From the NCBI GenBank assembly GCA_964527995.1, contig CAZGRP010000023.1, positions 624 to 64,623 on the forward strand: a stretch of DNA of 64,000 nt. Direction: 5' to 3'. The notes below the pieces were generated by a model. The model was given only the letters and a program-made list of their open reading frames with translations, made no database searches and was not told the origin of the DNA. This document shows, one piece after another, positions 1 through 64,000 of the stretch. Made by a program: the position numbers and the translations under genes. Every line of letters starts with the position of its first letter. Positions within the stretch are counted from its first letter, which is position 1. Source of the DNA: an uncultured Cytophagia bacterium. Lineage in GTDB: Bacteria > Zhuqueibacterota > Zhuqueibacteria > Oceanimicrobiales > CAZGRP01.

Positions 1-1
1 G

Positions 2-2347
2 GTGCTCGAGGCGCAGCAGGCGGGCGCTGTCGTCATCGTTGTCGACCCGAAGTTCAACCGCACCGCTGCCCATGCCGACCTGTTCGTGCGCATTCGGCCG
101 GGTACGGACATCGCCTTCCAGGGGGCGCTGATCCGCTATGTCATCGAGCATGAGCTGTACGATGAGGACTATCTTCGCCGGGCCACCAACGCCCTTTTCA
201 AGGTGCGGCCCGATTTCGGTTTTGAGGAGGGCCTTTTCTCCGGCTTCGATCCTGACAGGGGGTATGACTCTTCGGCCTGGGCCTATCAGGTCGGCGCGGA
301 CGGCGAACCTATCCTGGCGGCAGAGCTGGAGGAGCCGCATACCGTCTTCCGCACGGTGAAGGAGCATTTCTGGCGCTACGATCTCGACACGGCTGCCGAA
401 ATCACAGGGGTGCCAAGCGGACAAATCCGCCAGGTTGCGGAGACCTTTGCCACCCGGCGACCGGGAACCATTCTCTATGCTCTGGGTGCAACGCAGCACT
501 CCAGCGGCGTGCAACAGATTCGCTGCTATGCCATCCTTCAATTGCTTCTCGGCAACATGGGGAAACCTGGAGGCGGCATCGGTGCCAACCGCGGCGAGTC
601 GAACGTTCAGGGGGCCACAGACATGGGGCTGGCGTGGAACTATCTTCCCGGCTATCTGCCGCCACCCATTCTGGCCGAGGAAACCCTGGTACAATACACC
701 GATCGCGCCGGCGCCCTCAACCAGACCCGGCTGGTGAGTCAGCTCAAGGCCTGGTTTGGCAACGCCGCGGCGGAAGAGAACCGGTTTGGTTTCACGTGGC
801 TTCCCAGGCTGCAGCCGGGGAAGAACCACTCGCTCTACTACATGCAGGATGCCATGCGCCGCGGTGAGGTGAAGTTTCTTATGGTGCTCGGCGAAAACCC
901 GGCGGTGAGCAACGCCCACACATCGCTGCTGTTGAAATCTCTGGCGAGCCTGGAGATGCTGGTTTGCGTGGACCTGTTCGAGACCGAGACCGCCGCATTC
1001 TGGAAGGCCTATGACCTCGACCCGCAGGGGGTCGATACTGAGGTGTACCTGTTGCCGGCGGCGTCATTTCTGGAGAAACCGGGCTCGCTCACCAACTCGG
1101 GCCGCTGGGTGCAGGCCCGCGAGCAGTGCCTGGCACCGCCTGGCCAGGCACGCAATGACCTGACGATCCTCGACGACCTGTGGAAGCGCATCCGCAAGCT
1201 CGTCGCCGAAGAGGACGATCCCCACCCCGAACCGATCGTGCGGGCACAGTGGGACTACGGCTCGCCGCCGGAGTATGACCGTGTCTGGCGGGAGATCAAC
1301 GGCGTGGCTGAGCGTGATCTGGACCTGGGTGACCGAATCGTGCGCGCGGGCGATCCGATGCCTAGCGGTCGCTACCTGCGCGCCGATGGCAGTACTTCGG
1401 CCGGGAACTGGCTCTACACTGGCATCGTCGAAAAGAGGAGCGGCGCCCTGCATCTGCAGTCGCGAAATCGGGATCTCGCCGATCCCAGCGGCCTGGGCCT
1501 GCATCCCGGTTTTGCCTGGAGCTGGCCGGATAACACCCGCATCCTCTACAACCGCGGCTCTTGTGACTCTGATGGCCGTCCGCTCGACTCGCAGCGCCCC
1601 TTGGTTTGGTGGGAGTCGCGGGCGAGCGAGTGGCGCGGATACACGACGCCTGATGTTCCCGATCCGCAATGCGGTCCGGAGACTCCCGAGGGCCAGGTGG
1701 TGTTCCATCGCCTTGCTGAGGAGCGCGGCCGCCTGTTTCTGGCACCGTATGCCAGGCGCCGTGCCGGGGTGAGGCAGAAGGCGTCGGCGGTCCTGAAGGA
1801 CGGTCCTCTGCCTGAACACTACGAGCCGGTAGAAGGGCTGGTCGGAAACCTGCTTCACCCTGAAGTCTCTTCCAATCCGCTGGCAGCCTACCGGCGCACC
1901 GACCAGCATCCCCCTGCGGGCACTCCGGAAGACTTCCCGGTGGTGTTGGTGACCGGCTTTCTGCACGAGATGTGGGGTGGCGGCGCCATGAGCCGGCGCA
2001 TCTCGCGCCTGATCGAGGCGCATCCGGAACCCTTCCTGGAGTTGAGTGAAACACTGGCTGAACAAGTTGCTGTGAAGAACGGCCAGTGGCTTCGTGTCAC
2101 CACAGCTCGAGGTGAGGTCCGGCTCAAGGCCGTAGTTACACCGAGAATGAAGCCGCTGCGTGCCGGCGGCCGCTTGATCGAAGTCGTCTGGGCGCCCATG
2201 CATTACGGCCCCCTGGGTGATGCCACAGGAGCGTCGATCAATCGGCTTACCATTGACGCGCTCGAGCCGAATGTGGGCATCCAAGAGACCAAGGCATGTC
2301 TGTGCCGGGTAGAGAAGGAGGAGTCGCACGGGGATCGAAAAGCGTGA
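2..2347 (+). CDS. fdnG: Formate dehydrogenase alpha subunit (Mo/W-bisPGD, FdnG-like), 5' partial
   Basis: Open from the window edge; motifs VVDPKFNRTA, ILYALGATQHSSGVQQIR, RGESNVQGATDMG, GSLTNSGRWVQ and a C-terminal molybdopterin-binding domain; followed by an FdnH-like beta gene. The Cys/Sec active-site region lies upstream of the window. Confidence 0.88.
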   Translation: MLEAQQAGAVVIVVDPKFNRTAAHADLFVRIRPGTDIAFQGALIRYVIEHELYDEDYLRRATNALFKVRPDFGFEEGLFSGFDPDRGYDSSAWAYQVGADGEPILAAELEEPHTVFRTVKEHFWRYDLDTAAEITGVPSGQIRQVAETFATRRPGTILYALGATQHSSGVQQIRCYAILQLLLGNMGKPGGGIGANRGESNVQGATDMGLAWNYLPGYLPPPILAEETLVQYTDRAGALNQTRLVSQLKAWFGNAAAEENRFGFTWLPRLQPGKNHSLYYMQDAMRRGEVKFLMVLGENPAVSNAHTSLLLKSLASLEMLVCVDLFETETAAFWKAYDLDPQGVDTEVYLLPAASFLEKPGSLTNSGRWVQAREQCLAPPGQARNDLTILDDLWKRIRKLVAEEDDPHPEPIVRAQWDYGSPPEYDRVWREINGVAERDLDLGDRIVRAGDPMPSGRYLRADGSTSAGNWLYTGIVEKRSGALHLQSRNRDLADPSGLGLHPGFAWSWPDNTRILYNRGSCDSDGRPLDSQRPLVWWESRASEWRGYTTPDVPDPQCGPETPEGQVVFHRLAEERGRLFLAPYARRRAGVRQKASAVLKDGPLPEHYEPVEGLVGNLLHPEVSSNPLAAYRRTDQHPPAGTPEDFPVVLVTGFLHEMWGGGAMSRRISRLIEAHPEPFLELSETLAEQVAVKNGQWLRVTTARGEVRLKAVVTPRMKPLRAGGRLIEVVWAPMHYGPLGDATGASINRLTIDALEPNVGIQETKACLCRVEKEESHGDRKA

Positions 2348-2382
2348 CGATCTGATCAGTAACCAAGTTCAGGGAGAAAGAC

Positions 2383-3126
2383 ATGGGCAAGATCAGCAAG
2401 ACCGTACATATGGAGCGGATGATGTTGCGGCAGGCGCGGCTGTGGGAGACACTTCGCAGGGCTGCGGAGGCCAAAGGGGTGCCGACTGGGGAGATGATGG
2501 GACCTTACATCGCCCTGTCGCGGGATTATGGCAGCGGTGGTGTTAAGGTGGCCAAGCGGCTAGAGGAGCGACTGGGCTGGAAAATGTATGACCAGGAGCT
2601 GGTGGACTTCATTGCTACGGAAGCCAACGTGAGGCGGGAGGTGGCGGCATCCTTCGATGAGAAGGCCCAGAACGAGATCGAGGCGATGATCCGTCGCGCT
2701 TTCGATCGGAAAGCGCTGGACCCCGACCACTATCTCAAGCACCTGGCCACCGTCATCCTGACGATCGCCAAGCACGGCCGGGCTGTTTTCGTTGGTCGTG
2801 GCGCACGCTTTCTGCTGCCGCCGGAGCATGGTTTGCGTGTGAAGATCGCTGCACCGTTCGAGAAGCGGGTCGAGAACATCATGCGGATGGAGGGCATCGA
2901 TCGGGAGCAAGCCAAGCGGCTTGTGCAGCAGCGGCATGAGGAACGACATGGCTTTATCCAGCAATATTTTCGCCGTGACCCGGATGATCCGGATTATCTC
3001 GATTTGATGATCAACACGGCCTTCCTTTCCATCGAGGCGGCCACAGAGCTGTGCATCCAGGCCCTGGTGCAGAAGCTCGGAACGGGTGTCCTGGAGCAGC
3101 CTCCGAGTGCCGAGGAACCGGCGTGA
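2383..3126 (+). CDS. Cytidylate kinase-like family protein (P-loop, Cytidylate_kin2-like)
   Basis: YIALSRDYGSGGVKVAKRLEERLGWKMYDQEL, AVFVGRGARFLL and DLMINT motifs; RBS GGGAGA upstream of ATG. Confidence 0.85.
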   Translation: MGKISKTVHMERMMLRQARLWETLRRAAEAKGVPTGEMMGPYIALSRDYGSGGVKVAKRLEERLGWKMYDQELVDFIATEANVRREVAASFDEKAQNEIEAMIRRAFDRKALDPDHYLKHLATVILTIAKHGRAVFVGRGARFLLPPEHGLRVKIAAPFEKRVENIMRMEGIDREQAKRLVQQRHEERHGFIQQYFRRDPDDPDYLDLMINTAFLSIEAATELCIQALVQKLGTGVLEQPPSAEEPA

Positions 3127-3902
3127 TTGCGGCAACGAAAGCGGCCCCACTGGTCGGCCGGAAGTTCGAGCGCGTCAGCATGTTCCTGGATCTGTCGAAG
3201 TGCATCGGCTGTCGCGCCTGCCAGGTCGCCTGCAAGGAGTGGAACGATTTGCCGCACGAAGTGACCGTGCAAGTCGGTTCTTACCAGAACCCGAAGAGCC
3301 TCTCCGGGGATACCTGGAAGCAGGTCAAGTTCATCGAAAAAAGCCGCGGAGACCAGGAACCGGTGTGGCTGTTTTACAGCGACTCCTGCAAGCACTGCGC
3401 GCGTGCCCCGTGCCTGGACGCCTGCCCTACCGGGGCGATTTTTCGAACCGATGAGGGCATCATCCAGATCGATGAGAATGTCTGCAACGGCAACCAGCAC
3501 TGCGTCATGGCCTGCCCGTTCGATGTCATCCGCATCAACACCCGGACGCGTTTGGCGGCAAAATGCACCTTCTGCCAGGACCGTCTGGAGATCGGCATGG
3601 AGCCCGCCTGCGCCAAGGTCTGTCCCACGGACTGTATCGAATTTGGAGAGAGGGATGAGTTGCTGCAGGCGGCCGACTACCGCCGGCGGCAACTCAGGGC
3701 GCGCGGTGAGCGGGTGCAACTTTATGGAGAGAACGAACTCGGTGGGCTGGGTGTCTTCTACCTGTTGCAGGACCAGCCCGAGACCTACGGTCTGCCAGCT
3801 CTTCCCAAAAGGCCGGTGAAGTTGCTATTGCCGGCGGCCGCCACCACCGCCGCCATCGCCCTCGGTTTGACGGTGGCGCTCTTTTTCATCCTCGCGGTCT
3901 GA
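3123..3902 (+). CDS. fdnH: Formate dehydrogenase beta (4Fe-4S) subunit with C-terminal membrane anchor
   Basis: GTG 3123 overlaps the upstream TGA (GTGA). Four ferredoxin Cys clusters (CIGCRACQVAC, CKHCARAPCLDAC, CNGNQHCVMAC, CTFCQDR...CAKVC) and a hydrophobic C-terminal helix. Confidence 0.88.
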   Translation: MIAATKAAPLVGRKFERVSMFLDLSKCIGCRACQVACKEWNDLPHEVTVQVGSYQNPKSLSGDTWKQVKFIEKSRGDQEPVWLFYSDSCKHCARAPCLDACPTGAIFRTDEGIIQIDENVCNGNQHCVMACPFDVIRINTRTRLAAKCTFCQDRLEIGMEPACAKVCPTDCIEFGERDELLQAADYRRRQLRARGERVQLYGENELGGLGVFYLLQDQPETYGLPALPKRPVKLLLPAAATTAAIALGLTVALFFILAV

Positions 3903-4273
3903 ATAGAAGTTCGATGCGTCCTCTCTCTGGCACCCCGCTGTCCTTGCTCTAACCCCTGAAGAAACAACACATCGCGTTCGTTCTTCTCGGTTTCCCTGAA
4001 ATCGGCGTCGGCGTTGGGCTGGTATGTCTTTTGCAGCTCAACCTGGCTCACCGCGGCCTCGCGGATCTTGCGCTACGGACGGCCGTGGTCCACGACGGCG
4101 GCTCCGATGACAGGGGCGCGTCGTGGTTCTTGTCGATCGGCTTCGGTCTCACGCTTTTCAGCTCCGGGATCGGGGTTGGCTGCTTCCGCGCCACAGACCG
4201 TCCAACAGGCACATCCGGCATGGACCAAGAGGGTCCTTGTGCCGATCCTATAAGTACACAGGGAGGTTGTACG

Positions 4274-4666
4274 ATGTCTCCAGAACTGAACAAGGCGCTC
4301 ATTCGCCGAATCGTGGACGAGGTCTGCAACCAGCGACGGCTGCAGGCTGCGGCGGATCTGTTTGCAGCGAGCGTGCTCGAGCGGGCTCAGAAAGACGGGG
4401 TTCTGAACCTTATCTGTTGTCCCGATCTCCAGGTCTGGATCGAATGCATGGTGGCAGAGGCGGATATGGTGGCGGTCCGCTACTCCGCACGTGCTTCAAT
4501 ACCGCGGTTGGGCCTGGGCGACGACGACCGCGGCAAAAGGATCACGTGGACCGGGATGGCCATGGCCCGGATCGCCGGCGGCAAGGTGGTCGATTACTGG
4601 CTCGAAGTGAACATGCTGAATATCGCTCAGCAGCTTCACGCTGGCTCCAGGGTGGCCGTGCGGTAG
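4274..4666 (+). CDS. SnoaL-like / ester cyclase (NTF2 fold) protein
   Basis: RBS GGGAGG then ATG 4274; N-terminal NKALIRRIVDEV, MVAEADMVAVRY and ITWTGMAMARIAGGKVVDYW, typical of SnoaL-like proteins. Confidence 0.75.
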   Translation: MSPELNKALIRRIVDEVCNQRRLQAAADLFAASVLERAQKDGVLNLICCPDLQVWIECMVAEADMVAVRYSARASIPRLGLGDDDRGKRITWTGMAMARIAGGKVVDYWLEVNMLNIAQQLHAGSRVAVR

Positions 4667-4872
4667 GCTGAGGCCGTCTGTTCACCCGACGATTCCACAC
4701 CTTCCGCCTTTTTGGCTGCGAGGGCGGGGGTAAGTTGCCCCCGGCCCGCGATGGGCCAAGACTTCGATGCAGACCTGGTGAGATTTCTGTCGGTACGGCG
4801 ACACCGTAAACCTGAGGAGGCGAGAAGGAGAACATCCTTCTACAATAATTCTCTGCTCCACGGACACCCATC

Positions 4873-4907
4873 GGCCCCCTCCAACCGCACTTGGCGAGGG
4901 GGCCTTT
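4873..4907. terminator. GC-rich hairpin between convergent genes (possible terminator)
   Basis: GGCCCCCTC...GAGGGGGCC 9-bp stem followed by TTTG on the + strand. Confidence 0.45.
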
Positions 4908-4934
4908 GTCATCGTGGGCGGGTTCAGTTTGCAG

Positions 4935-5447
4935 CTACTTGCCGCCTCGCCCCTTGGGTCGAATGACGAAATCCACTTCCGCCGGCTGATCGGCCGCCAC
5001 CGTGACCGGCTTCTTCATTTCTCCCAGCGCCTCGTGCCAGGCATGCAGTGTGTACGTGCCTGGAGGAAGGTCCGAAATGGTAAATCGGCCGTTCTCATCG
5101 GTCACCGCGTAATAGGGCTGATCCTTCAGCAACACCACGTAGCCTTTCATCCAACTGTGAACGTCGCACCGGAGCATGACGACTCCCGGCGTTGTGAGCT
5201 TGCGCTGCAATTCTTTCCTGAATTTCGGCTGTGCCATGTTGAACAGTGTCTCTTTGCCCTGGTAGGCGTGAATGTTGTGGAGGATGCCGTCTTGGTTGAG
5301 AACGGTCAAGTCGATGCCGTCGGGGCCGATCTGAGCGACCTGGAAATGGGGCTTGTAGATGCAGCCCGTTTGCTCGACGGTCGCGGAGGTCTGCGGCGCG
5401 GCTGCCTTGCCACTGCTGACGCCTTCGACGGTGATCAGCAGCCTTTA
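4935..5447 (-). pseudogene. 5'-truncated cupredoxin/carboxypeptidase-regulatory-like domain protein
   Basis: The frame extends upstream of the tracked TTG (5309) as RLLITVEGVSSGKAAAPQTSATVEQTGCIYKPHFQV to an in-frame TAA at 5445-5447, with no ATG/GTG start or signal peptide. It keeps LHNIH and CDVHSWM and is paralogous to 53094..53693. Confidence 0.6.
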
Positions 5448-5492
5448 TAACGAAAACCGGCTGGGCGGGAAAATGAGTTCTGGCGCCAGGCT

Positions 5493-6041
5493 CTAGCGCT
5501 TGGTGGCCATGCTGCCACCTACCTGCACTTCCTCGCCGTTGCTAAGCGAAGCGACATAGGCGGCCAGATAGAACGACTCTGGGCTGTTGAGCGGCAGCCT
5601 CTTGCCTCCCATAGACATGCGGATGCAGTTGTTGTGCATCTGTTGCAGGGTAATGACCGCGTCGTTGGGGATCTTGTACTTCGGAAATGTACTGGCTGCG
5701 CCGACCAGGCTGGGGATTGGCAGCCTACAGCTGCGCTTGGGCACCTGCGCCTCGCCACCGGTGGTGCCGCCGCCCGGGTGGCAGGAGTTGCAAGAGAGGC
5801 CGTTCGAACCCGCCCCGGTTTTGGGGTCGTTGAAGAGTTCCCTTCCTCATTGCAAGGCAGCAGCCTGCTTGCTCATGACGTACTGCCTCATCTCATCGGG
5901 CTGCATCCCCATCACCTGGTCCATATTGACCATGGCGTTCATCAGGTCGCCCATGCCCATCATTTTCGCCATCGTGCTGCACGACCAGGCGCCGAGGGCG
6001 ATGAGGGCCAGACTTGCGAAAAGCCACACTCGTCTTTGCAT
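5493..6041 (-). pseudogene. TsdA/SoxA-like monoheme (His/Cys) cytochrome c lipoprotein with in-frame TGA at codon 65
   Basis: GGAGG RBS, ATG 6041, lipobox AWSC and a Met-rich segment, then LQ*(TGA 5847-5849)GRELFNDP...CNSCH...FPKY...TLQQMHNNCIRMSMGG...LAAYVASLSNG in one continuous frame. Confidence 0.8.
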
Positions 6042-6120
6042 GGGACCTCCTGTTTTTGGGTGGGTAGTTGCTCCGGCTGGAAAGGGTTTGGGTACTGAAC
6101 GCGGGCGGCATGGCGCCATC

Positions 6121-6162
6121 AAAGAATAAGGACCGGGGGCGCCACTCTCGCGCCTCCGGTCC
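6121..6162 (-). terminator. Intrinsic terminator after the 6177..6635 gene
   Basis: Minus strand GGACCGGAGGCGC-gagagtg-GCGCCCCCGGTCC followed by TTATTCTTT. Confidence 0.75.
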
Positions 6163-6176
6163 CTTTGATCCTCAGC

Positions 6177-6635
6177 TTATCGGCTGAATGCCGGCTGGCT
6201 GGTCTCACTGCTCTTGGCTCCCGCCAGGCCGTACACGGCGCCGAGCACTGCACCGTACACGAGGTGGCCCAACAGGCTGCCCATCACCACCATCACCGGG
6301 GCTGGAGTGTTACTGGCGAAGAAGCCGGCGCCCATCACGGGGTTGACCATGATTTGCGCGAGCAGCCAGGGGAACAGACCATAGAGTGCGCCGCGGAGAG
6401 CACTTGCTCCCGGCAGGCGATCCAGAAAGACGTAAACGTAAATCAGGCCGAGGGTGACGCCGATGATGAAATGGATGGTCCAGCCGAGGGCGACCGGGAT
6501 TCCCATGAAGTTCGCCAGCATGTTGCCAATCGGCATCTTCGGCATCCCCATCATGGGAGCCGTCAACAGAAGCAGGGTCATAACGGCTGTGGCAGCTAGC
6601 CCAGCCAGAATTGCGCGGCCGATGTTTTTATTCAT
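6177..6635 (-). CDS. Four-helix membrane protein (DUF6789/DUF1440-like)
   Basis: AAAGGAGG RBS, ATG 6635; hydrophobic throughout, with GWTIHFIIG, GALYGLFPW and SLLGHLVYG motifs. Confidence 0.75.
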   Translation of the reverse strand: MNKNIGRAILAGLAATAVMTLLLLTAPMMGMPKMPIGNMLANFMGIPVALGWTIHFIIGVTLGLIYVYVFLDRLPGASALRGALYGLFPWLLAQIMVNPVMGAGFFASNTPAPVMVVMGSLLGHLVYGAVLGAVYGLAGAKSSETSQPAFSR

Positions 6636-6733
6636 CGTGGCCTCCTTTGTGTGTTTTGTGAGAGCTTCTTTGTGACTGTGCTGTGTGAAACCGTTTGCGC
6701 GGTTCAAAATTAAAACAATAGCACCGTCCGCAA

Positions 6734-6757
6734 AAAGTGTCGTCCGCACGACACTTT
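6734..6757. promoter_or_regulatory. Perfect inverted repeat: CooA/Crp-type operator (TGTCG-N6-CGACA) and/or terminator of the crp-like gene
   Basis: AAAGTGTCGT-CCGC-ACGACACTTT, about 100 bp upstream of ATG 6635 and downstream of the Crp/Fnr gene stop. Confidence 0.55.
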
Positions 6758-6822
6758 GCAAGAAAACAGGAAAATAACAGGAAAAGAAGAGGAGAGGGAC
6801 CAGAACAGCGAGATGCTGGGGG

Positions 6823-7533
6823 TTAGCTTGATGCGACTGCCGGGTAACGCGGTCGTAGAATGGTGAGTTGTTTCGAAGTGAATTGGATGGTACCTTCTCT
6901 ACGCAGATCATTCAGGATGGCGGCGACCGTCTGGCGGCTTGTTCCGGTAAGGTGGGCGATCTCTTCCTGAGAGAGGAACTTCGAAACCGTAATCTTCTGA
7001 TTTCGAATCCGGCCGTAGTTTTCTGCAAATCGGAAGACGAACTCGACGACCCGGGCGCGGGCATCTTTGAAAAGCAAGTCCTCCAGCTTGGATTCGGCCT
7101 TGCGCAGTTTGAGGCCGATGAGTTTCAGCATGCGAAAATTGAGACCTGGATTCTCGCGCAGGAATTGCACGAACTCGCCTTTCTTCATCGAGCAAAGCAG
7201 CACGTCGTCGAGCGCCTGGGCGATCTCGACGTAGTCATCTTCGCCGTCGTCGACTAGGCAGAGCTCTCCGAAGAGTTCACCCGGACCGATCACATCCAGG
7301 ATGGTCTCGCGTCCCTCGACGGAGAGGCGAACGATCTTGACGTGGCCGCTTTTCAGAAAGTAGATTTTCTGGGTTTGCGATTCGGGGAAATAGATGGCCT
7401 GGCGTTTTCGTAGCCGCGTCATGACCGTGCGGTCGGCGAGCTGCTTGAGAGATTCGTCGCTCAGACCTTCAAGGATGTTGATATTGCGCAGATGCCAGAG
7501 CTTGGTCTTTTCCGCCGCCTCTCGTGTCTCCAT
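6823..7533 (-). CDS. Crp/Fnr family transcriptional regulator
   Basis: cNMP-binding fold (IYFLKSGHVKI, GPGELFGE) and C-terminal HTH LSQEEIAHLTGTSRQTVAAIL; no FNR-type Cys cluster. Confidence 0.92.
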   Translation of the reverse strand: METREAAEKTKLWHLRNINILEGLSDESLKQLADRTVMTRLRKRQAIYFPESQTQKIYFLKSGHVKIVRLSVEGRETILDVIGPGELFGELCLVDDGEDDYVEIAQALDDVLLCSMKKGEFVQFLRENPGLNFRMLKLIGLKLRKAESKLEDLLFKDARARVVEFVFRFAENYGRIRNQKITVSKFLSQEEIAHLTGTSRQTVAAILNDLRREGTIQFTSKQLTILRPRYPAVASS

Positions 7534-7827
7534 TGGCTTCCTCCAGTGGTCGCTATGCCCTCAGCTAAACTCATCGTTTCTAACAGGATCAACGCTCCTT
7601 TTATTTCCCCGTGCGGACGAGCCGGCAGCCAGAGGCAGAGATTCGGCAATCGTAGAACCAGCTCAGGCGGTGCCGGAGAGATAAAGTCGCGCGTTCCACA
7701 CAGGTTCGAGGACGGTCAAGAGGAAACCAGGGGGATCCGATGCCTCAGGCAACTGCTGCCGCAAGGACGGTAAGCAGAGCCCGCCACATGCCAGCTCGGA
7801 TCGGAGTGGGCATTTTTCGCGGCGTTC

Positions 7828-8301
7828 TTGGGGGAACAAAACAGGGGAGGACTGTTGTTGAGATGCTCAAATCAGCAAGGAATCCGACCCTCCTTATACT
7901 TTCGAATCGAGATCGTGTCTGTCAAGGTGCTCAGCTTCTTCCTGAGAATGGGCATGCTGCTGCTCATTTCTGGAGCGCAGCCAACCGCCGTGTTTGCCGC
8001 AGGCGTGGAAGGATCCTACTGCCCATGCTACGGCGGCGATCACTGTGCATGCCAGCACCCGCGGCAAGTTGAAGTATGCCCGGAGCCGTTGCCCCGCGAA
8101 GTGTCGTTCTCTTGCGCTGCCACGTTCCCGTACCAGGCGCCCTTGTCTCCTTTTGGGTCGGAACATCAAGTGCTGGTTCTGGCTCTCCCGGCAGACTCCT
8201 TGCAGGTAGATCCATCTCCTCGACCTCTTTCCGGGTCCGATCGAACACCCCTGTTTCGGGTATTTAGAGAACCCCCCGATCCGCCACCCCGACTCTGCTG
8301 A
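7828..8301 (+). CDS. Cys-rich, polyproline-ended leader-type protein (DUF2946-like architecture); true start uncertain (7828-7948)
   Basis: Hydrophobic N-terminal segment, CPCYGGDHCAC cluster and C-terminal EPPDPPPRLC. Confidence 0.55.
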   Translation: MGEQNRGGLLLRCSNQQGIRPSLYFRIEIVSVKVLSFFLRMGMLLLISGAQPTAVFAAGVEGSYCPCYGGDHCACQHPRQVEVCPEPLPREVSFSCAATFPYQAPLSPFGSEHQVLVLALPADSLQVDPSPRPLSGSDRTPLFRVFREPPDPPPRLC

Positions 8302-8311
8302 GTCCTTTTTT
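8291..8311 (+). terminator. Short hairpin plus T6 overlapping the leader stop codon (possible attenuator)
   Basis: GACTC-TGCT-GAGTC-C-TTTTTT; the leader TGA (8299-8301) lies across the loop end and the 3' arm. Confidence 0.45.
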
Positions 8312-8419
8312 CCATCTTTCTACATCTCATGCTTGAGAGCACGGCATGCGTTTGGCGTGTATGCCTCACTCGAACGAGCAGCAACTCTTGTTACACTCTC
8401 CGGGTGAGGAAGCAGCTCG

Positions 8420-8563
8420 ATGGCATGCTGCGACCCGGTGGACCCATCGGTTTGTGCCAGCCCGGTGTGCTGCGACGATGTGGCAGCCAAGGCCGGGTCT
8501 GGATCGGCCGGGTGGCGACACCAGTTGGCAGAATGGACATCCTTATTCAAATACAGACTGTAG
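8420..8563 (+). CDS. 47-aa Cys-rich small protein (metallothionein-like), below the ORF-track threshold
   Basis: GAGGA RBS, ATG 8420; MACCDPVDPSVCASPVCCDDVAAKAGSGSAGWRHQLAEWTSLFKYRL; its TAG abuts the AGGAGG RBS of the porin gene. Confidence 0.45.
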   Translation: MACCDPVDPSVCASPVCCDDVAAKAGSGSAGWRHQLAEWTSLFKYRL

Positions 8564-8578
8564 AGGAGGACTGCTCCT

Positions 8579-9706
8579 ATGAACATCACTCCAAGAGGCT
8601 GGCTCGTCCTGGGCGCCATCCTCATACTGAACTCGCCCGAAGCATGGGCGCAGGGCAGCGAGCAGGCGGTCTCTTTGGCGGACCACCCGCGTGTGCCCGA
8701 AACCCTCGACATGTCGGATGTGTATGGCAAGCTCCGGATCACCGGCTTCGGGGTGGGAGCTTTTGAGTACGCAGGGAACACGAGCCACAACTCATTCAGT
8801 GCCGACAAGATGGCTCTGAGCGCTTTTGAGCAGGTGAATGCGAGTCTCTACTTCTTTGGGCAACTGACTACGGCGCTGGAGGGGGAAGAAGCAGCAATCG
8901 AGATCGACAATCTCATTTTGAGCTACACGCCTGCCGCGCTGCCCAGCCTGACTCTCATGGGAGGCAAATTCGACGCACCGATCGGGTTCGAACGCGACGA
9001 TGAGCCGCTGAATTTCCAACCCAGCAATTCGTTCAATTTCGAATTTGCCCGGCCGGTCAAATACAGCGGGCTTCTGGCGATTTACACCTTGAGCCCTGTC
9101 TGGGACCTTACCACCTATGTGGTGAATGGCTGGGACCTCGACGTCGACAACAACAAAGCCAAGACCTTCGGCACGAGAGTCGGGTTTTCGCCTGCAGAGC
9201 TGAGCAGTCTCGGTCTCTCTTTTGTGCTCGGATTTCCGCAGGAGGACAGCAGCCGCCGGGTAAGATTGCTTGCAAACCTTGACTATACCTTTCAGCCGAC
9301 GCTGCGCTGGGTCGTGGCGGGCGAAGTGAATCTGGCGTCGGAGCAGGGTGCAGCCGGCGATGGAGGTACGGCGTGGTGGTACGGCGGGCAGCTCACGACC
9401 TACTACCAGATGAAGGGCCCATGGGCGATGGCCCTGCGATACGACGTCTTCCGCGACCGCGATGGTACACGCACGGACATAGCACAGACCTTGCAGTCGC
9501 TTAGTCTGGCACCTTCGTTCAGGCTCAAGCAGAGTCAGTACGGTGCCTACTCGACGCGCGGGCACACCATCGTCGGCATCCCGCAACTTGAGATCCGCCT
9601 GGAATTTAGACTGAATCGCTCCACTGCCAGGTTCTTCGATGATGCCGGAGGGACTTTGTCGCGTTGGGATACCCAGACCCGTCTGCAGGCAGTGGTTGTT
9701 TTTTAG
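8579..9706 (+). CDS. Outer-membrane beta-barrel porin (BBP2/DUF1597-like)
   Basis: Signal peptide (AWA-Q), GKFDAPIGFE, VVNGWD...DNNKAK, LRYDVFRD and C-terminal Phe (AVVVF). Confidence 0.8.
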   Translation: MNITPRGWLVLGAILILNSPEAWAQGSEQAVSLADHPRVPETLDMSDVYGKLRITGFGVGAFEYAGNTSHNSFSADKMALSAFEQVNASLYFFGQLTTALEGEEAAIEIDNLILSYTPAALPSLTLMGGKFDAPIGFERDDEPLNFQPSNSFNFEFARPVKYSGLLAIYTLSPVWDLTTYVVNGWDLDVDNNKAKTFGTRVGFSPAELSSLGLSFVLGFPQEDSSRRVRLLANLDYTFQPTLRWVVAGEVNLASEQGAAGDGGTAWWYGGQLTTYYQMKGPWAMALRYDVFRDRDGTRTDIAQTLQSLSLAPSFRLKQSQYGAYSTRGHTIVGIPQLEIRLEFRLNRSTARFFDDAGGTLSRWDTQTRLQAVVVF

Positions 9707-9820
9707 CAAAGGAGAGCGTCCGCCTGCCTCATTGATAGCCCTGAAGCCGACTCGGATCGATACCGGCAGGCACGCAGGAACGCGAACCAAAATGTGGTTT
9801 AAAGATAAAGGGAGGACCCA

Positions 9821-10405
9821 ATGAAAAGGTCATTGTTTCTGAACCTGTTTGTAGCAGCTGTCGTGACGGCCCTGGTGTCGTCATCGCTGGCGCACATCAC
9901 TCCAATGGTACACCTTGTCAAGCACAACGAGGCGGTCAGGAGCCTGCTTCCCGGCAGCCAGCAGTTCTTCGTCAAGACTGTAAAAGTGGGTCAAGAAGAG
10001 AGGAAGCGAATTCGTGAAGCAGCCCAATGGACGCCCGACCTGGATGCCTACAAGTTCTACTACGGGAAGGATTCCAGCGGTAGCATCGTCGGCGATGTCC
10101 TGTTGATCACCGTCAACAGCCGGCATGGCCCGTTAGCGCTGGCTGTCGGGTTCTCCACCCGGAACACAGTGACCCGCGTCATTGTCACGGACGTGGGGGT
10201 GGAGTCTGTCGCGTGGGTGCGCAAGATTTTGGCGACCGGGATCCTGGATCGTTTCGCTGGCAAGAATGAAAGGACTGTTTCAGCGGTGTTGACCGAGATC
10301 TCGAAGAGAGAAGTTGGCAGGATGCCGTACTATTTCGCCGAAATCATCACCAAAGCGGTGGCCCGGGCTGCTGTTCTACAGAGCACTCTGTTTGGCTTCA
10401 AGTAG
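9821..10405 (+). CDS. Periplasmic FMN-binding-like (RnfG/NosR fold) protein lacking the SGAT flavinylation motif
   Basis: Signal peptide (SSLA-H) and VNSRHGPLALAVGFS...VTRVIV...DRFAGK pattern resembling FMN_bind proteins. Confidence 0.5.
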   Translation: MKRSLFLNLFVAAVVTALVSSSLAHITPMVHLVKHNEAVRSLLPGSQQFFVKTVKVGQEERKRIREAAQWTPDLDAYKFYYGKDSSGSIVGDVLLITVNSRHGPLALAVGFSTRNTVTRVIVTDVGVESVAWVRKILATGILDRFAGKNERTVSAVLTEISKREVGRMPYYFAEIITKAVARAAVLQSTLFGFK

Positions 10406-10622
10406 TCCGGCGGCCGTCTACTGGGGAGCCTGCGCACCCCAGGGGTGGCTGTCTTCTTTCCATAAGTAGAGTAAGGTCGCCGCGCTTCTGCCTGCGTGCA
10501 CCGTCGGCGTCGTTTGTGGTGTGGGCTGCCCCGGCCGACCGATGAGGGTCTCCACCGACCTGTCGGGCGCCGACCGGGCACAACCGTGGCGCCTGTGATG
10601 CCTTCCGGTGGTTGGTTTCCCC

Positions 10623-10680
10623 TTGATTTTTCAGGAAACTGTTGGTATCTTAGCGCGTAGTCATTGAGACTTTGTTGCAA
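10623..10680 (+). promoter_or_regulatory. Sigma-70 promoter of fur with a downstream Fur-box-like imperfect palindrome
   Basis: TTGATT (10623)-17 bp-TATCTT (10646); TTGAGAC-TTT-GTTGCAA at 10664-10680. Confidence 0.5.
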
Positions 10681-10695
10681 CATGGCCAGGAAAAC

Positions 10696-11169
10696 ATGCA
10701 GAGTGCAGAGAAGAAGTTTCGCCGCTATTTGGCAGAGCAGAATCTGCGGTATACCGCCGAACGCCGGCAGATCTTTCATGAGATCATCCGTGCGCGCGAG
10801 CATTTCGACGCCGACACGCTGCTGCTCAAGATAAAGTCCAAAAACATGTCGGTGTCACGGGCGACGGTCTACCGCACCTTGGATCTGCTCGTGCGGTTGG
10901 GGCTGTTGCGCCGGACGTGCGTAGGCGATCGCTCAGCCGTATACGAGAGCGTTGTCGGCTGGGCGCGGCATGGACACCTCGTCTGTCAGAATTGCGGCCG
11001 TGTGGTAGAATTTCGAGCGCCCGAGATCGATGAGGCGCTGGATCGGGTCTGCGAAGAAGCCGGCTTTGACCTTCGCAATCGCTGCTTGCAGCTCTTCGGG
11101 TATTGTGCCGACTGCCGGGATCAGGCCGTGCCGGAAAGCGAGACCGATCCGACCGAAATGGTGTGCTGA
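10696..11169 (+). CDS. fur: Fur/PerR family transcriptional repressor
   Basis: LRYTAERRQI, HFDADTL, SRATVYRTL, HGHLVCQNCG and GYCADC (two CxxC zinc motifs). An alternative TTG start exists at 10672. Confidence 0.9.
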   Translation: MQSAEKKFRRYLAEQNLRYTAERRQIFHEIIRAREHFDADTLLLKIKSKNMSVSRATVYRTLDLLVRLGLLRRTCVGDRSAVYESVVGWARHGHLVCQNCGRVVEFRAPEIDEALDRVCEEAGFDLRNRCLQLFGYCADCRDQAVPESETDPTEMVC

Positions 11170-11313
11170 GTCCACGCGGAATCGCCCAGGCAGGCTCGAT
11201 TTGTCCAGCCTGCCGCGGAGTTGATCTTCCCCCGTTGGTCGAACGGCGAGCGGGGGAAGCGTTTGTTGAGACCGGAACCGAGTCCAGGGGGCCTGAATGG
11301 AAAGGAGCTGGAA

Positions 11314-12249
11314 ATGACAACCAACGATGTGCGCAAGGTGGCGATCATCGGATCCGGACCGGCCGGATATACGGCGGCTATTTACGCGGCACGGGCGAAT
11401 CTGGCACCCATCGTTTTCGCAGGGCCAGAGCCCGGAGGACAGCTCACGTTGACGACTCTGGTGGAAAACTATCCCGGCTTTTCCGACGGGGTACTGGGCC
11501 CGGAACTGATGGAGCAAATGCGCAAGCAAGCTGAAAAATTTGGCGCTAACGTGGTCTGGCGTACAGTCACACGGGTCGATTTTTCAGGTCGCCCTTTTCT
11601 CCTGGAAGCCGATGGTGAAACCCATCGAGCTGAGACTGTCATCATCGCCTCGGGGGCCTCGGCCAGGCTACTGGGGCTGGAATCAGAGCGCAAGCTTCTT
11701 GGTCGGGGCGTTTCGACGTGCGCCACCTGCGACGGCGCCTTCTTCCGCGACCAGAATCTGATCGTTGTCGGCGGCGGCGACACGGCTATGGAGGATGCCA
11801 CGTTTCTGACGAAGTTTGCCAAGAAGGTCACCGTCGTGCACCGGCGAGACCAGTTGCGAGCATCCAAGATCATGCAAGAGCGGGTATTCAAGAATCCGAA
11901 GATCGATTTTATCTGGGACACCGTCGTCCAGGACATCCGCGATCCGGAGGCCGGGAGAGTGACGGGCGTGGTGCTGAAGAATGTCAAGACCGGCGAAACT
12001 CGGGAGATGCCGATTGATGGGGTGTTTGTGGCGATCGGCCACAAGCCAAACACGGAAATCTTCCGGGGCCAGATCGATATGGATGATGTCGGCTATATCA
12101 AGACCCACGAGAGAACCATGACCAACATCGACGGCGTGTTCGCTGCTGGAGACGTGGTCGATTTTTTCTACCGCCAGGCGGTCACCGCGGCCGGAGACGG
12201 CTGTCGCGCCGGTATGGATGCGGAGAAGTGGCTGGAGGCGCATGCGTGA
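11314..12249 (+). CDS. trxB: Thioredoxin-disulfide reductase
   Basis: AAGGAG RBS; IIGSGPAGYTAAIY, CATCDG, GGGDTA and HRRD motifs. Confidence 0.97.
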   Translation: MTTNDVRKVAIIGSGPAGYTAAIYAARANLAPIVFAGPEPGGQLTLTTLVENYPGFSDGVLGPELMEQMRKQAEKFGANVVWRTVTRVDFSGRPFLLEADGETHRAETVIIASGASARLLGLESERKLLGRGVSTCATCDGAFFRDQNLIVVGGGDTAMEDATFLTKFAKKVTVVHRRDQLRASKIMQERVFKNPKIDFIWDTVVQDIRDPEAGRVTGVVLKNVKTGETREMPIDGVFVAIGHKPNTEIFRGQIDMDDVGYIKTHERTMTNIDGVFAAGDVVDFFYRQAVTAAGDGCRAGMDAEKWLEAHA

Positions 12250-12512
12250 AGGTGGACACGCGCTGGATTGTCCAGGCCGCCGCCTACGTCGGAGCGATCT
12301 GGGCCTTCGTTCAGATGTGGGAGGTTTCCAAGGTACTGCTGGCTGGGGCAGACGCTGGAGCGGTTCGCAGCTTGATCGCTTATGCCTTTCTTTTCCTGGC
12401 CTGCTTCATGGTGCTGGCGATCACCAGCTATTTGAAGCAGAGGCGGAATGGGACGCTGAAGAATCGCATTCGATTTTTCGAGCGTCTGCTATCGATTTTG
12501 GGGTTGACCTGA
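12246..12512 (+). CDS. Small two-TM membrane protein, unknown function
   Basis: GTG overlaps the trxB stop (GTGA) and its TGA overlaps the next ATG (TGATG); two hydrophobic helices. Confidence 0.75.
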   Translation: MKVDTRWIVQAAAYVGAIWAFVQMWEVSKVLLAGADAGAVRSLIAYAFLFLACFMVLAITSYLKQRRNGTLKNRIRFFERLLSILGLT

Positions 12513-13522
12513 TGGAATTCCTCTTCTTCAGGCCGGGGCTCCCAGAGGAAAGGTCGATCAGCGTCGACGGGGTGATGCCCAGCCGCTTGAACCTGAGCCA
12601 CTGGCCGGGCAATTGGACGCCACCCCATCTTCGGGCAGACACCAGCACTGAGATGGCTCTGAAGTTGGCCACCGCGCCGGACCGCGGAGAACTTCTGCGA
12701 GGCATCGAAGTCGTTACCAACAACCATTTCGATACCGACGGCTTGTTGTCGGTCTGGGCAGTGCTCCATCCCGAGGAGGCCCTGCGTCGCAGCGAGCAGC
12801 TTCTGGCAGCCGCCGAAGCCGGAGACTTCGAGTGGATGACGACCGACGCCGCCGTCAAGTTCGATCTGACGGTCATGGCGTTCGGGGACGCCCGTCGATC
12901 TCCGCTGGCCTCTGAATTTGCCGGCAAGAGCGATCCAGAGAAATATCAATTGTTGTATGACCGACTGCTCGGTGAGCTTCCCGACCTGTTCGACGACCTC
13001 GAAACGTACCGCTCTCTCTGGGAGGAAGAGTTTTCATTTTTTGAAGAATCGAAAAACGAGATGGTGACTGGCGGCACCGTGGTCTGGGAATATCCAGAAG
13101 TTCACCTGACCGTGTTTCAGGCGACCCGGTCGCTCGACAGGAGGGTGCGTTTTCGCTACGCGCAAAACTGGCGGGTTTTGACCCTGGCGCCCGATGGAGA
13201 TCGATGGACGTACGAGCTGGAGCACCAGGTCTTCACGTGGTTCGATACGGTCACCTTCCCGGAGAGCAACGGGATCCGGGTGGATCTCCAGCCGCTGGCA
13301 GCGCAGTTTGCTGAACTCGAGACGGCGGAGGGGCGCTGGCGTTTTACCGGCACCGATGACATCAACAGTCGGCTTCGTTTCGTCGACCGGCGCTCTCGAC
13401 TGGTCGCCAGCGATCTGCCCCTGGTGCGGCTGGTCGAAATGACCCGGAAGTTCCTTGCTGGCTTTCCACGATTGGAGCATGTGCCTCCACCACCTCTGTC
13501 TCTAGGGGCGGACGACATTTGA
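12512..13522 (+). CDS. DUF6687 / DHH-like protein
   Basis: SVDG, LSHWPGN, ADTSTE and NNHFDTDGLLSVW motifs; translationally coupled on both sides. Confidence 0.7.
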   Translation: MEFLFFRPGLPEERSISVDGVMPSRLNLSHWPGNWTPPHLRADTSTEMALKLATAPDRGELLRGIEVVTNNHFDTDGLLSVWAVLHPEEALRRSEQLLAAAEAGDFEWMTTDAAVKFDLTVMAFGDARRSPLASEFAGKSDPEKYQLLYDRLLGELPDLFDDLETYRSLWEEEFSFFEESKNEMVTGGTVVWEYPEVHLTVFQATRSLDRRVRFRYAQNWRVLTLAPDGDRWTYELEHQVFTWFDTVTFPESNGIRVDLQPLAAQFAELETAEGRWRFTGTDDINSRLRFVDRRSRLVASDLPLVRLVEMTRKFLAGFPRLEHVPPPPLSLGADDI

Positions 13523-14373
13523 ACCCGTTCGGTGCGCATGTGTCCATTGCCGGAGGCGTTCACAAGGCCCCGTCGCGTGGCGCCGAGGCGACCTGCGATG
13601 TGGTGCAGATTTTCACCAAGAACCAGATGCAGTGGCGGGTGCCGCCGCTGACCGAGGAAGAGGTGGAGCGGTTCCAGCAGGAGGTGGAACGGGTTGGGAT
13701 CCCTGCGGTCTGCGTGCATGCCGCCTACCTGATCAACCTGGGCAGCCCAGATCCGGTCAAGCTGGAGCAGTCGCGGAAAGCGTTTCGGATCGAGCTGGAG
13801 CGTGCGGAAGTTTTGGGGATCCGGTACGTGATCGTTCATCCCGGGGCCCACATGGACTCCGGGGAAGAGACCGGCATCGCGACGATCGCTGAGAGTCTGA
13901 ATTTGAGTTTTGCAGCGCTGAAAGACACCTCGGTCATGGCCCTGCTCGAATGCACAGCCGGGCAGGGTACCAATCTCGGGCATCGATTCGAGGAATTGGC
14001 AGCCATCATCGACCGTGTCGAGGATCCGAGCCGGGTGGGGGTCTGTGTGGATACCTGCCATCTGTTTGCGGCAGGGTACGAGTTGCGAAGCCGAGAGGGC
14101 TACGAATCCACCATTCGGGAGCTGGATGACGTCGTCGGGGTGGACCGGGTGCGCATCATCCACTCGAACGATTCGAAGCGTGAGCTTGGCAGCCGCGTGG
14201 ATCGCCACGCGCACATCGGTGAGGGCGAATTGGGGCTGGAGGCCTTTCGGCACTTTATCAACGATCCCCGCTTCGACGGTGTGCCGATGATCATCGAGAC
14301 CCCAGGAGGACCGGAGAAGGATCGGGAGAATCTGGCTCGGTTGCGAAGGTTGGTGGCGAGGCGGAAACTGTAG
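13519..14373 (+). CDS. nfo: Endonuclease IV (AP endonuclease)
   Basis: GAHVSIAGG, HAAYLINL, VHPG, LLECTAGQG, DTCHLFAAGY, HSNDSK, DRHAHIG and IIETP. Confidence 0.96.
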   Translation: MNPFGAHVSIAGGVHKAPSRGAEATCDVVQIFTKNQMQWRVPPLTEEEVERFQQEVERVGIPAVCVHAAYLINLGSPDPVKLEQSRKAFRIELERAEVLGIRYVIVHPGAHMDSGEETGIATIAESLNLSFAALKDTSVMALLECTAGQGTNLGHRFEELAAIIDRVEDPSRVGVCVDTCHLFAAGYELRSREGYESTIRELDDVVGVDRVRIIHSNDSKRELGSRVDRHAHIGEGELGLEAFRHFINDPRFDGVPMIIETPGGPEKDRENLARLRRLVARRKL

Positions 14374-14484
14374 GGAGCTGTGTCAACCGCAGAGAATGCA
14401 GAGGAGGCGGTTGAGAAGGAAGATAGTCCCGAGTGCAGGAAACTCTCGCAAAGGTGCCAGGGTAATAGATCCGGATCATTCACA

Positions 14485-14543
14485 ACCAGAAAGATACTAA
14501 GTACATAAGCCGCATATTCTTAGTGACTTTGTGCCTCGGTGGT
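14485..14543. repeat. Degenerate AT-rich palindrome (REP-like element)
   Basis: ACCAGAAAGATACTAAGTACATAAG...CTTAGTGACTTTGTGCCTCGGTGGT: two 25-nt arms, imperfectly complementary; single copy in the window. Confidence 0.3.
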
Positions 14544-14609
14544 AAGATTTGCGGATGGTTTAGTGCATGAGAAGTAAGAAAGTCCGTGCGGGCTTGCAAA
14601 GAAGCGACC

Positions 14610-17312
<2,703 letters not shown>

Positions 17313-17353
17313 GAGGTCGGTTGGGACACAAAGGGTATGGAGGAGAAGTAAAG

Positions 17354-17557
17354 ATGAAATTCAAGGTGGTGCTGGAACCCAGCGACGAAGGTGGTTACAC
17401 CGTTCATGTGGCTTCGCTTCCTGGCTGCATCAGCGAAGGAGAGACGATAGAAGAGGCCCTCGACAATATTCAGGAGGTGATAGAGCTTTACCTGGAGCCG
17501 GTGGAAGACGACTGGGTTGACGGGGAGGGCATGCTCGTGCGGGAGCTGGAGTTGTGA
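17354..17557 (+). CDS. hicB: HicB family antitoxin (short form)
   Basis: MKFKVVLEPSDEGGYTVHVASLPGCISEGETIEEALDNIQEVIELYL. Confidence 0.88.
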   Translation: MKFKVVLEPSDEGGYTVHVASLPGCISEGETIEEALDNIQEVIELYLEPVEDDWVDGEGMLVRELEL

Positions 17558-17594
17558 GGCAAAAATGAGGGGATCTCGAGAGAAGGTGTTCTAG

Positions 17595-18071
17595 GTGAAA
17601 AAGCTTCGTGTGTATGTTGACACGTCTGTACTCGGCGGTTGTATCGATGACGAGTATCGTGAAATATCATGTCAGCTCATCGAGGAATTCAAGCGTGGCC
17701 AGAAGACGGCGATCATTTCTGATTTGACGATGGCCGAGCTTGCTGGGGCACCCAGGGAGGTTCGCGAGGTGCTGGAGCAGTTGCCAAACGAGAACGTAGA
17801 ATACGTAGAGACGAGCCAGGACGCGATTGACCTTGCCGATCAGTATATTCTTGGAGGGGCGGTAACCAAGAAACACGAGGCCGATGCGCTTCATATCGCT
17901 CTGGCGACGACGCTACTGGCAGATGTGCTGGTTAGTTGGAATTTTCGCCACATCGTGAACATCGAGCGTATCCTGCTCTTCAACGGCATTAACATCCGAG
18001 AAGGGTATCGATCGCTCGAGATCCGGAGTCCTTTGGAGGTGATATCCCGTGAAGATCAAGAAGATGACTAG
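17595..18071 (+). CDS. PIN-domain protein (VapC-like)
   Basis: VYVDTSV, ISDLTMAEL, DALHIA and SWNFRHIVN. Confidence 0.88.
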   Translation: MKKLRVYVDTSVLGGCIDDEYREISCQLIEEFKRGQKTAIISDLTMAELAGAPREVREVLEQLPNENVEYVETSQDAIDLADQYILGGAVTKKHEADALHIALATTLLADVLVSWNFRHIVNIERILLFNGINIREGYRSLEIRSPLEVISREDQEDD

Positions 18072-18228
18072 CTTGCTGCCACTCCACAAGAAGTTCGATG
18101 CTGTTGCCTTCATGCGTCGCGTTCGAGAGGAAATGAGTGAAGAGTACGTGGCACTGCCGAAAGAGGAATTCATAAGAAAAATCCGCCAAAGGGCGAAATG
18201 GAGAGGTGGCGCAGGCAAAGCGAGGTGA
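18049..18228 (+). CDS. 59-aa basic helical protein, probable antitoxin partner of the PIN protein (missed by ORF track)
   Basis: GTG 18049 overlaps the PIN 3' end; VKIKKMTSLLPLHKKFDAVAFMRRVREEMSEEY...KAR*. The KKFDAVxxMR pattern is typical of partners of this PIN subfamily. Confidence 0.6.
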   Translation: MKIKKMTSLLPLHKKFDAVAFMRRVREEMSEEYVALPKEEFIRKIRQRAKWRGGAGKAR

Positions 18229-18273
18229 TCCTTTCAATGCCGCCGATTTTCATAAAGGAACCTGAAGCCATTC

Positions 18274-19578
18274 ATGTCAGATCGTTTTCGCGCATCCTTT
18301 TACACCCTTGGCTGTCGCCTCAATCAGGCCGAGACAGCCATGATCAGCCACAGTTTCGCTCGCAAGGGGTACGAGATCGTCGGCTTCGGCGAGCCGAGCG
18401 ACGTGGTGGTGATCAACACCTGCACCGTCACTGACCAGGCCGATTCCAAGTGCCGGCAGTTGGTGCGCCAGGTGTTACGACGCTGCCCCGATGCCACCGT
18501 GGCAGTGGTCGGATGCTATGCCCAGATGGCTGCTGACACCCTGCGCAGGATCGAGGGAATCGACCTGATCGTCGGCACCGAAGAGAAGATGCGAGTGGCC
18601 GACTTGATTGACGTGCCGCAGAAGCTGCCGGAGCCGTTGGTTGTGACCCCGCGCATTCGTCGCCAGGCGTTCACCATCTCGTCCGTGGGGAACTACGAAC
18701 ATGCAACGCGCGCCAATCTCAAGGTGCAGGACGGCTGCGATTTCATGTGCTCCTTCTGCATCATCCCCTTTGCTCGGGGTCGTGGCCGCAGCCGCGCCTT
18801 TTGGGACATCCAGCGCGAAGCCATGGAGCTTGTCGAGCGCGGGCACAAAGAGCTGGTGCTCAGTGGCGTGAACATCGGCACCTACGAGTATGACGGCAAG
18901 ACGCTGCTCGATTTGATCCGCATGCTGGAGACTATTGATGGGTTGGAGCGTATCCGCATCAGCTCCATCGAGCCCACGACCATCCCGCTGGAGCTGGTCG
19001 AGCACATGGCCTCATCGCGGAAGCTCTGTCGGCATCTGCACCTCCCTTTGCAGAGCGGCGATGATGGTATTCTTGAGGCTATGCGGCGAAAATACACGGT
19101 GCGGGAATACGTCGAGTTTGTTGAATGGGCTCTCGCGCGGGTCCCCGACCTGTGCCTGGGAACCGATGTTATGGTCGGGTTTCCGGGAGAAGGAGAGCGG
19201 GAGTTTGAGCGCACGGTCCGACTCCTCCAGGAGCTTCCCTTTGCCTACTTCCATGTATTCACTTTTTCCGAGCGGCGCGGGACGCCAGCGGAGAAGATGA
19301 GCCACAAGGTCGATGTGCACACGAAGCGGCACCGGAGCGAGGTATTGCGGAGGCTATCGCTCCGCAAGCGGCAGGAGTACGCCACCCGGCACATTGGCCG
19401 AACAGTCCGCGTCTTGATGGAGGAGCCCAACGAGCACGGCTTGTTTCAAGGCTTCACCGACAACTACTTGAAGGTCGCCGCGCCGACCCGCGAGGATCTG
19501 TCGAACCGGCTGGTGGACGTGGAGGTTCAAGACGTGTGGGGGCAGATGGCGATTGGAGAGTTGAAGCGGGCGGCGTAG
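18274..19578 (+). CDS. mtaB: tRNA t6A37 methylthiotransferase
   Basis: YTLGCRLNQAET, NTCTVT, KVQDGCDFMCSFCIIP, HLHLPLQSG, YFHVFTFSER and a TRAM domain. Confidence 0.92.
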   Translation: MSDRFRASFYTLGCRLNQAETAMISHSFARKGYEIVGFGEPSDVVVINTCTVTDQADSKCRQLVRQVLRRCPDATVAVVGCYAQMAADTLRRIEGIDLIVGTEEKMRVADLIDVPQKLPEPLVVTPRIRRQAFTISSVGNYEHATRANLKVQDGCDFMCSFCIIPFARGRGRSRAFWDIQREAMELVERGHKELVLSGVNIGTYEYDGKTLLDLIRMLETIDGLERIRISSIEPTTIPLELVEHMASSRKLCRHLHLPLQSGDDGILEAMRRKYTVREYVEFVEWALARVPDLCLGTDVMVGFPGEGEREFERTVRLLQELPFAYFHVFTFSERRGTPAEKMSHKVDVHTKRHRSEVLRRLSLRKRQEYATRHIGRTVRVLMEEPNEHGLFQGFTDNYLKVAAPTREDLSNRLVDVEVQDVWGQMAIGELKRAA

Positions 19579-19593
19579 ATCTCTGGGGGAAGG

Positions 19594-19992
19594 ATGGAGT
19601 CGGAGAACTACCTAACCAAGTCACTGAATTCGCTTACTGCAGCCCAGATCTGCTTAGAAAACGAACTGTTCGATGATGCAGTCAATCGGGCGTACTATGC
19701 CGTCTTGAGAAGCGCCCTGGCCTTCTTGGCCAGGCTAAACTTTTCTCCGAGGACCAGGCAGATTCACCATTGGACGCAATCTGTTTTTCCGCGTGAGTGC
19801 GTCAAACGTCGAAAAGTGATGCCCCAACGTATGGCGTCGTATCTCGCTCAACTGCAGAACTTGCGGGATGCAGCGGACTACAAGCCGGAGTTCGTAAGCG
19901 AAAAAACAGCAACCCGTGCTGTTAGCAAGGCTAGCGAGTTTGTGCACATCATCCGTCAGGAGATGCGAAGTGAAGAAGGATCAGAAGATTGA
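19594..19992 (+). CDS. HEPN domain protein
   Basis: DDAVNRAYYAV and LQNLRDAADY (R-x4-Y type HEPN motif). Confidence 0.85.
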   Translation: MESENYLTKSLNSLTAAQICLENELFDDAVNRAYYAVLRSALAFLARLNFSPRTRQIHHWTQSVFPRECVKRRKVMPQRMASYLAQLQNLRDAADYKPEFVSEKTATRAVSKASEFVHIIRQEMRSEEGSED

Positions 19993-20227
19993 GAAGGCTG
20001 TGAAAGAGATCGTCGAGCGCATCGAGCAACGGTTTCCCGAAGCTCGAGTGCGTGGGGTTGTGGAGTGGCAGGGAGCCGACGCAGCCATCGAGGTGGTCAC
20101 GCCAGAAGACAACGGTTGGGAAATCTCTGAATTGACTGCGCCCTTGCAGTTGAAATTCCTTCAAGAGCTTGGTGTCGATATTCGTGTGTTGCCTCTCGAA
20201 GAACATGACGGCCAAAAGGTGGAATAG
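19970..20227 (+). CDS. MNT-fold-like small protein (degenerate nucleotidyltransferase)
   Basis: GTG 19970 overlaps the HEPN 3' end; KAVKEIVERIEQRFPEARV...LLQ-like/LGVDIRVLPL shape of an MNT, but no GS/DxD catalytic motif. Confidence 0.55.
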   Translation: MKKDQKIEKAVKEIVERIEQRFPEARVRGVVEWQGADAAIEVVTPEDNGWEISELTAPLQLKFLQELGVDIRVLPLEEHDGQKVE

Positions 20228-20231
20228 CAAC

Positions 20232-21563
20232 ATGCCAAAAGTCTACCTGGAAACCTACGGCTGCCAGATGAACGAGTACGACTCGGAACTGATCCGGGCG
20301 ATCCTGAGCCGCCATAACTTTGAATTCACCGAGCACGACTGCGATGCGGATGTGGTGTTGCTGAACACCTGCGCCGTTCGCGAGAACGCCCATCAGAGGA
20401 TCTTCGGCCGGCTCGGCCACCTGAAGCCGCTCAAGAAGAAGCGCGAGCGGATGGTGATCGGTGTGCTCGGCTGCATGGCGCAAAACCTGCGCGAGGAGCT
20501 GGCCGAGAGAGTTGACATTGTGGATATCGTCGCCGGCCCGGATAGCTACAAGAAGCTGCCGCGGCTGATCGCGACAGTGTTGGAAGCTGGCGGCAAGGGG
20601 TTCGACTTCAAACTCTCCGAGTTCGAAGACTACAGCGATGTCTACCCGTCGAGGGTGCCCGGTGTGAACGCCTGGATCGCCGTGATGCGCGGCTGCGACA
20701 ACTTCTGCACCTTTTGCGTCGTGCCCTATACCCGTGGCCGCGAACGCAGTCGCAGCCCGGAGAGCGTGGTTCGCGAAACCGAACTGCTGGCTGCCGAAGG
20801 ATTCAGGCAGGTCACTCTCCTGGGCCAGAACGTCAACTCCTACCGCCATGAACAGTATGATTTCGGCGATCTTCTGGAGATGGTCGCCGCGGTGGACGGC
20901 ATTCGGCGAGTCCGCTTTACCTCGCCTCATCCGAAAGACTTCCCGGATAAGTTTCTCGAAGTGATGGTTCGCAACACCAAGATATGCCACCAGATCCATC
21001 TGCCGCTGCAAGCGGGCAACGACCGCATCCTGGAGCTCATGAACCGAACCTACACGCGGCGAGAGTTCCTCGACCTGGTAGACAAGATCCGCCGCACCAT
21101 TCCGGACGTGATCCTGAGCACGGATGTCATTGTCGGATTTTGCACCGAGACCGACGAGGAGTTTGAGGACACCGTTGCGGTGATGCAGGAAGTGGAGTTC
21201 GATTCGGCCTTCATTTTCAAATACTCGCAGCGCAAGAACACCATCGCTTACCGAAAATACCCGGATGACGTGCCGCCGGAGAAGAAGACGGAACGCATCC
21301 AGCGCCTCAACGAGATCCAGAAGGAGATTTCCCTGAAACGAAACCGTGCCGACATCGGCCGCACCTTCGAGATCCTGGTTGAGGGCCCAAGCAAGAAGGA
21401 CCAATCGGAGTGGATGGGGCGGACGGAAGGGAACAAGATCGTCGTCTACCCGCACGGCGAAGAGAAGCCAGGAGACCTCATCCACGTGACGATCACGGAC
21501 GTGACGGCGCATACCCTCTTCGGGCGGCGCGTCGATTCCGAACATCTTCCATCGCAACTGTGA
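20232..21563 (+). CDS. miaB: tRNA i6A37 methylthiotransferase
   Basis: ETYGCQMNEYDS, NTCAVRENA, MRGCDNFCTFCVVPYTRG, HLPLQAG, FIFKYSQR and a TRAM domain. Confidence 0.95.
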   Translation: MPKVYLETYGCQMNEYDSELIRAILSRHNFEFTEHDCDADVVLLNTCAVRENAHQRIFGRLGHLKPLKKKRERMVIGVLGCMAQNLREELAERVDIVDIVAGPDSYKKLPRLIATVLEAGGKGFDFKLSEFEDYSDVYPSRVPGVNAWIAVMRGCDNFCTFCVVPYTRGRERSRSPESVVRETELLAAEGFRQVTLLGQNVNSYRHEQYDFGDLLEMVAAVDGIRRVRFTSPHPKDFPDKFLEVMVRNTKICHQIHLPLQAGNDRILELMNRTYTRREFLDLVDKIRRTIPDVILSTDVIVGFCTETDEEFEDTVAVMQEVEFDSAFIFKYSQRKNTIAYRKYPDDVPPEKKTERIQRLNEIQKEISLKRNRADIGRTFEILVEGPSKKDQSEWMGRTEGNKIVVYPHGEEKPGDLIHVTITDVTAHTLFGRRVDSEHLPSQL

Positions 21564-21623
21564 CAAACGTACAGCCGGCGGCCGAAGAGCAAGACGACGG
21601 CAGCCAACACGAGATCCGGAGCC

Positions 21624-22796
21624 ATGCCTCGATTCCAAAGCCCTGACTTCTACCGCATCGATGATCTGCTCTCAGACGAAGAGAAGCTGGTTCGTCAAAC
21701 GGTGCGCGATTTTGTCGACGACCGGGTGATGCCCATCATCCGCGATTGCTTCCGTGAAGGTCGGTTTCCGACAGACCTCATCCCTGAGATGGCAGAGCTG
21801 GGGATGCTGGGCGCCAATCTGCAAGGATACGACTGCGCCGGCCTGAACAATGTTGCCTACGGGCTCATCATGCAGGAGCTGGAGCGCGGCGACAGCGGTC
21901 TTCGCAGCTTCGTTTCGGTGCAAGGCGGGCTGGTGATGTATCCGATCTACGCTTTCGGCTCGGAGGCGCAGAAGGAACGCTGGCTGCCGCGTATGGCCAG
22001 GGGAGAGGCCATCGGGTGCTTCGGATTGACGGAGCCCGGCGCTGGCTCGGACCCGGCAAGCATGCGTACGCGTGCCGAGCGGATTTCGGGTGGATGGCGA
22101 CTCAACGGCGCCAAGATGTGGATCACCAACGGCACGCTGGCCGACGTGGCCGTGGTCTGGGCGCGCACGGAGGAGGGAATCCGAGGCTTCCTCGTGGAGA
22201 AAGGCACGCCAGGATTTCAGGCGAAAGCGATGCACGGAAAGCTGTCGCTGCGCGCGTCCGATACGGCCGAACTGCTGCTCGACAACTGTGAGGTCCCGGA
22301 CGAGAGCCTGCTGCCCAAGAGCGACGGCTTGCGCTGCGCTTTGATGTGCCTGACGCAGGCGCGCTATGGCATCGCCTGGGGCGCAGTGGGCTCGGCTATG
22401 GCCTGCTACGAAGAGGCGCTCTCCTACGCCAAAGAACGTGTCGCTTTCGGCAACCCGATCGCCGGCTTTCAGTTGGTCCAGGAGAAGCTGGTCTACATGA
22501 TCACTGAGATCACCAAGGCGCAGTTGCTCGCTCTCCAGCTTGGGCGCCTGAAGGATAGCGGCAAAGCCGATTTCACCCAAGTTTCTCTGGCAAAGCGAAA
22601 CAACGTCTACCACGCGCTGGAGATCGCCCGCCTGGCGCGCGATATTCTTGGCGCGAACGGAATCAGCGACGAGTATCAAGCGATGCGGCATGCCTGCAAC
22701 CTGGAGACCGTCAAGACCTACGAAGGTACACACGACATTCACACACTCATTGTTGGCGAGGCAATTACAGGCTTGCCTGCTTTCCGTTCATCGTAG
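21624..22796 (+). CDS. gcdH: Acyl-CoA dehydrogenase, glutaryl-CoA dehydrogenase-like
   Basis: DSGLRSFVSVQGGLVM, GCFGLTEPGAGSDP, LNGAKMWITNG and YEGTHDIH. Confidence 0.8.
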   Translation: MPRFQSPDFYRIDDLLSDEEKLVRQTVRDFVDDRVMPIIRDCFREGRFPTDLIPEMAELGMLGANLQGYDCAGLNNVAYGLIMQELERGDSGLRSFVSVQGGLVMYPIYAFGSEAQKERWLPRMARGEAIGCFGLTEPGAGSDPASMRTRAERISGGWRLNGAKMWITNGTLADVAVVWARTEEGIRGFLVEKGTPGFQAKAMHGKLSLRASDTAELLLDNCEVPDESLLPKSDGLRCALMCLTQARYGIAWGAVGSAMACYEEALSYAKERVAFGNPIAGFQLVQEKLVYMITEITKAQLLALQLGRLKDSGKADFTQVSLAKRNNVYHALEIARLARDILGANGISDEYQAMRHACNLETVKTYEGTHDIHTLIVGEAITGLPAFRSS

Positions 22797-22849
22797 GTGC
22801 AGGCGCGACCGAGAGGCTGAGAGGAACCAGCCGATTGAGGAAACCCGAG

Positions 22850-23257
22850 ATGCCCGCTTATACAGATGAAGACGGCTTTCGGCGCTTCACCCTGGCCGAG
22901 GCCAACGCGCTGCTTCCCCAGATCATCCAGATCACGGAGGAGGCGCTGAACGTGCTCCAGCATCTGCGCGCGCGCCAGAAGGTCGAAGAAGAGTACGACG
23001 TGCAGAAGGCGCAAGAGCACTTCAACACCGAAACCATGAAGGTTCTCGAACAGTGGTCGAAGCAGATCGCTGCGTTGGGTGTGTACCCGAAGGGATTCTT
23101 CACGTGCGATTTCAAAACCCCCAACCCCGACACGCTTTTTTGTTGGACCTATGGAGAAGAGCGTGTCACCCACACCCACAAGGTTTATGAGAATTTCAAA
23201 CACCGGCGACCGATTCGCGAGCCCCATCTGGACGGCTTCGAGTTTTCTCTCAACTAG
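22850..23257 (+). CDS. DUF2203 domain protein
   Basis: RRFTLAEANALLP, KGFFTCDF, FCWTYGEERVTHTH and RRPI. Confidence 0.75.
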   Translation: MPAYTDEDGFRRFTLAEANALLPQIIQITEEALNVLQHLRARQKVEEEYDVQKAQEHFNTETMKVLEQWSKQIAALGVYPKGFFTCDFKTPNPDTLFCWTYGEERVTHTHKVYENFKHRRPIREPHLDGFEFSLN

Positions 23258-23284
23258 ACAACTGCCTAACCGGCGACACTTCGG

Positions 23285-24121
23285 ATGCTGAAGACGGTTT
23301 TCTTCTCCCTGGCTTTGCAGACGGCGGTGGGACAACTGCTCATCGCCGGCTTGATCTCGCGCGAAGCCATTGGGAATTTGTTCTACCGCGTCGTCTCCTC
23401 CGTATCGATGCTCCTCATCGCCCTGGCTCTTCTCGCCGAGCCATATCGCCAAGTCAGTTTGGGTGGGATTTTCAGCGGCACGGTGGGTCTTGGGTCGTCT
23501 CAAGCGGCAGCCCTTGCACTGGGTTCCCTTTGCCTGGCCGTGCTGGTGTTGAATCAGCTTGTGTTTCCAAGGCTCAACCGGGCGACGCTCTGGCTGGCGT
23601 TTGCTGTTGGTTTAGCAGCCGTCGTTCTCGATAGCTTCACCTATCCGTCCTTTCAGCCTGTTCGTCCGGCCGATCTGTTGCTGGCTGCCTTCAACGGCGT
23701 CGCCTCGGCGATGATGCTGGGTGGTGTGCTGGCTGCGATGATCACCGGTCACTGGTACCTGGTGAGCGCCAAGCTGCCCATCCGGCCGCTGAAGATCGCT
23801 TCGGGCATCTTTATCGGTGCAGTGGCCGTGAAGGCGCTGCTCGTAGTCCTGACGCTGGCCAACTACTGGACTGGTCCGAATGAAGCGCTGGCGCGACTGG
23901 CGCGCAGTTTCCTCTCCCTTGCACCGAGCAGCATCTTCTTCTGGGCACGCCTTTCCTTCGGCATTCTGGGCCCGCTCTTCTTTGCCTACTTGATCTGGGG
24001 CACCGTGAAGATCCGCTCCACGCAGTCGGCGACAGGCATCCTCTACGCCGCTCTTATCCTGGTTCTCCTCGGAGAGGCCTTTGGGAAGTTCCTGTTCTAC
24101 TTCTCGGGTATTCCGTCGTAA
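23285..24121 (+). CDS. Polytopic membrane protein with MITGHWYL motif, unknown function
   Basis: About eight hydrophobic segments; GHWYL and STQSATGILY motifs. Confidence 0.8.
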   Translation: MLKTVFFSLALQTAVGQLLIAGLISREAIGNLFYRVVSSVSMLLIALALLAEPYRQVSLGGIFSGTVGLGSSQAAALALGSLCLAVLVLNQLVFPRLNRATLWLAFAVGLAAVVLDSFTYPSFQPVRPADLLLAAFNGVASAMMLGGVLAAMITGHWYLVSAKLPIRPLKIASGIFIGAVAVKALLVVLTLANYWTGPNEALARLARSFLSLAPSSIFFWARLSFGILGPLFFAYLIWGTVKIRSTQSATGILYAALILVLLGEAFGKFLFYFSGIPS

Positions 24122-24256
24122 CGCCTCGCCGCGGGCTACCAGACGAAGGTTGGCGGCTGCCAGGTTGAACGACGCAGTCGTTTATTTTTTCTTGATTTTG
24201 TAGGTCGGTTTGGATATATTGGATTGTCCATTTCTGACCAAGAGGGTAGACGAAGC

Positions 24257-24721
24257 ATGGCCTTGCAGGACAAAGGACTTCAGCTGAGTCAGAAGCTCGA
24301 GCTGCTCGTAACTGTCTTCAATCGTCAGCCCATCCGACCTTTTCTTGACACCCTTACCACCCCACAGCTTGTCGAAGCCCATTCGTTTCTTTGGGATAAG
24401 ATGGTCGAGTTTCATGTGCGAACTCAACCCCGAGAGTTTCGCCGCGAGGAGGTTACCCGCAAGATGATGCCTTCGGCGAAGTACCAGCGCATGCAGGGTT
24501 GCGATCTTCGCATCGACTACTGCAAGGGGGTGGAGTGTATCTGGTCAAATCCGGTATGTGCCGGCAACAAGGTCAAGAACAACATGGAGGTCATGGCGCA
24601 ACACATCCTCGGATACTTCGATGCCAAGGGCTCCGGAGCGATGCAAGTGTCGCACAGCGATGAGCACGAGCACCGGAGTCGCAGTGCGGCCGAGACAGGT
24701 GTTGTGGCGAGGTCGGGGTAG
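24257..24721 (+). CDS. Hypothetical protein with C-x6-C-x4-C-x6-C cluster
   Basis: ATG 24257, protein-like composition, GCDLRIDYCKGVECIWSNPVC; followed by a terminator. Confidence 0.7.
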   Translation: MALQDKGLQLSQKLELLVTVFNRQPIRPFLDTLTTPQLVEAHSFLWDKMVEFHVRTQPREFRREEVTRKMMPSAKYQRMQGCDLRIDYCKGVECIWSNPVCAGNKVKNNMEVMAQHILGYFDAKGSGAMQVSHSDEHEHRSRSAAETGVVARSG

Positions 24722-24744
24722 GCGGCAAGGCCGAAGCAACGCAG

Positions 24745-24776
24745 CGAAGATCTCCTTGATCTTCGTTTCTGTATTT
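24745..24776 (+). terminator. Intrinsic terminator
   Basis: CGAAGATC-TCCTT-GATCTTCG followed by TTTCTGTATTT. Confidence 0.7.
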
Positions 24777-24930
24777 AGTCAATCGAAGGAGGTGAATTCG
24801 CTGGCCTCGCAGAGCGCCCCAGTTGTTTCCGTCGATTTACGTGATTCTGTTTTCGAGATACGGCTCTTTGAAAAATGCTCGCACTCCCTGAGGTTCGATT
24901 CTATGGAGCGATGCAGCAGAGGTACCACGG

Positions 24931-26535
24931 ATGCCGGACGGACCTGGGGTTGATTTGCTGGCCAGTATGCCTATGGAACTATCACCTGGTATCTGGATCG
25001 GCATCGCTGGTAGTTGGCTGGTAGTCTTCGTGTTGGCCTGGCTACTGGCGGGTTGGGTCCGCGAGCGGCGGGCGAAAGACGCCAGCGAGCGGGCCGAGGC
25101 GCTTCTCTCCGAAGCGAGACGGGAAGCAGAGAGACAGAAGCAGCAGTACCTTCTTCAGGCAAAAGAAGAGTGGCTCCGCATCCGAGACGAGAGGGAACGC
25201 GACCTCAAGCAGCGTGTTCGCAAGCTGGACGTTAAAGAGCAGCAGCTCTCGGAAGTGGAGAAGCGGCTTCAGCGCAAAGAGGACAGCCTGAAGCAGCGTG
25301 AGAGTAACCTGGCCCGGCAGGAGAACAGTCTAGAGGCGCGGCGCGCAGCTCTGAAGGTCAAGGAGGAAGAGTATTCTCAACTTCTTTCGAAGTACAACGT
25401 CGAGCTTTCCAGAGTGGCTCGCCTCTCACCTGAGGAAGCCAAAGAACGGCTCCTCGAAAACCTGCGCAAAGAATTTCGCGCTGAGGCGGCACAGCTCTAC
25501 AAGTCCATCATCGAGAACGCCCGCGAGAACGCCAACAAGGAAGCACGCGAAATCATCACCCGTGCCATCGAGCGGAACGCTTCCGACCAGACGATCGAGA
25601 CCACGGTGGCCGTCGTCAACTTGCCGAGCGATGAGATCAAAGGAAGGATCATTGGCAAGGACGGCCGCAATATCAAGACGTTCGAGTCCCTCACCGGCGT
25701 CAAAGTCATTGTCGACGACACCCCAGAGGCAGTTGTCCTGTCCAGCTACGACCCAGTCAAGCGCGAGATTGCCCGAGTCGCTTTGGAACGCCTGGTGCAA
25801 AACGGCAAGATTCACCCGCAGCGGGTAGAGGAGGCGGTCGCCAAGGCGGAGCAGGAAATCGAGAAACAGATCTGGCGTGCCGGCAATGAGGCCGTGGCTG
25901 CAGTGGGCGTGGGGCGCATGCACCCGGATCTGATTCGCACCCTCGGCCGATTGCACTTCCGCACCAGCTACGGCCAGAACGTGCTGCAACACTCCATCGA
26001 GGTTGCCCGGATCACCGGTGCCCTGGCGGCTGAGCTGCAATTCGACGTGCGGCTGGCCAAGAGGGCCGGTTTGCTTCACGACATCGGCAAGGCTGTCAGC
26101 CAGAACACTGAGGGGACGCACACGCAGATCGGCATCGAGATCGCCGAAAAATTCAAAGAGGACCCCGTGGTGATCAACGCGATCGCCGCCCATCACGAGG
26201 ACCAGGAAGCCACATCGCTGATCACCGTGCTTGTCAGCGCTGCGGATGCCATTTCAGGTGCCCGGCCAGGCGCCCGCCGCGATACCCTCGACGGCTATGT
26301 GCGCCGTATCGAAAAGCTTGAGAAAATCGCCGACTCGTTCGATGCGGTGGCGAAAGCGTATGCCATTTCCGCTGGCCGCGAGATTCGCGTCATGGTCCAA
26401 CCCGAGCGTGTCAGCGATGCCGAGGCCATGCTGCTGGCTCGTGATATCGCCAAGAAGATCCAATCGGACCTCGAATATCCGGGCGAGGTCAAGGTGACGG
26501 TGATCCGGGAATGCCGGGCGGTGAGTTACGCCTGA
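24931..26535 (+). CDS. rny: Ribonuclease Y (start may be a later Met)
   Basis: N-terminal TM helix, coiled coil, KH domain (KGRIIGKDGRNI), HD domain (HSIEV, LLHDIGK) and AISAGREIRV. Confidence 0.96.
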   Translation: MPDGPGVDLLASMPMELSPGIWIGIAGSWLVVFVLAWLLAGWVRERRAKDASERAEALLSEARREAERQKQQYLLQAKEEWLRIRDERERDLKQRVRKLDVKEQQLSEVEKRLQRKEDSLKQRESNLARQENSLEARRAALKVKEEEYSQLLSKYNVELSRVARLSPEEAKERLLENLRKEFRAEAAQLYKSIIENARENANKEAREIITRAIERNASDQTIETTVAVVNLPSDEIKGRIIGKDGRNIKTFESLTGVKVIVDDTPEAVVLSSYDPVKREIARVALERLVQNGKIHPQRVEEAVAKAEQEIEKQIWRAGNEAVAAVGVGRMHPDLIRTLGRLHFRTSYGQNVLQHSIEVARITGALAAELQFDVRLAKRAGLLHDIGKAVSQNTEGTHTQIGIEIAEKFKEDPVVINAIAAHHEDQEATSLITVLVSAADAISGARPGARRDTLDGYVRRIEKLEKIADSFDAVAKAYAISAGREIRVMVQPERVSDAEAMLLARDIAKKIQSDLEYPGEVKVTVIRECRAVSYA

Positions 26536-26570
26536 GTGCCATGATCGCTGAAATGCAGGAGCGAAAAGGG

Positions 26571-28508
26571 ATGAGCAACCTTCTGCCAGACATCAATGAT
26601 CCTCGCGACCTCAAGCCTTTTTCCCTGCCGCAGCTCGAACAACTTTGCCGGGAAATTCGGGAGTACTTTGTCGAGGTGATCACCGGAATCGGTGGTCACT
26701 TCGCGCCCAGCCTCGGCGTCGTTGAACTGACCGTCGCTCTCCACTATGTATTCGACACCCCCAAGGACAAGCTCGTCTGGGACGTAGGCCACCAGGGTTA
26801 TGTCCACAAGATCTTGACCGGTCGCCGGGAAGCGTTGAAGACGATCCGACAGTTCAAAGGCATCAGCGGCTTTCTGAAGAGAACGGAGAGCGAATACGAC
26901 ACCTTCGGAGCTGGACACGCGAGTACCTCGATCTCCGCTGCCCTTGGCATTGCCAAAGCCCGCGACCTCGCCGGGGATCAATACCAGGTCGTAGCCGTCA
27001 TCGGCGATGGCGCTCTCACGGGTGGGCTTGCCTACGAGGCCCTCAACAATGCCGGAGCGCTGGGAACCGACCTTCTGGTGATTCTCAACGACAACGAGAT
27101 GTCCATCTCTCCCAACGTCGGCGCCATCTCACGATATCTCACCGAGATTACCACCGACCCGCTCTACAATCGGATCAAAGACGAGATATGGGGCCTTACC
27201 GAGCGCATGCCGTTCGGCAAGAAGCGCGTACGCCGATTTGTGCGCTCGGTCGAGGAAGCCTTGAAGAGCCTGCTTGTGCCGGGTCTGTTTTTTGAGCAGC
27301 TCGGGTTCCGCTACTTCGGCCCCATCGACGGGCACGATCTGAGGGAGCTGATACCGGTGTTGCGTCGTCTCCGCGGCATGCGAGGACCGAGATTACTCCA
27401 TGTGCGCACAGTGAAGGGGAAGGGGGTTGATTACGCTGAACAGGACTCGGTGAAGTTTCACTCGGTCTCTCCACCCGCGAAGACCAGCGCCGACGCCCTC
27501 GCCAAGCCGAAACTCCCGGCCTACAACAAGGTCTTCGCCGAGGCGCTGATCGACCTGGCGAAAAGAGATGATCGCATTGTGGCGATCACGGCCGCCATGG
27601 CCGAAGGGACGGGTCTTGCCGCCTTCCAGAAGGAATTCCCCGATCGATTTTTCGATGTGGGCATTGCCGAGGCCCATGCCGTCACATTTGCGGCCGGGCT
27701 GGCGGCGCAGGGATATCGGCCCTGTGCAGCGATTTACTCGACCTTCCTGCAGCGAGCGTTCGACCAGGTAGTCCACGATGTCTGCATCCAGCACCTGCCC
27801 GTCGTCTTTGCACTGGACCGGGCCGGCTTGTGTGGCGCCGACGGCCCAACCCATCATGGGGCCTTTGATCTTTCCTACCTGAGCCTGATCCCCGAAATCG
27901 TGGTCGCCGCTCCCAAAGACGGGGACGAGCTGCGCAACCTTCTGTACACTGCGTTCTCGCAGGAAGAGCATCCCTTTGCGATCCGTTATCCAAAAGACAG
28001 CTGTGTATGTCTCTCCGAGGAGCCCGTCTATCGCAAACTGCCGGTCGGTTCCTGGGAGGAACTGCAGCCCGGAGAGGATGCGGTGCTCCTGGCTGTGGGA
28101 ACGATGGTCTCCAACGCGCTGAAGGCCCGAACTCTGCTCCAGCGCCGGGGCATCGATGCCGGCGTAGTAAACGCCCGTTTTATCAAGCCGCTTGACGCGG
28201 AGATGTTGGGCCGCATCGCGCAGCGGGCACCGCTGATCGTAACGATCGAAGAAAATGCGCTGCGGGGCGGGTTTGGCAGCTACGTAGCCGAACACTTGCG
28301 GGCGCAGGGTGGTTTTCGCGGCCGGATCATCCACCTCGGACTCCCGGACAATTTTGTGGAACACGGGTCGAGGGGAATCCTGCTGGACATTGTCGGGTTG
28401 TCTCCGGAAAAGATTGCCGAAGTCGTTACGAAGAACCTGCAGGTGCCTGGCGGTCACACATGGAAGGAGCCTGCAGACAGGGAAACCCCGACACATCAGG
28501 TCGTCTGA
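26571..28508 (+). CDS. dxs: 1-deoxy-D-xylulose-5-phosphate synthase
   Basis: GGHFAPSLGVVEL, WDVGHQGY, GAGHASTSIS, GDGALTGG, NDNEMSIS and YSTFLQRAFDQ. Confidence 0.97.
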   Translation: MSNLLPDINDPRDLKPFSLPQLEQLCREIREYFVEVITGIGGHFAPSLGVVELTVALHYVFDTPKDKLVWDVGHQGYVHKILTGRREALKTIRQFKGISGFLKRTESEYDTFGAGHASTSISAALGIAKARDLAGDQYQVVAVIGDGALTGGLAYEALNNAGALGTDLLVILNDNEMSISPNVGAISRYLTEITTDPLYNRIKDEIWGLTERMPFGKKRVRRFVRSVEEALKSLLVPGLFFEQLGFRYFGPIDGHDLRELIPVLRRLRGMRGPRLLHVRTVKGKGVDYAEQDSVKFHSVSPPAKTSADALAKPKLPAYNKVFAEALIDLAKRDDRIVAITAAMAEGTGLAAFQKEFPDRFFDVGIAEAHAVTFAAGLAAQGYRPCAAIYSTFLQRAFDQVVHDVCIQHLPVVFALDRAGLCGADGPTHHGAFDLSYLSLIPEIVVAAPKDGDELRNLLYTAFSQEEHPFAIRYPKDSCVCLSEEPVYRKLPVGSWEELQPGEDAVLLAVGTMVSNALKARTLLQRRGIDAGVVNARFIKPLDAEMLGRIAQRAPLIVTIEENALRGGFGSYVAEHLRAQGGFRGRIIHLGLPDNFVEHGSRGILLDIVGLSPEKIAEVVTKNLQVPGGHTWKEPADRETPTHQVV

Positions 28509-28587
28509 TCGCCGCAACGATGCGGGAACTTTCGGCAAACAGCGAAGTCAAAAGGTTCAACTTTTTACAAATACAGGAGGGCCAATA

Positions 28588-29019
28588 ATGTCTCGCAAAA
28601 CAGTCAAAGTCGCTGCAGCTTTCGGCGTGGTTGTCGCCGCGGTTGTGTTTTTGTTGATCCTCGGTCTGCAGGATACCATGGTATACTCGGTCACGGTGAG
28701 CGAGCTACGAGCGCAAGGGGCTGCAAGCACCGCAAAGAGTTACCGGGTCGAAGGGAAGGTTGTGCCTGGAAGTCTGAAGTCTTCAGCTGATCGGCTGGAA
28801 TTCAGTTTTGTGCTCGAGGACAGTGGCGGCACCATGCCGGTGAAGTACGATGGAATCTTGCCGGACACTTTCAAGGAGGGCCTGCCGGTTCTCGTGGAAG
28901 GGCGCTATCTGCCCGAGGGCACTTTCGAAGCCCGGCAAGTCTTTACCAAATGCCCGTCGAAATACGAGAGTGCCGAGCCGTACGAGACGTCGAATGCCAA
29001 AGGGGAACCCACAAGCTGA
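28588..29019 (+). CDS. ccmE: Cytochrome c maturation heme chaperone, CxxxY variant
   Basis: AGGAGG RBS; N-terminal TM helix, OB-fold pattern YDGILPDTFKEG...VEG, and KCPSKY. Confidence 0.9.
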   Translation: MSRKTVKVAAAFGVVVAAVVFLLILGLQDTMVYSVTVSELRAQGAASTAKSYRVEGKVVPGSLKSSADRLEFSFVLEDSGGTMPVKYDGILPDTFKEGLPVLVEGRYLPEGTFEARQVFTKCPSKYESAEPYETSNAKGEPTS

Positions 29020-29170
29020 CAAGGGAGCCCCGGTCATCTGAGCAGCGTCCGAGGCAACAGACTAAAGCCTGAATGAGGTCTGTGGTTGTCGTTGAACGGG
29101 CGGCGCAGGAACAGCCTGTCATCGACACCCGGTAGGATTGCGCACAAGGATATTCTGGAAAGGAGTTGTC

Positions 29171-31222
29171 ATGTGGCAATATGGCCACTTTCTTCTTATC
29201 CTGGCTTTTGCATCCGCCGCCTACGCCATCATCGTTTCGGTGATTGGGGCGCGCAGGGAGCGTCAGGACCTTATCATCTCCGGGCAGAACGCGGCCCTGG
29301 CAGTGACGATCCTGTTAAGCTTGACAGTGCTTGCTCTGTTGCAGGCACTGATGACGAGCAACTTCAACATCGAGTACGTTTATGGCTACACCAATAAGAC
29401 GCTACCGACGCTGTTGAAATTTACCGCCCTTTGGGGAGGCCAGAAAGGCTCATTGCTCTTCTGGGGATGGTTGCTCTCGGTTTTTATCGCGGTTGTCGTC
29501 TTGACCAACCGATCGAAGAATCGCGAGCTGATGCCCTATGTTGTTGCCGTTGGGATGGGCGTAAACCTGTTCTTCATTGTGCTCAACCTGTTTGTCTCGC
29601 AGGTATTCGAGCGCTTCTGGCAGATGCCAGGGGGAGCGGTGATTACGTCGGTTTTTCAGCCCGCCGGCGCCGTGCCTTTCATGCCTGCGGACGGACGTGG
29701 CCTCAATCCACTGCTGCAGCACTGGGCGATGGCTATCCATCCGCCCAACCTCTATCTTGGCTATGTTGGGTTAACCATCCCCTACGCTTTCGCTATGGCG
29801 GCCCTCATCACCAAACGGCTGGGGAACGAATGGGTGAAAACCATCCGCGTGTGGGCGCTCATCCCATGGTTTTTCCTCGGCATCGGCATGTTGCTGGGTG
29901 GCAAATGGGCCTACATGGAGCTTGGCTGGGGTGGTTACTGGGCCTGGGATCCGGTTGAGAACTCGGCTCTGATGCCATGGTTGGCGGCGACAGCCTTCAT
30001 CCACTCGATCATGATCCAGGAAAAGAAGAACATGCTTCGAACCTGGAACGTGTCTCTGATCATTCTGGCATTTCTGCTCTCCGTTTTCGGCACGTTTATC
30101 ACTCGCAGCGGCGTTATCTCGTCGGTGCACGCCTTCACGCAGTCCAACATCGGCCCGTTTTTCACCGGATTTCTGGTTCTGCTGGCCGTTTTCTCTTTCG
30201 GCTTGCTGGCTTCCCGCAGGCCGCTTCTCCGAAGCGAAAACCATTTCGACTCTGTGGTTTCCAGGGAGTCGGCGTTCTTGATCAACAATCTTGCTCTGCT
30301 TGGGGCTTGCTTCGCGGTGTTTTGGGGGACGATCTTCCCCATCGTTTCCGAAGCCGTGCGCGGGACCAAGGTGACGGTCGGGCCATCGTTTTTCAATTCG
30401 GTCAACATTCCACTGGGTCTGTTCTTGCTTTTCCTGACCGGCGTCGGTCCACTTGTGGCCTGGCGGAAGACATCGGGGAAACTGCTACGGAAAATTTTTC
30501 TCAAGCCTACGGTTGTGGCGCTTGTGGGGTTGGCTGTCCTTTTGGCCGCCGGCATGCGTGACTTCTATGCCTTGGTTTCATTCACCCTGGCAATCTTCGT
30601 CACCGGCACGATTGTCGCCGAGTTTCATCGCGGTGCCCGTGCCAGAGGCCGCACCAAGGGGGAGCCGTATGCCATTGCCTTGTGGCATTTGCTGCTGCGA
30701 AACAAGCGCCGCTACGGAGGCTACGTGGTCCATCTCGGAATAGTGGTTCTTTTCGTCGGCTTCACGGGATCTGCATTCAACCAGCAAACGGATGGGACAC
30801 TGAAGATCGGCGACTCACTGAAGATCAACGACTACCGGCTCAAGTATGTCGATTTCACCGGCGTTGAGGATGCCAACAAGGAGATTTGGAAGGCCAGGCT
30901 GGAAGTGTTCAAGGGGCCTAAGCTTCTCGGGACAATTGAGCCGGCACGCTTCTTCTACAAGGTTCAGCAGCAGCCGACAACGGAAGTTGCGCTCTACAGC
31001 ACTCTTCGCGAGGATCTCTACGTTGTCTTGGCCCAGGCAAATCCGGACAGGAGTGCTATCTTCAAGGCCTACGTAAACCCGCTGGTGCAGTTTGTCTGGC
31101 TCGGCGGGCTGGTTGTGGTCCTGGGTACATTCATTATCCTGCTTCCGGATAGTGAGGACCGTACGGCCAGACGGGTGGCTCAGCCAAAGCGACGAGGCCA
31201 GCCTGTGGCCATGCAATCCTAG
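29171..31222 (+). CDS. ccmF: Cytochrome c heme lyase
   Basis: LWGGQKGSLLFW, GLNPLLQH...IHPP, WAYMELGWGGYWAWDPVEN (WWD domain) and SVHAF. Confidence 0.95.
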   Translation: MWQYGHFLLILAFASAAYAIIVSVIGARRERQDLIISGQNAALAVTILLSLTVLALLQALMTSNFNIEYVYGYTNKTLPTLLKFTALWGGQKGSLLFWGWLLSVFIAVVVLTNRSKNRELMPYVVAVGMGVNLFFIVLNLFVSQVFERFWQMPGGAVITSVFQPAGAVPFMPADGRGLNPLLQHWAMAIHPPNLYLGYVGLTIPYAFAMAALITKRLGNEWVKTIRVWALIPWFFLGIGMLLGGKWAYMELGWGGYWAWDPVENSALMPWLAATAFIHSIMIQEKKNMLRTWNVSLIILAFLLSVFGTFITRSGVISSVHAFTQSNIGPFFTGFLVLLAVFSFGLLASRRPLLRSENHFDSVVSRESAFLINNLALLGACFAVFWGTIFPIVSEAVRGTKVTVGPSFFNSVNIPLGLFLLFLTGVGPLVAWRKTSGKLLRKIFLKPTVVALVGLAVLLAAGMRDFYALVSFTLAIFVTGTIVAEFHRGARARGRTKGEPYAIALWHLLLRNKRRYGGYVVHLGIVVLFVGFTGSAFNQQTDGTLKIGDSLKINDYRLKYVDFTGVEDANKEIWKARLEVFKGPKLLGTIEPARFFYKVQQQPTTEVALYSTLREDLYVVLAQANPDRSAIFKAYVNPLVQFVWLGGLVVVLGTFIILLPDSEDRTARRVAQPKRRGQPVAMQS

Positions 31223-31242
31223 CCGCGTTTGGTTCTAGCTGG

Positions 31243-31271
31243 CGCCCCGCTCTCTCGCGGGGCGTTTCTTT
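31243..31271 (+). terminator. Intrinsic terminator after ccmF
   Basis: CGCCCCGC-TCTCTC-GCGGGGCG followed by TTTCTTT. Confidence 0.8.
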
Positions 31272-31279
31272 AACAGGAG

Positions 31280-32368
31280 ATGAACACCGCTAACAGGAGG
31301 TTCTTGACAACGATCAACCCGAACACAAACCAACAAGACCCTATGGTGACAAAAGAACTGATCCGACGAATGCCGAAAACTGACCTGCACGTGCACCTCG
31401 ACGGTTCGCTACGTGTGGAAACGGTTTTGGAGCTTGCCCCGCAGTCCGGGCTCCGTCTGCCGACGGATGACCTCGAAAAACTGCGGGGTTTTTTGCAGGT
31501 ACAGGGAACCGTGGAGGACCTGGCGCGCTACATTGAGAAGTTTGAAATGACGCTCCAGGTGATGCAAACTGCGGATGCGCTTCACCGCATTGCCTACGAG
31601 CTGGCCGAAGATGCCGCGGCAGAAAATGTTCGCTACATGGAAGTCCGCTACGCCCCGATTCTGCACCAACGGAAAGGACTTGAACTGCCGCAGATCGTGG
31701 ATGCAGTGCTTTCCGGCCTGAGAGAGGCAGAGCAGGATTTCGGGATCCGTACGGGTGTGATCATCTGCGGCATCCGGTCCATCAACCCGGAGACCTCCAT
31801 GAAGCTGGCCGAACTCGCTGTGGCCTACAAAGGCAAGGGCGTCGTTGCTTTCGATCTGGCCGGCGTCGAATACAACTATCCCGCCAAGGATCATATCCAT
31901 GCCTTCTACCACGTCCGCAACAACAACATCAACTGCACCCTGCATGCCGGCGAGGCATATGGTCCCGAGAGCATTCATCAGGCCATCCACTATTGCGGTG
32001 CTCACCGCATCGGCCATGGAACGCGCCTCATCGAGGACGAAGACCTGATGGCCTATGTCAACGACCATCGCATCCCGCTGGAGATCTGCCTGACCAGCAA
32101 CGTCCAGACCCGCAGTGTACGCAGTCTCGAGTCGCACCCCTTCCGGCGCTACTTCGATGCCGGGATTCGCGTCACGATCAACACCGACAATCGCCTGATC
32201 TCCGGAACGACCGTCACCAATGAGCTGTACCTCGCGGCCACGACGTTCAATCTCTCTCTGGACGATGTCAAAAAGGTGATCACTAATGGATTCAAGAGTG
32301 CGTTCCTGCCCTATGAAGAGCGGGCCGAGCTCTTGCGCCAGGTGACCGCAGAGCTGGCCAAGTTCTGA
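31280..32368 (+). CDS. add: Adenosine deaminase (start could be 31280, TTG 31304 or ATG 31343)
   Basis: DLHVHLDGS, HAGEAYG, RIGHG, EICLTSN and INTDN. Confidence 0.94.
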   Translation: MNTANRRFLTTINPNTNQQDPMVTKELIRRMPKTDLHVHLDGSLRVETVLELAPQSGLRLPTDDLEKLRGFLQVQGTVEDLARYIEKFEMTLQVMQTADALHRIAYELAEDAAAENVRYMEVRYAPILHQRKGLELPQIVDAVLSGLREAEQDFGIRTGVIICGIRSINPETSMKLAELAVAYKGKGVVAFDLAGVEYNYPAKDHIHAFYHVRNNNINCTLHAGEAYGPESIHQAIHYCGAHRIGHGTRLIEDEDLMAYVNDHRIPLEICLTSNVQTRSVRSLESHPFRRYFDAGIRVTINTDNRLISGTTVTNELYLAATTFNLSLDDVKKVITNGFKSAFLPYEERAELLRQVTAELAKF

Positions 32369-32404
32369 AGATCGGAACACGGATTCTTTCCTGTTGATCC
32401 CCGC

Positions 32405-33397
32405 ATGGTAGTTGACCTTTTGCTCTTTGCTGTCGGTATCACGCTACTCTACGCCGGCGCCGAACTGCTGGTGAGAGGTGCAGTGCATCTCGCCGCCACA
32501 CTTGGTATCCCACCGCTGGTGATCGGCCTGACCGTGGTGGCGTTTGGCACCTCAGCTCCCGAATTCGTCGTGACGCTCGTCGCCACTCTGCAGGGCCGGC
32601 CCGGAATCGCCATCGGCAACGTCATCGGCAGCAACATTGCCAACATCGGACTGGTGCTCGGCCTCTCGGCGATCATTTATCCACTGACGGTGCGCGTCCA
32701 GAGCGTCCGGCGGGAGGTGCCGTTTCTTCTGGCCATCACACTGCTGGTTGTCGGCTTTTCGCTGGACCTGAAGATTGAGCGCTGGGAGGGGGTGTCGCTC
32801 CTGGGGTTTTTTGCGGTGTTTCTGGTGTACAGCATCCGCATTTCGAGGAGAGAGGGCTCTCCGCCGTTGGATCTTCAACTTCCCGTTGGGGTGGCGGAAG
32901 TGGTGCCCATTGCAGGCAGGCGGTGGGCGGTTATCGTCAAGGACCTTGCCATCGCTACGGCCGGCATTGCCGCACTGGTGATCGGCTCGAGGTTGCTGGT
33001 CGGCTCGGCCACGGTTGTCATGCGCGCCCTTGGTGTCAGCGAGGTGTTCATCGGTTTGACTCTGGTGGCCGTTGGCACGTCGCTTCCAGAGGTCGCAACC
33101 TCGGTTGTCAGCGCCCTGCGACGCCAGGCCGATATTTGCGTCGGCAATGTCATTGGATCCAATCTTTTCAACCTCTTATTCGTGCTGGGTAGCGTTACTA
33201 CGATCCGCCCAATGTCGCTGACGCCCGGATTGCTCCGGTTCGAGTTCCCGGTAATGGTGCTGTTCACGGTGGTGGTTGTGCCCATCATGTGGACACGCTT
33301 CCGCGTGCAGAGATGGGAGGGGATCTTGCTGCTGGCGTCCTACCTGGGGTTCATCTTGTTATTGAGCAATCGCGGCACTGCTCCCGCCGTCATCTAA
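32405..33397 (+). CDS. Calcium/sodium antiporter (CaCA, YrbG-like)
   Basis: Two alpha repeats: GTSAPE...GNVIGSNIAN and GTSLPE...GNVIGSNLFN. Confidence 0.93.
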   Translation: MVVDLLLFAVGITLLYAGAELLVRGAVHLAATLGIPPLVIGLTVVAFGTSAPEFVVTLVATLQGRPGIAIGNVIGSNIANIGLVLGLSAIIYPLTVRVQSVRREVPFLLAITLLVVGFSLDLKIERWEGVSLLGFFAVFLVYSIRISRREGSPPLDLQLPVGVAEVVPIAGRRWAVIVKDLAIATAGIAALVIGSRLLVGSATVVMRALGVSEVFIGLTLVAVGTSLPEVATSVVSALRRQADICVGNVIGSNLFNLLFVLGSVTTIRPMSLTPGLLRFEFPVMVLFTVVVVPIMWTRFRVQRWEGILLLASYLGFILLLSNRGTAPAVI

Positions 33398-33436
33398 CCT
33401 TGGCGCCTGTCGACGTCTTGCTCATCTGCTGCGGTC

Positions 33437-34369
33437 CTAGCGCAGTCGGAACTTGACAACGCGGTTGTTACCGAAGTCCACGACGTAGACCAGGCCGTCC
33501 GGAGCGACGGCCACATCTGTTGGCTTGCGCAAACGACCCTCGCCCTCGGCATCCCCGAACTTGAACAGAAAACGTCCGGCCGGATCGAACACCTGGATTC
33601 GGCCGTTGTAGAAGTCGCTGACGTAGATGCGGTCCTCCGAGTCGATATCCAACGCGTTGGCCACATCGAAGCGGCCAGGCTCCTTCCCCTTTCCACCCCA
33701 GGAAGCCAGGAACTTCCCCTTGGAATCGAACTTCTGGATGCGGTGGTTGTAGGCGTCAGCGACATAGAGGTTGCCTTGGGAATCGACCACGACGTCCGTC
33801 GGGTAGTAGAGCTCGCCGGGCTTGTGACCCTCGGTGCCGAACTGCGACTGGAAACGCCCTTTCGAGTCGAAGCGTTCGATCCGGTCGTTGTAGAAGTCGG
33901 CGACCAGGACATTCCCTTGACGGTCGAAGGACACACAGGCCGGGGCGTCGAACTCTCCGGGACCGGTGCCGGTGCGCCCCCACATGAACTGAGATCTGCC
34001 TGCGGCATCGAACACCTGGATGCGGTCGTTGCCATACTCCGGCACGTAGACGAGCCCTTCCTGGTTGACGGCCAGCAGCATGGGTCGTTGCAACTCGCCG
34101 GGGCCGGAGCCCGACGTTCCCCACTGGCGGAGAAAGCGGCCGTCCGGCGAAAATTTCTGGATGCGGTTGTTACCGGCATCGCTGACGTACAGGTTCCCCT
34201 GGACGTCCAAAGCGACACCGATCGGCTCCTTGAATTGGCCTGGTTCGCTGCCGGGCCCACCGAGGACTCCGACAAAAGACGCGCTTGTGGCAGACTGTTG
34301 CGAGCAGCCCGAGGAAAGGCTCGCTGCGAGCACTGCCAGCAGTGGATATCGCCACACGGTTTTGTTCAT
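33437..34369 (-). CDS. NHL-repeat beta-propeller lipoprotein
   Basis: Lipobox SSGC; six repeats of P.GV..D..GN.YV.D..N.RIQ.F. Confidence 0.88.
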   Translation of the reverse strand: MNKTVWRYPLLAVLAASLSSGCSQQSATSASFVGVLGGPGSEPGQFKEPIGVALDVQGNLYVSDAGNNRIQKFSPDGRFLRQWGTSGSGPGELQRPMLLAVNQEGLVYVPEYGNDRIQVFDAAGRSQFMWGRTGTGPGEFDAPACVSFDRQGNVLVADFYNDRIERFDSKGRFQSQFGTEGHKPGELYYPTDVVVDSQGNLYVADAYNHRIQKFDSKGKFLASWGGKGKEPGRFDVANALDIDSEDRIYVSDFYNGRIQVFDPAGRFLFKFGDAEGEGRLRKPTDVAVAPDGLVYVVDFGNNRVVKFRLR

Positions 34370-34887
34370 TGGGCAGGTCCGAATTTCTCGATGACAAGCG
34401 TAAATGGATGGCCCTTGTGGCCTTTGGGGGTCTCGTGCTCCAGTCGGCCGCTGACGCGCGCCGGGCGGCTCGCCATCTGTTTCTGCAGGTCTCGAAAAGC
34501 GTCGTTCTGTTTCACCAGAAACACCACGTCGGTGCCGGCGACCTTGAAGACGAGGGTGTCGTTGACGGTGCCGACGCTTCCGATGGCGGTCGCCTTCATC
34601 TCACGTGGTGTAAAGCCGGCGTCGGCCACGGCCGGCTCCACCTCGTCAACGTCAATGGAAGCGGCTTTCTTGCTCTCAAGAAGCGCGATGCCTTTGTCCA
34701 CATTGATTTTGACGCTCGCAACGCCTTCCACCTTCTTCAACTTCTTCTCCAGGCCGTAGGCACAAAAGGGGCACGCAAGCCCATCCACTCGGATCTCGAC
34801 CTTCTCAACCTGAGCAAGTGTAGTGCTCGCAAAGCTGAGAAGGAGCAGGAGGGCTACTGCCGATAGGAATGTGAGTCGTTGCATCAT
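34366..34887 (-). CDS. Exported heavy-metal-associated (HMA/MerP-like) domain protein
   Basis: Signal peptide, VDGLACPFCAYGLEKK and AVADAGF; extra C-terminal domain ending GHKGHP. Confidence 0.85.
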   Translation of the reverse strand: MMQRLTFLSAVALLLLLSFASTTLAQVEKVEIRVDGLACPFCAYGLEKKLKKVEGVASVKINVDKGIALLESKKAASIDVDEVEPAVADAGFTPREMKATAIGSVGTVNDTLVFKVAGTDVVFLVKQNDAFRDLQKQMASRPARVSGRLEHETPKGHKGHPFTLVIEKFGPAQ

Positions 34888-35027
34888 TTTCTCCAGGTTG
34901 TTCATCTGCGTCTGGGGGTACGTCACTGAGTGCAGTGACTGGTTAAGCCTTGAGCCCTGGCAGTCACAACGCGATCGAGCCGGTGAGAGGCGAAGCCAGG
35001 TCGGGCAAGGAGTGCCGGCGGATGCTG

Positions 35028-35930
35028 CTAAAACAAAAGAATTCTGGTCCCGAGCGACAATGTCCAGTCCGTGGCCAACTGGGCGCCGTGCAGCTCATTC
35101 ACCACAGGCACCTGCCAGGAGGCCTCGATCAGCCAGCGCCGGCCGCCGACGTACTGCACGCCAGGGGACAGAAAGATCGTCGTGCCGCCGGAATCGTCCA
35201 CAGTGCGGCCGGCGAATTGGTTCCGCAGAGCCGTCGTCCCGTTGAGCTCGAGGAAGAGATTCAGTTGCGGCGAGGGGTAAGTTTCGTACACCGCTGGCAA
35301 GAGTCGATACCCGAAGGCCACGTTGTAACCGAAGCTGTTGCCAAAGTCCACCTGCCCTGACGTCGTGTTGAGATTGTAGATTCCTTCGGCATACACACCC
35401 ACGCGCCCCTGAATCCAGGCGGCCACCGTCGTGAAAAAGAGATCCGTGGAGCCGGAGCCGAGAGCAGGCGTGCTGTTCTCATCCCCGGTTGGCAGCTTGA
35501 CCCCCGCTTTGGAGGCCACGCGGATCGTCTGGTTGCGGCGATCGTACTGATAGAGCAGATACTTGGCGAAGAGACGCATGTCGCCGATGCCGGAGCTTGT
35601 CAGCGTGCCGCCGATCGACTTCACTTCTACCCGCATAAGGGGCACAATGACACCGAGTTGGAAGCGATCATTGAAGAGATTGTAGGGCAGGGCCAAGGGG
35701 GTCACCCAGGCCGTTACCCTGTGGTCGTTCGGGTCGGCGATCTTCGAGCCGTTGCGGCGCAGTGTGGCTTTGCGGATCACTCTGCTGAAGGTACGGAAGC
35801 CGCGCCCTTGCAGGCCCAGCATGATGGGCGTATCCGTGTTGATGGGAGGACCCTGAGCCCAAAGAAGCTGATGAGAAGAAAAGACAACTGCCACCAAAAC
35901 TACTGCACGCGTCAACCTGCGAACGATCAT
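35028..35930 (-). CDS. Outer-membrane barrel transporter (MetA-pathway/phenol-degradation-like)
   Basis: Signal peptide, SGIGD...AKY, KLPTGD...LGSGSTD and SPGVQY; C-terminal Phe. Confidence 0.75.
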   Translation of the reverse strand: MIVRRLTRAVVLVAVVFSSHQLLWAQGPPINTDTPIMLGLQGRGFRTFSRVIRKATLRRNGSKIADPNDHRVTAWVTPLALPYNLFNDRFQLGVIVPLMRVEVKSIGGTLTSSGIGDMRLFAKYLLYQYDRRNQTIRVASKAGVKLPTGDENSTPALGSGSTDLFFTTVAAWIQGRVGVYAEGIYNLNTTSGQVDFGNSFGYNVAFGYRLLPAVYETYPSPQLNLFLELNGTTALRNQFAGRTVDDSGGTTIFLSPGVQYVGGRRWLIEASWQVPVVNELHGAQLATDWTLSLGTRILLF

Positions 35931-35946
35931 CCTTGGTTTTCTCCTT

Positions 35947-38406
35947 TTATGAGCCGACCAGAAAGCCAGCCTTCACGATTCCATCGCGGATGGCTTCGAC
36001 GTTTGTGCCGTTTTCACGGTAATGGACCGTCACTTTCTTTTCAGTGAGGTCACCAGATACGGATTGAACTCCAGGCTGCTTCTCGAGTCGCTCCTTGATT
36101 CGTTTCAGACACCCTTCGCAATGAATGCCAGGCACCTGGAGGGTGATCGACTTCACTTCGGCGACCTGTGTCCTGGTTTTGGGCAGCAGACGGCCTGCAA
36201 AGGAGTTGATGAGTACGGCGCTGACGCTGGCCGCCATAGCGATCATGGCCCAGATGGGATGCAGCAAACCTGTAGCAGCCAGCGGGATCCCAACGCCATT
36301 GAAAGAAAACGCCAGGGTCAGATTCTGGACGGTTTTGCGATAGCTGCTTCTGGAAATGTAGTAGGCATCGACGACGCCCGTGAGCCGGTCACCGACGAGA
36401 ATGATATCGGAGGATTCGATGGCGATGTCGGTTCCGGCGCCGATGGCGATCCCCACATCCGCCTGCATCAGGGCCGGCGCATCGTTGATGCCGTCGCCGA
36501 CCATGGCGACGCGGTATCCCTGCCGCTGCAACCGCCGCACCTGTTCTGCTTTCTCGTCAGGGAGGACCTCGGCCATGACCTCGGTGATTCCAACTTCGGC
36601 TGCCACCGCTCGGGCCGTGCGGGCATTGTCCCCGGTGATCATGATGGGCTCCAAACCTGCTTCTCGGATGCGCGCCACGGCCTGGGCGGCATCGTCTTTG
36701 ATCGTGTCAGTGATGCCGATCAATCCGAGCAACTCCCCCTCGATTGCAACGCCGACGACGGTCTGCCCGCGCTCCTGCATGGAAGTGGCGCTGCTGGCGG
36801 CCTGGGAGAGATCGACGTGCTTTTGCTGGAGGTACGCGAGGCTCCCTACCAGTACAGTCTGTCCGGAAACCTTGGCGAGCACGCCAAAGCCCGGATGGGC
36901 CTGGAACTCTTCGGGGTCGGACAGCGCGAGTCCCAGACTCTCGGCGTGGCGAACGACCGCCCGTGCCAGAGGATGCTCCGAGCGACTCTCTGCCGAGGCC
37001 GCGAGTCGGAGCACCTTCTCCACATCCTGGTACCCGGCATCCGATGTCTGAGTGGCGGTTTCTTCGGGGCGGGTTGTCCGTTTCAGGCTGATGACTTCCA
37101 CCACCCTCGGTTCCCCCTTGGTGATCGTGCCGGTCTTGTCAAGCACCACCTTGCTGACATCCTTGAAAACCTGAAAGGCCTCGCCGCTGCGCATGAGGAT
37201 CCCTTTCTCGGCCGCCAGCCCGCCTCCGCGGATCATCGCCAGGGGCGTGGCCATGCCCAACGCGCAAGGATAGCCCATGACCAGCACGGCCAGAGCAGCG
37301 AAAAGGGCACGAGTGAGATTGGGCTCACCGGCGATCACATAGGCTCCCAAAGTCCAGATCGCCAGCGCCACAGCCGCAAATACTAGAACCACCGGCACGT
37401 AGACCTTCAGAACCCGATCGACGAGCTGCAAGATCCCGGGTTTCATCGCTCGAGCCTCTTCCACATAGCGGGCGACGCGCTGCAAGAAGCTTTCTTCGCC
37501 CACGCGCGTGACGCGCACAAGGAGGGTGCCGGAGCCATTGATGGAGCCGCCGATGACCTCATCCCCAATGCCCTTTTCGGAAGGCAGCGATTCGCCCGTG
37601 ACCAGACTCTCGTTGACCGCCGACAGCCCATCGACGACTTCCCCGTCCACCGGGATCTGCTCTCCCGGCCAGACGCGCACCAGGTCGCCTGGCTGCACCT
37701 GCTCCACCGGGACTTCCTCCTCCTTGCCGTCGTGAACAACGCGGGCGGTAGCCGGCTGCAGGTCGAGAAGCTTGCGCACGGCTTGTGAACTGCGGGTGCG
37801 CACCAGCAAGGAAGTATATCCCGACAGAATATGGTAGGCGGTCACGAAGACCGCGACAGCGAAGAAATCGGCTGTTGGAAAGTCACTGCGGAAAAACCCG
37901 ATGAATCCACCCAGCAGCCCGGCAAAAGCGCCGAATTCCATGAGGACGTGTTGATTGAGAATGCGGCGCCGGAGAGATTGCACGGCCATGCTGAGAATGC
38001 GCCGGCCCGCACCGAAGACCGTGGCCAGGGCGAGGAGCATCATTAACCAGGGAAACGAAGGATGCCGAAAGCCAACCCACATGGCGGCCATCGATAGGAA
38101 AGTGGCGCCAGAGAGAGCCGCCACGACCCACAAGCGACGTCGCTCTCGGCGCAACTCGGCTTCCTGCTCTTCGAACGAACGCAACTTCTTCGGGTCGCGC
38201 ACGGTGTATCCGAGCGCACGCAACGTGTTCTCCAGCTCCGATGGGCTTACCCGTGACGGATCGTATACGATCAGGGCCTCTTCGTGCGACAGGCTGATGT
38301 GAACCTCGAGAACACCGTCCATCCGGGCGTAGGCCCGACGGATGGTTTCAGTGCAAAAGGAACACGACATGCCGCCGATCCTGATCTGGAGCTTTTCTGT
38401 CGCCAT
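35947..38406 (-). CDS. Heavy-metal P1B-type ATPase (CopA-like) with YPC motif and N- and C-terminal HMA domains
   Basis: GMSCSFC, TGES, GYPCALGMATP, DKTGT, SEHPL, GDGINDAP and C-terminal GIHCEGC. Confidence 0.93.
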   Translation of the reverse strand: MATEKLQIRIGGMSCSFCTETIRRAYARMDGVLEVHISLSHEEALIVYDPSRVSPSELENTLRALGYTVRDPKKLRSFEEQEAELRRERRRLWVVAALSGATFLSMAAMWVGFRHPSFPWLMMLLALATVFGAGRRILSMAVQSLRRRILNQHVLMEFGAFAGLLGGFIGFFRSDFPTADFFAVAVFVTAYHILSGYTSLLVRTRSSQAVRKLLDLQPATARVVHDGKEEEVPVEQVQPGDLVRVWPGEQIPVDGEVVDGLSAVNESLVTGESLPSEKGIGDEVIGGSINGSGTLLVRVTRVGEESFLQRVARYVEEARAMKPGILQLVDRVLKVYVPVVLVFAAVALAIWTLGAYVIAGEPNLTRALFAALAVLVMGYPCALGMATPLAMIRGGGLAAEKGILMRSGEAFQVFKDVSKVVLDKTGTITKGEPRVVEVISLKRTTRPEETATQTSDAGYQDVEKVLRLAASAESRSEHPLARAVVRHAESLGLALSDPEEFQAHPGFGVLAKVSGQTVLVGSLAYLQQKHVDLSQAASSATSMQERGQTVVGVAIEGELLGLIGITDTIKDDAAQAVARIREAGLEPIMITGDNARTARAVAAEVGITEVMAEVLPDEKAEQVRRLQRQGYRVAMVGDGINDAPALMQADVGIAIGAGTDIAIESSDIILVGDRLTGVVDAYYISRSSYRKTVQNLTLAFSFNGVGIPLAATGLLHPIWAMIAMAASVSAVLINSFAGRLLPKTRTQVAEVKSITLQVPGIHCEGCLKRIKERLEKQPGVQSVSGDLTEKKVTVHYRENGTNVEAIRDGIVKAGFLVGS

Positions 38407-38536
38407 TCTCGATTCTTTTCGTTGCGAGTGAGTTTGCGATTATTTGAGTGTTCTGTCAAACGTCCACAACATGCTAACCCATGTGGACCCCATTCTTATT
38501 TCCGGAAGCCAGGGCGGCCCGCCTGTCGCCGAAGTG

Positions 38537-38926
38537 TCAAAGCAGCCCCAGCCTCATCATGACCGGAAAGGCTACGAATGCGACGATGAAACCAACGGCC
38601 CAGATGCCGGCAGAGGCCCAGAGCACCACCCTGCTCCAGCGATTTGCCACCTGACACGCCGAGCCTTCTCCGACGCCGCACTCCGCGTCTGTTTTGCGGC
38701 GGTAGACCAGATAGAAATTTACTGCGATCATCAGCCCGGCACCCAGAAAAACCCACACTTTATTTCGACTTAGAGTGATGAGGAGCGGGAAGGAGGATAT
38801 CGCCGACGCCACGACGGCGCCGAGCCCAAGAGTCACAAAGAGCGTTGGCAGAGCGCAACAGATAAGGGTAGAGACCGAAGTGAAGAGAGACAGCATGCTT
38901 GTGAGGTCTTGCTTCAGCTTACGCAT
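38537..38926 (-). CDS. MerT/MerF-like small membrane metal transporter
   Basis: STLICCALP (vicinal Cys in TM1), three TM helices and a cytoplasmic loop ECGVGEGSAC. Confidence 0.75.
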   Translation of the reverse strand: MRKLKQDLTSMLSLFTSVSTLICCALPTLFVTLGLGAVVASAISSFPLLITLSRNKVWVFLGAGLMIAVNFYLVYRRKTDAECGVGEGSACQVANRWSRVVLWASAGIWAVGFIVAFVAFPVMMRLGLL

Positions 38927-39064
38927 AGGCGGTCCGTCTTGAGTTTCTCCGTTTCGGCCGGTTCGTTGGGAGCTGTGGGGCCAGCTCCGTGCCCTCTGTC
39001 GCGGCGCTCGCGGTCAAGAGAAAGAACAGCGGCGGCCACGGCGGACGGGCAGCAGACGCCGGCA

Positions 39065-39646
39065 TTACTGGCGCTCTTTCCGCTCTCCTCGAATGACTTT
39101 TGCCTTGAACCCCAGCTTTTCGACAGCCTTCACGAGCTTCTGTTCATCCATTTTGTCGTCCGAGCAGGCGAGCGTGGCGACTCCGGCCTTCGCATCCACG
39201 CTCACATCGGATACACAGTCGAACTCAGACAGAGCCTTCTGCACCCGAGACACACAACTATCGCAAGCCATGCCCTTGATTTGCAGAGAGATCTCCCGTG
39301 CTTTCTGGATTGCCTTGCCGTTGGTGACAGGCGGAGCCTGTCCTTCGATGGTGATCTTGCGCAGCGTGAACCCAGCTTCTTTTACTTTCTTTTCGAGCAG
39401 GGCTTTATCGATTTTGGCATCCTCCTTGAAATAGAGGATCACAAGGCCATCGTTGAGCTTGATGTCCAACTTGTCGATGCCCTCCACTCGTTTCAGCTTT
39501 TTCTCCAAGCCGTAGGCACAGAAGGGACACGCCAAGCCATCCACCCTCAAGGTAACTTTCCTGTGCTGGCCCGAAAGGGCGAAGGCCTCCGTGAACGCTG
39601 CGGCCAGCAGAAGTGAGGCGACCAGCCACGCACTGAATCTTCTCAT
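39065..39646 (-). CDS. Exported protein with two HMA domains
   Basis: GGAGG RBS, signal peptide, VDGLACPFCAYG and GMACDSC. Confidence 0.88.
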   Translation of the reverse strand: MRRFSAWLVASLLLAAAFTEAFALSGQHRKVTLRVDGLACPFCAYGLEKKLKRVEGIDKLDIKLNDGLVILYFKEDAKIDKALLEKKVKEAGFTLRKITIEGQAPPVTNGKAIQKAREISLQIKGMACDSCVSRVQKALSEFDCVSDVSVDAKAGVATLACSDDKMDEQKLVKAVEKLGFKAKVIRGERKERQ

Positions 39647-39670
39647 GACATACCTCCGTTCGAAAGGGTT

Positions 39671-40492
39671 CTATCTGAAGGGCGGCATGTGGAATTCGAC
39701 CGCGAGAACGTACTCAGGGTCAGGCTTATCCTGAATTCCGTTGAGACGGTCGACCACGGATATCTTTACACCGCCCTTGAGCATGATGTTGCGATAGCTG
39801 AAGAAGAATCCCGGTGCAACACTCAGTGTGAAGCCTCCGGAGTCGGGATCGGGACGATCCTGGATGGTATTCCTGCTTGCCACTTCGCCGAGCACCTCCA
39901 GGAGGAAGACCGCGTCGGGCTGCAAGTACTCCAGCTTCCACGGCCGGATGCCGTAGGCGGCGTCTATGTTTAAGATGTTGCCCCGGTTCACCTGGTTGCT
40001 GGTGCCATTGACCAGGTAGCGCGCGTCCGCAAAGGCGTAGTGCCGGCGCGACTCACGACCGAATGAAAGGCCGACGAAGTAATCTGTGGTCCCGCTTCCG
40101 CGGCGCGCCGACTGGCTTCCCGTCGGCAATTTGACACCCCAATGAAAGGCGAGCGCAGTGCTGGCGTTCCGGACGTCGTGGCGGAGGAAGCGCCGCTTGC
40201 CTCGAATGATGAGGTCGCCCAAGCCGGCGCGCCTTCCGGCGGTGGAAAACACGTACGGGAGGGAGGCCGTCATGGCAAGATCGGGGGTGAGGCCGTAGAT
40301 CAGTTCGTAGCGATTCGACCAGCCGCCGTTCTGGCGCTCCAGCTCGGATTCCAGTGCCCAGGCGTACTGGCCGACGGTATGAGGCCCCAGACCAAAGAGG
40401 GGCTCGTGCGCCCGGGCTCTTTCAGAGGATACAGCAAAAGCAATGGCTGCCGACATCCAGACGACCAGGACGGCATCGATTCGCTTTGGCAT
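39671..40492 (-). CDS. Outer-membrane barrel transporter (paralog of 35028..35930)
   Basis: Signal peptide with mature start HEPLFG; GLGDL, KLPTGS...GSGTTD and VAPGF. An alternative start exists at 40522. Confidence 0.72.
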   Translation of the reverse strand: MPKRIDAVLVVWMSAAIAFAVSSERARAHEPLFGLGPHTVGQYAWALESELERQNGGWSNRYELIYGLTPDLAMTASLPYVFSTAGRRAGLGDLIIRGKRRFLRHDVRNASTALAFHWGVKLPTGSQSARRGSGTTDYFVGLSFGRESRRHYAFADARYLVNGTSNQVNRGNILNIDAAYGIRPWKLEYLQPDAVFLLEVLGEVASRNTIQDRPDPDSGGFTLSVAPGFFFSYRNIMLKGGVKISVVDRLNGIQDKPDPEYVLAVEFHMPPFR

Positions 40493-40525
40493 CTTCTCGT
40501 TCCTTTTTCGGTTACGTTCCATGTG

Positions 40526-41407
40526 TCAAGTCCCTTTCGCCAGCCGGAATCGAACCCAATAGCCAATGGAGCCGCCGATCACCGAACCCACCAGTGCGCC
40601 GCCGAACCATCCTACAAGCGTGCCCAGCGCAAAGGGAGCGCACTGCAGGAAAATACTCGGTGCCAGCAGCAGTACGAACACGCCACCAGCCATGGAACCG
40701 CGAAGCAAGGGGCCTGGCGCGCGCCTGGTTGCGCTGAGGTAGGAGGCGATACCCATGGGGATCATGGCGTACAATCCTCCGAACACGAAGAAGGAGCCCG
40801 CCACGGAGAGTCTCTCAATGAACGGCTGTGTGAGCCGGTAGTTGCTGCAGAAGCGCAGGGAACTTGGCAGAGGGCTGATGGCTGTGAGCAGGAAGAAGAT
40901 CCCTACGGCAACAAGCGACGCCTGCGCCATGAACTTCCACGACGCAATACCTTTCTTCGTACCCAGCATGAAGAGGTAGAAGACCACCCCGTAGAGCGCC
41001 GTCCACAATGCCCCTGCCGTCGTCAAAGCAAGATGCGAGACGTTCTCGAGGTTCAGGCGGGAGGACAAAATGACACCTGACGCAATCGCCGTAGCCAGCC
41101 CCATGCCGAAGGGAACCAGAGGCTCCAGGATGGAACCCAATCGCTTCAACTCCGCCACAAAGCTTTGCTTCCTGGCCTCCTGCGCCGCCGAATGCGCCTG
41201 CTCGGACAGGCTCGCGCCAAGAAAAGCGGGGGAGGCCTCCTCGTGCCACTGGTCAAGCACCTGCCAGACACCGCGCAGTTGTCCAAGCTCGGCGGCACAC
41301 CGGGCGCAATGCTCGAGGTGATCTTCCATCGACGCTTTTGTTCTCTCATGGAGACCGCCTGCCAGATAGGCGGGCATTTCTTTTTGCGTCTGCTCACACG
41401 TCATCAT
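40526..41407 (-). CDS. Zinc-binding (ZAS, zf-HC2) anti-sigma factor with polytopic membrane domain
   Basis: CEQTQ...EDHLEHCARC (HxxxCxxC), followed by about six TM segments with two Cys (FCSNY, LQCAP). Confidence 0.85.
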   Translation of the reverse strand: MMTCEQTQKEMPAYLAGGLHERTKASMEDHLEHCARCAAELGQLRGVWQVLDQWHEEASPAFLGASLSEQAHSAAQEARKQSFVAELKRLGSILEPLVPFGMGLATAIASGVILSSRLNLENVSHLALTTAGALWTALYGVVFYLFMLGTKKGIASWKFMAQASLVAVGIFFLLTAISPLPSSLRFCSNYRLTQPFIERLSVAGSFFVFGGLYAMIPMGIASYLSATRRAPGPLLRGSMAGGVFVLLLAPSIFLQCAPFALGTLVGWFGGALVGSVIGGSIGYWVRFRLAKGT

Positions 41408-41457
41408 GGATCACCTGCATTTCCTGATGTTTTCGGGACGGTCAACATCAGCGGCTT

Positions 41458-42027
41458 CTACAGCAGTTCTCGGCGTAACTGCTTGAGAGCGCGATAGGCA
41501 CTCTGCTTGGCGGCGACCTCCGAAATTCCCAGGACCTCCGCCACTTCTTTGTAACTCAACCCCTGATATTTGGCGAGCAAGATGACCTGACGTTGCTGTT
41601 CCGGAAGGCGACGGATCGCCGCAGCTATGGCCTGTTTCCTGCCGTCTTCCTGCAGCTCCGACTCCGGATCGGCGTGGATCTGATGGGGGGCGGCGGTGAC
41701 AGCGTTGAAATCTTGCGCTTTCACAACACCGGAACGCCGTTTTTTCTGCCGGTACTGATCTCGCAGCAGGTTCATGGCGATGGTGTAGAGCCAACTGGCA
41801 AACGACCTGTCGGGGCGATACCGAAGGCGCGCCTGGATCAGCCGAAGGAACGTTTCCTGAGCCATGTCCTGGGCAAGTTCAACGCTGCCAAGGGAGCGCA
41901 AGAAAAAGTTGTAGATCTTCTGCCCGTACCGCGCAAACAATTCATCGAAAGCGCTGGCCTCACCTGCGGCGTATGCCTGCATCAACTCCTCGTCAGATCT
42001 CGATTTCAAGCCCGCCTGTCTCTCCAC
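41458..42027 (-). CDS. ECF sigma-70 factor
   Basis: SDEELM, AQDMAQETF, FASWLYTIAMN and LSYKEVAEVLG; adjacent to the anti-sigma gene. Confidence 0.93.
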   Translation of the reverse strand: MERQAGLKSRSDEELMQAYAAGEASAFDELFARYGQKIYNFFLRSLGSVELAQDMAQETFLRLIQARLRYRPDRSFASWLYTIAMNLLRDQYRQKKRRSGVVKAQDFNAVTAAPHQIHADPESELQEDGRKQAIAAAIRRLPEQQRQVILLAKYQGLSYKEVAEVLGISEVAAKQSAYRALKQLRRELL

Positions 42028-42410
42028 GTGTAGGGTTCACCATTGCAAACGTCCATGGAAGGAAAAAGTAACGCAGATCTCTCGAATGGATCGCATTCAT
42101 TGTCTGTTGAATGGCCCCGCTGGTACCGCAAGCAGCGAACGAAGGAAGGTGCCTTCTGAGTTCCCGTTGCACGTTCTGCCTTGAAAGAACAGGTCGCGTT
42201 TCCGCAGGAAACTCGCGGCCAAAAGGTAAGGGAAAGTCATTTCGAGACGATACTTAGAGAAGGCAGAGGCCCACATAACTCATCACCGAAACATGGAAAG
42301 ACGAGGCTTCCTGACGGGTTCTGCATGTGGAACGTGAATGCTGCGGAGATTGCCACCATGATGGCCGAACCTGAGGGGTGCCGCTCGAACACCGTGTCGC
42401 CGAGGTTGGA

Positions 42411-43370
42411 ATGTCAGAGTTTCTTGGTTACAACGAGAATCGCGGTGAGTCTCAACACAACGCCCAGATTTGCGGCTCGAAAGGCGCCGCCCAAAACGGA
42501 GAGGAGCTCCAATTGGAAGAGAGCAGATTTCGTAACTTTGTCCGTTCGATCAAGGAGATTCCGACGCTTCCGGCCGTCGCCATCAAGGTGACGGAAGTCT
42601 GCCAGGACGAGTCATCCACTGTCGAGGAACTTGAAGAAGTCATCGCCTCCGATCCATCCATTGCCGCCAGGATCCTGCGCATCGCAAACTCAGCGTTCTT
42701 CGGTTGTGCCAAGAAGGTCGATTCGATCTCGCGAGCCATCATCCTGCTGGGTTTCGACACAGTGAAGAGCCTGGCTCTGAGCACCTCTGTGTTCGACCTG
42801 TTCTCGGGTTCGGCTGAGGCGCGCCTCGACTGGCATCAGTTCTGGCTGCATTCCGTCGCCTGTGGTCGCGGGGCGCAATTGATTGCCGAGGACGCACACG
42901 CCCGCCCCTATCAATCCTCTGCTTTCCTCGCCGGTCTGCTCCACGACATCGGTAAGCTGGTGTTGGATAACTGGTTTCACGAGCCCTATCGCCAGGCTCT
43001 CCTGCTAGCCGCTGAGCGACCCTGCACCCTGGCGGAAGCGGAGAAGCAAACTTTGGGGTTTGACCATTCCACCGCTGGAGCGTGGTTCGCAAAGAGCTGG
43101 GGCCTCCCTGACACCCTTGCCAGGCCGATGGGCCAACACCATTCGATGAAGATCGTCGACCGTTCGCAGGAGTTCCTCGTGGCGGCTGTGCACGTCGGGG
43201 ATGTCATTTGCTGGGAGCTCGAGCTCGGGTCTGGCTGGCAAGCTGCTGTGCCGGAGCTGAACCCGGTTGCCTTGGAGATCCTGGACATGAGCCCAGAACA
43301 ACTCCAGGTCGTGGCACAACGACTCGCGGAGCAGGAGGGCGAGATGCGGGCTTTCCTGACGTTGTTGTGA
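42411..43370 (+). CDS. HDOD domain protein (start uncertain)
   Basis: IPTLPAV, DPSIAARILRIANSAFFG, FWLHSVAC, LLHDIGKL and GFDHSTAG. Confidence 0.9.
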   Translation: MSEFLGYNENRGESQHNAQICGSKGAAQNGEELQLEESRFRNFVRSIKEIPTLPAVAIKVTEVCQDESSTVEELEEVIASDPSIAARILRIANSAFFGCAKKVDSISRAIILLGFDTVKSLALSTSVFDLFSGSAEARLDWHQFWLHSVACGRGAQLIAEDAHARPYQSSAFLAGLLHDIGKLVLDNWFHEPYRQALLLAAERPCTLAEAEKQTLGFDHSTAGAWFAKSWGLPDTLARPMGQHHSMKIVDRSQEFLVAAVHVGDVICWELELGSGWQAAVPELNPVALEILDMSPEQLQVVAQRLAEQEGEMRAFLTLL

Positions 43371-43407
43371 GCCGATGGAAGCTGCACGAAACAAAAAGTG
43401 CAGTCGC

Positions 43408-44835
43408 ATGAGGAACCACACCGACAAGAGCCTTCAGGACGCGCTCAATCGAGCCTTGAGAGAGAGGGACTTGTACAAGTCCTCTCTTTCAAAGGCCAAC
43501 CTCAACTACCAGGAGAAGGTCGAGGAGCTTTCTCTTCTACGCCGGCTCAGCGAGTCCCTTCGCTACATTCCCGACAACAAACGTGTCTGCCAGGCGCTGC
43601 TGGATTCGCTCGCCGAACAGCTCGGAGCCTCGGAGAGCTGCCTGGCTGTGTTCCAGGAGGAATCACGAAAGCCGATCCTGATGGTGGCGACGGGTTCTGC
43701 GCCGTGTCGCCAGCTGGTGCAGCGGGTGGTGCGGCGATGGAACGAGCACTCTCGAAGGATCCGGCAGCGGTCAGCAGGTGCCAAGCGCAATGGCGCGATG
43801 GCGGATACGCTGGGAGGCACTTCCTGGGTGCACTATCTCTGCGAGGACGATAGCCGGGGTTGTCCAGGGCTGTTCATCCCTATCGAGGTGCAGGGCAGCC
43901 TTCTTGGCATCTTCTATTTCGATACACCAGGTTTCGATCGTTTCGATTTTGAGGAAGAACGTATTCTGCCGATCGTTTCGGAGTTGGTGGCTTCGATTCT
44001 GCTGAATGTGCGACTTTACCATGAACTGGCGCAGTACAGCCGCATCCTTGAGAGACGGACAAAGCTGCTGGAGGAGATGAACGAGCGACTGACGCGCACC
44101 CAGGCTCAGCTCGTGCAGTCAGAAAAGTTGGCCGGCATCGGGCTGTTTGCCGGGGGAATCGCCCACGAAATGAACAACCCACTGATGGGCATCACCGGGC
44201 ATCTCGAGCTTCTCATCGAGGAGAGTCAGGATAATCCGGAGCTTTTGGAGCGGCTCGAGGCCGTTCGCAAGCAGGCCGATCGCTGCTCGAAGATCGTACG
44301 TGGTGTGCTGGACTTCGCCCGGTTCACGCCGGATGAATGGGCGGAAGTCGACATCAACAACTCCCTCGAAGAACTCCTGACCCTGATCGAGCCTCAGCTC
44401 CGCTGGCAGCAGATCAAAGTAGTGCGTAGCTTTTCACCGAACCTGCCGTATGTGATGGGGAATCGGAATCGCCTGCAGCAAGTCTTCCTCAACATCATCA
44501 CCAACGCCCAGAAGGCCATGCCGAACGGGGGTGTCCTCAAGATCGAGACTCTTGTTTCTGATGAGCGGCCGCGCCGGGTGATCATTTCCTTCGAAGATTC
44601 CGGCTGCGGCATCCCGGAAGACAATCTTCCCAAGGTATTCGACCCGTTTTTCACCACGGCGGAGGTCGGCAAAGGAACCGGCCTGGGCCTGTCCATCAGC
44701 TTTGGTATTGTCAAAGATCACGCCGGCGACATTCTGGTTGAAAGTGAGCCCGGGCGTGGTGCGAAGTTCCAGGTCGTGCTGCCGGCCGAAGCCCTTGAGA
44801 AACCGGTGGCTGCAAGCTGGGAAGCGCGGCATTGA
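43408..44835 (+). CDS. GAF-containing sensor histidine kinase (start 43375 or 43408)
   Basis: [12 protein letters not shown]...[28 protein letters not shown] and GTGLGL. Confidence 0.92.
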
Positions 44836-44958
44836 AGCCGCCGCAGCGCGGGGCGGGAGAGAGGTGGTGCCGGTCGTGGGTTGCACTACAGGAGGCGGTT
44901 TCTGCGCGCCGAGCGCCATGTCGCAGGATCACATCCAATCCTTACGCGGGATTGTCTC

Positions 44959-45834
44959 ATGAGTGAGGTTATCAACACAGTAACATCGACCGAGAAGATC
45001 AAGGCCGTTATCCAACGCGTGAATGAATTGCCCACCCTTCCGGTGGTCGCTTTGAAGGTCATGGACATCCTCGAGAACGAAGATGTGTCGCTCTCGGAGC
45101 TCTCCCACATGATCCATGCGGACCAGTCCCTGGCGGCGAAGGTCCTGAAAGTGGTCAACTCGGCTCACTACGGATTTCCAAGGCGAGTCTCGACGATTTC
45201 GCTGGCTGTTGTCATTCTGGGAACCGAGAACGTCAAGAACCTGATCCTGAGCATCTCGATCATGGATCTGGTGACGCGAAGGGTTTACCGGGGGCACATC
45301 GACCGGCGCCGATTGTGGGCTCACCCGCTCTACTGCGCGGCAGCTGCACGTGTGCTCGCCAAGTTACACGACCACGGGCAGCCCGAGGAATGCTTTGTGG
45401 CCGGCTTGGTGCACGACATCGGGAAGATCATCATCGACTGCCACTTTCATGAGGCCTTCGTTCAGATCCAGTCCATGCAGCCGGAAAGTGATTTCGACCT
45501 GCTCGAGGCGGAGCGGCAGCTGGTGGGCATGGACCACAGCGAGATAGGGCGGAGGCTATGCGAGAAGTGGAATTTCCCTCCGCTGCTGAGCCAGGCAGTC
45601 GCTCTTCACCATGATGCCTCGGTCCTTGAGTTCAGGAACTCTCTCCCCGCATTTGTCTATCTCGGAAATCAGATTGCCGAGTACGCGTTGCGCATCGACG
45701 ACTTCTTTGAAGATCAGGACAGGCGCCGCAGCGAGCTGGCGGCGCTGGTGCAGTTCTCGGAGGAGCAACTGGACGCCTTCCTGCAGGAGACCCAGCAGGA
45801 GTTCGACAAAGCGAACGTGTTTCTCGAGCTATGA
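44959..45834 (+). CDS. HDOD domain protein
   Basis: LPTLPVV, DQSLAAKVLKVVNSAHYG, LVHDIGKI and GMDHSEIG. Confidence 0.9.
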   Translation: MSEVINTVTSTEKIKAVIQRVNELPTLPVVALKVMDILENEDVSLSELSHMIHADQSLAAKVLKVVNSAHYGFPRRVSTISLAVVILGTENVKNLILSISIMDLVTRRVYRGHIDRRRLWAHPLYCAAAARVLAKLHDHGQPEECFVAGLVHDIGKIIIDCHFHEAFVQIQSMQPESDFDLLEAERQLVGMDHSEIGRRLCEKWNFPPLLSQAVALHHDASVLEFRNSLPAFVYLGNQIAEYALRIDDFFEDQDRRRSELAALVQFSEEQLDAFLQETQQEFDKANVFLEL

Positions 45835-45858
45835 GACTCTCCCGCTGGTTGCGGGCCG

Positions 45859-46350
45859 TCAAGGGGCGGGCTTGGCCAGCGTGCGGATGAAAGCCACCAG
45901 GTCGTCGATATCACGCTGTTTCAGTGTATGGCCGTAGGCTGGCATCAGGATGGACTTGTTGACGCCCCGGCCTCCCTGTGCGATTACCTCATGTAGAGTC
46001 TGGTCGGAGATGGCGTTCATGTACTCGGTATCTGTCATGTCGTGGGGCCGCGGGTCCAGATTGTAGGAGTTGAAGCCGTCTCCCTGACCGCCGCTGCCGT
46101 GGCATACGGAACAATAGGTCTCGAACAGACGCATTCCCCGGCGCTCCGCATAGGTGTATTTCACGTAGGGATCCTGCTGTGCGACGGTGTCTTGTTGTGC
46201 CTGCGAGGTCATTGCCGATAGCGCCTGCTTGGGTGCCTCAGGCGACTTGCCGCACGAAAAGAGCGTTAGGACGAATAGCAAAGGGAAAATCAGATAGATG
46301 GCCATGCTGTTGAACCTCACTAACGATTGCAACTTCTTGACTCCAGGCAT
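45859..46350 (-). CDS. Monoheme cytochrome c lipoprotein (start 46350 or 46305)
   Basis: Lipobox LFSC, CSVCH heme motif and distal Met in SILMPAY. Confidence 0.88.
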   Translation of the reverse strand: MPGVKKLQSLVRFNSMAIYLIFPLLFVLTLFSCGKSPEAPKQALSAMTSQAQQDTVAQQDPYVKYTYAERRGMRLFETYCSVCHGSGGQGDGFNSYNLDPRPHDMTDTEYMNAISDQTLHEVIAQGGRGVNKSILMPAYGHTLKQRDIDDLVAFIRTLAKPAP

Positions 46351-46436
46351 GATTGCAACTGTGCGTATCTCTCCACCGTGCCGTGAATGTAGCGAGGGCC
46401 GGGGAAGGTGGACTCTGGTTCGCTGTCGCCTCTCCT

Positions 46437-46913
46437 TCAGACGGCCGGCAGGTGAAACTCGATCTCTTTCGCGAGCATGTGCTGCACTTGCATCAGTCGG
46501 GTCCAGATCATTGAAGCCAGGTTGGACATGATCGCGAACCCGAGCTGAGGATCCTGTTCACAGAGCGCCCGGAGTTCTCGCCCGGGAATCTGGAGCAGGG
46601 CGCAATCGGTGGCCGCATAGGCCGACAGCGTCAGCTTGTGGGGTGGCACCAGCGCGGACCATCCTATGAGGTCACCCCGGCCTTTCACTTCCACAAGAAT
46701 TTCCCGCTCGCTCATCATCACCGAGATCGGCTGGCACAGGTTGACGGAACCCGTGCCGACGACATACAGATGTGTGGCATCCTGGCCCTTTTCGAAGATC
46801 CTCTCGTCCTCTTTCACGGTGATGACCTGCGCTAGCGACCAGATGTTGCGTAGAGTTGCGTCTCCCAGCCCTTGGAAGACACTGCAGGCGCCGAGGAGTT
46901 CTTGGTCGAGCAT
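46437..46913 (-). CDS. Stand-alone cyclic-nucleotide-binding domain protein
   Basis: IFEKGQDATHLYVVGTGSV, GDLIGWSAL and SAYAATDC; no HTH. Confidence 0.85.
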   Translation of the reverse strand: MLDQELLGACSVFQGLGDATLRNIWSLAQVITVKEDERIFEKGQDATHLYVVGTGSVNLCQPISVMMSEREILVEVKGRGDLIGWSALVPPHKLTLSAYAATDCALLQIPGRELRALCEQDPQLGFAIMSNLASMIWTRLMQVQHMLAKEIEFHLPAV

Positions 46914-46936
46914 TGTTCTGCTCCTTGTTGAGGGGA

Positions 46937-48910
46937 TCAACCTCCGCCTTTCAGGGTCATCAAATAGGCGGCGACCTTCTTAGCCTCTTCCAACGTCATG
47001 CCTGACTTCGGTTCGATCGTCCCGGGTTTGTACCTTTGAGGATCCAGCAACCAGCGCACGATCCAGCCCGGCTTCAGGCGTTCGCCGCTCCGGTCGAGGA
47101 GCGGGCCGACATATCCGCCTTTCGAGCCGATCTGATGGCAGCTCTGGCAGCCGTACTTCTCCCAGTACAGAACACGGCCCTTCTCGATAGCGTCCGCATC
47201 CCCAAGGGGGATCCCTGGAACGTCGAGGCTGTCGTCCAGCAAGACCGTGTAGAAATAGTTGGCGAGTGTCTTCACTTCGTCCCCGGAGATGAACAAGTTG
47301 GGCATTCTCTCAGCCTGGATCGGCCGAATCGAATACGGTATTCTGAAGTACTCCTCGACCCAGTCACGTTGTAGCTGGCTGCCGACCCGCGTCAGGTCCG
47401 GGGCGATGTTGCCACCGGCTCCGTTGATTGAATGGCAGGCCAGGCAACTGTACTTGCGGAAAACCTGGCCTACGCGGCCCTGCGGTTTGAAGACCGGCTC
47501 GGGCTCACGTGGAACGACGTATTTGGGCGGAAGCTGATCATCCCTCTGAGCGAGCAACGCTGTCGTGATTGCCTGGATTTCGTCCTCAGAAAGATGATAC
47601 TGCGGCATGCGCAGCGTTTCCCGGAAGATCCGCGGAGTTCTCAGCTTTGTGGAAATGAAATCATAGAGCGTGTGTGGAATGCTGCTCTTGCCGAAGTCGA
47701 TCTCATAGATCTTCTTGCTGCCGACTCTAGTCAGCTCTGGTCCCAGGTTCTTCGTAACCTTGGGGTCGTTCAGCTTGTGGCAGCCGGCGCAGTTGTTTTG
47801 GTTGAAAAGAAGCAGGCCCCGCTCGTAGAAATTTGGCACAGGTTGATGCTGCACTGTATCCGGTGGAGCATCCCAGTCGATGAACTCGCTGGTGATGTAG
47901 GCCGTGAGGGCGGCAAGGTCTGTGTCACTAAAGCCGAACTGTGGCATCTCGACCCCTGGCATGAAACGCTTGGGGTTCTTGACGAAGTTGTAGATCCAGG
48001 CCGGACTGGCTTTGGAAGCCACCTTGCCAAGATCCGGCGCCAGGCGGCCACCACGCCCCTCCACGGCGTGGCAACTGATGCAGCGCGCTTCGCGGAACCG
48101 TGTTTTTCCTCGATCGATAAAGTCGGGGTCCTCCGAACGTTGCTTGTAGACCTCCGGCAGGGGATCCAGACGAGCGCCGTTGGGAAACCGCTTGAAGCTC
48201 ATCAAGAAGTCGGCCAGGACGTTGGCCTCCTCGTCGCCGAGATGGAAGGTCGGCATCTTCGTTTTCGGCCGGAATTGGGCGGGGTCTTTGAGCCAACCCA
48301 CCAGCCACGATCGCTTCACTTTGCTGCCGATGCCGTCCAGGTCAGGTGTAAACGATTTTGTGAAGCCGTCGAGGTTGTGGCAGGCGACACAATTGTACTC
48401 CTTGATCAGTTCTCGCCCGCGCGTGAGCACAGGCGCGTCGGGGACTTTCCGTTGCTGGTGGCAGGTTCCGCACGACGACTCCAGAAAGCGTTTCGGCAAG
48501 ATCGGTTCGTCCCAGAACGGTGTCGGTAAGTGGGCGTCGGCAAACTCGGTCGACCGTCCCTGGCCTTGATGGCAGGCGGTGCAGCCAAAGTTCTCGATGT
48601 TGTGATCGACAGTTGGATGAGTGCGAAAGGGCTCTGGGGCGTCGACCAGGCTTTTCTCCCGGAGTCCCAAATGGCAGGTGACACAACGGTCGACGCGATC
48701 CAGGTCCTTGATCCAAATCTGCTTTAGCCCCATTCGAACCGGCTTGATACGTACCGGTTGTTGCTCGACGAATTTATTGTACTCCTTCTGGTACTTGCGC
48801 CACTCGCGGAAGACATCCTTCAAGGGCGAAACCGCCAGTACGAAAAGAAAGAGCAGACTTGTGATCGCATAGATCGTTTTGAGCTTACCAAGTCCAGTCG
48901 AATTTCTCAT
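46937..48910 (-). CDS. Membrane-anchored octaheme cytochrome c
   Basis: N-terminal TM helix and eight CxxCH motifs (CVTCH, CTACH, CGTCH, CVACH, CISCH, CAGCH, CLACH, CQSCH). Confidence 0.92.
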   Translation of the reverse strand: MRNSTGLGKLKTIYAITSLLFLFVLAVSPLKDVFREWRKYQKEYNKFVEQQPVRIKPVRMGLKQIWIKDLDRVDRCVTCHLGLREKSLVDAPEPFRTHPTVDHNIENFGCTACHQGQGRSTEFADAHLPTPFWDEPILPKRFLESSCGTCHQQRKVPDAPVLTRGRELIKEYNCVACHNLDGFTKSFTPDLDGIGSKVKRSWLVGWLKDPAQFRPKTKMPTFHLGDEEANVLADFLMSFKRFPNGARLDPLPEVYKQRSEDPDFIDRGKTRFREARCISCHAVEGRGGRLAPDLGKVASKASPAWIYNFVKNPKRFMPGVEMPQFGFSDTDLAALTAYITSEFIDWDAPPDTVQHQPVPNFYERGLLLFNQNNCAGCHKLNDPKVTKNLGPELTRVGSKKIYEIDFGKSSIPHTLYDFISTKLRTPRIFRETLRMPQYHLSEDEIQAITTALLAQRDDQLPPKYVVPREPEPVFKPQGRVGQVFRKYSCLACHSINGAGGNIAPDLTRVGSQLQRDWVEEYFRIPYSIRPIQAERMPNLFISGDEVKTLANYFYTVLLDDSLDVPGIPLGDADAIEKGRVLYWEKYGCQSCHQIGSKGGYVGPLLDRSGERLKPGWIVRWLLDPQRYKPGTIEPKSGMTLEEAKKVAAYLMTLKGGG

Positions 48911-48916
48911 GATCGC

Positions 48917-49624
48917 TCAGTAGATTCCGGTTTTCCAGGGCCATACCCAGCTCCAGCCGGGTCCACGGAAGAAAGTGCCAATGATGGTCAACACCGCGGC
49001 TACAAACACGAACCACGTCATAATCCACTCTGCCAGAGAGCGTTGTCCCAGCCAGGCGATCCACCCCTTTCCCTCCGGCTTGAAGTATGGGATCAAGGCC
49101 AGGCCGTAGATGAGAAGGGTTGGAATCACGATGCCGAAGGCATCGAAAGCGCCGGTGGCTATCACAAAAAGCAAGACGACCGAGGTCAGGATCACAAACG
49201 TTCTTTGGCGGTCGTGGATCCACAGCCCCTCCCGCTTGATGTTGATCTCAAAGTAGGGAATCACTATGAGGGCTATGACCACCAGGCCCGGCAGGACGAT
49301 GCCGGCAACAAGCGGCGGAAAGGAGTGAAGCAGCTCCTGCAGCCCGAGAAAGTACCATGGCGCTTTGGCTGGATTTGGGGTATGTTGCGGATTGGCAAGC
49401 TCCTCCAGCGGTGCGTTGACGAAGAGCGCCAGCAGCGCCATGACCACCACCACGATCTGAAAACAAATGACCTCTCGAATCACCAGATGGGGGAAGGACA
49501 TCACCAGCTTCTCTGGTGGCTTCTCTTCCTCGAAGCGCGCCGGTACCTTCTTGGGCACCATGGCCAGCCGCTTCGGCACTTCTGCTGGATCCGTGTTGAC
49601 TTCGACTTGATATTTCTGGCTCAT
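48917..49624 (-). CDS. Cytochrome b subunit IV-like (C-terminal half of split cytochrome b)
   Basis: FPHLV.RE, APLEELANPQHTPNPAKAPWYFLGLQELL and IPYF; multiple TM helices. Confidence 0.87.
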   Translation of the reverse strand: MSQKYQVEVNTDPAEVPKRLAMVPKKVPARFEEEKPPEKLVMSFPHLVIREVICFQIVVVVMALLALFVNAPLEELANPQHTPNPAKAPWYFLGLQELLHSFPPLVAGIVLPGLVVIALIVIPYFEINIKREGLWIHDRQRTFVILTSVVLLFVIATGAFDAFGIVIPTLLIYGLALIPYFKPEGKGWIAWLGQRSLAEWIMTWFVFVAAVLTIIGTFFRGPGWSWVWPWKTGIY

Positions 49625-49720
49625 CGTTTTGGTTCCTGTGTCAGTCGAACCGAGTTCCCGGTGACTCTTTCCTTGTTGATCCCTTGACTCAGATAACCCG
49701 GAAGGCCGGTTTCGAAGTTC

Positions 49721-50431
49721 CTACCGCAACCCGCCGTCCTTCCGGATTCGCCAGAAGTGGATTCCGATGAACAGCGAAAGAAGACCTGGGAGGATCACCG
49801 AGTGTAGGACGTAGAACCGCACCAGGGCGTTCTCGCCGATCAGGTGGCCGCCCAGCAACAGATACCGTAGCTTCTTGCCGATGAATGGCACGTAGGCCGC
49901 GATGTTCGTCCCCACCGTGACCGCCCAGTAGGCAAGCTGGTCATAGGGGAGCAGATAACCCGTGTAGCTAAGCAGTAGCGTGAGGAGAAAAAGGACGACG
50001 CCGATCACCCAGTTGAACTCCCGCGGCGGGCGGTAGGCGCCTGCATAGAACACCCGCAGCATGTGGAGAAAAACGACCAGGACCATGGCGTGGGCCGCCC
50101 AGCGATGCATGTTGCGGAGAAAGAGGCCGGAGGAGACCACGTACTGTAGGTCCTTCATGTCGTTGTACGCTTCGGGGATCGCCGGGTGGTAGTAGAGCAT
50201 CAGCAGAATGCCGCTGACCGTGAGGATCACGAAGAGAAAAAAGCTGGTCATGCCGAGGTAGAGCGTGTAGCTGAAGCGAATGGCCTTCAACCGCACCTTC
50301 ACTGGCTGAATGTGCAGAAACAGGCTGTTGAAGATGACCAGGGAGCGGTCGAGATTGGTGCGAATTGGCAGGCCGGTGCGGAAGATCGACCGCCACGCTC
50401 TTGACTGGGTTAGACGCTGCCACAGGGTCAT
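49721..50431 (-). CDS. qcrB: Cytochrome b6-like N-terminal subunit of a Rieske/cyt b complex
   Basis: [45 protein letters not shown] and [10 protein letters not shown] (four heme-ligating His). Confidence 0.93.
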
Positions 50432-50672
50432 TGCAGTCCTCGGTTGTTGTAAAGCATATTCGAGCCTCCGCGAACAAGAGGCGAAGAATTCACCACAAAC
50501 AGGTAAGGGCTAGCACGGATCCTCTTCCTGGCTCATGCTGCTTTCCGCCATGGGTTGTTCCGTGTAGATCGAGGGGCGAAGTCGTTTTGGCGTTCGTTTT
50601 GGGGCTGTCCCAAAGGAACCGCATTCTCTCCTTTTCGGACAGCCTCGTTGGGAGCCACGTGGTCCGCCGATA

Positions 50673-51191
50673 TCAGACCCTCAGGATCATCTCGTCCTCG
50701 CTGACCGTCTCAGAAGTATCCACGACCAGCTCGCTGTCTTCCACTTTTATGCGAAAGCGATCGAGGTCTCTCGGTGCCGGTCCGCGAATCACCTCACCGG
50801 TCTTGGTAAATCTGCTTCCATGGCAGGGGCAGGCGATGATTCCCTCTGGATGGCCTGGCACGCCGTCAGGCTTCCACTGAGTCGTGCAACCAAGATGAGT
50901 GCAGATGGCGGACACGGCCCATACGTAGCCCTCCTTGGCTCGGAAAACGAAGACACGATACTCCGGGTTGAACACGACGCTGCCCGGTGGAATCTCCTGG
51001 ATGGATCCGGCCCGGAACCGGCTTGGTGGCTCGAGGACGACATTCGGCCAGAGGTACTTCCAGGTGACGATGCTGCCTCCCACCAGAGTGGCGGCAACCG
51101 CTGTGTTGCCTGCTTTGGCGAAGAATTCTCTGCGGCTCAGGGCCTTTCGCTCGTGATGATCTGTTTCTGGCTGCTTTTCCGGTTCCTTCAT
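50673..51191 (-). CDS. qcrA: Rieske [2Fe-2S] protein with Tat anchor
   Basis: SRREFF Tat motif, CTHLGC and CPCHGS. Confidence 0.94.
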   Translation of the reverse strand: MKEPEKQPETDHHERKALSRREFFAKAGNTAVAATLVGGSIVTWKYLWPNVVLEPPSRFRAGSIQEIPPGSVVFNPEYRVFVFRAKEGYVWAVSAICTHLGCTTQWKPDGVPGHPEGIIACPCHGSRFTKTGEVIRGPAPRDLDRFRIKVEDSELVVDTSETVSEDEMILRV

Positions 51192-53035
51192 ACGCGCGTC
51201 TCCGACTGTTCAAATGCTTGCATCGTAATTGTCCCAACAGGGCAGCGCTTGGCGCACAACCCGCAACGGATGCAGATCTCCTCGTCCTTGATCATGACCA
51301 TGCCGCGACCGCTCGCTCGTTCCAGCTCCGCACCGAGGTCGTCCTCAAGGAGCGAGTCGGTGGCCTTGCCCATCACCAGTTCCGAAAGCGGCACGATCTC
51401 GATACAATTCTCTGGGCAGACGTCTGCACAGCCGCCACAAAGGATGCACTCGGTTCCCTTGAGCGGATCGCCTTCGAAGATCGTGTTTACCCAGCAACGA
51501 AGGCAGCGGCTTCCCTCCAGGACCGCCTGCACCTCGTTGTATCCAAGCTCGACCTGGGCGATGCCGACGCGACGTTCCAGCGGCAGAGCAGGGATCGGCT
51601 GACGGCGGATGTGCGTGTACCCTGGGATGGGCTGGTAGTCGGCCGTGTCGTAGAGGGTGATCTTGTACTCAGGTTCGGGGTGTTGTTCACCGCTCAGGTA
51701 ATTGTCGATGGAGCGGGCCGCCCGGCGCCCCTCTGCCACCGCGGTGATGGCAATGCGCGGGCCGAAGGCCAGATCGCCGCCGGCGTAGATCCCGGGGGCC
51801 GTTGTCGCCATCGTTTCCGGATCCACCTTGATCGTGCCTCGCGGTGTCGTCTCGATACCATCCTCCGGGGTGAGCCAGGAGAGGTCAGACGACTGGCCGA
51901 TCGCAATGATCACGGTATCGGCCTCGATCACTTTCTCGGTGCCCGGAATGAACTTGGGATTGAAGCGGCCGTTCTCATCGAAGACCGACGCCACATCGAT
52001 GGTCTCCACACCCACGACGCGGCCGTCCTGCGTGATAATGCGCTTCGGGCCGTGGCGATTATGGATGCTGATCCGCTCTTCCTCGGCTTCCTCGACCTCC
52101 TCAGGATCGGCCAGCATCTCTTCTCTTGCCTCCAGGACGATCATATCGACCTTCTTGGCACCGAAGCGCACCGCCGAGCGGGCCACATCCAGCGCAGCCG
52201 TGATGTCGGAGGTGGTCACCGGCTCTCCGGTCTCAAGGCGTGCTGCAGTTCGTGCCACATCGAAGGCCACGTTGCCGCCGCCGATGACGACGATTTTCTC
52301 GCCCAGCTCCACCTTGTAGCCGAGATTGACGTTCAGCAGGAAGTCGATGGCATTGAGGACGCCGTCGGCGTGGATACCATCGACATTCAGCGTGCGGCTC
52401 TTGTGAGCGCCGATGGCCAAGAAGATGGCCTCATAGCCATTGTCGCGCAGGTCGCTCAGGGTGAAGTCGCGCCCCAGCGCTTTGCCAAGCTTCAGCTCCA
52501 CGCCGAGGCTCAAGATCAGGTTGATCTCGAGCCGGATGAGTTCGCGCGGCAATCGGTACTCGGGGATTCCCAGGCGGAGCATACCCCCGGGCACATCATG
52601 CGCCTCGAACACCGTGACGCCATACCCCAGAAGGGCCAGGTCATGGGCGCACGACAGACCCGCAGGGCCAGCCCCGATGACGGCCACCCATTTGTTTTTG
52701 GGCTGAATCGCCGGCCCCAGGCTTTCGCGCAGCTTTGTCATGTCGAGCATGCTCTCCACCCCATAGCGCTCACAAACAAAGCGCTTGAGGGCGCGGATCG
52801 CGATGGGCTGGTCGAGCTGGCCGCGGCGGCAGGCGTCCTCACACGGCGCTGCACAGATGCGGCCACAGATGGAGGCGAACGGATTCGGAGCTCGAGCCAC
52901 GCGGTAGGCCTCTTCGTAGCGGCCTTGCGCGATCAGATTCACGTAGCGGCCTGCTTCGGTGTGTACCGGGCAGGCCCACATACACGGGAAGTTACGCTCG
53001 AGCCAATCTGGATTGACCAACTTAAAAGAAGACAT
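51188..53035 (-). CDS. Cytoplasmic NAD(P)/FAD-dependent Fe-S oxidoreductase (GltD/NfnB/SudA-like) with C-terminal 2x[4Fe-4S]
   Basis: CMWACP...CGRICAAPCEDAC, IGAGPAG, GGGNVAFD, CILCGGCADVCP and CIRCGLCAKRCP; its stop overlaps the Rieske start (ATGA). Confidence 0.9.
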   Translation of the reverse strand: MSSFKLVNPDWLERNFPCMWACPVHTEAGRYVNLIAQGRYEEAYRVARAPNPFASICGRICAAPCEDACRRGQLDQPIAIRALKRFVCERYGVESMLDMTKLRESLGPAIQPKNKWVAVIGAGPAGLSCAHDLALLGYGVTVFEAHDVPGGMLRLGIPEYRLPRELIRLEINLILSLGVELKLGKALGRDFTLSDLRDNGYEAIFLAIGAHKSRTLNVDGIHADGVLNAIDFLLNVNLGYKVELGEKIVVIGGGNVAFDVARTAARLETGEPVTTSDITAALDVARSAVRFGAKKVDMIVLEAREEMLADPEEVEEAEEERISIHNRHGPKRIITQDGRVVGVETIDVASVFDENGRFNPKFIPGTEKVIEADTVIIAIGQSSDLSWLTPEDGIETTPRGTIKVDPETMATTAPGIYAGGDLAFGPRIAITAVAEGRRAARSIDNYLSGEQHPEPEYKITLYDTADYQPIPGYTHIRRQPIPALPLERRVGIAQVELGYNEVQAVLEGSRCLRCWVNTIFEGDPLKGTECILCGGCADVCPENCIEIVPLSELVMGKATDSLLEDDLGAELERASGRGMVMIKDEEICIRCGLCAKRCPVGTITMQAFEQSETRV

Positions 53036-53093
53036 CGCTGCCTTTCATGTCGAATTTGACAGCCACGCCAGGGGCCGGCTTTTTCTTTCCGTC

Positions 53094-53693
53094 CTATCGT
53101 TTGAGCAGGAAGTTCACCTCCACCTGGCCCTTGGCAGGCACGGTCACCTCCTGCGGCTTCGTTTTCAACTTCTCGTGCCAGACCTTCAAAGTGTACTTGC
53201 CAGCCGGCACGTCCTTGATGACGAACTTGCCCGTCTTGTCGGTCTTGGCGAAGTACGGGTTCTGCAGCACCACCACATAGGCTTCCATTTCCGGGTGGAC
53301 GTTGCAGAGGATCACCGCCACGCAATCGGGGTTCTTGAAGGTGTAAGGACGCTTCTGGCCCTTTGGCCAACTCCCGAGATTGAACTTGCCGGCGCACTTG
53401 TCGGGCGTGAAGACGTTGTGCAAAACGTCGTCACTGTTCTGGAATTCGACGGTCGTCCCGGCAAGAATAGGGAGCACATGCGGGACGAACGCCATATTCT
53501 TCTGGTCCATGAGCGCCTTCTCTTTGGGCGCCGGAAACGTCTTCCCAGGGATCTTTTCGATATAGACCACAGCGTCGGCGGCGCTACGAGCGCCTTTGAC
53601 AGTGATTGTACCGACGATATCGCCTGCCATGGCCGTCTGCCAGAAAGCACCCAGCAGAAGTGCGGCCGTGAAAGCGCTGATGATTTTCTTCAT
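53094..53693 (-). CDS. Periplasmic cupredoxin-like / carboxypeptidase-regulatory-like domain protein with type-1 Cu ligand set
   Basis: GGAGG RBS, signal peptide (AMA-G), DQKNMAFVPHV, LHNVF and CNVHPEM. Confidence 0.8.
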   Translation of the reverse strand: MKKIISAFTAALLLGAFWQTAMAGDIVGTITVKGARSAADAVVYIEKIPGKTFPAPKEKALMDQKNMAFVPHVLPILAGTTVEFQNSDDVLHNVFTPDKCAGKFNLGSWPKGQKRPYTFKNPDCVAVILCNVHPEMEAYVVVLQNPYFAKTDKTGKFVIKDVPAGKYTLKVWHEKLKTKPQEVTVPAKGQVEVNFLLKR

Positions 53694-53722
53694 TACGATA
53701 CCTCCTCAGTCAACACCTTGGG

Positions 53723-55006
53723 TTAGAATCCTACAACGAGAGCTAGCTCAATCTCCCCGAATTCGAATTCTCCTTCGCCTTCTGCTGCCTCCTTTTCGAT
53801 TTCGGCTGACAGCACTGCCTTGAGGTTGGCCCTGATGAGGGCGGTCAGGCCGGGTACGAAGCGCTGGTCTGTCTCCGCGGCGCCTCCAATGCTGGAACGG
53901 AAACGCTCATAGCGAAGATTCGGCAACAGCCAGGGGTAGAGCACATAGGTTCCCTCAACCATGATATGGGTGCCGGTGCCGTCCCCACTCTGACTGATGA
54001 GCGGCCGGTCGTCATGTTGTACTGCCACAAGGCCGGAGAAGTTGAAGCGCTCGTAGTAGGCGTCGATGCTGCCGCCGAACTGGTTAAAGTTGTCTTTGAC
54101 TCCTTCGCCTAGCGTGGCGCGGCCGTTGTAGAAGAAGGCATCGAGGCGGACAGAGTTGTCTTGCCAAGGTTGCGAGGCTCCGGCAGTGGCTTCTACGATC
54201 TTACCATCGAGGCGGAGCCCACCGAACTTGTAACCGGCATGGAGGTAGAAATCCTTGTCGCCGTTGGGAACGTTCTGCCGACCTTCTACGAGACCCACCG
54301 AATAGATGAAGCGCGCGTCGCCAAGCAAACCCCTTACCTCGAACCCCTTCTGGGGGCGATCGAAGTTCCAGTTGTTGTTGCCGAACGGTTTGCTGGCATA
54401 CCAGTAGCGCGAGGTCAGCCGGCGCATGTTGCTGAAGGGCGTCACGAAGGGTATGATCTTTCCAACTTTCAGGCTGAGGGCGTTGTCGGGCAGGATATTG
54501 TCGAAGCCGATGTGGGCCATCTCCAGCTCGACTTCCCCGCCTTCGATGGCGACCTCGCTGAAGAAGGAGATGTTGTCGGTGAAATTGCCGCCGGATATCA
54601 CCCCGACTTCGCTGGGCATGTTATCGAAGACGAGTTTCGGCTCGCCCTCGGGCGCATTCGGCCTGTAAGGCACTTCGGACTCCACGACCACCGCAAGGGG
54701 TACGCTGCTGGGCAGGGCGTTGGGCCAGATGGCATCGGGCCAGACCCGTTTGTATGCCTCCGAACCCATTTTCACCGGCTTCTCCTGCGCCTTCTCGGCA
54801 TCTGCCTCTGCGCCTCCGGGGAACTGGTAGCCGTTCATCTGAAAAGCGCGCCCGAAAGCGTTCAGCTTCGGAAAGGCGGCGTGACAGGTTGCACAGCTCG
54901 TTTTGTACTTGCGGGCCCAGGCCGGAATTGCGCTGGCATCGCTGGTGCTCCAGATGAGCCCGACCGCAATACCCACAAGGACGATGACCGTCTTCTTGGA
55001 TCCCAT
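53723..55006 (-). CDS. Cyc2-like fused monoheme cytochrome c-porin
   Basis: Signal peptide, then AIPAWARKYKTS-CATCH-AAFPKLNAFGRAFQMNGY matching the Cyc2 N-terminal signature; about 380-aa amphipathic beta-barrel region; C-terminal Phe. Confidence 0.8.
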   Translation of the reverse strand: MGSKKTVIVLVGIAVGLIWSTSDASAIPAWARKYKTSCATCHAAFPKLNAFGRAFQMNGYQFPGGAEADAEKAQEKPVKMGSEAYKRVWPDAIWPNALPSSVPLAVVVESEVPYRPNAPEGEPKLVFDNMPSEVGVISGGNFTDNISFFSEVAIEGGEVELEMAHIGFDNILPDNALSLKVGKIIPFVTPFSNMRRLTSRYWYASKPFGNNNWNFDRPQKGFEVRGLLGDARFIYSVGLVEGRQNVPNGDKDFYLHAGYKFGGLRLDGKIVEATAGASQPWQDNSVRLDAFFYNGRATLGEGVKDNFNQFGGSIDAYYERFNFSGLVAVQHDDRPLISQSGDGTGTHIMVEGTYVLYPWLLPNLRYERFRSSIGGAAETDQRFVPGLTALIRANLKAVLSAEIEKEAAEGEGEFEFGEIELALVVGF

Positions 55007-55081
55007 GGTCTTTCCTCCTCTTCGATATCGGTTTCTGCCTCAGTACCGGGCCCCCGTTCCTTTCGACCTTCATGGGCTCGT

Positions 55082-55098
55082 ATACAAAACAGGTGCCA
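55082..55098 (-). promoter_or_regulatory. Putative sigma-54 (-24/-12) promoter of the cytochrome-porin operon
   Basis: Minus strand TGGCAC-CTGTT-TTGTA (GG-N10-GT; one mismatch at the -12 GC), 76 bp upstream of ATG 55006. Confidence 0.5.
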
Positions 55099-55197
55099 CT
55101 CCCGGGCAGGTTGACGCTACGTGGATGTAACACACTGTTTCCATGATTGTTAGCCTGGTTTATATTCCGCGGGTCGAGTCCCCTGCTCAACGAAAAG

Positions 55198-55216
55198 TGC
55201 CACATTTTCGGTGGCA
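55198..55216. promoter_or_regulatory. Perfect inverted repeat TGCCAC-N7-GTGGCA, candidate enhancer for the adjacent sigma-54 activator
   Basis: About 100 bp upstream of the -24/-12 element, a typical enhancer distance. Confidence 0.45.
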
Positions 55217-55446
55217 GTGTGACATGCGGCGGGTGGCAGGCCTGGTACTTGGAAACCGGAAACTCGCAACTCGAAACTAGAAAACCAAAAAAGGGAATGC
55301 CCGCGTCTGGAGTGAAGTCAGGCTGAAGGGCAGAAGCCGATTGAGAGCCGAGTGACCTCAGGAGAGGGCGGCCGCATCGGAGCTCCGGTTGCAGATGCCA
55401 ATTTCCAATGTCCGGCTTCTCATCCCTCTCCGTTGTTGCCGACGTG

Positions 55447-56850
55447 CTATCCTTTGCGGAAATCTTGCGATCGGATGCCGTGCTTTTTCATCAGCCTCTG
55501 GAAGCTTTGGCGCTCGATGCCTGCGGCCTGTGCCGCGGCGGTGACGTTGCCACGTGTGGCTTTCAGGCGCTCGATGACAAACTTGCGCTCGAAAGCATCC
55601 ACGACGACCCGGCGGGCGTCTGCAAGCTTCTCGTGGACGATAGGGATGTCGATGGTTTGCCGGGCCTGTTTGCGGAACAGGTGCGGTGGGAATGAATCGG
55701 CGGTCAGTACGTCGCTCTTCTCCAAGACTACGGCGCGCTCGATGAGATTCTCCAACTCGCGCACGTTCCCTGGATAGCGATAGCTGGAGAGGGCCTCCAT
55801 CACCTCGGGGCTGATGCTGTGAATGCCCTTGCCGAAGCGCTGCCGGTACTTTGACAGGAAGTAGTTGGCCAGCACCGGGATGTCGCCGACCCTCTGGCGC
55901 AGCGGTGGCAGTTTGATGGCGATGACATTGAGGCGAAAATAAAGATCCTCGCGGAAGTTACCGCGCTTGATCTCGTATTCGAGATCGCGATTGGTTGCCG
56001 AAATGAACCGTGCCCGCACCGGGATGGTTTGGTTGCCGCCGACACGCTGGTAGCAGCGTTCTTCGACCACCCGCAACAGCTTTTGTTGCAACTTGGGGGG
56101 CATGTCGCCGATCTCGTCGAGGAAAAGTGTTCCCTCGCCGGCGAGCTCGAACTTTCCCTCTTTGCGCGCATCAGCTCCGGTGAATGCTCCCTTCTCGTGG
56201 CCGAAGAGCTCGCTTTCAAGCAGCGTCTCGGGCAGCACGGTGCAGTTGATGGCAACGAACGGTTCGTCGTGGTGCTGGCCGCTGTTGTGGATGGCGCGGG
56301 CGACGAGTTCCTTCCCGGTGCCGCTCTCCCCAAAGATGATGACGTTGGTCGAATTGGGCGTTGTGGTCACCGCACCAATCGTTTTGTAGACCTCCTGCAT
56401 GGACGGATCGCTGCCGATGAGCTCGTATTCGACGATCGGGTGGCTCAGCTTCGCTCGCAGGTCGCTCACTTCCCGCCGCAACCGCACCGTTTCCAGCGCG
56501 CGTTCGGTGAGAGCACGCACCTTGTCGACATGCAGCGGCTTGGTCAGGTATTCGTAGGCGCCGAGCTGTACGGCGCGGATCGCCGTTTGCATGGTGCCGT
56601 AGCCAGTGATCACGATCACCGGCAGGTTCAGTCCGTCACTCTTGATCTTCTCGAGCACAGCGAGTCCATCCATTTCCGGCATGGCCACATCCAAAAAGAG
56701 GAGCGCGGGTTTCTCTATTCGGAGCTTCTCGAGTGCCTGCGGACCGCTGTCAGCAGAAATCACCCTGTAGCCGCTCCGCTCGAGAACCTTTCGAAAGGCG
56801 AAAACGATGCTTTCGTCGTCGTCGGCGACCATGATCTTTTCTTTGGGCAT
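55447..56850 (-). CDS. Sigma-54-dependent response regulator (NtrC/AtoC family)
   Basis: Receiver domain (VADDD, LDVAMP, KP), GESGTGKE, GAFTGA, FLDEIGD and a Fis-type HTH. Confidence 0.96.
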   Translation of the reverse strand: MPKEKIMVADDDESIVFAFRKVLERSGYRVISADSGPQALEKLRIEKPALLFLDVAMPEMDGLAVLEKIKSDGLNLPVIVITGYGTMQTAIRAVQLGAYEYLTKPLHVDKVRALTERALETVRLRREVSDLRAKLSHPIVEYELIGSDPSMQEVYKTIGAVTTTPNSTNVIIFGESGTGKELVARAIHNSGQHHDEPFVAINCTVLPETLLESELFGHEKGAFTGADARKEGKFELAGEGTLFLDEIGDMPPKLQQKLLRVVEERCYQRVGGNQTIPVRARFISATNRDLEYEIKRGNFREDLYFRLNVIAIKLPPLRQRVGDIPVLANYFLSKYRQRFGKGIHSISPEVMEALSSYRYPGNVRELENLIERAVVLEKSDVLTADSFPPHLFRKQARQTIDIPIVHEKLADARRVVVDAFERKFVIERLKATRGNVTAAAQAAGIERQSFQRLMKKHGIRSQDFRKG

Positions 56851-56857
56851 TCGCTTC

Positions 56858-59311
56858 TCAGCTCCGATCGCTTGTTCCCGCACGCGAATCATACAAAGGC
56901 AAGAGTAGCGTAAATGTGCTGCCTTTCCCGACTCGACTCTTTACTCTGACGACACCGCCATGCTCATTGACAACCCGCTTGACAAAGGAGAGTCCAAGTC
57001 CGGTGCCGTTCGTCTTGGTTGTGAAGAATGGATCGAAGATGCGAGCCATGTGCTCCTCCGGAATGCCACAACCTGTGTCTGCGACCTCGACTCTCAGCAC
57101 GCGCGTGCCTTTCTTGAGGATGATCTCCTGAACCGCGACTCCTTCGGTGTCGGCCGCCATGCCGACTTCGCCGAGGTGGCGGAGCTGTTTCGTGAGTGTA
57201 TGCAGGCTCGAGCGCACGACGATCTTGCCTCTTTCGCGGATGGCCTGAGAAGCATTCAACAGCAGATTGAAGACCGCCTCTTTCATGTGGTCGCGGTCGA
57301 GCGGGATCAGCGGCACGTGCTCATCGAACTGCATTTCCAGCTCGATGCCGCTGCGAGCCACCTGATGCCGGGCGAACTCGACTGAATCGGTGAGGATGTC
57401 GTTGATGTTCGCCGGCTTCTTGTCGAGTGGCGCCGGCCGGGCCAGTTGCAGCAAATCGTCGACGACACGTTCCATGCGGTCGATCGAATCGAGGGCCACG
57501 CCGAGCGACTCGCGGTCCGATGGCTCCAGGCCTTCCGTCTCCGCCAGCAGTTGCAGAATCATCTGCACGGATGTGAGCGAGTTTCTCATCTCGTGGGCGA
57601 TGACGGCGGCGATCTCCCCGGTTGCAGCCAGTCGCTCGGAGCGGATGAGCTGGTCCTGAAGGCGCTTGCGCTCGGTGACGTCGGTTATGATCTCCAGGAC
57701 AGTGCTCACGCGGCCATCCGTCTTCAGCGGAACCGCCACATGCTCCAGGTAGCGCTCCTCTCCTTCGGCTCCGATACGTCGGACCAGTTGCGTCTCCATC
57801 CTGCCCGACTCGAATACACGGGCCGACGGACAAGAGGCGCAGGTCTCCATGTTGCCCATGACCTCATAGCAGCGGCGGCCGAGCAGGTCCTCGACTGGAG
57901 TGCCGGTAATGGAGCTGAGAGCGGCGCTGGCTGACAGAATTCGATGGTCGCGGTCCAGCAGCAGGAAGCCGCTTGGCACATTGTCGAGGATGACCTGGAG
58001 CTTGTTCTTCTGATCTCTCAGCTCCCGGGTGCGCTCCTGTACCATCTGTTCCAGGCGTTCGCGGTGCTGTGCCAGCTCGGCCTCGCGCTGTTCGAGCGAC
58101 TGTGCCATGAAATTGAACTGGCGGGCGAGTTCCTGAATCTCGTCGTGGGTCCTGATATCGACGCGGGCATGGAAGTCTCCCCTGGCCACTTCCTCGATCT
58201 CGCGCTGCAACTTCTGGATCGGGTCGGTGAACTGCCGGGTGGCGAGATAGGCAAGTGCGAGAGATACAAGCAGAAACAATCCGAGCAGACCCCAGAACAC
58301 CCTCTTGAATTTGGTTACTGGCGCAAAGATCGCTTCCTTGGGCACACTCTTTAGAAGGATGTACTGGCTGCCGGTCGTTCCGGCAGTGGTGAAAAGGGGA
58401 ACATGCGCTATCATCGCCCGGCTGCTTTCCAACAGCAGTGCAGAATTCGGATTCAGGAGCCTGTTGGTCAGCTCCGGGCCAAAATCGTGCTTCAAGTTTT
58501 CCGTAGCCTTGGAGGCGAGAAGGTGGTTCCACTCCTTCTTCTTTTCGGAATGGTAGAGGTAATACCCTTCGGCGTTGACCAGCATCACCGTGCCTGCGGA
58601 GATGTGGGGTGTCTTCTGTTCGATGATCTTGAAGAACCTCTTCGCGTAGATCTGCAGAATCAGGACACCGGAGAATTCCGGATCGTACACCGGGTAGACG
58701 CAACTGATAGCCGGCAGGGAACTGCTCGTCTGCACGTTCCACAATTCGACGGGCACGAAGGTGGCGCGGTTGGGTGGGATTCTTCCCGCAAGATAGAGGT
58801 AGAAGCGAGTTCCGGTGCGGTTCAGCTCGTCCCGAGAAAGAACGTAATATTCCCCGCTCCTCTTCTCAATGTTGAAAACCTCAACGCCGGTGGGATCGAT
58901 GAATTTGATCTGGTACAAGATGCCCTTGCGCCGGGCAAAGGCGCGAAGTTCCTGCAAAAGCTCGAGATCAGCGACCGACCGCGCCGCGGATGGATGTCTT
59001 GCCGTCGTCTGCAGGAAGCGCCGGAAAGATGCAGAGGCGGTGATAAAGTGGCCATTGTCTTCCATTTCCCCGAAGAAGGCTCCCAGGCGTTCTTTGATGG
59101 TGAGGAGGTCGTCGGTCAGATTCTCGACGGCGATTCGGCGCAGGGAGCTCACGTTGTAGGAAATCGCCAAGAGGCCGACGATGAGCACCGGCAGGATCGA
59201 CAGGCCGGCAAAGGCCACGACCAGCTTGCCGCGTATCTTCAGTCTGAGCGGTTTCTGAAGATCCAAACCCATAGCCATCCGGAGTGAGTGCAACCTTTTC
59301 TTTCGCCGCAA
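56858..59311 (-). CDS. Sensor histidine kinase (TM-Cache-like-TM-HAMP-PAS-HisKA-HATPase); start may be 59278/59272
   Basis: Two TM helices around a periplasmic domain, HAMP (DEIQELARQFN), PAS, AHEMRNSL, NLLLNA, DTGCGI and GTGLGL. Confidence 0.93.
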   Translation of the reverse strand: MRRKKRLHSLRMAMGLDLQKPLRLKIRGKLVVAFAGLSILPVLIVGLLAISYNVSSLRRIAVENLTDDLLTIKERLGAFFGEMEDNGHFITASASFRRFLQTTARHPSAARSVADLELLQELRAFARRKGILYQIKFIDPTGVEVFNIEKRSGEYYVLSRDELNRTGTRFYLYLAGRIPPNRATFVPVELWNVQTSSSLPAISCVYPVYDPEFSGVLILQIYAKRFFKIIEQKTPHISAGTVMLVNAEGYYLYHSEKKKEWNHLLASKATENLKHDFGPELTNRLLNPNSALLLESSRAMIAHVPLFTTAGTTGSQYILLKSVPKEAIFAPVTKFKRVFWGLLGLFLLVSLALAYLATRQFTDPIQKLQREIEEVARGDFHARVDIRTHDEIQELARQFNFMAQSLEQREAELAQHRERLEQMVQERTRELRDQKNKLQVILDNVPSGFLLLDRDHRILSASAALSSITGTPVEDLLGRRCYEVMGNMETCASCPSARVFESGRMETQLVRRIGAEGEERYLEHVAVPLKTDGRVSTVLEIITDVTERKRLQDQLIRSERLAATGEIAAVIAHEMRNSLTSVQMILQLLAETEGLEPSDRESLGVALDSIDRMERVVDDLLQLARPAPLDKKPANINDILTDSVEFARHQVARSGIELEMQFDEHVPLIPLDRDHMKEAVFNLLLNASQAIRERGKIVVRSSLHTLTKQLRHLGEVGMAADTEGVAVQEIILKKGTRVLRVEVADTGCGIPEEHMARIFDPFFTTKTNGTGLGLSFVKRVVNEHGGVVRVKSRVGKGSTFTLLLPLYDSRAGTSDRS

Positions 59312-59387
59312 TCGGGTTGGTTTTCTAAATTTACACTACCGTTTGGGCAACTCCAAGGGATTTTTCGGCTGTGGCGAACCAGTGGCG

Positions 59388-61343
59388 TCACGCTCGCAGC
59401 ATTCTCAGGCCACTGGCAATGACGGCGAACTCGCTGAGTTCATGCCCCAACACAGCAAGCGGGAGAGAAAAGGCACCGGCCACGGCGCCGACGACCAGGG
59501 CACCGATGACCAATGCGGAGAGGACCAGATTCTGATTCACGACAGACTGGTTGCGGCGGGCGAGCTGCAGGGCGTATACGACCTTCTCCAGGTCATCGGC
59601 CATGAGGACGACGTCGGCGGTCTCCATGGCCACGTCTGTTCCGGCGGCCCCCATGGCGATGCCGACGGTGGCCTCGGCCAGCGCCGGGGCGTCGTTCACG
59701 CCGTCGCCCACCATGGCCACGTGGCCGTGGCGCCGGGCAAGCTCGCGCACCCGGGCGACTTTGTCCTCCGGCTTCAGATCGGCGTAGACCTCATCGACGC
59801 CAAGCTCGCGGCCGATGGCCTGGGCCGTGCGGGCGTTGTCGCCGGTCAGCATGGCCACCTTGGCGACACCCATCCGGTGCAAGGCTTCGACAGCCTGGCG
59901 GGCGTTGGGGCGGAGGTTGTCGCGGACGGCGATCAGCCCCCATAGCGCTGTCTCATCGCCGACCAGTATCACCGTCTTGCCCTCGGCCTGGAGGCGGCGG
60001 ATGTCATCATCGGCGCAGTCCAACGGCACGCCCAGGCGGGACCGAAACAGATCCGGATTGCCGACGTAGACGGTGGAGCCGTTGAGGCAGGCCATGGCCC
60101 CGGCCCCGGTCAGGGCGCGGAAGTCGGCAACTTCGGCAGCAGTGACGCCTCGCTGTTCGGCGTGGCGCAAAATGGCTCGCGCCAGCGGGTGTTCGCTGCG
60201 GCGCTCGATTCCGGCGGCGATCGCCAGGACTCTTTCCGGCGATGGCTGAGCGTCGTGCCGGCCGCTGCCGCATGCCAGGACATCGGTCACCTCGGGCTCG
60301 CCGCGAGTGAGAGTGCCGGTCTTGTCGAGGGCGACCACTTCCACCTTCGCCAGCTCTTCGACGTACACGCCACCTTTGATCAGCACGCCCCGGCGGGCGG
60401 CCGTGCCAAGGGTGGCCACGAGCGTGATCGGGATGGAGATGACCAGGGCGCACGGCGCAGCAGCCACGATGAAGACCGTCGCCCGCGTGATCCACACCGC
60501 CCAGGAAGCGTCCAGCAGGATAGGAGGGAGGGCGGCGAGGAAGATGCCTGCCAGAAGGACCGCGGGGCTGTAGCGGGCTCCGAAACGCTCGATGAAGCGC
60601 TGACTCTTGCCCTTGCGCTCCTGCGCTTCCTCGACCATCTGGATGATGCGCGCCAGGGTGTTGTCGGCAAAGGTCTTGGTGGCCTGCACTTCGAGCACGC
60701 CCTGGCCGTTGATGCTGCCGGCGAGAACAAGGTCCCCGGGTTTCTTCTCCACCGGGATGCTCTCCCCGGTGATGGGCGCTTCATTGACGCTCGATGTGCC
60801 CACCACAACCACGCCGTCGGTGGCCAGGGCCTGCCCCGGCTTGACGATGAACAGGTCGCCGACCACGATCTCCTCAACCGGGATTTCCTCCTCGACCCCG
60901 TCGCGGCGGGCCAGGGCGGTCTTGGGCGCCAGGTCCATCAGGGCCTTGATCGCCGAGCGGGTTTTCTGCTCGGTATACCCCTCGGCAGCCTCGGAGATCG
61001 AGTAGAGGAAGACCAGCATGGCTCCTTCGGCAGCCTGCCCCATGATGGCAGAGACCACGGCCGCAACCATCATGAGCAGCTCGATGCCGACTTTGCGCTC
61101 GAAGACCAGCTCTTCGAGCGCCTCCCGTCCGAAGAAGTAGCCGCCCACGGCGATGGTGCCGAGGTAGAGAGCGAGGGAGGCCGCCTGCGGGCCGCCTGCC
61201 AGGCCCTGCAGCCAGCCAAGCAGCAGGAGCACGCCGGCGGCCACCGAGGTCAACACCTTGGGGTTGTGCCACGGCCTCGGCTGCCCCGCCAGGGCCATGC
61301 CCTCGTTCTCTCGGAGACCCTTCGATTCGAGTTTCTTTTTCAT
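59388..61343 (-). CDS. P1B-4-like heavy-metal ATPase (APC motif, no N-terminal metal-binding domain)
   Basis: TGES, AAAPCALVIS, DKTGT, SEHPL, GDGVNDAP and last TM GHELSE. Confidence 0.9.
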   Translation of the reverse strand: MKKKLESKGLRENEGMALAGQPRPWHNPKVLTSVAAGVLLLLGWLQGLAGGPQAASLALYLGTIAVGGYFFGREALEELVFERKVGIELLMMVAAVVSAIMGQAAEGAMLVFLYSISEAAEGYTEQKTRSAIKALMDLAPKTALARRDGVEEEIPVEEIVVGDLFIVKPGQALATDGVVVVGTSSVNEAPITGESIPVEKKPGDLVLAGSINGQGVLEVQATKTFADNTLARIIQMVEEAQERKGKSQRFIERFGARYSPAVLLAGIFLAALPPILLDASWAVWITRATVFIVAAAPCALVISIPITLVATLGTAARRGVLIKGGVYVEELAKVEVVALDKTGTLTRGEPEVTDVLACGSGRHDAQPSPERVLAIAAGIERRSEHPLARAILRHAEQRGVTAAEVADFRALTGAGAMACLNGSTVYVGNPDLFRSRLGVPLDCADDDIRRLQAEGKTVILVGDETALWGLIAVRDNLRPNARQAVEALHRMGVAKVAMLTGDNARTAQAIGRELGVDEVYADLKPEDKVARVRELARRHGHVAMVGDGVNDAPALAEATVGIAMGAAGTDVAMETADVVLMADDLEKVVYALQLARRNQSVVNQNLVLSALVIGALVVGAVAGAFSLPLAVLGHELSEFAVIASGLRMLRA

Positions 61344-61393
61344 CTCTGGGGGTTGTGATCTCTGGATCGTAGTAGGTTTCAACCTTCGCCGAG

Positions 61394-61555
61394 CTGGCGT
61401 GGGAAGAACATGATCACGTCTTACCATGCTTTGCCGGTTACTCCGTCTCGCGGCGACGCCCAGTCAGCGGCAAAGGCAGGATCGAAGTAGCGCTCGGGGA
61501 CCTGGAACTGCCGGCGGTGCAAATGGATTGTGTGCGGCAAGGTCACCCCCATCAT
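61394..61555 (-). pseudogene. Multicopper oxidase C-terminal fragment
   Basis: MMGVTLPHTIHLHRRQFQVPERYFDPAFAADWASPRDGVTGKAW*(TAA 61421-61423)DVIMFFP resembles HPxHxHG-xxFQV...GWKDTV of CueO-type oxidases. Confidence 0.5.
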
Positions 61556-61929
61556 GCCGCCAACGGCAATATAAGCGGTCAACCACCAAAAGGCAACCGG
61601 CTCCTTGTGGCTGTGGGGTCACAACGCCTGCTCACCTCGCTGCCTTGTACGTATCTTGATTGCGTCGACAACGTCGATGAAGCTGGGACGGACCGGAATG
61701 CCCCTCGTTTTGCCACTGCCAACGTACTGCGCCCAGAGAGGCCGAGGCCTGTCGGTTAGCTGAAAGGGAGGAATTGTGGGGAGATCAAAGCGAAGTGCGA
61801 GGCGGGCGAGGGAGGCGTTGGTCGACGTGCGTGCGCAGGCGGCGCCGATAACGAGCGTGCAAAGCGCACGCGTCGGCGCCGCTACCTGCCCGCTAGTCCC
61901 CCTTCTCGACATCGCGCGTCGGTTTTTCT

Positions 61930-64000
61930 TCACCCCTCGTTTTCGCGATTGCGCTTCTGCTCACGCCTCCCTGCTCTCCTCAGCTCCCACTCACGCCAAA
62001 CCATGTAGATTGCCGGAATGACGGCCAGCGTCAGAATGGTTGATGTCACCATCCCTCCGACCATGGGAGCAGCGATTCGCTTCATCACGTCGGCGCCGGT
62101 GCCAGTGGACCACATGATGGGCAGCAGACCGAGCAGGATGGCGGAGGCCGTCATCACCACCGGCCGTACCCTTTGTCCCGCACCCTCCGCGGCTGCAGCT
62201 CGCAAATCCTCTCGGGTGCGAAGCTGCTGGTTCTCACCTCGGCGGCGGTACGCTTCGTCCAGGAAGACCACCATCACCACACCGATTTCTGCTGACACTC
62301 CCGCAAGCGCGATGATGCCGACCCAAACCGCGATGCTGGTGTTGTAGCCCAGGACCCAGAGCAGCCAGAAAGCTCCCACCAGAGAAAAGGGTACAGAAAG
62401 AAGCACGATCAGCGTCTTGGGGACCGATTTGAAATTCAGATAGAGGAGCAAGAAGATGATGAGCAGGGTCACCGGTACCACGAGCTTGAGCTTCTCACGC
62501 AGCCGCAGCAGGTACTTGTACTGTCCTGCCCACTCCAGCGTGTACCCCGGTGGGATATCGACCGTTTTGAGGATGTATTGCTGGGCCTCGCGAACGTATC
62601 GTCCGTAGTCCTTCTCCCCTACGTCGACGAAGACGAAGCCGACTTTCGAGCCGCCCTCGTTGCGAATCGTCGGCGGGCCTGTCGTGGGAAAGATGTCTGC
62701 CAGTTGAGTGATGGGCACCTGAGCGCCCGTGGGGGCAGGAACGAGCACCCGCCGCAGCTTGTCGAGGTCATCGCGCAGCTCCCGGGGATAGCGCAGATTC
62801 ACGGGATAGCGCTCCTTTCCTTCGATGGTCTGCGTGATGTTCATGCCACCGATGGCGGTTTGGATGATCGCCTGCACGTCGCCGACAGTCAATCCATATC
62901 GGGCTGCCTCTTCTCGCCGGATCTTGAAGTCCACGAAGTAGCCGCCTGTCGTCCGCTCGGCAAAGGCGCTGCGAGTGCCGGGAAACTTCTGCAAGGCCTG
63001 CTCGATGTCCACGGCGATGCGCTCGATTTCGCGCAGGTCCGGTCCGAAGACCTTGATGCCAAGGTTGCTGCGGATGCCGGTGGTCAACATTTCAATGCGC
63101 GTCTGGATGGGCATCCACCAGATATTGGCCATCCCCGGGAATTTGAGTTTTTCGTCCATCTCGGCAATCAGCTTGTCCCACGTCATCCCTTTGCGCCACT
63201 GCTCTTTCGGTTTCAGCGTGATCGTGGTCTCCACCATGCTTAGCGGTGCCGGATCGGTGGCGCTGCGGGCCCGGCCGATCTTGCCGAACACTCGCTCCAC
63301 CTCCGGGAAGGTGGCCAGGATCTTGTCCTGGGTATGGAGGACCTTCTTTGCTTGCGAAGCCGGCATACCAGGGACGGAGGTCGGCATGTAGAGAATCGAC
63401 CCCTCGTTCAGCGGCGGCATGAACTCCGTGCCGAGGCTGTTGAAGATGGGGATCGTCGCAACCAGCAGAAGGCAAGCCACGGCGATGGTGGACTTCCTGA
63501 ACCTCAGCACCTTCTGGACGATCGGGCGGTAGAGGGTGATCAGCAGACGGTTGATAGGATTCTTCGCTTCGGGCGTGATTCGACCGCGAATCATCAGCAC
63601 CATCAACACTGGCACGAGCGTGACCGATACGAACGAGGCGAAGAACATGGCAAAGGTCTTGGTGAATGCCAGTGGCTTGAACAGGCGTCCTTCCTGGGCT
63701 TCGAGGCTGAAGACCGGGATGAAGGACACGGTGATAATCAGGAGGGAGAAGAAAAGTGGTTTGCCTACTTCCTTGGCTGCATTGATGACGATCCGAAAGT
63801 GTTTATCTCGGGTCAGCTCGACGCCCCGCTGCCGGGCCTGCTCGAGGCGTTTGTGGGCGTTCTCGATCATCACGATCGCTGCATCCACCATGGCACCGAT
63901 GGCGATGGCGATGCCGCCCAACGACATGATGTTGGAGGTCAGGCCCATGTAGTACATCGGAATGAACGACAGGAGAATGCCTACCGGCAGCGTCAAGATC
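61930..64000 (-). CDS. cusA: CusA/CzcA family heavy-metal RND efflux pump, 5' end outside window
   Basis: NIMSLGGIAIAIGAMVDAAIVMIENAHK, EAQEGRLFKPLAFTK, GTEFMPPLNEG, VWVGIIALAGV and ADVMKRIAAPMVGG. Confidence 0.94.
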   Translation of the reverse strand, partial: ILTLPVGILLSFIPMYYMGLTSNIMSLGGIAIAIGAMVDAAIVMIENAHKRLEQARQRGVELTRDKHFRIVINAAKEVGKPLFFSLLIITVSFIPVFSLEAQEGRLFKPLAFTKTFAMFFASFVSVTLVPVLMVLMIRGRITPEAKNPINRLLITLYRPIVQKVLRFRKSTIAVACLLLVATIPIFNSLGTEFMPPLNEGSILYMPTSVPGMPASQAKKVLHTQDKILATFPEVERVFGKIGRARSATDPAPLSMVETTITLKPKEQWRKGMTWDKLIAEMDEKLKFPGMANIWWMPIQTRIEMLTTGIRSNLGIKVFGPDLREIERIAVDIEQALQKFPGTRSAFAERTTGGYFVDFKIRREEAARYGLTVGDVQAIIQTAIGGMNITQTIEGKERYPVNLRYPRELRDDLDKLRRVLVPAPTGAQVPITQLADIFPTTGPPTIRNEGGSKVGFVFVDVGEKDYGRYVREAQQYILKTVDIPPGYTLEWAGQYKYLLRLREKLKLVVPVTLLIIFLLLYLNFKSVPKTLIVLLSVPFSLVGAFWLLWVLGYNTSIAVWVGIIALAGVSAEIGVVMVVFLDEAYRRRGENQQLRTREDLRAAAAEGAGQRVRPVVMTASAILLGLLPIMWSTGTGADVMKRIAAPMVGGMVTSTILTLAVIPAIYMVWREWELRRAGRREQKRNRENEG

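Follow-up and report, generated by a model that had tools for sequence, protein, structure and literature searches.

A candidate CutF-like leader peptide gene upstream of a BBP2 porin operon

The open reading frame at 7855–8301 of the window (the whole stretch of 64,000 nucleotides analyzed here) probably encodes a real, translated, CutF-like leader peptide that acts in cis as a sensor and tunes the porin operon downstream of it. The ORF is certainly more than a product of chance. Comparison with related loci further establishes that the leader gene is real and that its position and architecture have been kept across at least two distant lineages.

Architecture of the leader frame

The elements of the leader are as follows.

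7844–7851, + strand: Shine-Dalgarno (SD) sequence GGGGAGGA of the leader ORF, read from the sequence
7855–8301, + strand: candidate CutF-like leader ORF, 148 aa from TTG 7855, from its translation and its positional and architectural homologues
7927–8001, + strand: hydrophobic segment VLSFFLRMGMLLLISGAQPTAVFAA, a candidate signal peptide or N-in signal anchor, by Kyte-Doolittle analysis
8020–8052, + strand: cluster of Cys and His, CPCYGGDHCAC (pattern CxC-x5-CxC), where a metal is presumed to bind, from the sequence
8113–8115, + strand: putative "ruler" Cys, 56 residues before the first Pro of PPP, from the comparison of spacings
8272–8292, + strand: polyproline motif PPDPPPR, three codons before the stop, where the ribosome is presumed to arrest, from sequence and conservation

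The frame is open from 7774 to 8301 and ends with the TGA at 8299–8301. Its start options include TTG 7828 (157 aa), GTG 7915 (128 aa) and ATG 7948, in addition to two in-frame TTG codons, 7855 and 7858, that lie 3 and 6 nt behind the strong SD and give a product of 147–148 aa; because this SD precedes them, we prefer TTG 7855 or 7858 to the listed TTG 7828. The best 15-residue Kyte-Doolittle mean in the hydrophobic segment is 2.04, with four Lys/Arg residues ahead of the segment and a possible AxA-type cleavage site (VFA/AG) after it. Two additional Cys codons occupy 8077–8079 and 8113–8115, and the C-terminus reads REPPDPPPRLC, in which PPDPPP is followed by R-L-C and the stop. An earlier note on this DNA had described the hydrophobic N-terminus, the pattern CPC-x4-HCAC and PPDPPP at 8272–8289, and all of these are present where it placed them. 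When all six frames of the 64-kb window were searched, the leader was the only ORF to combine a hydrophobic segment with PPP or RAPP within the last 14 residues. Its GC3 of 0.59–0.61, compared with 0.68–0.77 in the adjoining genes, was counted against the leader reading.

Scans of the window ORF against Pfam (E ≤ 0.1) and NCBIfam gave no match, nor did a Pfam scan at E ≤ 1 of the leaders of 10 relatives, and nine database homologues carry no precomputed Pfam domain. A single-sequence search of 5.8 billion proteins with the leader returned no homologue, and a profile built from four window-type leaders matched just the protein of one of them (L043). The sole phmmer match among 1.84 billion representatives, a 1338-aa tandem-repeat protein aligned over 22 weak stretches, was rejected as compositional. 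When we scanned for cutF of R. capsulatus with back-translated PEPEGPPPRL followed by a stop codon, 0 matches were obtained; omission of the stop codon gave 28, mostly inside unrelated proteins of 300–630 aa or in spurious frames, and in none was the motif at the end of a small ORF. Leaders of this kind escape profile and homology searches; position, motif and spacing do find them.

Related loci and the cysteine-to-proline spacing

Across about 20 loci (L001–L011, L013 and L042–L050), every relative of the BBP2 porin for which upstream sequence is present has a leader-type ORF directly upstream, on the same strand as the porin and 50–290 nt away from it. The earlier note had made its proposal depend on conservation of the ORF, and these loci bear that out. 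The relatives comprise three from unclassified MAGs or metagenome contigs and many from Gemmatimonadota, the three nearest being L001, L042 and L043. Each of their leader ORFs combines a signal or membrane segment with a cluster of Cys and His and with PPP[RK] near the stop; all 17 relatives have a counterpart of the hydrophobic segment seen in the window leader. A reverse search starting from the leader (P0006, L134) gives the gene order leader, BBP2, Aq_1264_TM and p194 homologue. Among the closer Gemmatimonadota leaders, dN/dS is 0.33–0.6.

PPP[RK] lies 2–7 residues before the stop in all leaders except that of L002, which ends in APPVTS. The relatives carry CxxHC, found in the Gemmatimonadota leaders, and PPPR[GAV]. 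The Pro codons of the motif differ in their third positions, and for the Arg the codons CGA, CGC, CGG, AGA and AGG are all used; retention of Arg across the CGN and AGR families shows that selection acts on the protein. Of the 23 sequences, 22 have a Cys 55–56 residues ahead of PPP, and the remaining Cys-to-PPP distances range from 68 to 140 residues. The stretch between this Cys and PPP, a C-terminal arm of fixed length with abundant Pro, Ala and Ser, has a median ungapped identity of only ~13%; with its sequence almost wholly diverged and its length kept, the length behaves like a ruler. The CxC-x5-CxC cluster also occurs in the three nearest relatives, where its Cys residues are 90, 88, 82 and 80 residues from PPP, compared with 87, 85, 79 and 77 in the window (PPP-anchored). 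A MAFFT alignment had paired the internal DPSPR of the window leader with DPPPR of the relatives, implying a 26-residue tail; this pairing was dropped, because anchoring on PPP brings all Cys positions into register. The spacer Cys in the window is without the neighboring His that most relatives have, which was also counted against the leader reading.

The genes that follow the leader are listed below.

8579–9706, + strand: BBP2 (OmpL-like) beta-barrel porin, the proposed first regulated gene (PF07642, E = 5.8e-31)
9821–10405, + strand: p194, second gene of the operon, whose 194-aa product is predicted to be exported and to adopt an NqrC/RnfG-like (FMN_bind) fold (AlphaFold2 and Foldseek)
10672–11169, + strand: Fur-family regulator (PF01475, E = 3.5e-27)

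The PF07642 match agrees with the placement of a porin downstream of the leader in the earlier note. The AlphaFold2 model of p194 has a pLDDT of 83 and finds its best Foldseek matches in NqrC and RnfG; the mature N-terminus of the protein, HITP, is conserved, and in L001, L042, L002 and L134 homologues of p194 sit at the corresponding place in the operon. The Fur-family regulator scores below all NCBIfam equivalog cut-offs. The Aq_1264_TM gene, present in the operons of relatives, is missing at the window locus.

Candidate mechanisms and the region between leader and porin

Four further elements lie at or beyond the end of the leader.

8291–8311, + strand: terminator-like hairpin GACTC-TGCT-GAGTC followed by C-T6, enclosing the stop TGA 8299–8301, by folding
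8302–8578, + strand: leader–porin spacer of 277 nt, which opens with a pyrimidine-rich, G-poor tract at ~8302–8335, from the sequence
8420–8563, + strand: Cys-rich ORF of 47 codons with its own SD, whose stop abuts the porin SD hairpin
8564–8578, + strand: local hairpin AGGAG-GACUG-CUCCU predicted by folding to sequester the porin SD

From the architecture and its likeness to CutF, we infer stalling, ligand sensing, action in cis and a regulatory output, which could proceed in the following way. The leader would be exported or anchored in the membrane by its N-terminal hydrophobic segment and would carry the Cys-rich, metal-type cluster with it. With the ribosome at PPDPPPR, the conserved Cys 56 residues back would be just out of the ribosomal tunnel and translocon, and binding of a ligand (probably a thiophilic metal) by the nascent chain, or its oxidation, would set the length of the pause at these prolines. 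During the pause the ribosome would sit over the leader stop and the opening nucleotides of the spacer, and this would alter expression of the BBP2 porin, the FMN_bind-like protein and possibly the Fur-family regulator. The output step may be an intrinsic terminator, Rho-dependent termination or the unmasking of a ribosome-binding site.

The spacer was examined with these outputs in view. The 80 nt after the leader stop have a C/G of 1.22, and C exceeds G both there and in the 3' parts of the leaders, a composition that is no more than suggestive of a Rho site. The hairpin on the porin SD (−7.0 kcal/mol, z −1.7) is not significant alone, and pairing of the post-stop region with the porin SD, 265 nt away, is not unusual in the window (p 0.20). 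In three relatives (L004, L005 and L006), the porin SD pairs with an anti-SD located right behind the leader stop (empirical p 0.01–0.04). The ORF of 47 codons has no counterpart among the relatives; this non-conserved intervening frame and the length of the spacer were counted against the CutF-like reading. An Rfam scan of 6500–11500 at E ≤ 1 matched no family, a sigma-70 scan gave no site ahead of the leader, and 7534–7870 contains no operator-like inverted repeats.

A rival account, put forward in the earlier note, takes the hairpin and T6 at 8291–8311 as a Rho-independent terminator: a pause at PPDPPP would mask the 5' arm and allow readthrough into the porin operon, and a ligand on the Cys motif would release the pause and lead to termination. 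The hairpin itself is present over the leader stop codon exactly as described. Its stem-loop at 8291–8304 has 5 bp, three of them G-C, and a 4-nt loop, and is followed by C and then T6 at 8306–8311. The folding energy is −6.7 kcal/mol, with 0 of 200 local shuffles as stable, and the whole fits the stem-loop and U-tract form of a Rho-independent terminator at the weak end of the range, in keeping with the earlier remark that a 5-bp stem is weak. Judged from known footprint sizes, a ribosome with the second Pro of PPP (8284–8286) in its P site would extend to ~8296–8299, over the hairpin's 5' arm and loop. Also consistent with termination here, the genome has convincing hairpin and T-run sites after other genes, e.g., near 24185 and 19906, and 8291–8311 is the only terminator-like site between leader and porin in the window. 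The chance of such a pattern falling exactly on the leader stop codon is roughly 1 in 100. However, the pattern occurs 7 times in 4 kb compared with 3.5 ± 2 in shuffles, about twice as often, and T6 runs number 14 in 64 kb, several of them within genes. The locus is in none of the three small metatranscriptome runs from the same study. Also against this account, a terminator-like site between leader end and porin start was found in 0 of 16 related loci, the three nearest relatives included; the hairpin is therefore not a conserved output of the leader family, and the conserved hairpin position to which the earlier note had looked for support is not found. What stands of the proposed terminator switch is the hairpin over the stop, and its weak stem and absence from the relatives make the switch unlikely.

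Also doubtful is an account in which the leader protein acts in trans, as a small exported or inner-membrane Cys-rich protein with a metal-binding or redox role, its 55-residue Pro/Ala-rich arm spanning the periplasm and its PPPR docking on the porin or on partners. Its strict co-occurrence with the porin, Aq_1264_TM and p194 genes and the fixed length and Pro/Ala/Ser-rich composition of the arm would suit such a role, the hairpin and T6 could merely end a monocistronic leader transcript, and the 2021 CutF paper (PMC8456105) considered a protein-interaction role for the proline-rich end of CutF. The same motif in CutF was nevertheless shown to work in cis, by a stall that depends on PPP and EF-P, and CutF is degraded after export. 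Neither the placement of PPP[RK] 2–7 codons from the stop nor a gene position immediately upstream of and co-oriented with the porin would be needed in trans, and a spacer as nearly unconstrained as this one would be unusual for a docking arm. Lastly, an accidental frame within a long intergenic or 5' untranslated stretch, with coincidental motifs, would accord with the missing Pfam and NCBIfam matches, the lack of a homologue in two large protein searches and the low GC3, but is effectively refuted by the comparative data, with frame, architecture, PPPR and Cys spacing kept in about 20 loci of at least two distant lineages, the Arg retained through both codon families, no second ORF of the kind in six frames of 64 kb, and a strong SD ahead of an in-frame start.

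Comparison with known leader peptides

The CutF-like reading that we favor was judged on the published C-terminus and motifs of CutF. CutF of Rhodobacter capsulatus (cutFOG) has 118 aa, ends in P109EPEGPPPRL118 and contains C69xxH72C73; it stalls the ribosome in cis under the control of Cu, in a manner that depends on EF-P and needs the PPP, the protein is degraded after export, and between cutF and cutO the SD of the following gene is shielded by a stem-loop that a ribosome stalled at PPP can reach (Ozturk et al. 2021, 2023 and 2025; PMC8456105, PMC9973294, bioRxiv 10.1101/2025.02.05.636593). CutF-like proteins have a rule-based definition, are without Pfam match and form 29 published SSN clusters (PMC9973294, PMC8456105). 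Set beside these rules, the window leader is below the size limit of 150 aa when started at TTG 7855 (148 aa) or GTG 7915 (128 aa), though not at 157 aa; the hydrophobic segment at 7927–8001 is a candidate for the N-terminal signal peptide that the rules ask for; CPCYGGDHCAC and two further Cys provide a putative metal site; PPPRL is identical to P114–L118 of CutF; and the BBP2 porin begins 277 nt downstream on the + strand. The suggestion that the leader carries a new motif variant therefore does not hold for the arrest motif, PPPRL being already the C-terminus of CutF.

Like the leader (~148 aa), CutF is a small protein that has a hydrophobic segment at its N-terminus, of Sec type in CutF, together with a motif of Cys and His. 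Its PEPEGPPPRL resembles EPPDPPPRLC of the window and PEPESPPPRG of the relative L008, with PPP a few codons before the stop in both systems, and its CxxHC is identical in form to the motif of the Gemmatimonadota leaders. Each gene is immediately upstream of and co-oriented with the next, neither has a Pfam match, and CutF shares with some relatives, though not with the window, an anti-SD directly after the stop. The two differ in Cys-to-PPP distance (41–45 residues in CutF, 55–56 in the leader family) and in Cys motif (CxxxC in CutF, CxC-x5-CxC in the window). CutF regulates a multicopper oxidase, whereas the leader precedes a BBP2 porin operon, and the window has a 277-nt spacer without significant post-stop shielding of the SD and a terminator-like hairpin on the stop. 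The window host, an apparent relative of KSB1/Calditrichota, is not a proteobacterium, unlike that of CutF.

CruR (Bp2923) of Bordetella pertussis, the prototype of DUF2946 (PF11162), has CXXC and RAPP at a spacing of 45 residues, and regulation is lost when 5 residues are added between them; Rho-dependent termination takes place in its 162-nt intergenic region, and its stall is independent of EF-P (Roy et al. 2022, PMC9426467). CruR and the leader are both Cys-containing uORFs with an exported product (predicted here) that head an outer-membrane gene, a TonB-dependent transporter in one case and a porin in the other, and both place a proline motif 3 residues from the C-terminus, keep the Cys-to-motif spacing fixed and have a long intergenic region. 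The leader has CxC pairs, PPPR and 55–56 residues in place of CXXC, RAPP and 45, and the PF11162 profile matched neither it nor the leaders of 10 relatives. Its PPP is of the EF-P-dependent type, as in CutF and unlike the RAPP of CruR. Of the earlier reading as a CruR/CutF-type leader, the exported-type Cys-rich ORF, the polyproline motif and the pairing of leader and porin in all loci with upstream sequence are upheld. The RAPP/RGPP arrest peptides, including ApcA, ApdA, ApdP and examples from Streptomyces, cause stalls that resist EF-P, and they mostly monitor protein localization (PMC10951233, PMC12992588). As is predicted for the leader, these are small secreted or membrane proteins with a proline motif near the C-terminus, encoded upstream of the genes that they regulate; the leader is without their R-A/G-P-P, and they mostly sense no ligand.

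In the pyrBI operon of E. coli, the leader ORF runs through a Rho-independent terminator, and a ribosome close behind RNA polymerase prevents the hairpin from forming; UTP is sensed through polymerase pausing, with neither an arrest peptide nor an exported sensor domain. The window leader likewise runs through a terminator-like hairpin, one that is weak and not conserved. That a CutF-type stall has been rewired here to a Rho-independent terminator enclosing the leader stop, so that the ribosome on PPDPPP decides termination at 8306–8311, is in our estimate quite unlikely. If true, it would provide the first case of intrinsic (pyrBI-like) attenuation driven by an arrest peptide that senses metal or redox state, the 55–56-residue ruler would point to a sensor read out at the periplasmic face of the translocon, and the porin, Aq_1264_TM and FMN_bind-like protein would represent an uncharacterized uptake or redox system.

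With CutF and CruR, bacteria sense metal on a nascent exported peptide and convert it into gene control, and published surveys place leaders of this type mainly in Pseudomonadota, Bacteroidota and Actinomycetota, beside recognizable copper genes. To these the present locus would add a sequence-orphan leader subfamily spanning Gemmatimonadota and the lineage of the window, whose nearest MAGs are labelled KSB1 or Calditrichaceae. It would also add a new and strictly kept ruler, from which the position of the sensing Cys at the ribosome pause becomes a testable prediction, and a new regulated module in which a BBP2 porin is joined by a membrane protein of four helices and by an FMN_bind-like protein whose N-terminal His is conserved.

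The leader gene and its relatives

On translation of the region, the leader frame proved open between 7774 and its TGA stop (8299-8301). The TTG at 7828 that the earlier note had taken as the start is not preceded by a ribosome-binding site; a strong Shine-Dalgarno (SD) sequence instead precedes two further TTG codons of the frame, 7855 and 7858, so the leader product is likely 147-148 residues long. Its N-terminus consists of a basic stretch and then a hydrophobic segment, and further cysteines are encoded at 8077 and 8113, beyond the Cys/His cluster. The sequence elements originally described (hydrophobic N-terminus, Cys motif, PPDPPP, and a hairpin over the stop codon) were all found again on re-reading and translation.

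7844-7851, + strand: strong SD sequence GGGGAGGA, read from the sequence
7927-8001, + strand: hydrophobic segment VLSFFLRMGMLLLISGAQPTAVFAA, from translation
8020-8052, + strand: Cys/His cluster CPCYGGDHCAC, from translation
Up to the TGA at 8299-8301, + strand: leader C-terminus ...FREPPDPPPRLC, from translation
8291-8304, + strand: hairpin GACTC-TGCT-GAGTC enclosing the stop TGA (8299-8301), followed by C and T6 (8306-8311); -6.7 kcal/mol

Apart from the leader, no ORF in the six frames of the 64-kb window has both a hydrophobic segment and a PPP or RAPP within its final 14 residues. Its GC3 of 0.59-0.61 is lower than that of neighbouring genes (0.68-0.77). Contigs of two DNA runs from the source study, whose runs are microbial-mat metagenomes, differ within the leader at 8007 (synonymous), 8131 (Y>D), and 8152 (F>L), leaving the Cys cluster, the Cys at 8113-8115, the PPP motif, and the hairpin untouched. 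Elsewhere in the window, a 908-aa radical-SAM-like protein (14586-17312, +) has its nearest relatives, at 62-73% identity, in KSB1- or Calditrichaceae-labelled MAGs, which suggests an origin of the window in this part of the FCB group.

The leader has no Pfam or NCBIfam match and none in a search of 5.8 billion proteins; an exhaustive phmmer search returned one repeat protein only, which was rejected as spurious. Relatives of the window porin were gathered from genomes and metagenomes, and their upstream sequence was then read. At every locus with upstream sequence (L001-L011, L013, L042-L050), the porin is preceded on its own strand by an ORF of 107-152 codons, the gap to the porin start being 50-290 nt. 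All these ORFs encode a hydrophobic segment near the N-terminus and a Cys/His cluster, and all but that of L002, which ends NAPPVTS, have PPP[RK] 2-7 residues from the stop. Because this position upstream of the porin is kept across loci, the leader is a gene, silent as the homology searches were, and its conservation, lack of which the earlier note would have taken as refuting, extends to the architecture of the protein.

The leaders fall into two subgroups. Those of the window type (window, L001, L042, and L043) have the pattern CxC-x5-CxC...C(C)...C and end in DPPPR plus 2-6 residues, or in KPPPKISPRV in L001, while those of the Gemmatimonadota type read QPQxxC[GA]xHC ... CH ... [ST]PPPR[GAVT] and then stop. 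From these ORFs a profile was built, which retrieved eight further unnamed proteins, all of the Gemmatimonadota type; a Pfam domain is present in none. The identity look-up of one such leader protein led to the gene order leader, BBP2, Aq_1264_TM (PF27139), and p194 homologue, which independently confirms the linkage of leader and porin since this search began at the leader. For the Arg that follows PPP, the leaders use CGA, CGC, CGG, AGA, or AGG, Pro third positions vary, and dN/dS is 0.33-0.6 for the closer pairs; judged from these coding sequences, selection on the leader acts at the protein level.

The gene 277 nt downstream of the leader encodes a BBP2/OmpL-like porin (PF07642, E 6e-31), in agreement with the porin first noticed there. 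The conserved module consists of four genes in order: leader, BBP2 porin, a four-helix membrane protein, and an exported protein of ~195 residues, which in the window is the 194-residue p194. Most loci whose sequence was read further downstream keep this order; no fourth-gene homologue was seen directly after the membrane protein of L008, L010, and L011. The membrane protein carries HxxDxxLLIQDxHxH and is assigned to Aq_1264_TM (PF27139) by precomputed hits. No Aq_1264_TM gene was found within the window's 64 kb, where the gap between porin and p194 is only 115 nt.

Aq_1264_TM gene, between porin and p194 homologue: L001 5114-5648; L042 2017-2559; L008 5141-5722; L134 (the locus reached from the leader protein) 2519-3070
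p194 and homologues, exported: window 9821-10405 (+); L001 5653-6249; L042 2549-3148; L002 5613-6251; L134 3121-3711

There is no Pfam match for p194, and its AlphaFold2 model (pLDDT 83) is predicted to adopt an NqrC/RnfG FMN_bind fold. An invariant HITP (His-Ile-Thr-Pro) forms the predicted mature N-terminus of the family, and the His at its start might coordinate a metal. A Fur-family gene follows p194 in the window. These genes point to no particular metal; for the module, a redox role or one in metal uptake is plausible.

A fixed distance between cysteine and PPP

When 23 leaders were anchored at PPP, a Cys was located exactly 55 or 56 residues before the first Pro in 22 of them (56 in the window, Cys 8113-8115), the exception being L003 with a distance of 61. 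Other Cys-PPP distances range from 68 to 140, and N-terminal inter-motif distances differ by up to ~30 residues among leaders. The 55-residue spacer has a median ungapped identity of 13% (0-11% for the window against other members); with the distance fixed and identity this low, it is spacer length and not sequence that is conserved. PPP anchoring also brought window Cys at distances 87/85/79/77 into register with 90/88/82/80 of L001, L042, and L043, by which the MAFFT alignment of leaders (A2) was seen to misplace the leader C-terminus and was set aside.

The ribosome tunnel holds ~30-35 residues and the SecY channel ~15-20. Going by these lengths, with a ribosome on PPP the residue that lies 55-56 places back from the peptidyl-transferase centre would be just out on the periplasmic side. 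On balance, we favour reading the leader as a cis-acting arrest leader.

Candidate outputs of the proposed arrest

Rho-dependent termination, the CruR-type output, is possible and fits the features of these loci. Leader 3' parts are rich in C relative to G (C/G ~1.2-1.7 vs ~0.9 in the porin gene), as are the first 80 nt past the stop in most loci including the window, and window-type spacers are long (200-290 nt).

In a CutF-type output, the stalled ribosome would unmask the porin ribosome-binding site. The arrangement of cutF-cutO is shared by the Gemmatimonadota loci L004 (2800-2890), L005 (3810-3890), and L006 (3682-3842), in which the leader stop is directly followed by a pyrimidine-rich anti-SD, e.g. 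TGA-TCTCCCTCC, whose pairing with the porin SD GGAAGGGAGA surpasses that of 96-99% of control segments; in L010 the pairing is of marginal significance (p 0.07). The equivalent pairing in the window is, however, unremarkable (p 0.20), and the porin SD there is 265 nt away in a small local hairpin, beside the stop of a non-conserved ORF.

8420-8563, + strand: 47-codon Cys-rich ORF (MACCDPVDPSVCASPVCCDD...), preceded by an SD of its own (8403-8412); its stop adjoins the porin SD hairpin (8564-8578)

This ORF has no counterpart in L001 or other relatives and could be either spurious or peculiar to this lineage; its translation, should it occur, would be coupled to initiation at the porin.

It is unlikely that, as the earlier note proposed, a ribosome paused on PPP decides intrinsic termination at the stop-codon hairpin. 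The geometry suits this proposal: a ribosome holding the second Pro codon of PPP (8284-8286) in its P site would extend over the 5' arm and loop of the hairpin, to ~8296-8299, and a polymerase paused on the T-tract would stand ~25-30 nt ahead, matching the ~25-30 nt spacing in published structures of coupled ribosome-polymerase complexes. The stem is nevertheless as weak as was first remarked, the hairpin-plus-T pattern is only ~2x as frequent as in shuffles, T6 runs occur inside genes as well, none of 16 relatives has a terminator-like site between leader and porin under the same scan criteria, and the three nearest loci contain nothing comparable. A terminator switch is possible in this genome only and is no trait of the family. 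Stronger hairpin-plus-T6 sites elsewhere in the window look like ordinary Rho-independent terminators, so the organism probably uses intrinsic termination.

24150-24195, + strand: hairpin and T6, -13.5 kcal/mol
19880-19906, - strand: hairpin and T6, -10.1 kcal/mol

Relation to CutF and CruR

CutF of Rhodobacter capsulatus is a 118-residue protein with a Sec signal peptide, C69xxH72C73, and the C-terminus P109EPEGPPPRL118; at its PPP the ribosome undergoes a stall that is sensitive to EF-P and enhanced by Cu, and so melts a stem-loop shielding the cutO SD. CutF acts in cis only and is degraded once exported (PMC8456105, PMC9973294, bioRxiv 10.1101/2025.02.05.636593). Its end, PEPEGPPPRL, resembles EPPDPPPRLC of the window leader and PEPESPPPRG of the L008 leader, and CxxHC is also present in Gemmatimonadota leaders. 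A CutF-like protein is defined as one of <150 aa that has a signal peptide, a Cys/His site, and PP among its last 15 residues and whose gene precedes another on the same strand by <=1000 nt (PMC9973294, PMC8456105); the window leader has these traits, with the signal peptide a putative one judged by hydropathy only.

In contrast, the leader has 0 of the 4 defining features of DUF2946/CruR, namely a profile match, CXXC, RAPP, and a 45-residue spacing (PMC9426467). The suggestion of a possibly new variant was thus half right, because the motif set is unlike that of CruR, yet the arrest motif is CutF's own. Of the interpretation as a whole, the part on an exported, Cys-rich leader of CruR/CutF type with a putative arrest motif is supported, but the terminator switch does not hold family-wide.

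Surveys have found such leaders mainly in Pseudomonadota, Bacteroidota, and Actinomycetota, and the main text of the 2023 CutF-like paper mentions neither porins nor Gemmatimonadota (PMC9973294). A fixed distance from Cys to arrest motif is a hallmark of CruR/DUF2946, at 45 residues and within 1-2 residues in >2000 proteins, and lengthening it by 5 residues abolished regulation (PMC9426467). Judged by its sequence features, the locus belongs to the known class of CutF-like, metal-sensing arrest leaders as a member of a new, sequence-orphan subfamily, distinguished by its 55-56-residue ruler and its new downstream module.

Follow-up and report, generated by a model that had tools for sequence, protein, structure and literature searches.

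A conserved string of genes for a Cyc2-family porin, a blue-copper protein and an NAD(P)-linked Rieske/cytochrome b complex looks like an electron route between the cell outside, the quinone pool and NAD(P)

In the uphill pathway of Acidithiobacillus ferrooxidans, electrons pass between outer-membrane Cyc2, the blue-copper protein rusticyanin, CycA1, the reverse-running bc1 complex PetI and complex I. The rus and petI operons are separate, and NAD+ is reduced by complex I at the expense of the proton-motive force. Proposals for Mariprofundus and others pair Cyc2 with alternative complex III (ACIII; ActB/Mob), a quinone-reducing membrane complex. Anammox bacteria possess Rieske/cytochrome b complexes (Kuenenia Kuste4569-4574 and Kustd1480-1485; loci L088 of Scalindua and L089 of Brocadia) with a four-helix b6-type cytochrome b, an enlarged subunit IV carrying APWY, a multihaem cytochrome c instead of cytochrome f or c1, and a GltD/NfnB-like flavoprotein. 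In AF3 models, four clusters of this flavoprotein wire the b haems to FAD; its proposed assembly on the anammox complex is based on co-migration and on these models. The Geobacter sulfurreducens cluster extHIJKLMNOPQS encodes the porin ExtI, multihaem cytochromes, the Rieske protein ExtO, the cytochrome b ExtP, ExtQ and ExtS.

The window analysed here comprises 64,000 nt of contig CAZGRP010000023.1 (assembly GCA_964527995.1) from an uncultured microbial-mat bacterium. Nine co-oriented genes occupy positions 45859-55006 of its minus strand (Table 1), and the identities given to them by a sequence-only reading agree with the checked ORF coordinates, the Pfam matches and the motifs. The compartments predicted for the products, with their signal peptide, Tat, transmembrane (TM) and lipobox features, also hold. 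From the porin gene to the monohaem cytochrome c gene, the intergenic gaps are 29, 58, −4, 241, 96, 6, −4 and 86 nt, and the two 4-nt overlaps are those of the flavoprotein stop with the Rieske start (ATGA) and of the octahaem cytochrome c gene with the gene of the cNMP-binding protein. The search for terminators inside the string found none that was convincing, and no credible ORF was seen in the 241 nt that separate the Rieske gene from that of cytochrome b. A second contig from another run of the same study spans positions 45800-55113 with only 18 base differences from the window, so that the gene string is not an assembly chimera. No sequence from this stretch was found in three small metatranscriptomes of the study.

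Table 1. Features of the nine-gene string and of its upstream region (positions in the window; minus, minus strand)
Feature	Position	Strand	Size	Evidence
Monohaem class-I cytochrome c	45859..46350	minus		Pfam; one CxxCH; last gene in relatives too
cNMP-binding-domain-only protein	46437..46940	minus	167 aa	Pfam cNMP_binding, E 1.7e-14
Octahaem cytochrome c, membrane-anchored	46937..48910	minus	657 aa	Pfam, 8 CxxCH, hydropathy
Enlarged subunit IV-like protein	48917..49624	minus	235 aa	Pfam Cytochrom_B_C, hydropathy
Cytochrome b6-type four-helix cytochrome b	49721..50431	minus	236 aa	Pfam, NCBIfam, b6 alignment
Membrane-anchored Tat Rieske [2Fe-2S] protein	50673..51191	minus	172 aa	Pfam Rieske, motifs
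NfnB/GltD-like NAD(P)H:FAD iron-sulfur flavoprotein	51188..53035	minus	615 aa	Pfam, NCBIfam, homology
Periplasmic type-1 copper protein (cupredoxin)	53094..53693	minus	199 aa	Pfam, ligand alignment, AF2, Foldseek
Cyc2-family fused monohaem cytochrome-porin	53723..55006	minus	427 aa	CxxCH count, consensus, AF2, Foldseek, hhalign
Sigma-54-like −24/−12 element, TGGCAC-N5-TTGT (candidate)	55084..55098	minus		By eye and regular expression
NtrC-type response regulator	55447..56892	minus		Receiver; Sigma54_activat, E 1.7e-68; HTH_8
Sensor histidine kinase	56858..59311	minus		Pfam: dCache-like periplasmic, HAMP, PAS, HisKA, HATPase_c

The porin had no match in Pfam. Its signal peptide ends with ASA before an isoleucine and is followed by AIPAWARKY-KTS-CATCH-AAF-PKL, with the only CxxCH (CATCH) at residue 38, and the barrel of the AF2 model has 16 strands and terminates with VVGF. 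The family consensus AIPAFARKYKTSCATCHxAFPKL agrees with the published Cyc2 signature, in which the window protein carries W in place of F. With hhalign, probabilities of 98.5% to the Cyc2 of Gallionellaceae and Zetaproteobacteria and of 97.4% to that of Acidithiobacillus were obtained, and the Cyc2 proteins of Gallionella, Sideroxydans, Zetaproteobacteria and Acidithiobacillus are significantly similar to the window porin in sequence and profile; Foldseek matched 16-strand porins, including OprP and OprO. The initial assignment as a Cyc2-like porin was thus borne out. Like A. ferrooxidans Cyc2, Leptospirillum Cyt572, Mariprofundus Cyc2 PV-1, Ghiorsea Cyc2 and 'Ca. Mariimomonas' Cyc2, the protein has a signal peptide, a single N-terminal CxxCH, the signature motif, PxL and a porin with 16 strands and a length of about 430 aa. 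Unlike these oxidases, it shows the W-for-F exchange, its activity is putative, and its family has a conserved insert of about 40 residues (KRxFPDAIWP...) after the haem domain. A mineral or an electrode, which had been considered as partners, is unlikely, because a published analysis predicts dissolved Fe2+ as the substrate of monohaem Cyc2 proteins.

The cupredoxin consists of a signal peptide, the cupredoxin domain and a C-terminal CarboxypepD_reg-like beta-sandwich. Alignment to the cupredoxin domain of NirK confirmed the H/C/H/M ligands as H92, C130, H133 and M136, the first conserved in 113 and the other three in all of 119 sequences. The AF2 model (pLDDT 92.6) resembles amicyanin, plastocyanin and pseudoazurin (Foldseek TM 0.7-0.8), with the first two closest in fold, and the protein is not a relative of rusticyanin. 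In a second sample of 41 loci, its gene comes after that of the porin in 40, being an obligate neighbour in the window family, whereas a cupredoxin gene was present in just 6 of 120 loci with a canonical "FARQ" Cyc2. The same cupredoxin family occurs in porin-less Rieske/cytochrome b operons with an octahaem cytochrome, including that of Scalindua, where the gene adjoins the Rieske gene; this points to a connector shared by the porin-linked and the porin-less operons.

Without signal peptide or TM helix, the flavoprotein is predicted to be cytoplasmic. It contains Fer4_20, Pyr_redox_2 and, at the C-terminus, a 2x[4Fe-4S] domain, and the Rossmann motifs GAGPAG and GGGNVA were read by eye in the translation; together with Fer4_20, these motifs form the arrangement for NAD(P)H and FAD of GltD and NfnB, as judged from the sequence. 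Among solved structures, it is closest to Bfu-type NfnA and NfnB (E 1e-88 to 1e-71). The NCBIfam model PRK12771 scored 469.6 bits at a cutoff of 516, and all other NCBIfam cutoffs were missed as well.

The Rieske protein has the twin-arginine motif SRREFF and the boxes CTHLGC/CPCHGS; its best solved relatives are the Chlorobaculum Rieske protein (1.5e-18) and the Kuenenia structures 9rk3 and 9rk4 (about 3e-17). Cytochrome b aligns with the b6 of b6f complexes (E 6e-41, query residue 59 to b6 residue 36), binds its haems by H109/H123 and H210/H225, and has Tyr58 where b6 carries the cysteine for haem cN. Subunit IV has five to six hydrophobic segments by hydropathy and the Qo motif APWY, which is present in 100 of 100 aligned homologues. 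This motif is strictly conserved, as are the Rieske boxes and each of the four histidines of the b haems, which indicates that quinone chemistry has been retained. One N-terminal TM helix of the octahaem cytochrome c is followed by four closely spaced CxxCH and then by four class-I domains; a search of solved structures found only a NorC-like domain related to it. The monohaem cytochrome c, with a lipobox-like LFSC, is probably a lipoprotein.

The string has in common with the anammox complexes the Rieske protein, the four-helix cytochrome b, the enlarged subunit IV with APWY, a multihaem cytochrome c and the flavoprotein, and the sequence-only reading had seen the anammox design joined to that of A. 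ferrooxidans. For the flavoprotein this was correct: it shares 37-39% identity over about 618 aa with the Scalindua and Brocadia subunits and 16 of its approximately 17 conserved cluster cysteines. Cytochrome b, in contrast, belongs to a separate clade that comprises the porin-linked, flavoprotein-bearing proteins (SH-aLRT 100), and the haem cN cysteine was found in none of 36 window-type loci but in both anammox loci, indicating that the wiring on the N side may differ. Strictly speaking, the complex is therefore no member of the anammox type. The gene order differs too, in that the flavoprotein gene comes first in the gene set of the complex and is translationally coupled to the Rieske gene, an HAO-like partner is missing, and the hosts have no anammoxosome. 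Also unlike anammox, the window has the Cyc2 porin, the monohaem cytochrome c and a sigma-54 two-component control. The sequence-only reading knew of no outer-membrane cytochrome with the anammox complexes; porin-cytochromes do exist in their genomes, albeit at other places than the Rieske/cytochrome b genes.

The design of the string resembles that of A. ferrooxidans in that Cyc2 in the outer membrane is combined with a blue-copper protein, cytochromes of the c type and a Rieske/cytochrome b complex whose Qo motif has proline at position 2, the A. ferrooxidans complex being thought to run in reverse. However, the window has all genes in one string, with an NAD(P) flavoprotein in the Rieske/cytochrome b gene set, and this set with its flavoprotein is used instead of the ACIII of the Mariprofundus proposals. 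The ext cluster of Geobacter is a partial precedent, because there, too, c-type cytochromes and the core of a Rieske/cytochrome b complex are united with a porin of the outer membrane within a single conserved cluster. The best NCBIfam match of the window cytochrome b is ExtP, near the cutoff (270.6 bits versus 290), subunit IV matches ExtQ and the octahaem cytochrome ExtS weakly, all three scores for the window b-type subunits being below their cutoffs. ExtI, however, is a haem-free porin acting with separate multihaem cytochromes, and the cluster has no cupredoxin, flavoprotein or Cyc2. No paper describing the full gene combination was found in the literature, so that the combination is apparently undescribed so far, as had been suggested, although part of it was already joined in the ext cluster.

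The string is not a rarity of its source genome. About 45 of 86 related loci, the majority of them from Bacteroidota, Ignavibacteriota and Calditrichota, have the genes in the order porin, cupredoxin, flavoprotein, Rieske, cytochrome b, subunit IV, octahaem and monohaem cytochrome c, as does the cultured Geothrix terrae SG184. Dozens of genomes at species level show this order again with porins of 35-70% identity, which is far beyond chance, and the cassette is widespread, being carried by hundreds of species representatives. Most of the hosts are heterotrophs, and they are not known as iron oxidisers. Locus L005 has its porin gene in divergent orientation, and co-transcription in the strict sense is therefore not universal. 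The constant core of the loci is the porin-cupredoxin pair. Besides the window-type genes, it is found with another Rieske/cytochrome b lineage (L056, L068, L083), with the ActB of ACIII in the order porin, cupredoxin, ActB (L044, L064), and, where cytochrome b is absent, with a fusion of a NapH-like membrane protein and a GltD-like flavoprotein (L086). By this comparison, the pair was combined on independent occasions with four different modules linked to quinone or NAD(P), which argues for a genuine coupling to both pools, and the single cytochrome b clade indicates long co-inheritance.

The analysis documents the genes with their cofactor motifs, the folds, homologies and predicted compartments of the products, and a synteny that is conserved but modular; from there on, the physical assembly, the electron path, the substrate and the direction are inferred. 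The string looks like a complete electron route between the cell outside, the quinone pool and NAD(P), and that all these genes form one module with three poles is likely. The near-constant adjacency of the pair and its four module partners strengthen the originally proposed route from Cyc2 via the blue-copper protein to an NAD(P)-linked Rieske/cytochrome b complex. The Cyc2-type porin would exchange electrons with a redox species dissolved outside the cell, for which Fe(II)/Fe(III) is most likely, and the periplasmic blue-copper protein would connect it to the lipoprotein cytochrome c and the eight haems of the anchored cytochrome c. The c haems would communicate with the Rieske centre of the b6-type complex, the APWY Qo site of which may react with the menaquinone pool. 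On the cytoplasmic face, the flavoprotein with its four Fe-S clusters would link NAD(P)(H) to the b haems of the low-potential branch, in line with the proposal for anammox. Given this wiring, the two-electron couple of quinone and quinol would be served at the Qo site by one high-potential electron of the outside branch and one low-potential electron of the NAD(P) branch.

If the genes form one module, the inward direction is slightly better supported than an even chance, and Fe(II) uptake is favoured. Menaquinone would then be reduced by one electron derived from Fe(II) and one from NAD(P)H, and in the presence of a membrane potential Fe(II) electrons could go on to NAD(P)+. Blue-copper and class-I c-type carriers typically have a high potential, which supports this direction. 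An inflow of electrons from the high-potential side has also been proposed for the APWY clade. If true, Fe(II) electrons would enter the quinone pool without a separate route of reverse bc1 and complex I. This module, preferably running inward, is our best explanation, held with a little more confidence than doubt, and the initial interpretation is partly supported.

The same module may instead run outward, which we consider unlikely. Menaquinol would be oxidised and its electrons bifurcated. One electron would travel by way of Rieske centre, c haems, cupredoxin and Cyc2 to an acceptor of high potential outside the cell, for instance, Fe(III) chelates, Mn(III/IV) or humics in oxidised form. 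Its partner would pass from the b haems to the flavoprotein and reduce NAD(P)+ to NAD(P)H, which is the anammox model for flavoprotein-bearing Rieske/cytochrome b complexes. The carriers include Geothrix and Ignavibacteriaceae, known as reducers of Fe(III) or humics that hold Cyc2 homologues, and for these an outward flow fits better. The potential of −130 mV measured for one Cyc2 haem does not fix the direction, and such a haem could donate to Fe(III). Nevertheless, every Cyc2 protein assayed so far oxidises Fe(II), the argued high-potential-side input of the APWY clade speaks against outward flow, and NAD(P)H made from quinol would be of little use to heterotrophs. In addition, NAD+ reduction by menaquinol needs an acceptor above about +170 mV (our own estimate from standard potentials), which excludes the common Fe(III) oxides.

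Neighbouring genes may also serve separate pathways, the Rieske/cytochrome b complex and flavoprotein an internal respiration that supplies periplasmic reductases or oxidases, and the porin-cupredoxin pair the handling of envelope metals, for instance, detoxification of Cu(I), Fe(II) or Mn(II). In agreement with this, the region just upstream in the window and its closest relative encodes a CusA-like pump, a P1B ATPase or CusCBA, and CsoR is nearby in L003, L004, L008 and L009, but such metal-efflux neighbours are present in just a handful of 61 long loci. The pair occurs without Rieske/cytochrome b genes in many loci of Myxococcota, Omnitrophota and Nitrospinota, and the octahaem operons exist without the porin; where the Rieske/cytochrome b genes are missing, however, the pair still precedes ActB or the NapH-like flavoprotein fusion. 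With the cupredoxin family common to both operon types and the single cytochrome b clade, separate pathways are improbable. Very improbable is a flavoprotein that exchanges electrons with ferredoxin, a disulfide or another small substrate, or feeds NAD(P)H electrons outward across the membrane through the b haems as a quinone-free dehydrogenase: the family includes NfnB, SudA, dihydropyrimidine dehydrogenase and Bfu-type subunits, the window protein is below every NCBIfam cutoff and the L086 relative does without cytochrome b, but the GltD/NfnB arrangement argues for NAD(P)H, and the conserved Qo site, Rieske boxes and b-haem ligands argue against the quinone-free variant.

For the preferred three-pole module, the dCache/PAS histidine kinase and the sigma-54 activator upstream would turn the genes on. 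The genes of response regulator and kinase overlap by 35 nt, and most related loci have both upstream of the porin gene, with 50-67% identity for the regulator and 37-58% for the kinase. The sigma-54-like element is located 92 nt upstream of the porin ATG, and TGGCAC-N5-TTG[AT] also precedes the porin gene in L007, L014 and L015, with a weaker TGGTAC in L001. The GC of the −12 part is replaced by GT or GA, so these sites are candidates only. At the other end of the string, the cNMP-binding protein is an accessory, non-conserved member, being present among the related loci in only L049, L053, L054 and L058 at varying positions. A convergent HDOD gene lies beyond the monohaem cytochrome c gene, the last of the string.

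The cassette is real, conserved and widespread, and it is built from components of known kinds. The sequence-only reading had described a string of co-oriented genes, and this was confirmed: nine open reading frames (ORFs) are arranged in tandem on the minus strand, from position 55006 down to position 45859, with intergenic distances of 29, 58, −4, 241, 96, 6, −4, and 86 nt. The products were assigned on the basis of Pfam, NCBIfam and motif counts, and are listed in the table together with the features upstream of the porin gene. A second-run contig of the same microbial-mat study, which had been assembled independently, spans the region between positions 45800 and 55113 with 18 base differences. 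The RNA runs of this study comprise 8 to 18 Mb only and contained nothing from the window stretch.

Genes of the cassette and features upstream of the porin gene (positions in the window).
Feature	Position	Strand	Description
Porin	53723-55006	-	427 aa; no Pfam match; signal peptide; one CATCH at residue 38; C terminus VVGF
Cupredoxin	53094-53693	-	199 aa, exported; weak plastocyanin-type match; C-terminal CarboxypepD_reg sandwich
Flavoprotein		-	615 aa, cytoplasmic, GltD/NfnB-like; Fer4_20, two Rossmann folds, C-terminal two-cluster ferredoxin domain
Rieske protein		-	twin-arginine motif SRREFF
Cytochrome b6	49721-50431	-	236 aa
Subunit IV-like protein		-	235 aa; APWY
Octahaem cytochrome c		-	657 aa; eight CxxCH; one N-terminal TM helix
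cNMP-binding-domain protein	46437-46940	-	167 aa
Monohaem cytochrome c		-	163 aa; lipobox-like LFSC
Histidine kinase		-	dCache/HAMP/PAS; upstream of the porin gene, same strand
NtrC-type sigma-54 activator		-	upstream of the porin gene, same strand
Candidate sigma-54 element	92 nt before porin ATG		TGGCAC-N5-TTGT

The porin is a member of the Cyc2 family. According to Keffer et al. (2021, PMC8406198), whose criteria were used, a Cyc2 protein has an N-terminal signal peptide, a single CxxCH that is preceded by the signature AxPxFAR[Q/K][T/Y] and followed at a distance of four residues by PxL, a 16-strand porin barrel similar to OprO/OprP, and a length of at least 365 aa. The hydrophobic N terminus of the window porin ends, as read from the sequence, with ASA before IP, and the sole CxxCH follows. 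Its motif AIPAWARKY matches eight of the nine signature positions, with W instead of F, and the published strict filter PxFAR[QK][TY] (PMC8406198) would exclude the window porin itself. The W variant is common to the relatives of the porin at 67 to 77% identity; the exact AIPAFARKY is found in relatives with at most 63% identity and in the family consensus AIPAFARKYKTSCATCHxAFPKL, which was derived from an alignment of 26 sequences. The PxL is present in the form CATCH-AAF-PKL, and the length of the porin is above the limit.

Structure prediction with AF2 yielded a 16-strand barrel comprising residues 104 to 426, with pLDDT values in the barrel mostly between 75 and 94; the haem domain had a low confidence, as expected because the haem is absent from the model. 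A Foldseek search with this model found 16-strand porins at E values of 1e-11 to 1e-8, among them OprP (2o4v) and OprO (4rjw), which are the structural relatives published for Cyc2 (PMC8406198). Reference Cyc2 genes from Sideroxydans, Gallionella, Zetaproteobacteria, and Acidithiobacillus were obtained by a degenerate DNA pattern scan. In BLASTP, the window porin matched the products from Sideroxydans (8e-11), Gallionella (7e-10), a Zetaproteobacteria MAG (5e-9), and Acidithiobacillus (5e-8), and alignment of the porin family profile with hhalign gave probabilities of 98.5% for the Cyc2 of Gallionellaceae and Zetaproteobacteria and 97.4% for that of Acidithiobacillus. This likeness is limited to the first 130 to 150 residues, and conservation within the Cyc2 family has been published as N-terminal only (PMC8406198). 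Following the haem domain, at residues 62 to 100 approximately, the porin family contains a conserved insert about 40 residues long (KRxFPDAIWP..., with invariant G81, K86, P90, A92, W94, P95, and P99) that is absent from the aligned set of Gallionellaceae and Zetaproteobacteria Cyc2 proteins and could serve the cupredoxin as a docking or plug element. FeGenie-based papers report mostly cluster 3 Cyc2 proteins in communities rich in Ignavibacteriales, which is a lead only.

The second product had been read as a cupredoxin with H/C/H/M ligands, and a predicted type-1 copper site and the corresponding fold were indeed found, with the ligands aligning with those in the cupredoxin domain of NirK. 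Residue H92 is kept in 113 of 119 homologues, and C130, H133, and M136, which form a C-x2-H-x2-M loop, are kept in all 119. The AF2 model (pLDDT of 92.6) retrieved amicyanin, plastocyanin, and pseudoazurin in Foldseek; the score for Pfam Copper-bind was 20.0, slightly below the cutoff of 21.2. Judged by sequence and model, the protein is a predicted type-1 (blue) copper protein. A second pair of cysteines occurs in about half of the family (C100 in 58 and C124 in 55 of 119 sequences), mainly in porin-linked sequences in an alignment of 24 sequences, and probably forms a disulfide.

A pattern scan of species-representative genomes yielded 292 loci that encode relatives of the porin. The first sample comprised 86 loci, of which 80 are among these 292 and six came from preceding searches. 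Where the contig permits, the porin gene is nearly always followed by that for the cupredoxin, and a synteny check bore out the association with the inner-membrane genes: about 45 of the 86 loci go on with genes for the flavoprotein, the Rieske protein, cytochrome b, subunit IV, and the octahaem and monohaem cytochromes. Most of these full loci come from Bacteroidota, Ignavibacteriota, and Calditrichota; one Acidobacteriota MAG and one MAG with the label Alphaproteobacteria are also among the hosts. In a second sample of higher GC content, the cupredoxin gene was present in 40 and the flavoprotein gene in 21 of 41 loci. This sample included the cultured Geothrix terrae SG184, which encodes in order a porin, a cupredoxin, a flavoprotein, a Rieske protein, and a cytochrome b with 34, 57, 61, 44, and 62% identity, respectively. 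Canonical "FARQ" Cyc2 loci contain a cupredoxin gene nearby in only 6 of 120 cases. At three loci (L056, L068, and L083) the porin-cupredoxin pair is combined with a different lineage of Rieske/cytochrome b complexes, which is devoid of the flavoprotein, and the cupredoxin family is also present in many octahaem Rieske/cytochrome b operons without a porin gene. The strongest argument from the in-silico data for a joint function of the outer- and inner-membrane parts is that the pair has been combined repeatedly with membrane modules linked to quinones or NAD(P).

Other neighbors of the pair were observed as well. In a proteobacterial MAG (L044:16313-19117) and an Acidobacteriota MAG (L064:12290-15373), it is followed by a gene for an ActB-like subunit of alternative complex III (ACIII); these ActB-like proteins have molybdopterin and 4Fe-4S sites, and a Tat signal was read in the one from the proteobacterial MAG only. 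An Omnitrophica locus (L086:11437-15356) encodes the porin and the cupredoxin, then another small protein resembling cupredoxins, and next a 943-aa protein in which a NapH-like membrane domain, which has CxxCP motifs, is fused to a GltD-like flavoprotein and to five further TM helices.

For the inner-membrane part, an anammox-type design had been claimed, which held for the set of Rieske protein, b6-type cytochrome, and subunit IV, for the multihaem cytochrome, and for the flavoprotein, but neither for the cysteine of haem cN nor for the grouping of the cytochrome b. For this comparison, 80 Rieske loci were fetched with a fragment of the Kuenenia Rieske protein as query. The order of the genes in Scalindua and Brocadia is Rieske, cytochrome b, flavoprotein, subunit IV, and multihaem cytochrome. 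As in the window, anammox complexes combine a Rieske protein with a four-helix, b6-like cytochrome b and a subunit IV-like protein, and a hexa- or octahaem cytochrome c replaces cytochrome f or c1; the window octahaem protein shares 26% identity with the multihaem subunit of Brocadia. The flavoprotein is 37 to 39% identical to those of Scalindua and Brocadia over about 618 aa and has 16 of the 17 cluster cysteines in common with them. In anammox bacteria, this protein is the putative NAD(P) oxidoreductase of the complexes, and in AF3 models four Fe-S clusters lie between its FAD and the b haems; its proposed binding to the membrane complex in Kuenenia rests on co-migration and AF3 models. A Scalindua locus (L088:7389-8096) encodes a homologue of the cupredoxin/CarboxypepD_reg protein with 45% identity directly upstream of the Rieske gene of its flavoprotein-bearing operon, and this homologue is unmentioned in the literature examined on anammox complexes.

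The nearest relatives of the window cytochrome b are the b6 proteins of b6f complexes (E value of 6e-41), and the four b-haem histidines are invariant in the alignment. Its Tyr58 aligns with Cys35 of b6, the cysteine of haem cN. This cysteine occurs in none of the 36 sequences of the window clade but in both anammox sequences and in 47 of 63 other octahaem-type complexes. In a quick maximum-likelihood tree built from 104 sequences of cytochrome b, a single clade with an SH-aLRT value of 100 unites the 36 porin-linked sequences from flavoprotein-bearing loci, and within it the window sequence is sister to that of a Calditrichota MAG; the anammox cytochromes are on the other side of the tree, together with types from Nitrospina, Binatia, and Acidobacteriota. 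The APWY motif of the Qo site was found in 100 of 100 subunit IV homologues, including those of the anammox loci, and the Rieske protein had equal scores to the Chlorobaculum Rieske protein and to two Kuenenia Rieske structures. Comparison of the octahaem subunit with solved structures gave nothing useful. Beyond the four canonical ligands, the histidines H40 and H114 are shared by every one of the 104 APWY-type cytochromes b in the alignment and might be the ligands of an extra b haem, which is predicted at the dimer center in AF3 models of the Kuenenia complex. The residue following the haem ligand H210 is a serine (S211) in the window protein; of the 104 cytochromes b in the alignment, which include the window protein, 100 have a cysteine there.

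The other known system to be considered is the ext cluster of Geobacter sulfurreducens (extHIJKLMNOPQS), which already combines a porin and multihaem cytochromes with a Rieske/cytochrome b core. ExtP was the top NCBIfam match of the window cytochrome b, with a score of 270.6 below the cutoff of 290, and ExtQ scored 67.9 with subunit IV, below its cutoff of 150. ExtS scored 108 with the octahaem protein at a cutoff of 100, yet was outscored by SoxX-type repeats. No counterparts of ExtH, ExtI, ExtJ, ExtK, or ExtL were found in the window string.

The best reading of the gene string would be a three-pole coupler. The porin is predicted in the outer membrane; the cupredoxin, the monohaem lipoprotein, and the octahaem domain in the periplasm; the Rieske protein, b6, and subunit IV in the inner membrane; and the flavoprotein in the cytoplasm. 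A Qo site would link two branches to the menaquinone couple: a high-potential branch via the Rieske protein, c haems, copper, and Cyc2 to the outside, and a low-potential branch via b haems, Fe-S clusters, and FAD to NAD(P). A more far-reaching proposal, which is tentative and may well be wrong, is that the cassette represents a self-contained three-way redox coupler, meaning a quinone-based bifurcating or confurcating Rieske/cytochrome b enzyme outside of anammox bacteria with a high-potential pole hard-wired to Cyc2 in the outer membrane by way of a dedicated blue-copper protein, and serving ordinary heterotrophs. If so, electrons from Fe(II) would enter the menaquinone pool with consumption of NAD(P)H, or quinol would yield NAD(P)H with an extracellular oxidant, and the route via a reverse bc1 complex and complex I would be unneeded in either direction. 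The hosts would be heterotrophs of sediments, soils, and mats from the Ignavibacteriota, Bacteroidota, Calditrichota, and Acidobacteriota, including Geothrix.

With respect to the direction of the electrons, which we infer only, there are points in favor of either way. Blue-copper and class-I c carriers usually have a high potential, which favors uptake from Fe(II). This direction is also favored by the observation that all assayed Cyc2 proteins oxidize Fe(II) and by the argument of Kao and Hunte (2014), who defined the APWY clade and argued for input from the high-potential side. Outward flow is favored by the anammox model, which proposes quinol-based electron bifurcation, by the reported reduction of Fe(III) or humics in Geothrix and Ignavibacteriaceae lineages among the carriers, and by one Cyc2 haem measured at −130 mV. 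The standard potentials are −320 mV for NAD(P)H, 0 to +200 mV for an Fe(II)-level electron, and −74 mV for menaquinone. By our estimate, the average of an electron from NAD(P)H and one at the Fe(II) level is close to menaquinone, so the coupled reaction would be near equilibrium and plausibly reversible.

That no system with this full composition had been described agreed with the literature: the combination was not found in full texts outside of subscription journals, and an operon of this kind is also missing from the latest review of iron oxidation at the protein level (November 2026). Parts of the design have precedents in the anammox complexes, the rus plus petI route of A. ferrooxidans, the Geobacter ext cluster, and proposals that combine Cyc2 with ACIII. 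To our knowledge, anammox bacteria are not genetically manipulable; the same kind of complex in cultured Geothrix would provide a tractable host in which the redox partner, Cyc2 plus the cupredoxin, is visible. Cyc2 genes serve as a marker for iron oxidation in metagenomes. Many of them are present in heterotrophs that do not oxidize iron, for which we know of no onward route from the outer membrane, and the cassette is a candidate for this route. It may alter the reading of "cluster 3-like" Cyc2 proteins in Ignavibacteriales, Bacteroidota, and Acidobacteriota with regard to the cycling of iron, humic substances, and carbon.

The sigma-54 element upstream of the porin gene may be the promoter of the string, a candidate by its sequence. 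A search for the strict pattern TGGCAY-N5-TTGC in 85 loci gave zero matches, and a looser pattern matched in 7 of these loci. Inspection by eye found TGGCAC-N5-TTG[AT] only in the window and four close relatives, with the weaker form TGGTAC in the closest relative, L001. Many relatives contain an extra gene for a receiver-domain protein between the activator and porin genes, which indicates that the promoter is located elsewhere in these cases. The 241 nt that separate the Rieske gene from the cytochrome b gene (50432-50672) were examined for a small gene and contained no credible ORF. This gap is nearly nil in L001 and other closer relatives, and contains a 118-aa ORF without a Pfam match in many relatives (e.g., L003:14589-14945). 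The gene for the cNMP-binding protein, which has this domain only, overlaps the octahaem gene by 4 nt, indicating translational coupling; it is missing in most relatives, and four loci (L049, L053, L054, and L058) carry one elsewhere in the operon. The protein may be an extra component with a regulatory role.

Immediately upstream of the kinase gene, a P1B-type ATPase is encoded at 59388-61427 and a CusA-like RND pump at about 61936-63999, and L001 has CusCBA in the matching place. Neighbors such as CusA, P1B-type ATPases, and CsoR may suggest a general role in copper or metal resistance, which was rejected because they occur in only few of the 61 long loci. At its other end, the string terminates at a convergent HDOD gene. 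There, at positions 42378 to 45834 on the plus strand and convergent with the end of the operon, a histidine kinase is encoded between two HDOD/HD-domain proteins.

What the first reader, a model, noticed from the sequence alone, without database searches (positions are those of the whole stretch)
53723..55006. Cyc2-signature cytochrome-porin fusion outside a recognisable iron-oxidiser context
Seen: residues 26-48 read AIPAWARKYKTSCATCHAAFPKL, followed by NAFGRAF..NGY; the heme motif is at 54881-54895. Established: the Cyc2 signature is AxPxFAR[Q/K][T/Y], then CxxCH, then PxL, and Cyc2 from clusters 1-3 includes verified Fe(II) oxidases. The F>W change and neighbourhood suggest a divergent member (inference). 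The host has formate dehydrogenase and acyl-CoA catabolism, so this could indicate cryptic lithotrophy or extracellular electron transfer in a heterotroph/mixotroph.
Basis: partly seen in the sequence, partly recalled or inferred. Interest (0 to 1): 0.78.

Follow-up and report, generated by a model that had tools for sequence, protein, structure and literature searches.

The report
Cyc2-type haem-porin heading a respiratory operon
The gene encodes a real outer-membrane pore fused to a one-haem cytochrome of the iron-oxidising Cyc2 family. It is not an orphan: it opens a conserved operon that pairs it with a blue copper protein and a quinone-linked membrane complex. It is therefore an electron gate whose direction (iron oxidation or electron export) is still open.

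Summary
ORF 55006-53723 (minus strand, 427 aa) has a signal peptide and the motifs AIPAWARKY-KTS-CATCH-AAF-PKL. It has one haem site (54881-54895), a predicted 16-strand porin barrel and a C-terminal Phe.

By homology and fold it belongs to the Cyc2 fused cytochrome-porin family. Its subfamily is very large, unannotated and found mainly in Ignavibacteriota/Bacteroidota, Calditrichota and similar phyla. F>W is a recurrent conservative variant, not a sign of special divergence. I could not place it among Cyc2 clusters 1-3 because no reference sequences were obtainable. Indirect hints point to cluster 3, whose function is the least certain.

The "no recognisable context" reading is wrong. The gene is first in a sigma-54/two-component-controlled operon. 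An amicyanin-like blue copper protein follows it directly, as in 73 of 77 related loci. Next come an NAD(P)-binding Fe-S flavoprotein, Rieske, split cytochrome b, an octahaem cytochrome and a monohaem lipoprotein cytochrome. At least 32 of 50 related loci carry this module.

I read it as an outer-membrane one-electron gate for a soluble redox species, probably Fe2+/Fe3+. I slightly favour Fe(II) oxidation over electron export.

Cyc2 homologues in non-iron-oxidisers are already reported. I found no description of the conserved copper partner and its link to a complex-III-type module.

The parts
53723..55006 (-). Cyc2-type fused monohaem cytochrome c-porin gene (427 aa, P0001)
   Evidence: ORF and translation. 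No Pfam or NCBIfam model matches. Large homologous family. AlphaFold2 model with pLDDT 76 and 16 strands. Foldseek matches to 16-strand porins.
54929..55006 (-). Sec signal peptide (residues 1-26, cleavage after ASA)
   Evidence: Read from the sequence. One hydrophobic segment at residues 6-24. Cleavage falls directly before the xPxF/W motif, as in Cyt572 (AANA/YPGFARKYNF, PMC13741234).
54905..54931 (-). Cyc2 signature AIPAWARKY (W in place of the consensus F)
   Evidence: Published consensus is AXPXFAR[Q/K][T/Y].
54881..54895 (-). Single haem c attachment site CATCH (residues 38-42)
   Evidence: Invariant C38, C41 and H42 in alignment A1.
54863..54871 (-). PKL (the PXL motif downstream of the haem site)
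53726..54697 (-). 16-strand beta-barrel porin domain (residues ~104-427), ending in Phe
   Evidence: DSSP on the AlphaFold2 model gives 16 strands between residues 104 and 426. Foldseek matches: OmpT 6ehe at 1.7e-11, VhChiP, Omp32, OprP 2o4v at 7.4e-9 and OprO 4rjw at 3.6e-8.
55083..55098 (-). Sigma-54-like -24/-12 element TGGCACctgttTTGTA, about 77 nt upstream of the ATG
   Evidence: Sequence. Similar elements lie at the same relative position in 14 of 83 related loci, against about 3 expected by chance, mostly in the window's own and Calditrichota-type loci. This is a consensus match only; function is inferred.
53094..53693 (-). Periplasmic blue (type 1) copper protein with a C-terminal CarboxypepD_reg beta-sandwich; the conserved partner
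   Evidence: Pfam: CarboxypepD_reg, plus a sub-threshold Copper-bind match. Ligands H92, C130, H133 and M136 (loop C-x2-H-x2-M) are 92-100% conserved in 76 homologues. AlphaFold2 pLDDT is 94. Foldseek top hits are amicyanin, pseudoazurin and plastocyanin. It lies directly downstream of the Cyc2-like gene in 73 of 77 loci.
51188..53035 (-). Cytoplasmic GltD-like NAD(P)-binding Fe-S flavoprotein
   Evidence: Pfam Pyr_redox_2, Fer4_20 and Fer4_7. NCBIfam PRK12771 'NAD(P)-binding protein' at 470 bits, cut-off 516. No signal peptide or transmembrane segment. Its stop overlaps the Rieske start.
50673..51191 (-). Tat-exported Rieske [2Fe-2S] protein
   Evidence: Pfam Rieske. SRREFF twin-arginine motif. 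Best PDB sequence matches are b6f-type Rieske proteins and two entries (9rk3, 9rk4) whose 'Similar to Rieske...' names suggest anammox proteins; that origin is not verified.
49721..50431 (-). Four-helix cytochrome b6-type subunit
   Evidence: Pfam Cytochrome_B. NCBIfam ExtP at 270.6 bits, cut-off 290. Four hydrophobic segments.
48917..49624 (-). Subunit IV / cytochrome b C-terminal-like membrane protein
   Evidence: Pfam Cytochrom_B_C. NCBIfam ExtQ at 68 bits, below its cut-off.
46937..48910 (-). Membrane-anchored octahaem cytochrome c
   Evidence: Eight CXXCH motifs and one N-terminal anchor. Pfam Cytochrom_C x5 and multihaem families. NCBIfam ExtS at 108 bits, cut-off 100, covering only part of the protein.
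46437..46940 (-). Cyclic-nucleotide-binding domain protein inside the operon
   Evidence: Pfam cNMP_binding. Absent at this position in L081 and L083 but present elsewhere in some related loci. Its role is unknown.
45859..46350 (-). Monohaem cytochrome c lipoprotein
   Evidence: One CXXCH and the lipobox LFSC. Pfam Cytochrome_CBB3. Conserved at the operon end in relatives.
55447..56892 (-). Sigma-54-dependent (NtrC-type) response regulator directly upstream
   Evidence: Pfam Response_reg, Sigma54_activat and HTH_8. Upstream on the same strand in 48 of 71 related loci.
56858..59311 (-). Sensor histidine kinase (Cache-like periplasmic domain, HAMP, PAS)
   Evidence: Pfam. The kinase plus regulator pair lies upstream in 39 of 60 loci. 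Cache-type kinases also flank the pair in loci that lack the Rieske module.

Best explanation
The ORF encodes a genuine Cyc2-type outer-membrane protein. An N-terminal monohaem cytochrome c domain carries the Cyc2 signature with W for F. It is fused to a 16-strand porin barrel. The protein belongs to a very large, unannotated 'PxF/W-[A/S]RKY-[K/R]TS-CxTCH' subfamily. That subfamily is found mainly in Ignavibacteriota/Bacteroidota, Calditrichota, Myxococcota, Acidobacteriota, Omnitrophota and similar lineages.

It works as the outer-membrane end of a dedicated electron-transfer chain. A small soluble redox species enters the pore and exchanges one electron with the haem. Fe2+/Fe3+ is the most likely species, by analogy with the three tested family members. 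The haem exchanges electrons with the amicyanin-like blue copper protein encoded immediately downstream. That protein connects, through the monohaem lipoprotein and octahaem cytochromes of the operon, to a Rieske/cytochrome b complex. The complex carries a cytoplasmic NAD(P)-binding Fe-S flavoprotein. A Cache-type kinase, a sigma-54 activator and a sigma-54-like promoter control the operon.

Shown: the sequence features, fold, family, copper ligands and conserved gene order.
Inferred: the substrate, protein contacts and direction.

I favour inward flow, meaning Fe(II) oxidation that feeds a high-potential copper/cytochrome pool. My odds are about 0.45-0.5 for inward flow, about 0.3 for outward flow and about 0.2 for other roles. 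Every tested Cyc2 is an Fe(II) oxidase, and blue copper carriers are typical of Fe(II)-oxidising chains, not of known metal-reducing conduits.
For: Family and fold:
- Signature, single CXXCH, PKL, signal peptide and terminal Phe.
- Conserved cytochrome domain and a large family.
- Homology of the cytochrome domain to distant Cyc2-type proteins of Ralstonia, Caballeronia and Methylocystis (AVPAFARQTGxxCxxCH...PEL). Keffer 2021 names Ralstonia and Burkholderia among Cyc2-bearing genera.
- A 16-strand barrel resembling OprP/OprO and general porins, as published for Cyc2.

Copper partner:
- Directly downstream in 73 of 77 loci.
- Type 1 copper ligands conserved.
- Confident cupredoxin fold closest to amicyanin.

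Operon:
- The same gene order occurs in relatives at ~70% identity.
- At least 32 of 50 genome loci from several phyla carry the flavoprotein, Rieske and cytochrome b genes.
- Where the Rieske module is missing, other quinol-linked modules take its place. L078 has an ACIII-like set. L057 has a cupredoxin, a polyferredoxin and a COX2-like protein.

Regulation:
- A sigma-54 activator and a sigma-54-like promoter.

Established knowledge:
- Cyc2 of A. ferrooxidans, Cyc2PV-1 and Cyt572 oxidise Fe(II) (PMC8406198, PMC13741234).
- A. ferrooxidans passes electrons from Cyc2 to the blue copper protein rusticyanin and on to a bc1 complex (PMC2754497, PMC13741234).
Against: - There is no experimental or expression evidence. 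The three small metatranscriptomes of the source study hold nothing from the operon.
- The literal published motif is not met at one position (W for F).
- Placement in clusters 1-3 could not be tested.
- The cytochrome domain is poorly modelled (pLDDT below 50 for residues 21-100), so the haem position and sixth ligand are unknown.
- The inner-membrane partners are all quinol dehydrogenases in their canonical direction. For the architecturally similar anammox complexes, the NAD(P) flavoprotein is thought to take the low-potential electron of quinol oxidation (PMC12954380). That needs an oxidant, not a reductant, at the periplasmic end and so argues for outward flow.
- I could not check whether the genome has a terminal oxidase or a carbon-fixation pathway, because whole-genome tools were shut.
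Confidence: 0.6

Rival explanations
1. Electron export. The haem-porin is the terminal reductase of the operon's chain. The Rieske/cytochrome b complex oxidises menaquinol. The low-potential electron goes through haems b and the flavoprotein to NAD(P)+. The high-potential electron goes Rieske -> octahaem cytochrome -> monohaem cytochrome/blue copper -> Cyc2-type haem. There it reduces a soluble high-potential oxidant that enters the pore, such as chelated Fe(III), Mn(III) or a metalloid oxyanion.
For: - The inner-membrane module has the same architecture as the anammox Kustd1480-85 and Kuste4569-74 complexes: b6-type cytochrome b, subunit IV, a multihaem cytochrome and an NAD(P) oxidoreductase. 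For those, quinol-driven NAD(P)+ reduction coupled to a high-potential acceptor is the published proposal. For Kustd1480-85 the acceptor is unknown (PMC12954380).
- The cytochrome b, subunit IV and cytochrome c score against NCBIfam ExtP, ExtQ and ExtS of the Geobacter extHIJKLMNOPQS cluster. That cluster joins an OprP-like porin to a Rieske/cytochrome b core and is linked to selenite/tellurite and Fe(III) reduction (PMC5877670).
- The alternative partners in other loci (ACIII-like, NapH-like polyferredoxin) are also quinol oxidisers.
- Cluster 3 Cyc2 occurs in iron reducers.
- Ignavibacteriaceae with Cyc2 homologues are known Fe(III) reducers (PMC6344600).
Against: - No tested Cyc2 family member works as a reductase.
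- Blue copper proteins usually sit near +250 to +400 mV and are not known in metal-reducing conduits.
- A single haem inside a porin cannot reach solid Fe(III) oxides.
- The anammox mechanism is itself only a proposal.
- The ExtP and ExtQ scores are below the curated cut-offs, and the ExtH, ExtI, ExtJ, ExtK and ExtL equivalents are absent.
Confidence: 0.3
2. Envelope metal-stress device. The pair oxidises or reduces toxic reduced metals such as Fe2+ or Cu+ at the cell surface. It acts as part of a metal-responsive regulon, not as an energy metabolism.
For: - In the window, a CzcA-type RND pump (61930-63996) and a P1B heavy-metal ATPase (59388-61427) lie directly upstream on the same strand.
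- In L081 a complete OEP/CzcB/CzcA set precedes the kinase. In L083 a multicopper oxidase does.
- The kinase and regulator score well against the Zn/Pb-responsive ZraS/ZraR, among other NtrC-type pairs.
Against: - The metal-efflux neighbours are seen only in the window's close relatives, not across the family (one search examined operon genes only).
- The ZraSR similarity is generic for NtrC-type systems; AtoSC and NtrC score higher.
- A nine-gene respiratory module with a Rieske/cytochrome b complex is costly for detoxification alone.
Confidence: 0.08
3. Ordinary porin that has kept a vestigial or non-redox haem motif, or a miscalled gene.
For: No curated Pfam or NCBIfam model recognises it. 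The barrel alone resembles general diffusion porins.
Against: [quoted passage not shown] C38, C41 and H42 are invariant.
- All 83 loci keep exactly one CXXCH.
- The gene has a strong ribosome-binding site.
- It has a conserved redox-protein neighbourhood.
Confidence: 0.02

Closest known systems
Cyc2 fused cytochrome-porins (Cyc2 of Acidithiobacillus ferrooxidans, Cyc2PV-1 of Mariprofundus ferrooxydans, Cyt572 of Leptospirillum; clusters 1-3 of McAllister 2020 and Keffer 2021)
   Same: - Signal peptide cleaved just before the motif.
- AxPx[aromatic]AR[K][Y] signature, a single CXXCH and PXL.
- About 430 aa with a 16-strand OprP/OprO-like barrel.
- The cytochrome part is conserved and the porin part is not.
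- The 'ARKY' form matches the Edman N-terminus of Cyt572, YPGFARKYNF.
   Different: - W replaces the consensus F, so the literal published screen would drop it.
- It sits in an uncharacterised subfamily of non-classical hosts.
- No activity data exist.
- Cluster placement was not tested.
- Its partner is an amicyanin-like copper protein with an extra beta-sandwich domain, not rusticyanin, Cyc1 or Cyt579.
Acidithiobacillus ferrooxidans Fe(II) chain (rus operon cyc2-cyc1-cox-rus plus the petI bc1 operon)
   Same: An outer-membrane Cyc2, a periplasmic blue copper protein, c-type cytochromes, a Rieske/cytochrome b complex and a link to NAD(P). These are the same functional parts list.
   Different: - Here everything is in one operon.
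- The copper protein is unrelated in detail to rusticyanin.
- The b complex is a split b6-type with an octahaem cytochrome and its own NAD(P) flavoprotein, instead of bc1 plus reverse complex I.
- No oxidase is encoded in the operon.
Anammox Rieske/cytochrome b complexes Kustd1480-1485 and Kuste4569-4574 (Kartal 2013 proposal; PMC12954380)
   Same: b6-like four-helix cytochrome b, a subunit IV-like protein, a hexa- or octahaem cytochrome c in place of cytochrome f, and a cytoplasmic NAD(P) oxidoreductase subunit. The Rieske box 2 has Ser kept and Phe in place of Tyr, as in Kustd1480.
   Different: - Here the complex is encoded with an outer-membrane haem-porin and a blue copper protein.
- No HAO-like subunit is present.
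- The host is not an anammox bacterium.
- Sequence relatedness of the flavoprotein to the anammox subunit was not tested.
Geobacter sulfurreducens extHIJKLMNOPQS cluster (PMC5877670)
   Same: One cluster joins an OprP-like outer-membrane porin to a Rieske (ExtO), a cytochrome b (ExtP), ExtQ and a lipoprotein cytochrome (ExtS). The window's cytochrome b, subunit IV and cytochrome c give their best NCBIfam scores to ExtP, ExtQ and ExtS.
   Different: - ExtI has no haem.
- The Ext cluster has a rhodanese, a selenoprotein cytochrome and 10- and 12-haem cytochromes, but no copper protein and no NAD(P) flavoprotein.
- The ExtP score is below its cut-off.
Porin-cytochrome complexes MtrCAB, MtoAB and PioAB
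   Same: They move electrons across the outer membrane using a beta-barrel and c-type haem.
   Different: Those use a separate decahaem protein threaded through a 26-strand barrel and can reach solids. This is one polypeptide with one haem and 16 strands.

Membership tests
Cyc2 fused cytochrome-porin family | N-terminal signal peptide, then a c-type cytochrome domain with exactly one CXXCH | tested here: met
   Signal peptide at residues 1-26. One CXXCH at residues 38-42.
Cyc2 fused cytochrome-porin family | Consensus AXPXFAR[Q/K][T/Y] just upstream of CXXCH (Keffer 2021) | tested here: inconclusive
   The sequence reads AIPAWARKY, so 6 of the 7 specified positions are met and F is replaced by W. 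The literal filter PXFAR[Q/K][T/Y] used to build the published tree would exclude it. The protein is nested, with 97% SH-aLRT support, among homologues that carry the literal motif. The spacing to CXXCH equals that of Ralstonia- and Methylocystis-type Cyc2 homologues.
Cyc2 fused cytochrome-porin family | PXL motif just downstream of CXXCH | tested here: met
   PKL at residues 46-48. P46 and L48 are at least 90% conserved.
Cyc2 fused cytochrome-porin family | Length of at least 365 aa (FeGenie rule) | tested here: met
   427 aa.
Cyc2 fused cytochrome-porin family | C-terminal 16-strand beta-barrel porin resembling OprO/OprP | tested here: met
   AlphaFold2 gives 16 strands at residues 104-426, with pLDDT mostly 75-95 there. 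Foldseek probability is 1.0 to 16-strand porins, including OprP 2o4v and OprO 4rjw.
Cyc2 fused cytochrome-porin family | Placement inside cluster 1, 2 or 3 of the published phylogeny, or a FeGenie HMM match | not testable with these tools
   No reference Cyc2 sequences or FeGenie HMMs could be obtained. Three indirect hints point to cluster 3. The ARKY form is shared with Cyt572. Published FeGenie surveys report mostly cluster 3 Cyc2 in communities whose Cyc2-bearing MAGs include Ignavibacteriales, Zixibacteria and Omnitrophica. Identity to Ralstonia-type homologues is confined to the cytochrome domain.
Cyc2 fused cytochrome-porin family | Fe(II) oxidase activity and a suitable haem potential | not testable with these tools
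   Needs expression and biochemistry.
NAD(P)-linked Rieske/cytochrome b complexes of the anammox type (operon context) | b6-type four-helix cytochrome b plus subunit IV, a multihaem cytochrome c instead of cytochrome f or c1, and a cytoplasmic NAD(P) oxidoreductase subunit encoded together | tested here: met
   Pfam and NCBIfam assignments, four hydrophobic segments in cytochrome b, eight CXXCH motifs, and a flavoprotein with no signal peptide. A physical complex and its activity were not tested.
Geobacter Ext (selenite/tellurite reduction) cluster | Equivalog-level matches to ExtP and ExtQ, and presence of ExtH, ExtI, ExtJ, ExtK and ExtL | tested here: not met
   ExtP scores 270.6 against a cut-off of 290. 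ExtQ scores 68 against 150. ExtS scores 108 against 100, but over only part of a 657-aa octahaem protein. No rhodanese or haem-free ExtI-type porin is present in the operon.
Porin-cytochrome complexes (MtrAB, MtoAB, PioAB) | A separate periplasmic decahaem cytochrome inserted in a ~26-strand barrel | tested here: not met
   One polypeptide, one haem and 16 strands.

The most novel reading that the evidence does not exclude
The haem-porin and its blue copper partner may be the missing high-potential outlet of an electron-bifurcating, NAD(P)H-generating Rieske/cytochrome b complex. Menaquinol oxidation would be split. One electron would be lifted to NAD(P)+ in the cytoplasm. The other would leave the cell through octahaem cytochrome -> copper protein -> Cyc2-type haem to a soluble extracellular oxidant. 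If so, cluster-3-like Cyc2 proteins of Ignavibacteriota, Calditrichota and similar bacteria would be reductases, not iron-oxidation markers. These complexes would also gain their first non-anammox physiological context.
Probability: 0.2. Interest if true: 0.85.

Novelty: new variant of a known kind. Interest (0 to 1): 0.52.

Why it matters
Cyc2 is widely used as the marker gene for microbial iron oxidation, through FeGenie and metagenome surveys. Its homologues outside classical iron oxidisers, especially cluster 3, are the least understood part of the family. This locus shows that one very large subfamily is almost always paired with a dedicated blue copper protein. The pair is usually wired to a complex-III-type quinone module, here one with an NAD(P) flavoprotein. 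That gives concrete, testable partners and two clear alternatives: Fe(II) uptake or electron export. It also warns against counting such genes automatically as evidence of lithotrophic iron oxidation. Finally, it offers a new context for the puzzling NAD(P)-linked Rieske/cytochrome b complexes known from anammox bacteria.

Tried and rejected
Cluster placement. I tried several routes to reference Cyc2 sequences (PV-1, A. ferrooxidans, Cyt572) and none worked:
- The Keffer 2021 supplements hold only identity tables and legends.
- A plasmid tblastn gave Ralstonia, Caballeronia and Methylocystis homologues. These served as an outgroup but are not cluster-labelled.
- A homology search seeded with the Ralstonia protein returned only Burkholderiales and Rhodanobacteraceae relatives.
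- Cluster-member look-ups of distant representatives gave no informative names.
- A text search for motif strings gave only the 10-residue Cyt572 N-terminus.
- The DeMMO supplements do not tie cluster labels to single MAGs.

Other dead ends:
- Pfam and NCBIfam have no model for the protein.
- The PDB holds no Cyc2 structure.
- Expression: the three metatranscriptomes of the same study are tiny and hold nothing from the operon.
- Whole-genome questions (terminal oxidases, carbon fixation, nitrate reductase) could not be asked because the genome search was shut (note).

Rejected ideas:
- F>W is not a marker of a divergent lineage, because it arose at least twice.
- The locus is not a Geobacter Ext cluster, because the scores are below cut-off and parts are missing.
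- It is not the Caldithrix abyssi Nap-linked Rieske/cytochrome b locus, which has a different context.
- A strict sigma-54 consensus is not present family-wide. It is found only in the window's own and Calditrichota-type loci.
Full report
**1. Observation**

The ORF lies at 55006..53723 on the minus strand and encodes 427 aa. A good ribosome-binding site (GAGGAGG, 55020-55014) precedes the ATG. The protein starts with a Sec signal peptide ending in ASA. The only CXXCH (residues 38-42) maps to 54881-54895. The protein ends in ...LALVVGF.

The published definition was quoted correctly. Keffer et al. 2021 (PMC8406198) give AXPXFAR[Q/K][T/Y] upstream of CXXCH and PXL downstream. They also describe a 16-strand OprO/OprP-like barrel and a minimum length of 365 aa. 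They state that cluster 3 is functionally the most uncertain.

**2. Family**

No Pfam or NCBIfam model matches the protein. A word-seeded search gave several hundred full-length relatives, all called 'hypothetical protein'. The nearest are 76% and 71% identical; one is from a 'Calditrichaeota' MAG. An exhaustive HMMER search of 1.84 billion representatives found 2428 clusters at E<=1e-3, 650 at E<=1e-10 and 193 at E<=1e-30.

A genome scan confirmed 275 relatives. The best reach 44% identity. They come from MAGs of Bacteroidota/Ignavibacteriota, Calditrichota, TA06, Nitrospinota, Acidobacteriota, Myxococcota, Omnitrophota, Latescibacterota and others.

In a 34-sequence alignment the first ~100 residues are the most conserved. 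The consensus there is AIPAFARKYKTSCATCHxxFPKLNAFGEAF...GYQFPGG...FPDAIWP, and C38, C41 and H42 are invariant. All 83 loci examined have exactly one CXXCH. Of these, 77 carry F and 6 carry W in the motif.

In a maximum-likelihood tree the window protein forms a 100%-supported clade with three metagenome contigs. That clade sits inside a 97%-supported group of Bacteroidota, Ignavibacteriota, Myxococcota and Acidobacteriota sequences that carry F. The other W-bearing sequences sit in a different 99%-supported clade. F>W is therefore a recurrent conservative change.

Distant Cyc2-type proteins of Ralstonia, Caballeronia and Methylocystis were found on plasmids. They share the cytochrome domain with identical spacing: AVPAFARQTGxxCxxCHxxFPELxxFGRxFKxxGY, 48% identity over 40 residues. 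Little of the barrel is shared. That is the pattern published for Cyc2 clusters.

I could not obtain cluster-labelled reference sequences, so placement in clusters 1-3 is untested. Three hints point to cluster 3:
- The 'ARKY' form equals the Edman N-terminus of Cyt572, YPGFARKYNF, which also follows the signal-peptide cleavage site directly (PMC13741234).
- FeGenie surveys report mostly cluster 3 Cyc2 in communities whose Cyc2-bearing MAGs include Ignavibacteriales, Zixibacteria and Omnitrophica (PMC8478452).
- Identity to Ralstonia-type homologues is confined to the cytochrome domain.

**3. Fold**

The AlphaFold2 model built on the alignment has mean pLDDT 76 and pTM 0.75. It shows 16 beta-strands between residues 104 and 426. 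The cytochrome domain (residues 21-100) is below pLDDT 50, as expected without haem. Foldseek against the PDB returns only 16-strand porins at probability 1.0. These include OmpT, OmpU, VhChiP, Omp32, OprP 2o4v and OprO 4rjw. No Cyc2 structure exists in the PDB.

**4. Context**

The gene is not isolated. On the minus strand the order is:
- a Cache/HAMP/PAS histidine kinase (59311-56858);
- a sigma-54-dependent response regulator (56892-55447);
- a 440-nt gap with a sigma-54-like element, TGGCACctgttTTGTA (55098-55083);
- the Cyc2-type gene;
- a 199-aa exported protein (53693-53094);
- a GltD-like NAD(P)-binding Fe-S flavoprotein (53035-51188);
- a Tat-exported Rieske protein (51191-50673);
- a four-helix cytochrome b6-type subunit (50431-49721);
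- a subunit IV-like protein (49624-48917);
- a membrane-anchored octahaem cytochrome c (48910-46937);
- a cNMP-binding protein (46940-46437);
- a monohaem cytochrome c lipoprotein (46350-45859).

The same order is present on contigs whose Cyc2-type protein is ~70% identical.

Across the 83 related loci:
- The 199-aa protein lies directly downstream in 73 of 77 loci with enough sequence.
- The flavoprotein, Rieske and cytochrome b genes follow in at least 32 of 50 loci. A few more have Rieske and cytochrome b without the flavoprotein.
- The sigma-54 regulator lies upstream in 48 of 71 loci.

Where the Rieske module is absent, other arrangements appear:
- An ACIII-like set (c7-type cytochrome, molybdopterin subunit, Fe-S subunit, NrfD, cytochrome c) in L078.
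- A cupredoxin, a polyferredoxin and a COX2-like protein in L057.
- Only Cache-type kinases in L066, L076 and L027.

**5. The partner is a blue copper protein**

Its Pfam Copper-bind match is just below threshold. However, H92, C130, H133 and M136 are 92-100% conserved in 76 homologues, with the amicyanin-type C-x2-H-x2-M loop. The AlphaFold2 model is very confident (pLDDT 94). Its first domain matches amicyanin, pseudoazurin and plastocyanin. A CarboxypepD_reg-type beta-sandwich follows. The invariant core of this family's system is therefore 'haem-porin plus type 1 copper protein'.

**6. The inner-membrane module**

The cytochrome b scores 270.6 bits against NCBIfam ExtP (cut-off 290). The subunit IV-like protein scores 68 against ExtQ. 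The octahaem protein scores 108 against ExtS, over only part of its length. These are the b-complex parts of the Geobacter extHIJKLMNOPQS cluster. That cluster likewise joins an OprP-like porin to a Rieske/cytochrome b core and is linked to selenite/tellurite and Fe(III) reduction (PMC5877670).

In architecture the module equals the anammox complexes Kustd1480-85 and Kuste4569-74: a b6-type cytochrome b, subunit IV, a multihaem cytochrome c and a cytoplasmic NAD(P) oxidoreductase. For those, quinol oxidation is proposed to send one electron up to NAD(P)+ and the other to a high-potential acceptor (PMC12954380). The window's Rieske protein finds two PDB entries among its three best matches whose names suggest anammox Rieske proteins. 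I did not verify their origin.

**7. Mechanism**

Shown: a haem-porin of the Cyc2 family, a dedicated periplasmic type 1 copper protein, c-type cytochromes and a quinone-level complex are co-encoded and co-conserved under one sigma-54-type control region.

Inferred: the pore admits a soluble redox species. By analogy with the three tested family members this is probably Fe2+/Fe3+. The haem exchanges an electron with it, and the copper protein links the haem to the cytochromes and the Rieske centre.

The direction is open.
- For Fe(II) oxidation: every tested Cyc2 is an Fe(II) oxidase. High-potential blue copper carriers are hallmarks of Fe(II)-oxidising chains, such as rusticyanin and sulfocyanin, and are unknown in metal-reducing conduits.
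- For export: all the alternative inner-membrane partners are quinol dehydrogenases. The NAD(P) flavoprotein makes thermodynamic sense only if the periplasmic branch ends in an oxidant. FeGenie lists cluster 3 as 'possible iron reduction' because Geobacter and Rhodoferax carry it (PMC7005843). Ignavibacteriaceae with Cyc2 homologues are iron reducers (PMC6344600).

My odds are about 0.45-0.5 inward, 0.3 outward and the rest for metal-stress or other roles.

No expression evidence is available. The source is a microbial-mat metagenome.

**8. Comparison and novelty**

Cyc2 homologues in non-classical hosts are already in print. The gene as such is a new member of a known kind.

I found no description of three things in the searches made:
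- the near-obligatory pairing of this subfamily with an amicyanin-like copper protein;
- its frequent wiring to an NAD(P)-linked Rieske/cytochrome b complex or to ACIII-like modules;
- the sigma-54/Cache-kinase control.

I therefore class the whole as a new variant of a known kind: the Cyc2 - blue copper - bc complex logic of A. ferrooxidans in a compact and differently built form. Earlier notes of this scan flagged the same operon and similar Cyc2-Rieske links in other genomes. I treated these as leads and re-derived the facts here.

**9. Verdict**

Interest is moderate. The gene alone is ordinary for this scan and for metagenomics. Its conserved partners make the open question 'what do cluster-3-like Cyc2 proteins do?' directly testable.

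Noticed in passing
window 59388-63996 (-); L081 307-6274; L083 47-1132: A CzcA-type heavy-metal RND pump and a P1B (Zn/Cd/Pb-type) ATPase lie directly upstream of the kinase on the same strand. In L081 a full OEP/CzcB/CzcA set holds that place, and in L083 a multicopper oxidase does. This may link the operon to metal handling in this lineage.
   Followed up: partly
L052, L074, L080 versus the window: The cytochrome b and flavoprotein of some Calditrichota-type loci are 72-77% identical to the window's, while their Cyc2-type proteins are only 35-36% identical and fall in the other major clade. The haem-porin seems to have been exchanged between two paralogous types while the rest of the module stayed.
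   Followed up: partly
L078 11056-17618: In a Calditrichota MAG the haem-porin/copper pair is followed by an ACIII-like set (c7-type cytochrome, molybdopterin subunit, Fe-S subunit, NrfD, multihaem cytochrome c) instead of the Rieske/cytochrome b module.
   Followed up: partly
L057 5879-9153: In an Omnitrophota MAG the pair is followed by a PilJ-like protein, a second cupredoxin, a Fer4_5 polyferredoxin membrane protein and a COX2-like copper protein. This is the 'copper-polyferredoxin-copper' trio noted elsewhere in this scan.
   Followed up: no
window 46437-46940 (-): A stand-alone cNMP-binding protein sits between the octahaem and monohaem cytochrome genes and overlaps the octahaem stop by 4 nt. 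It is absent at this position in the closest relatives (L081, L083) but present at other positions in several related loci (L036, L040, L041, L045).
   Followed up: no
window 42378-45834 (+): An HDOD protein, a histidine kinase and a second HDOD protein form a small signalling cluster next to the operon end. The same trio is next to the operon in L083.
   Followed up: no
window 50597: The Logan contig of the source metagenome lacks one base here, in the Rieske-cytochrome b intergenic gap. It also shows about 20 single-base differences across the operon but none inside the Cyc2-type gene. This is strain-level variation.
   Followed up: no
window 2-3902 (+), 21624-22796 (+): The window holds a molybdopterin oxidoreductase fragment with a 4Fe-4S partner, and an acyl-CoA dehydrogenase.
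   Followed up: no
P0001 residues 250-263 (window ~54218-54259): An invariant DKDxYxHxxYKxGG stretch (K251, Y254, H256, K260, G263) lies in the barrel. Invariant R195, R232, E241, R365, E367 and R392 may line the pore or help bind the haem or metal. Their positions in three dimensions were not examined.
   Followed up: no
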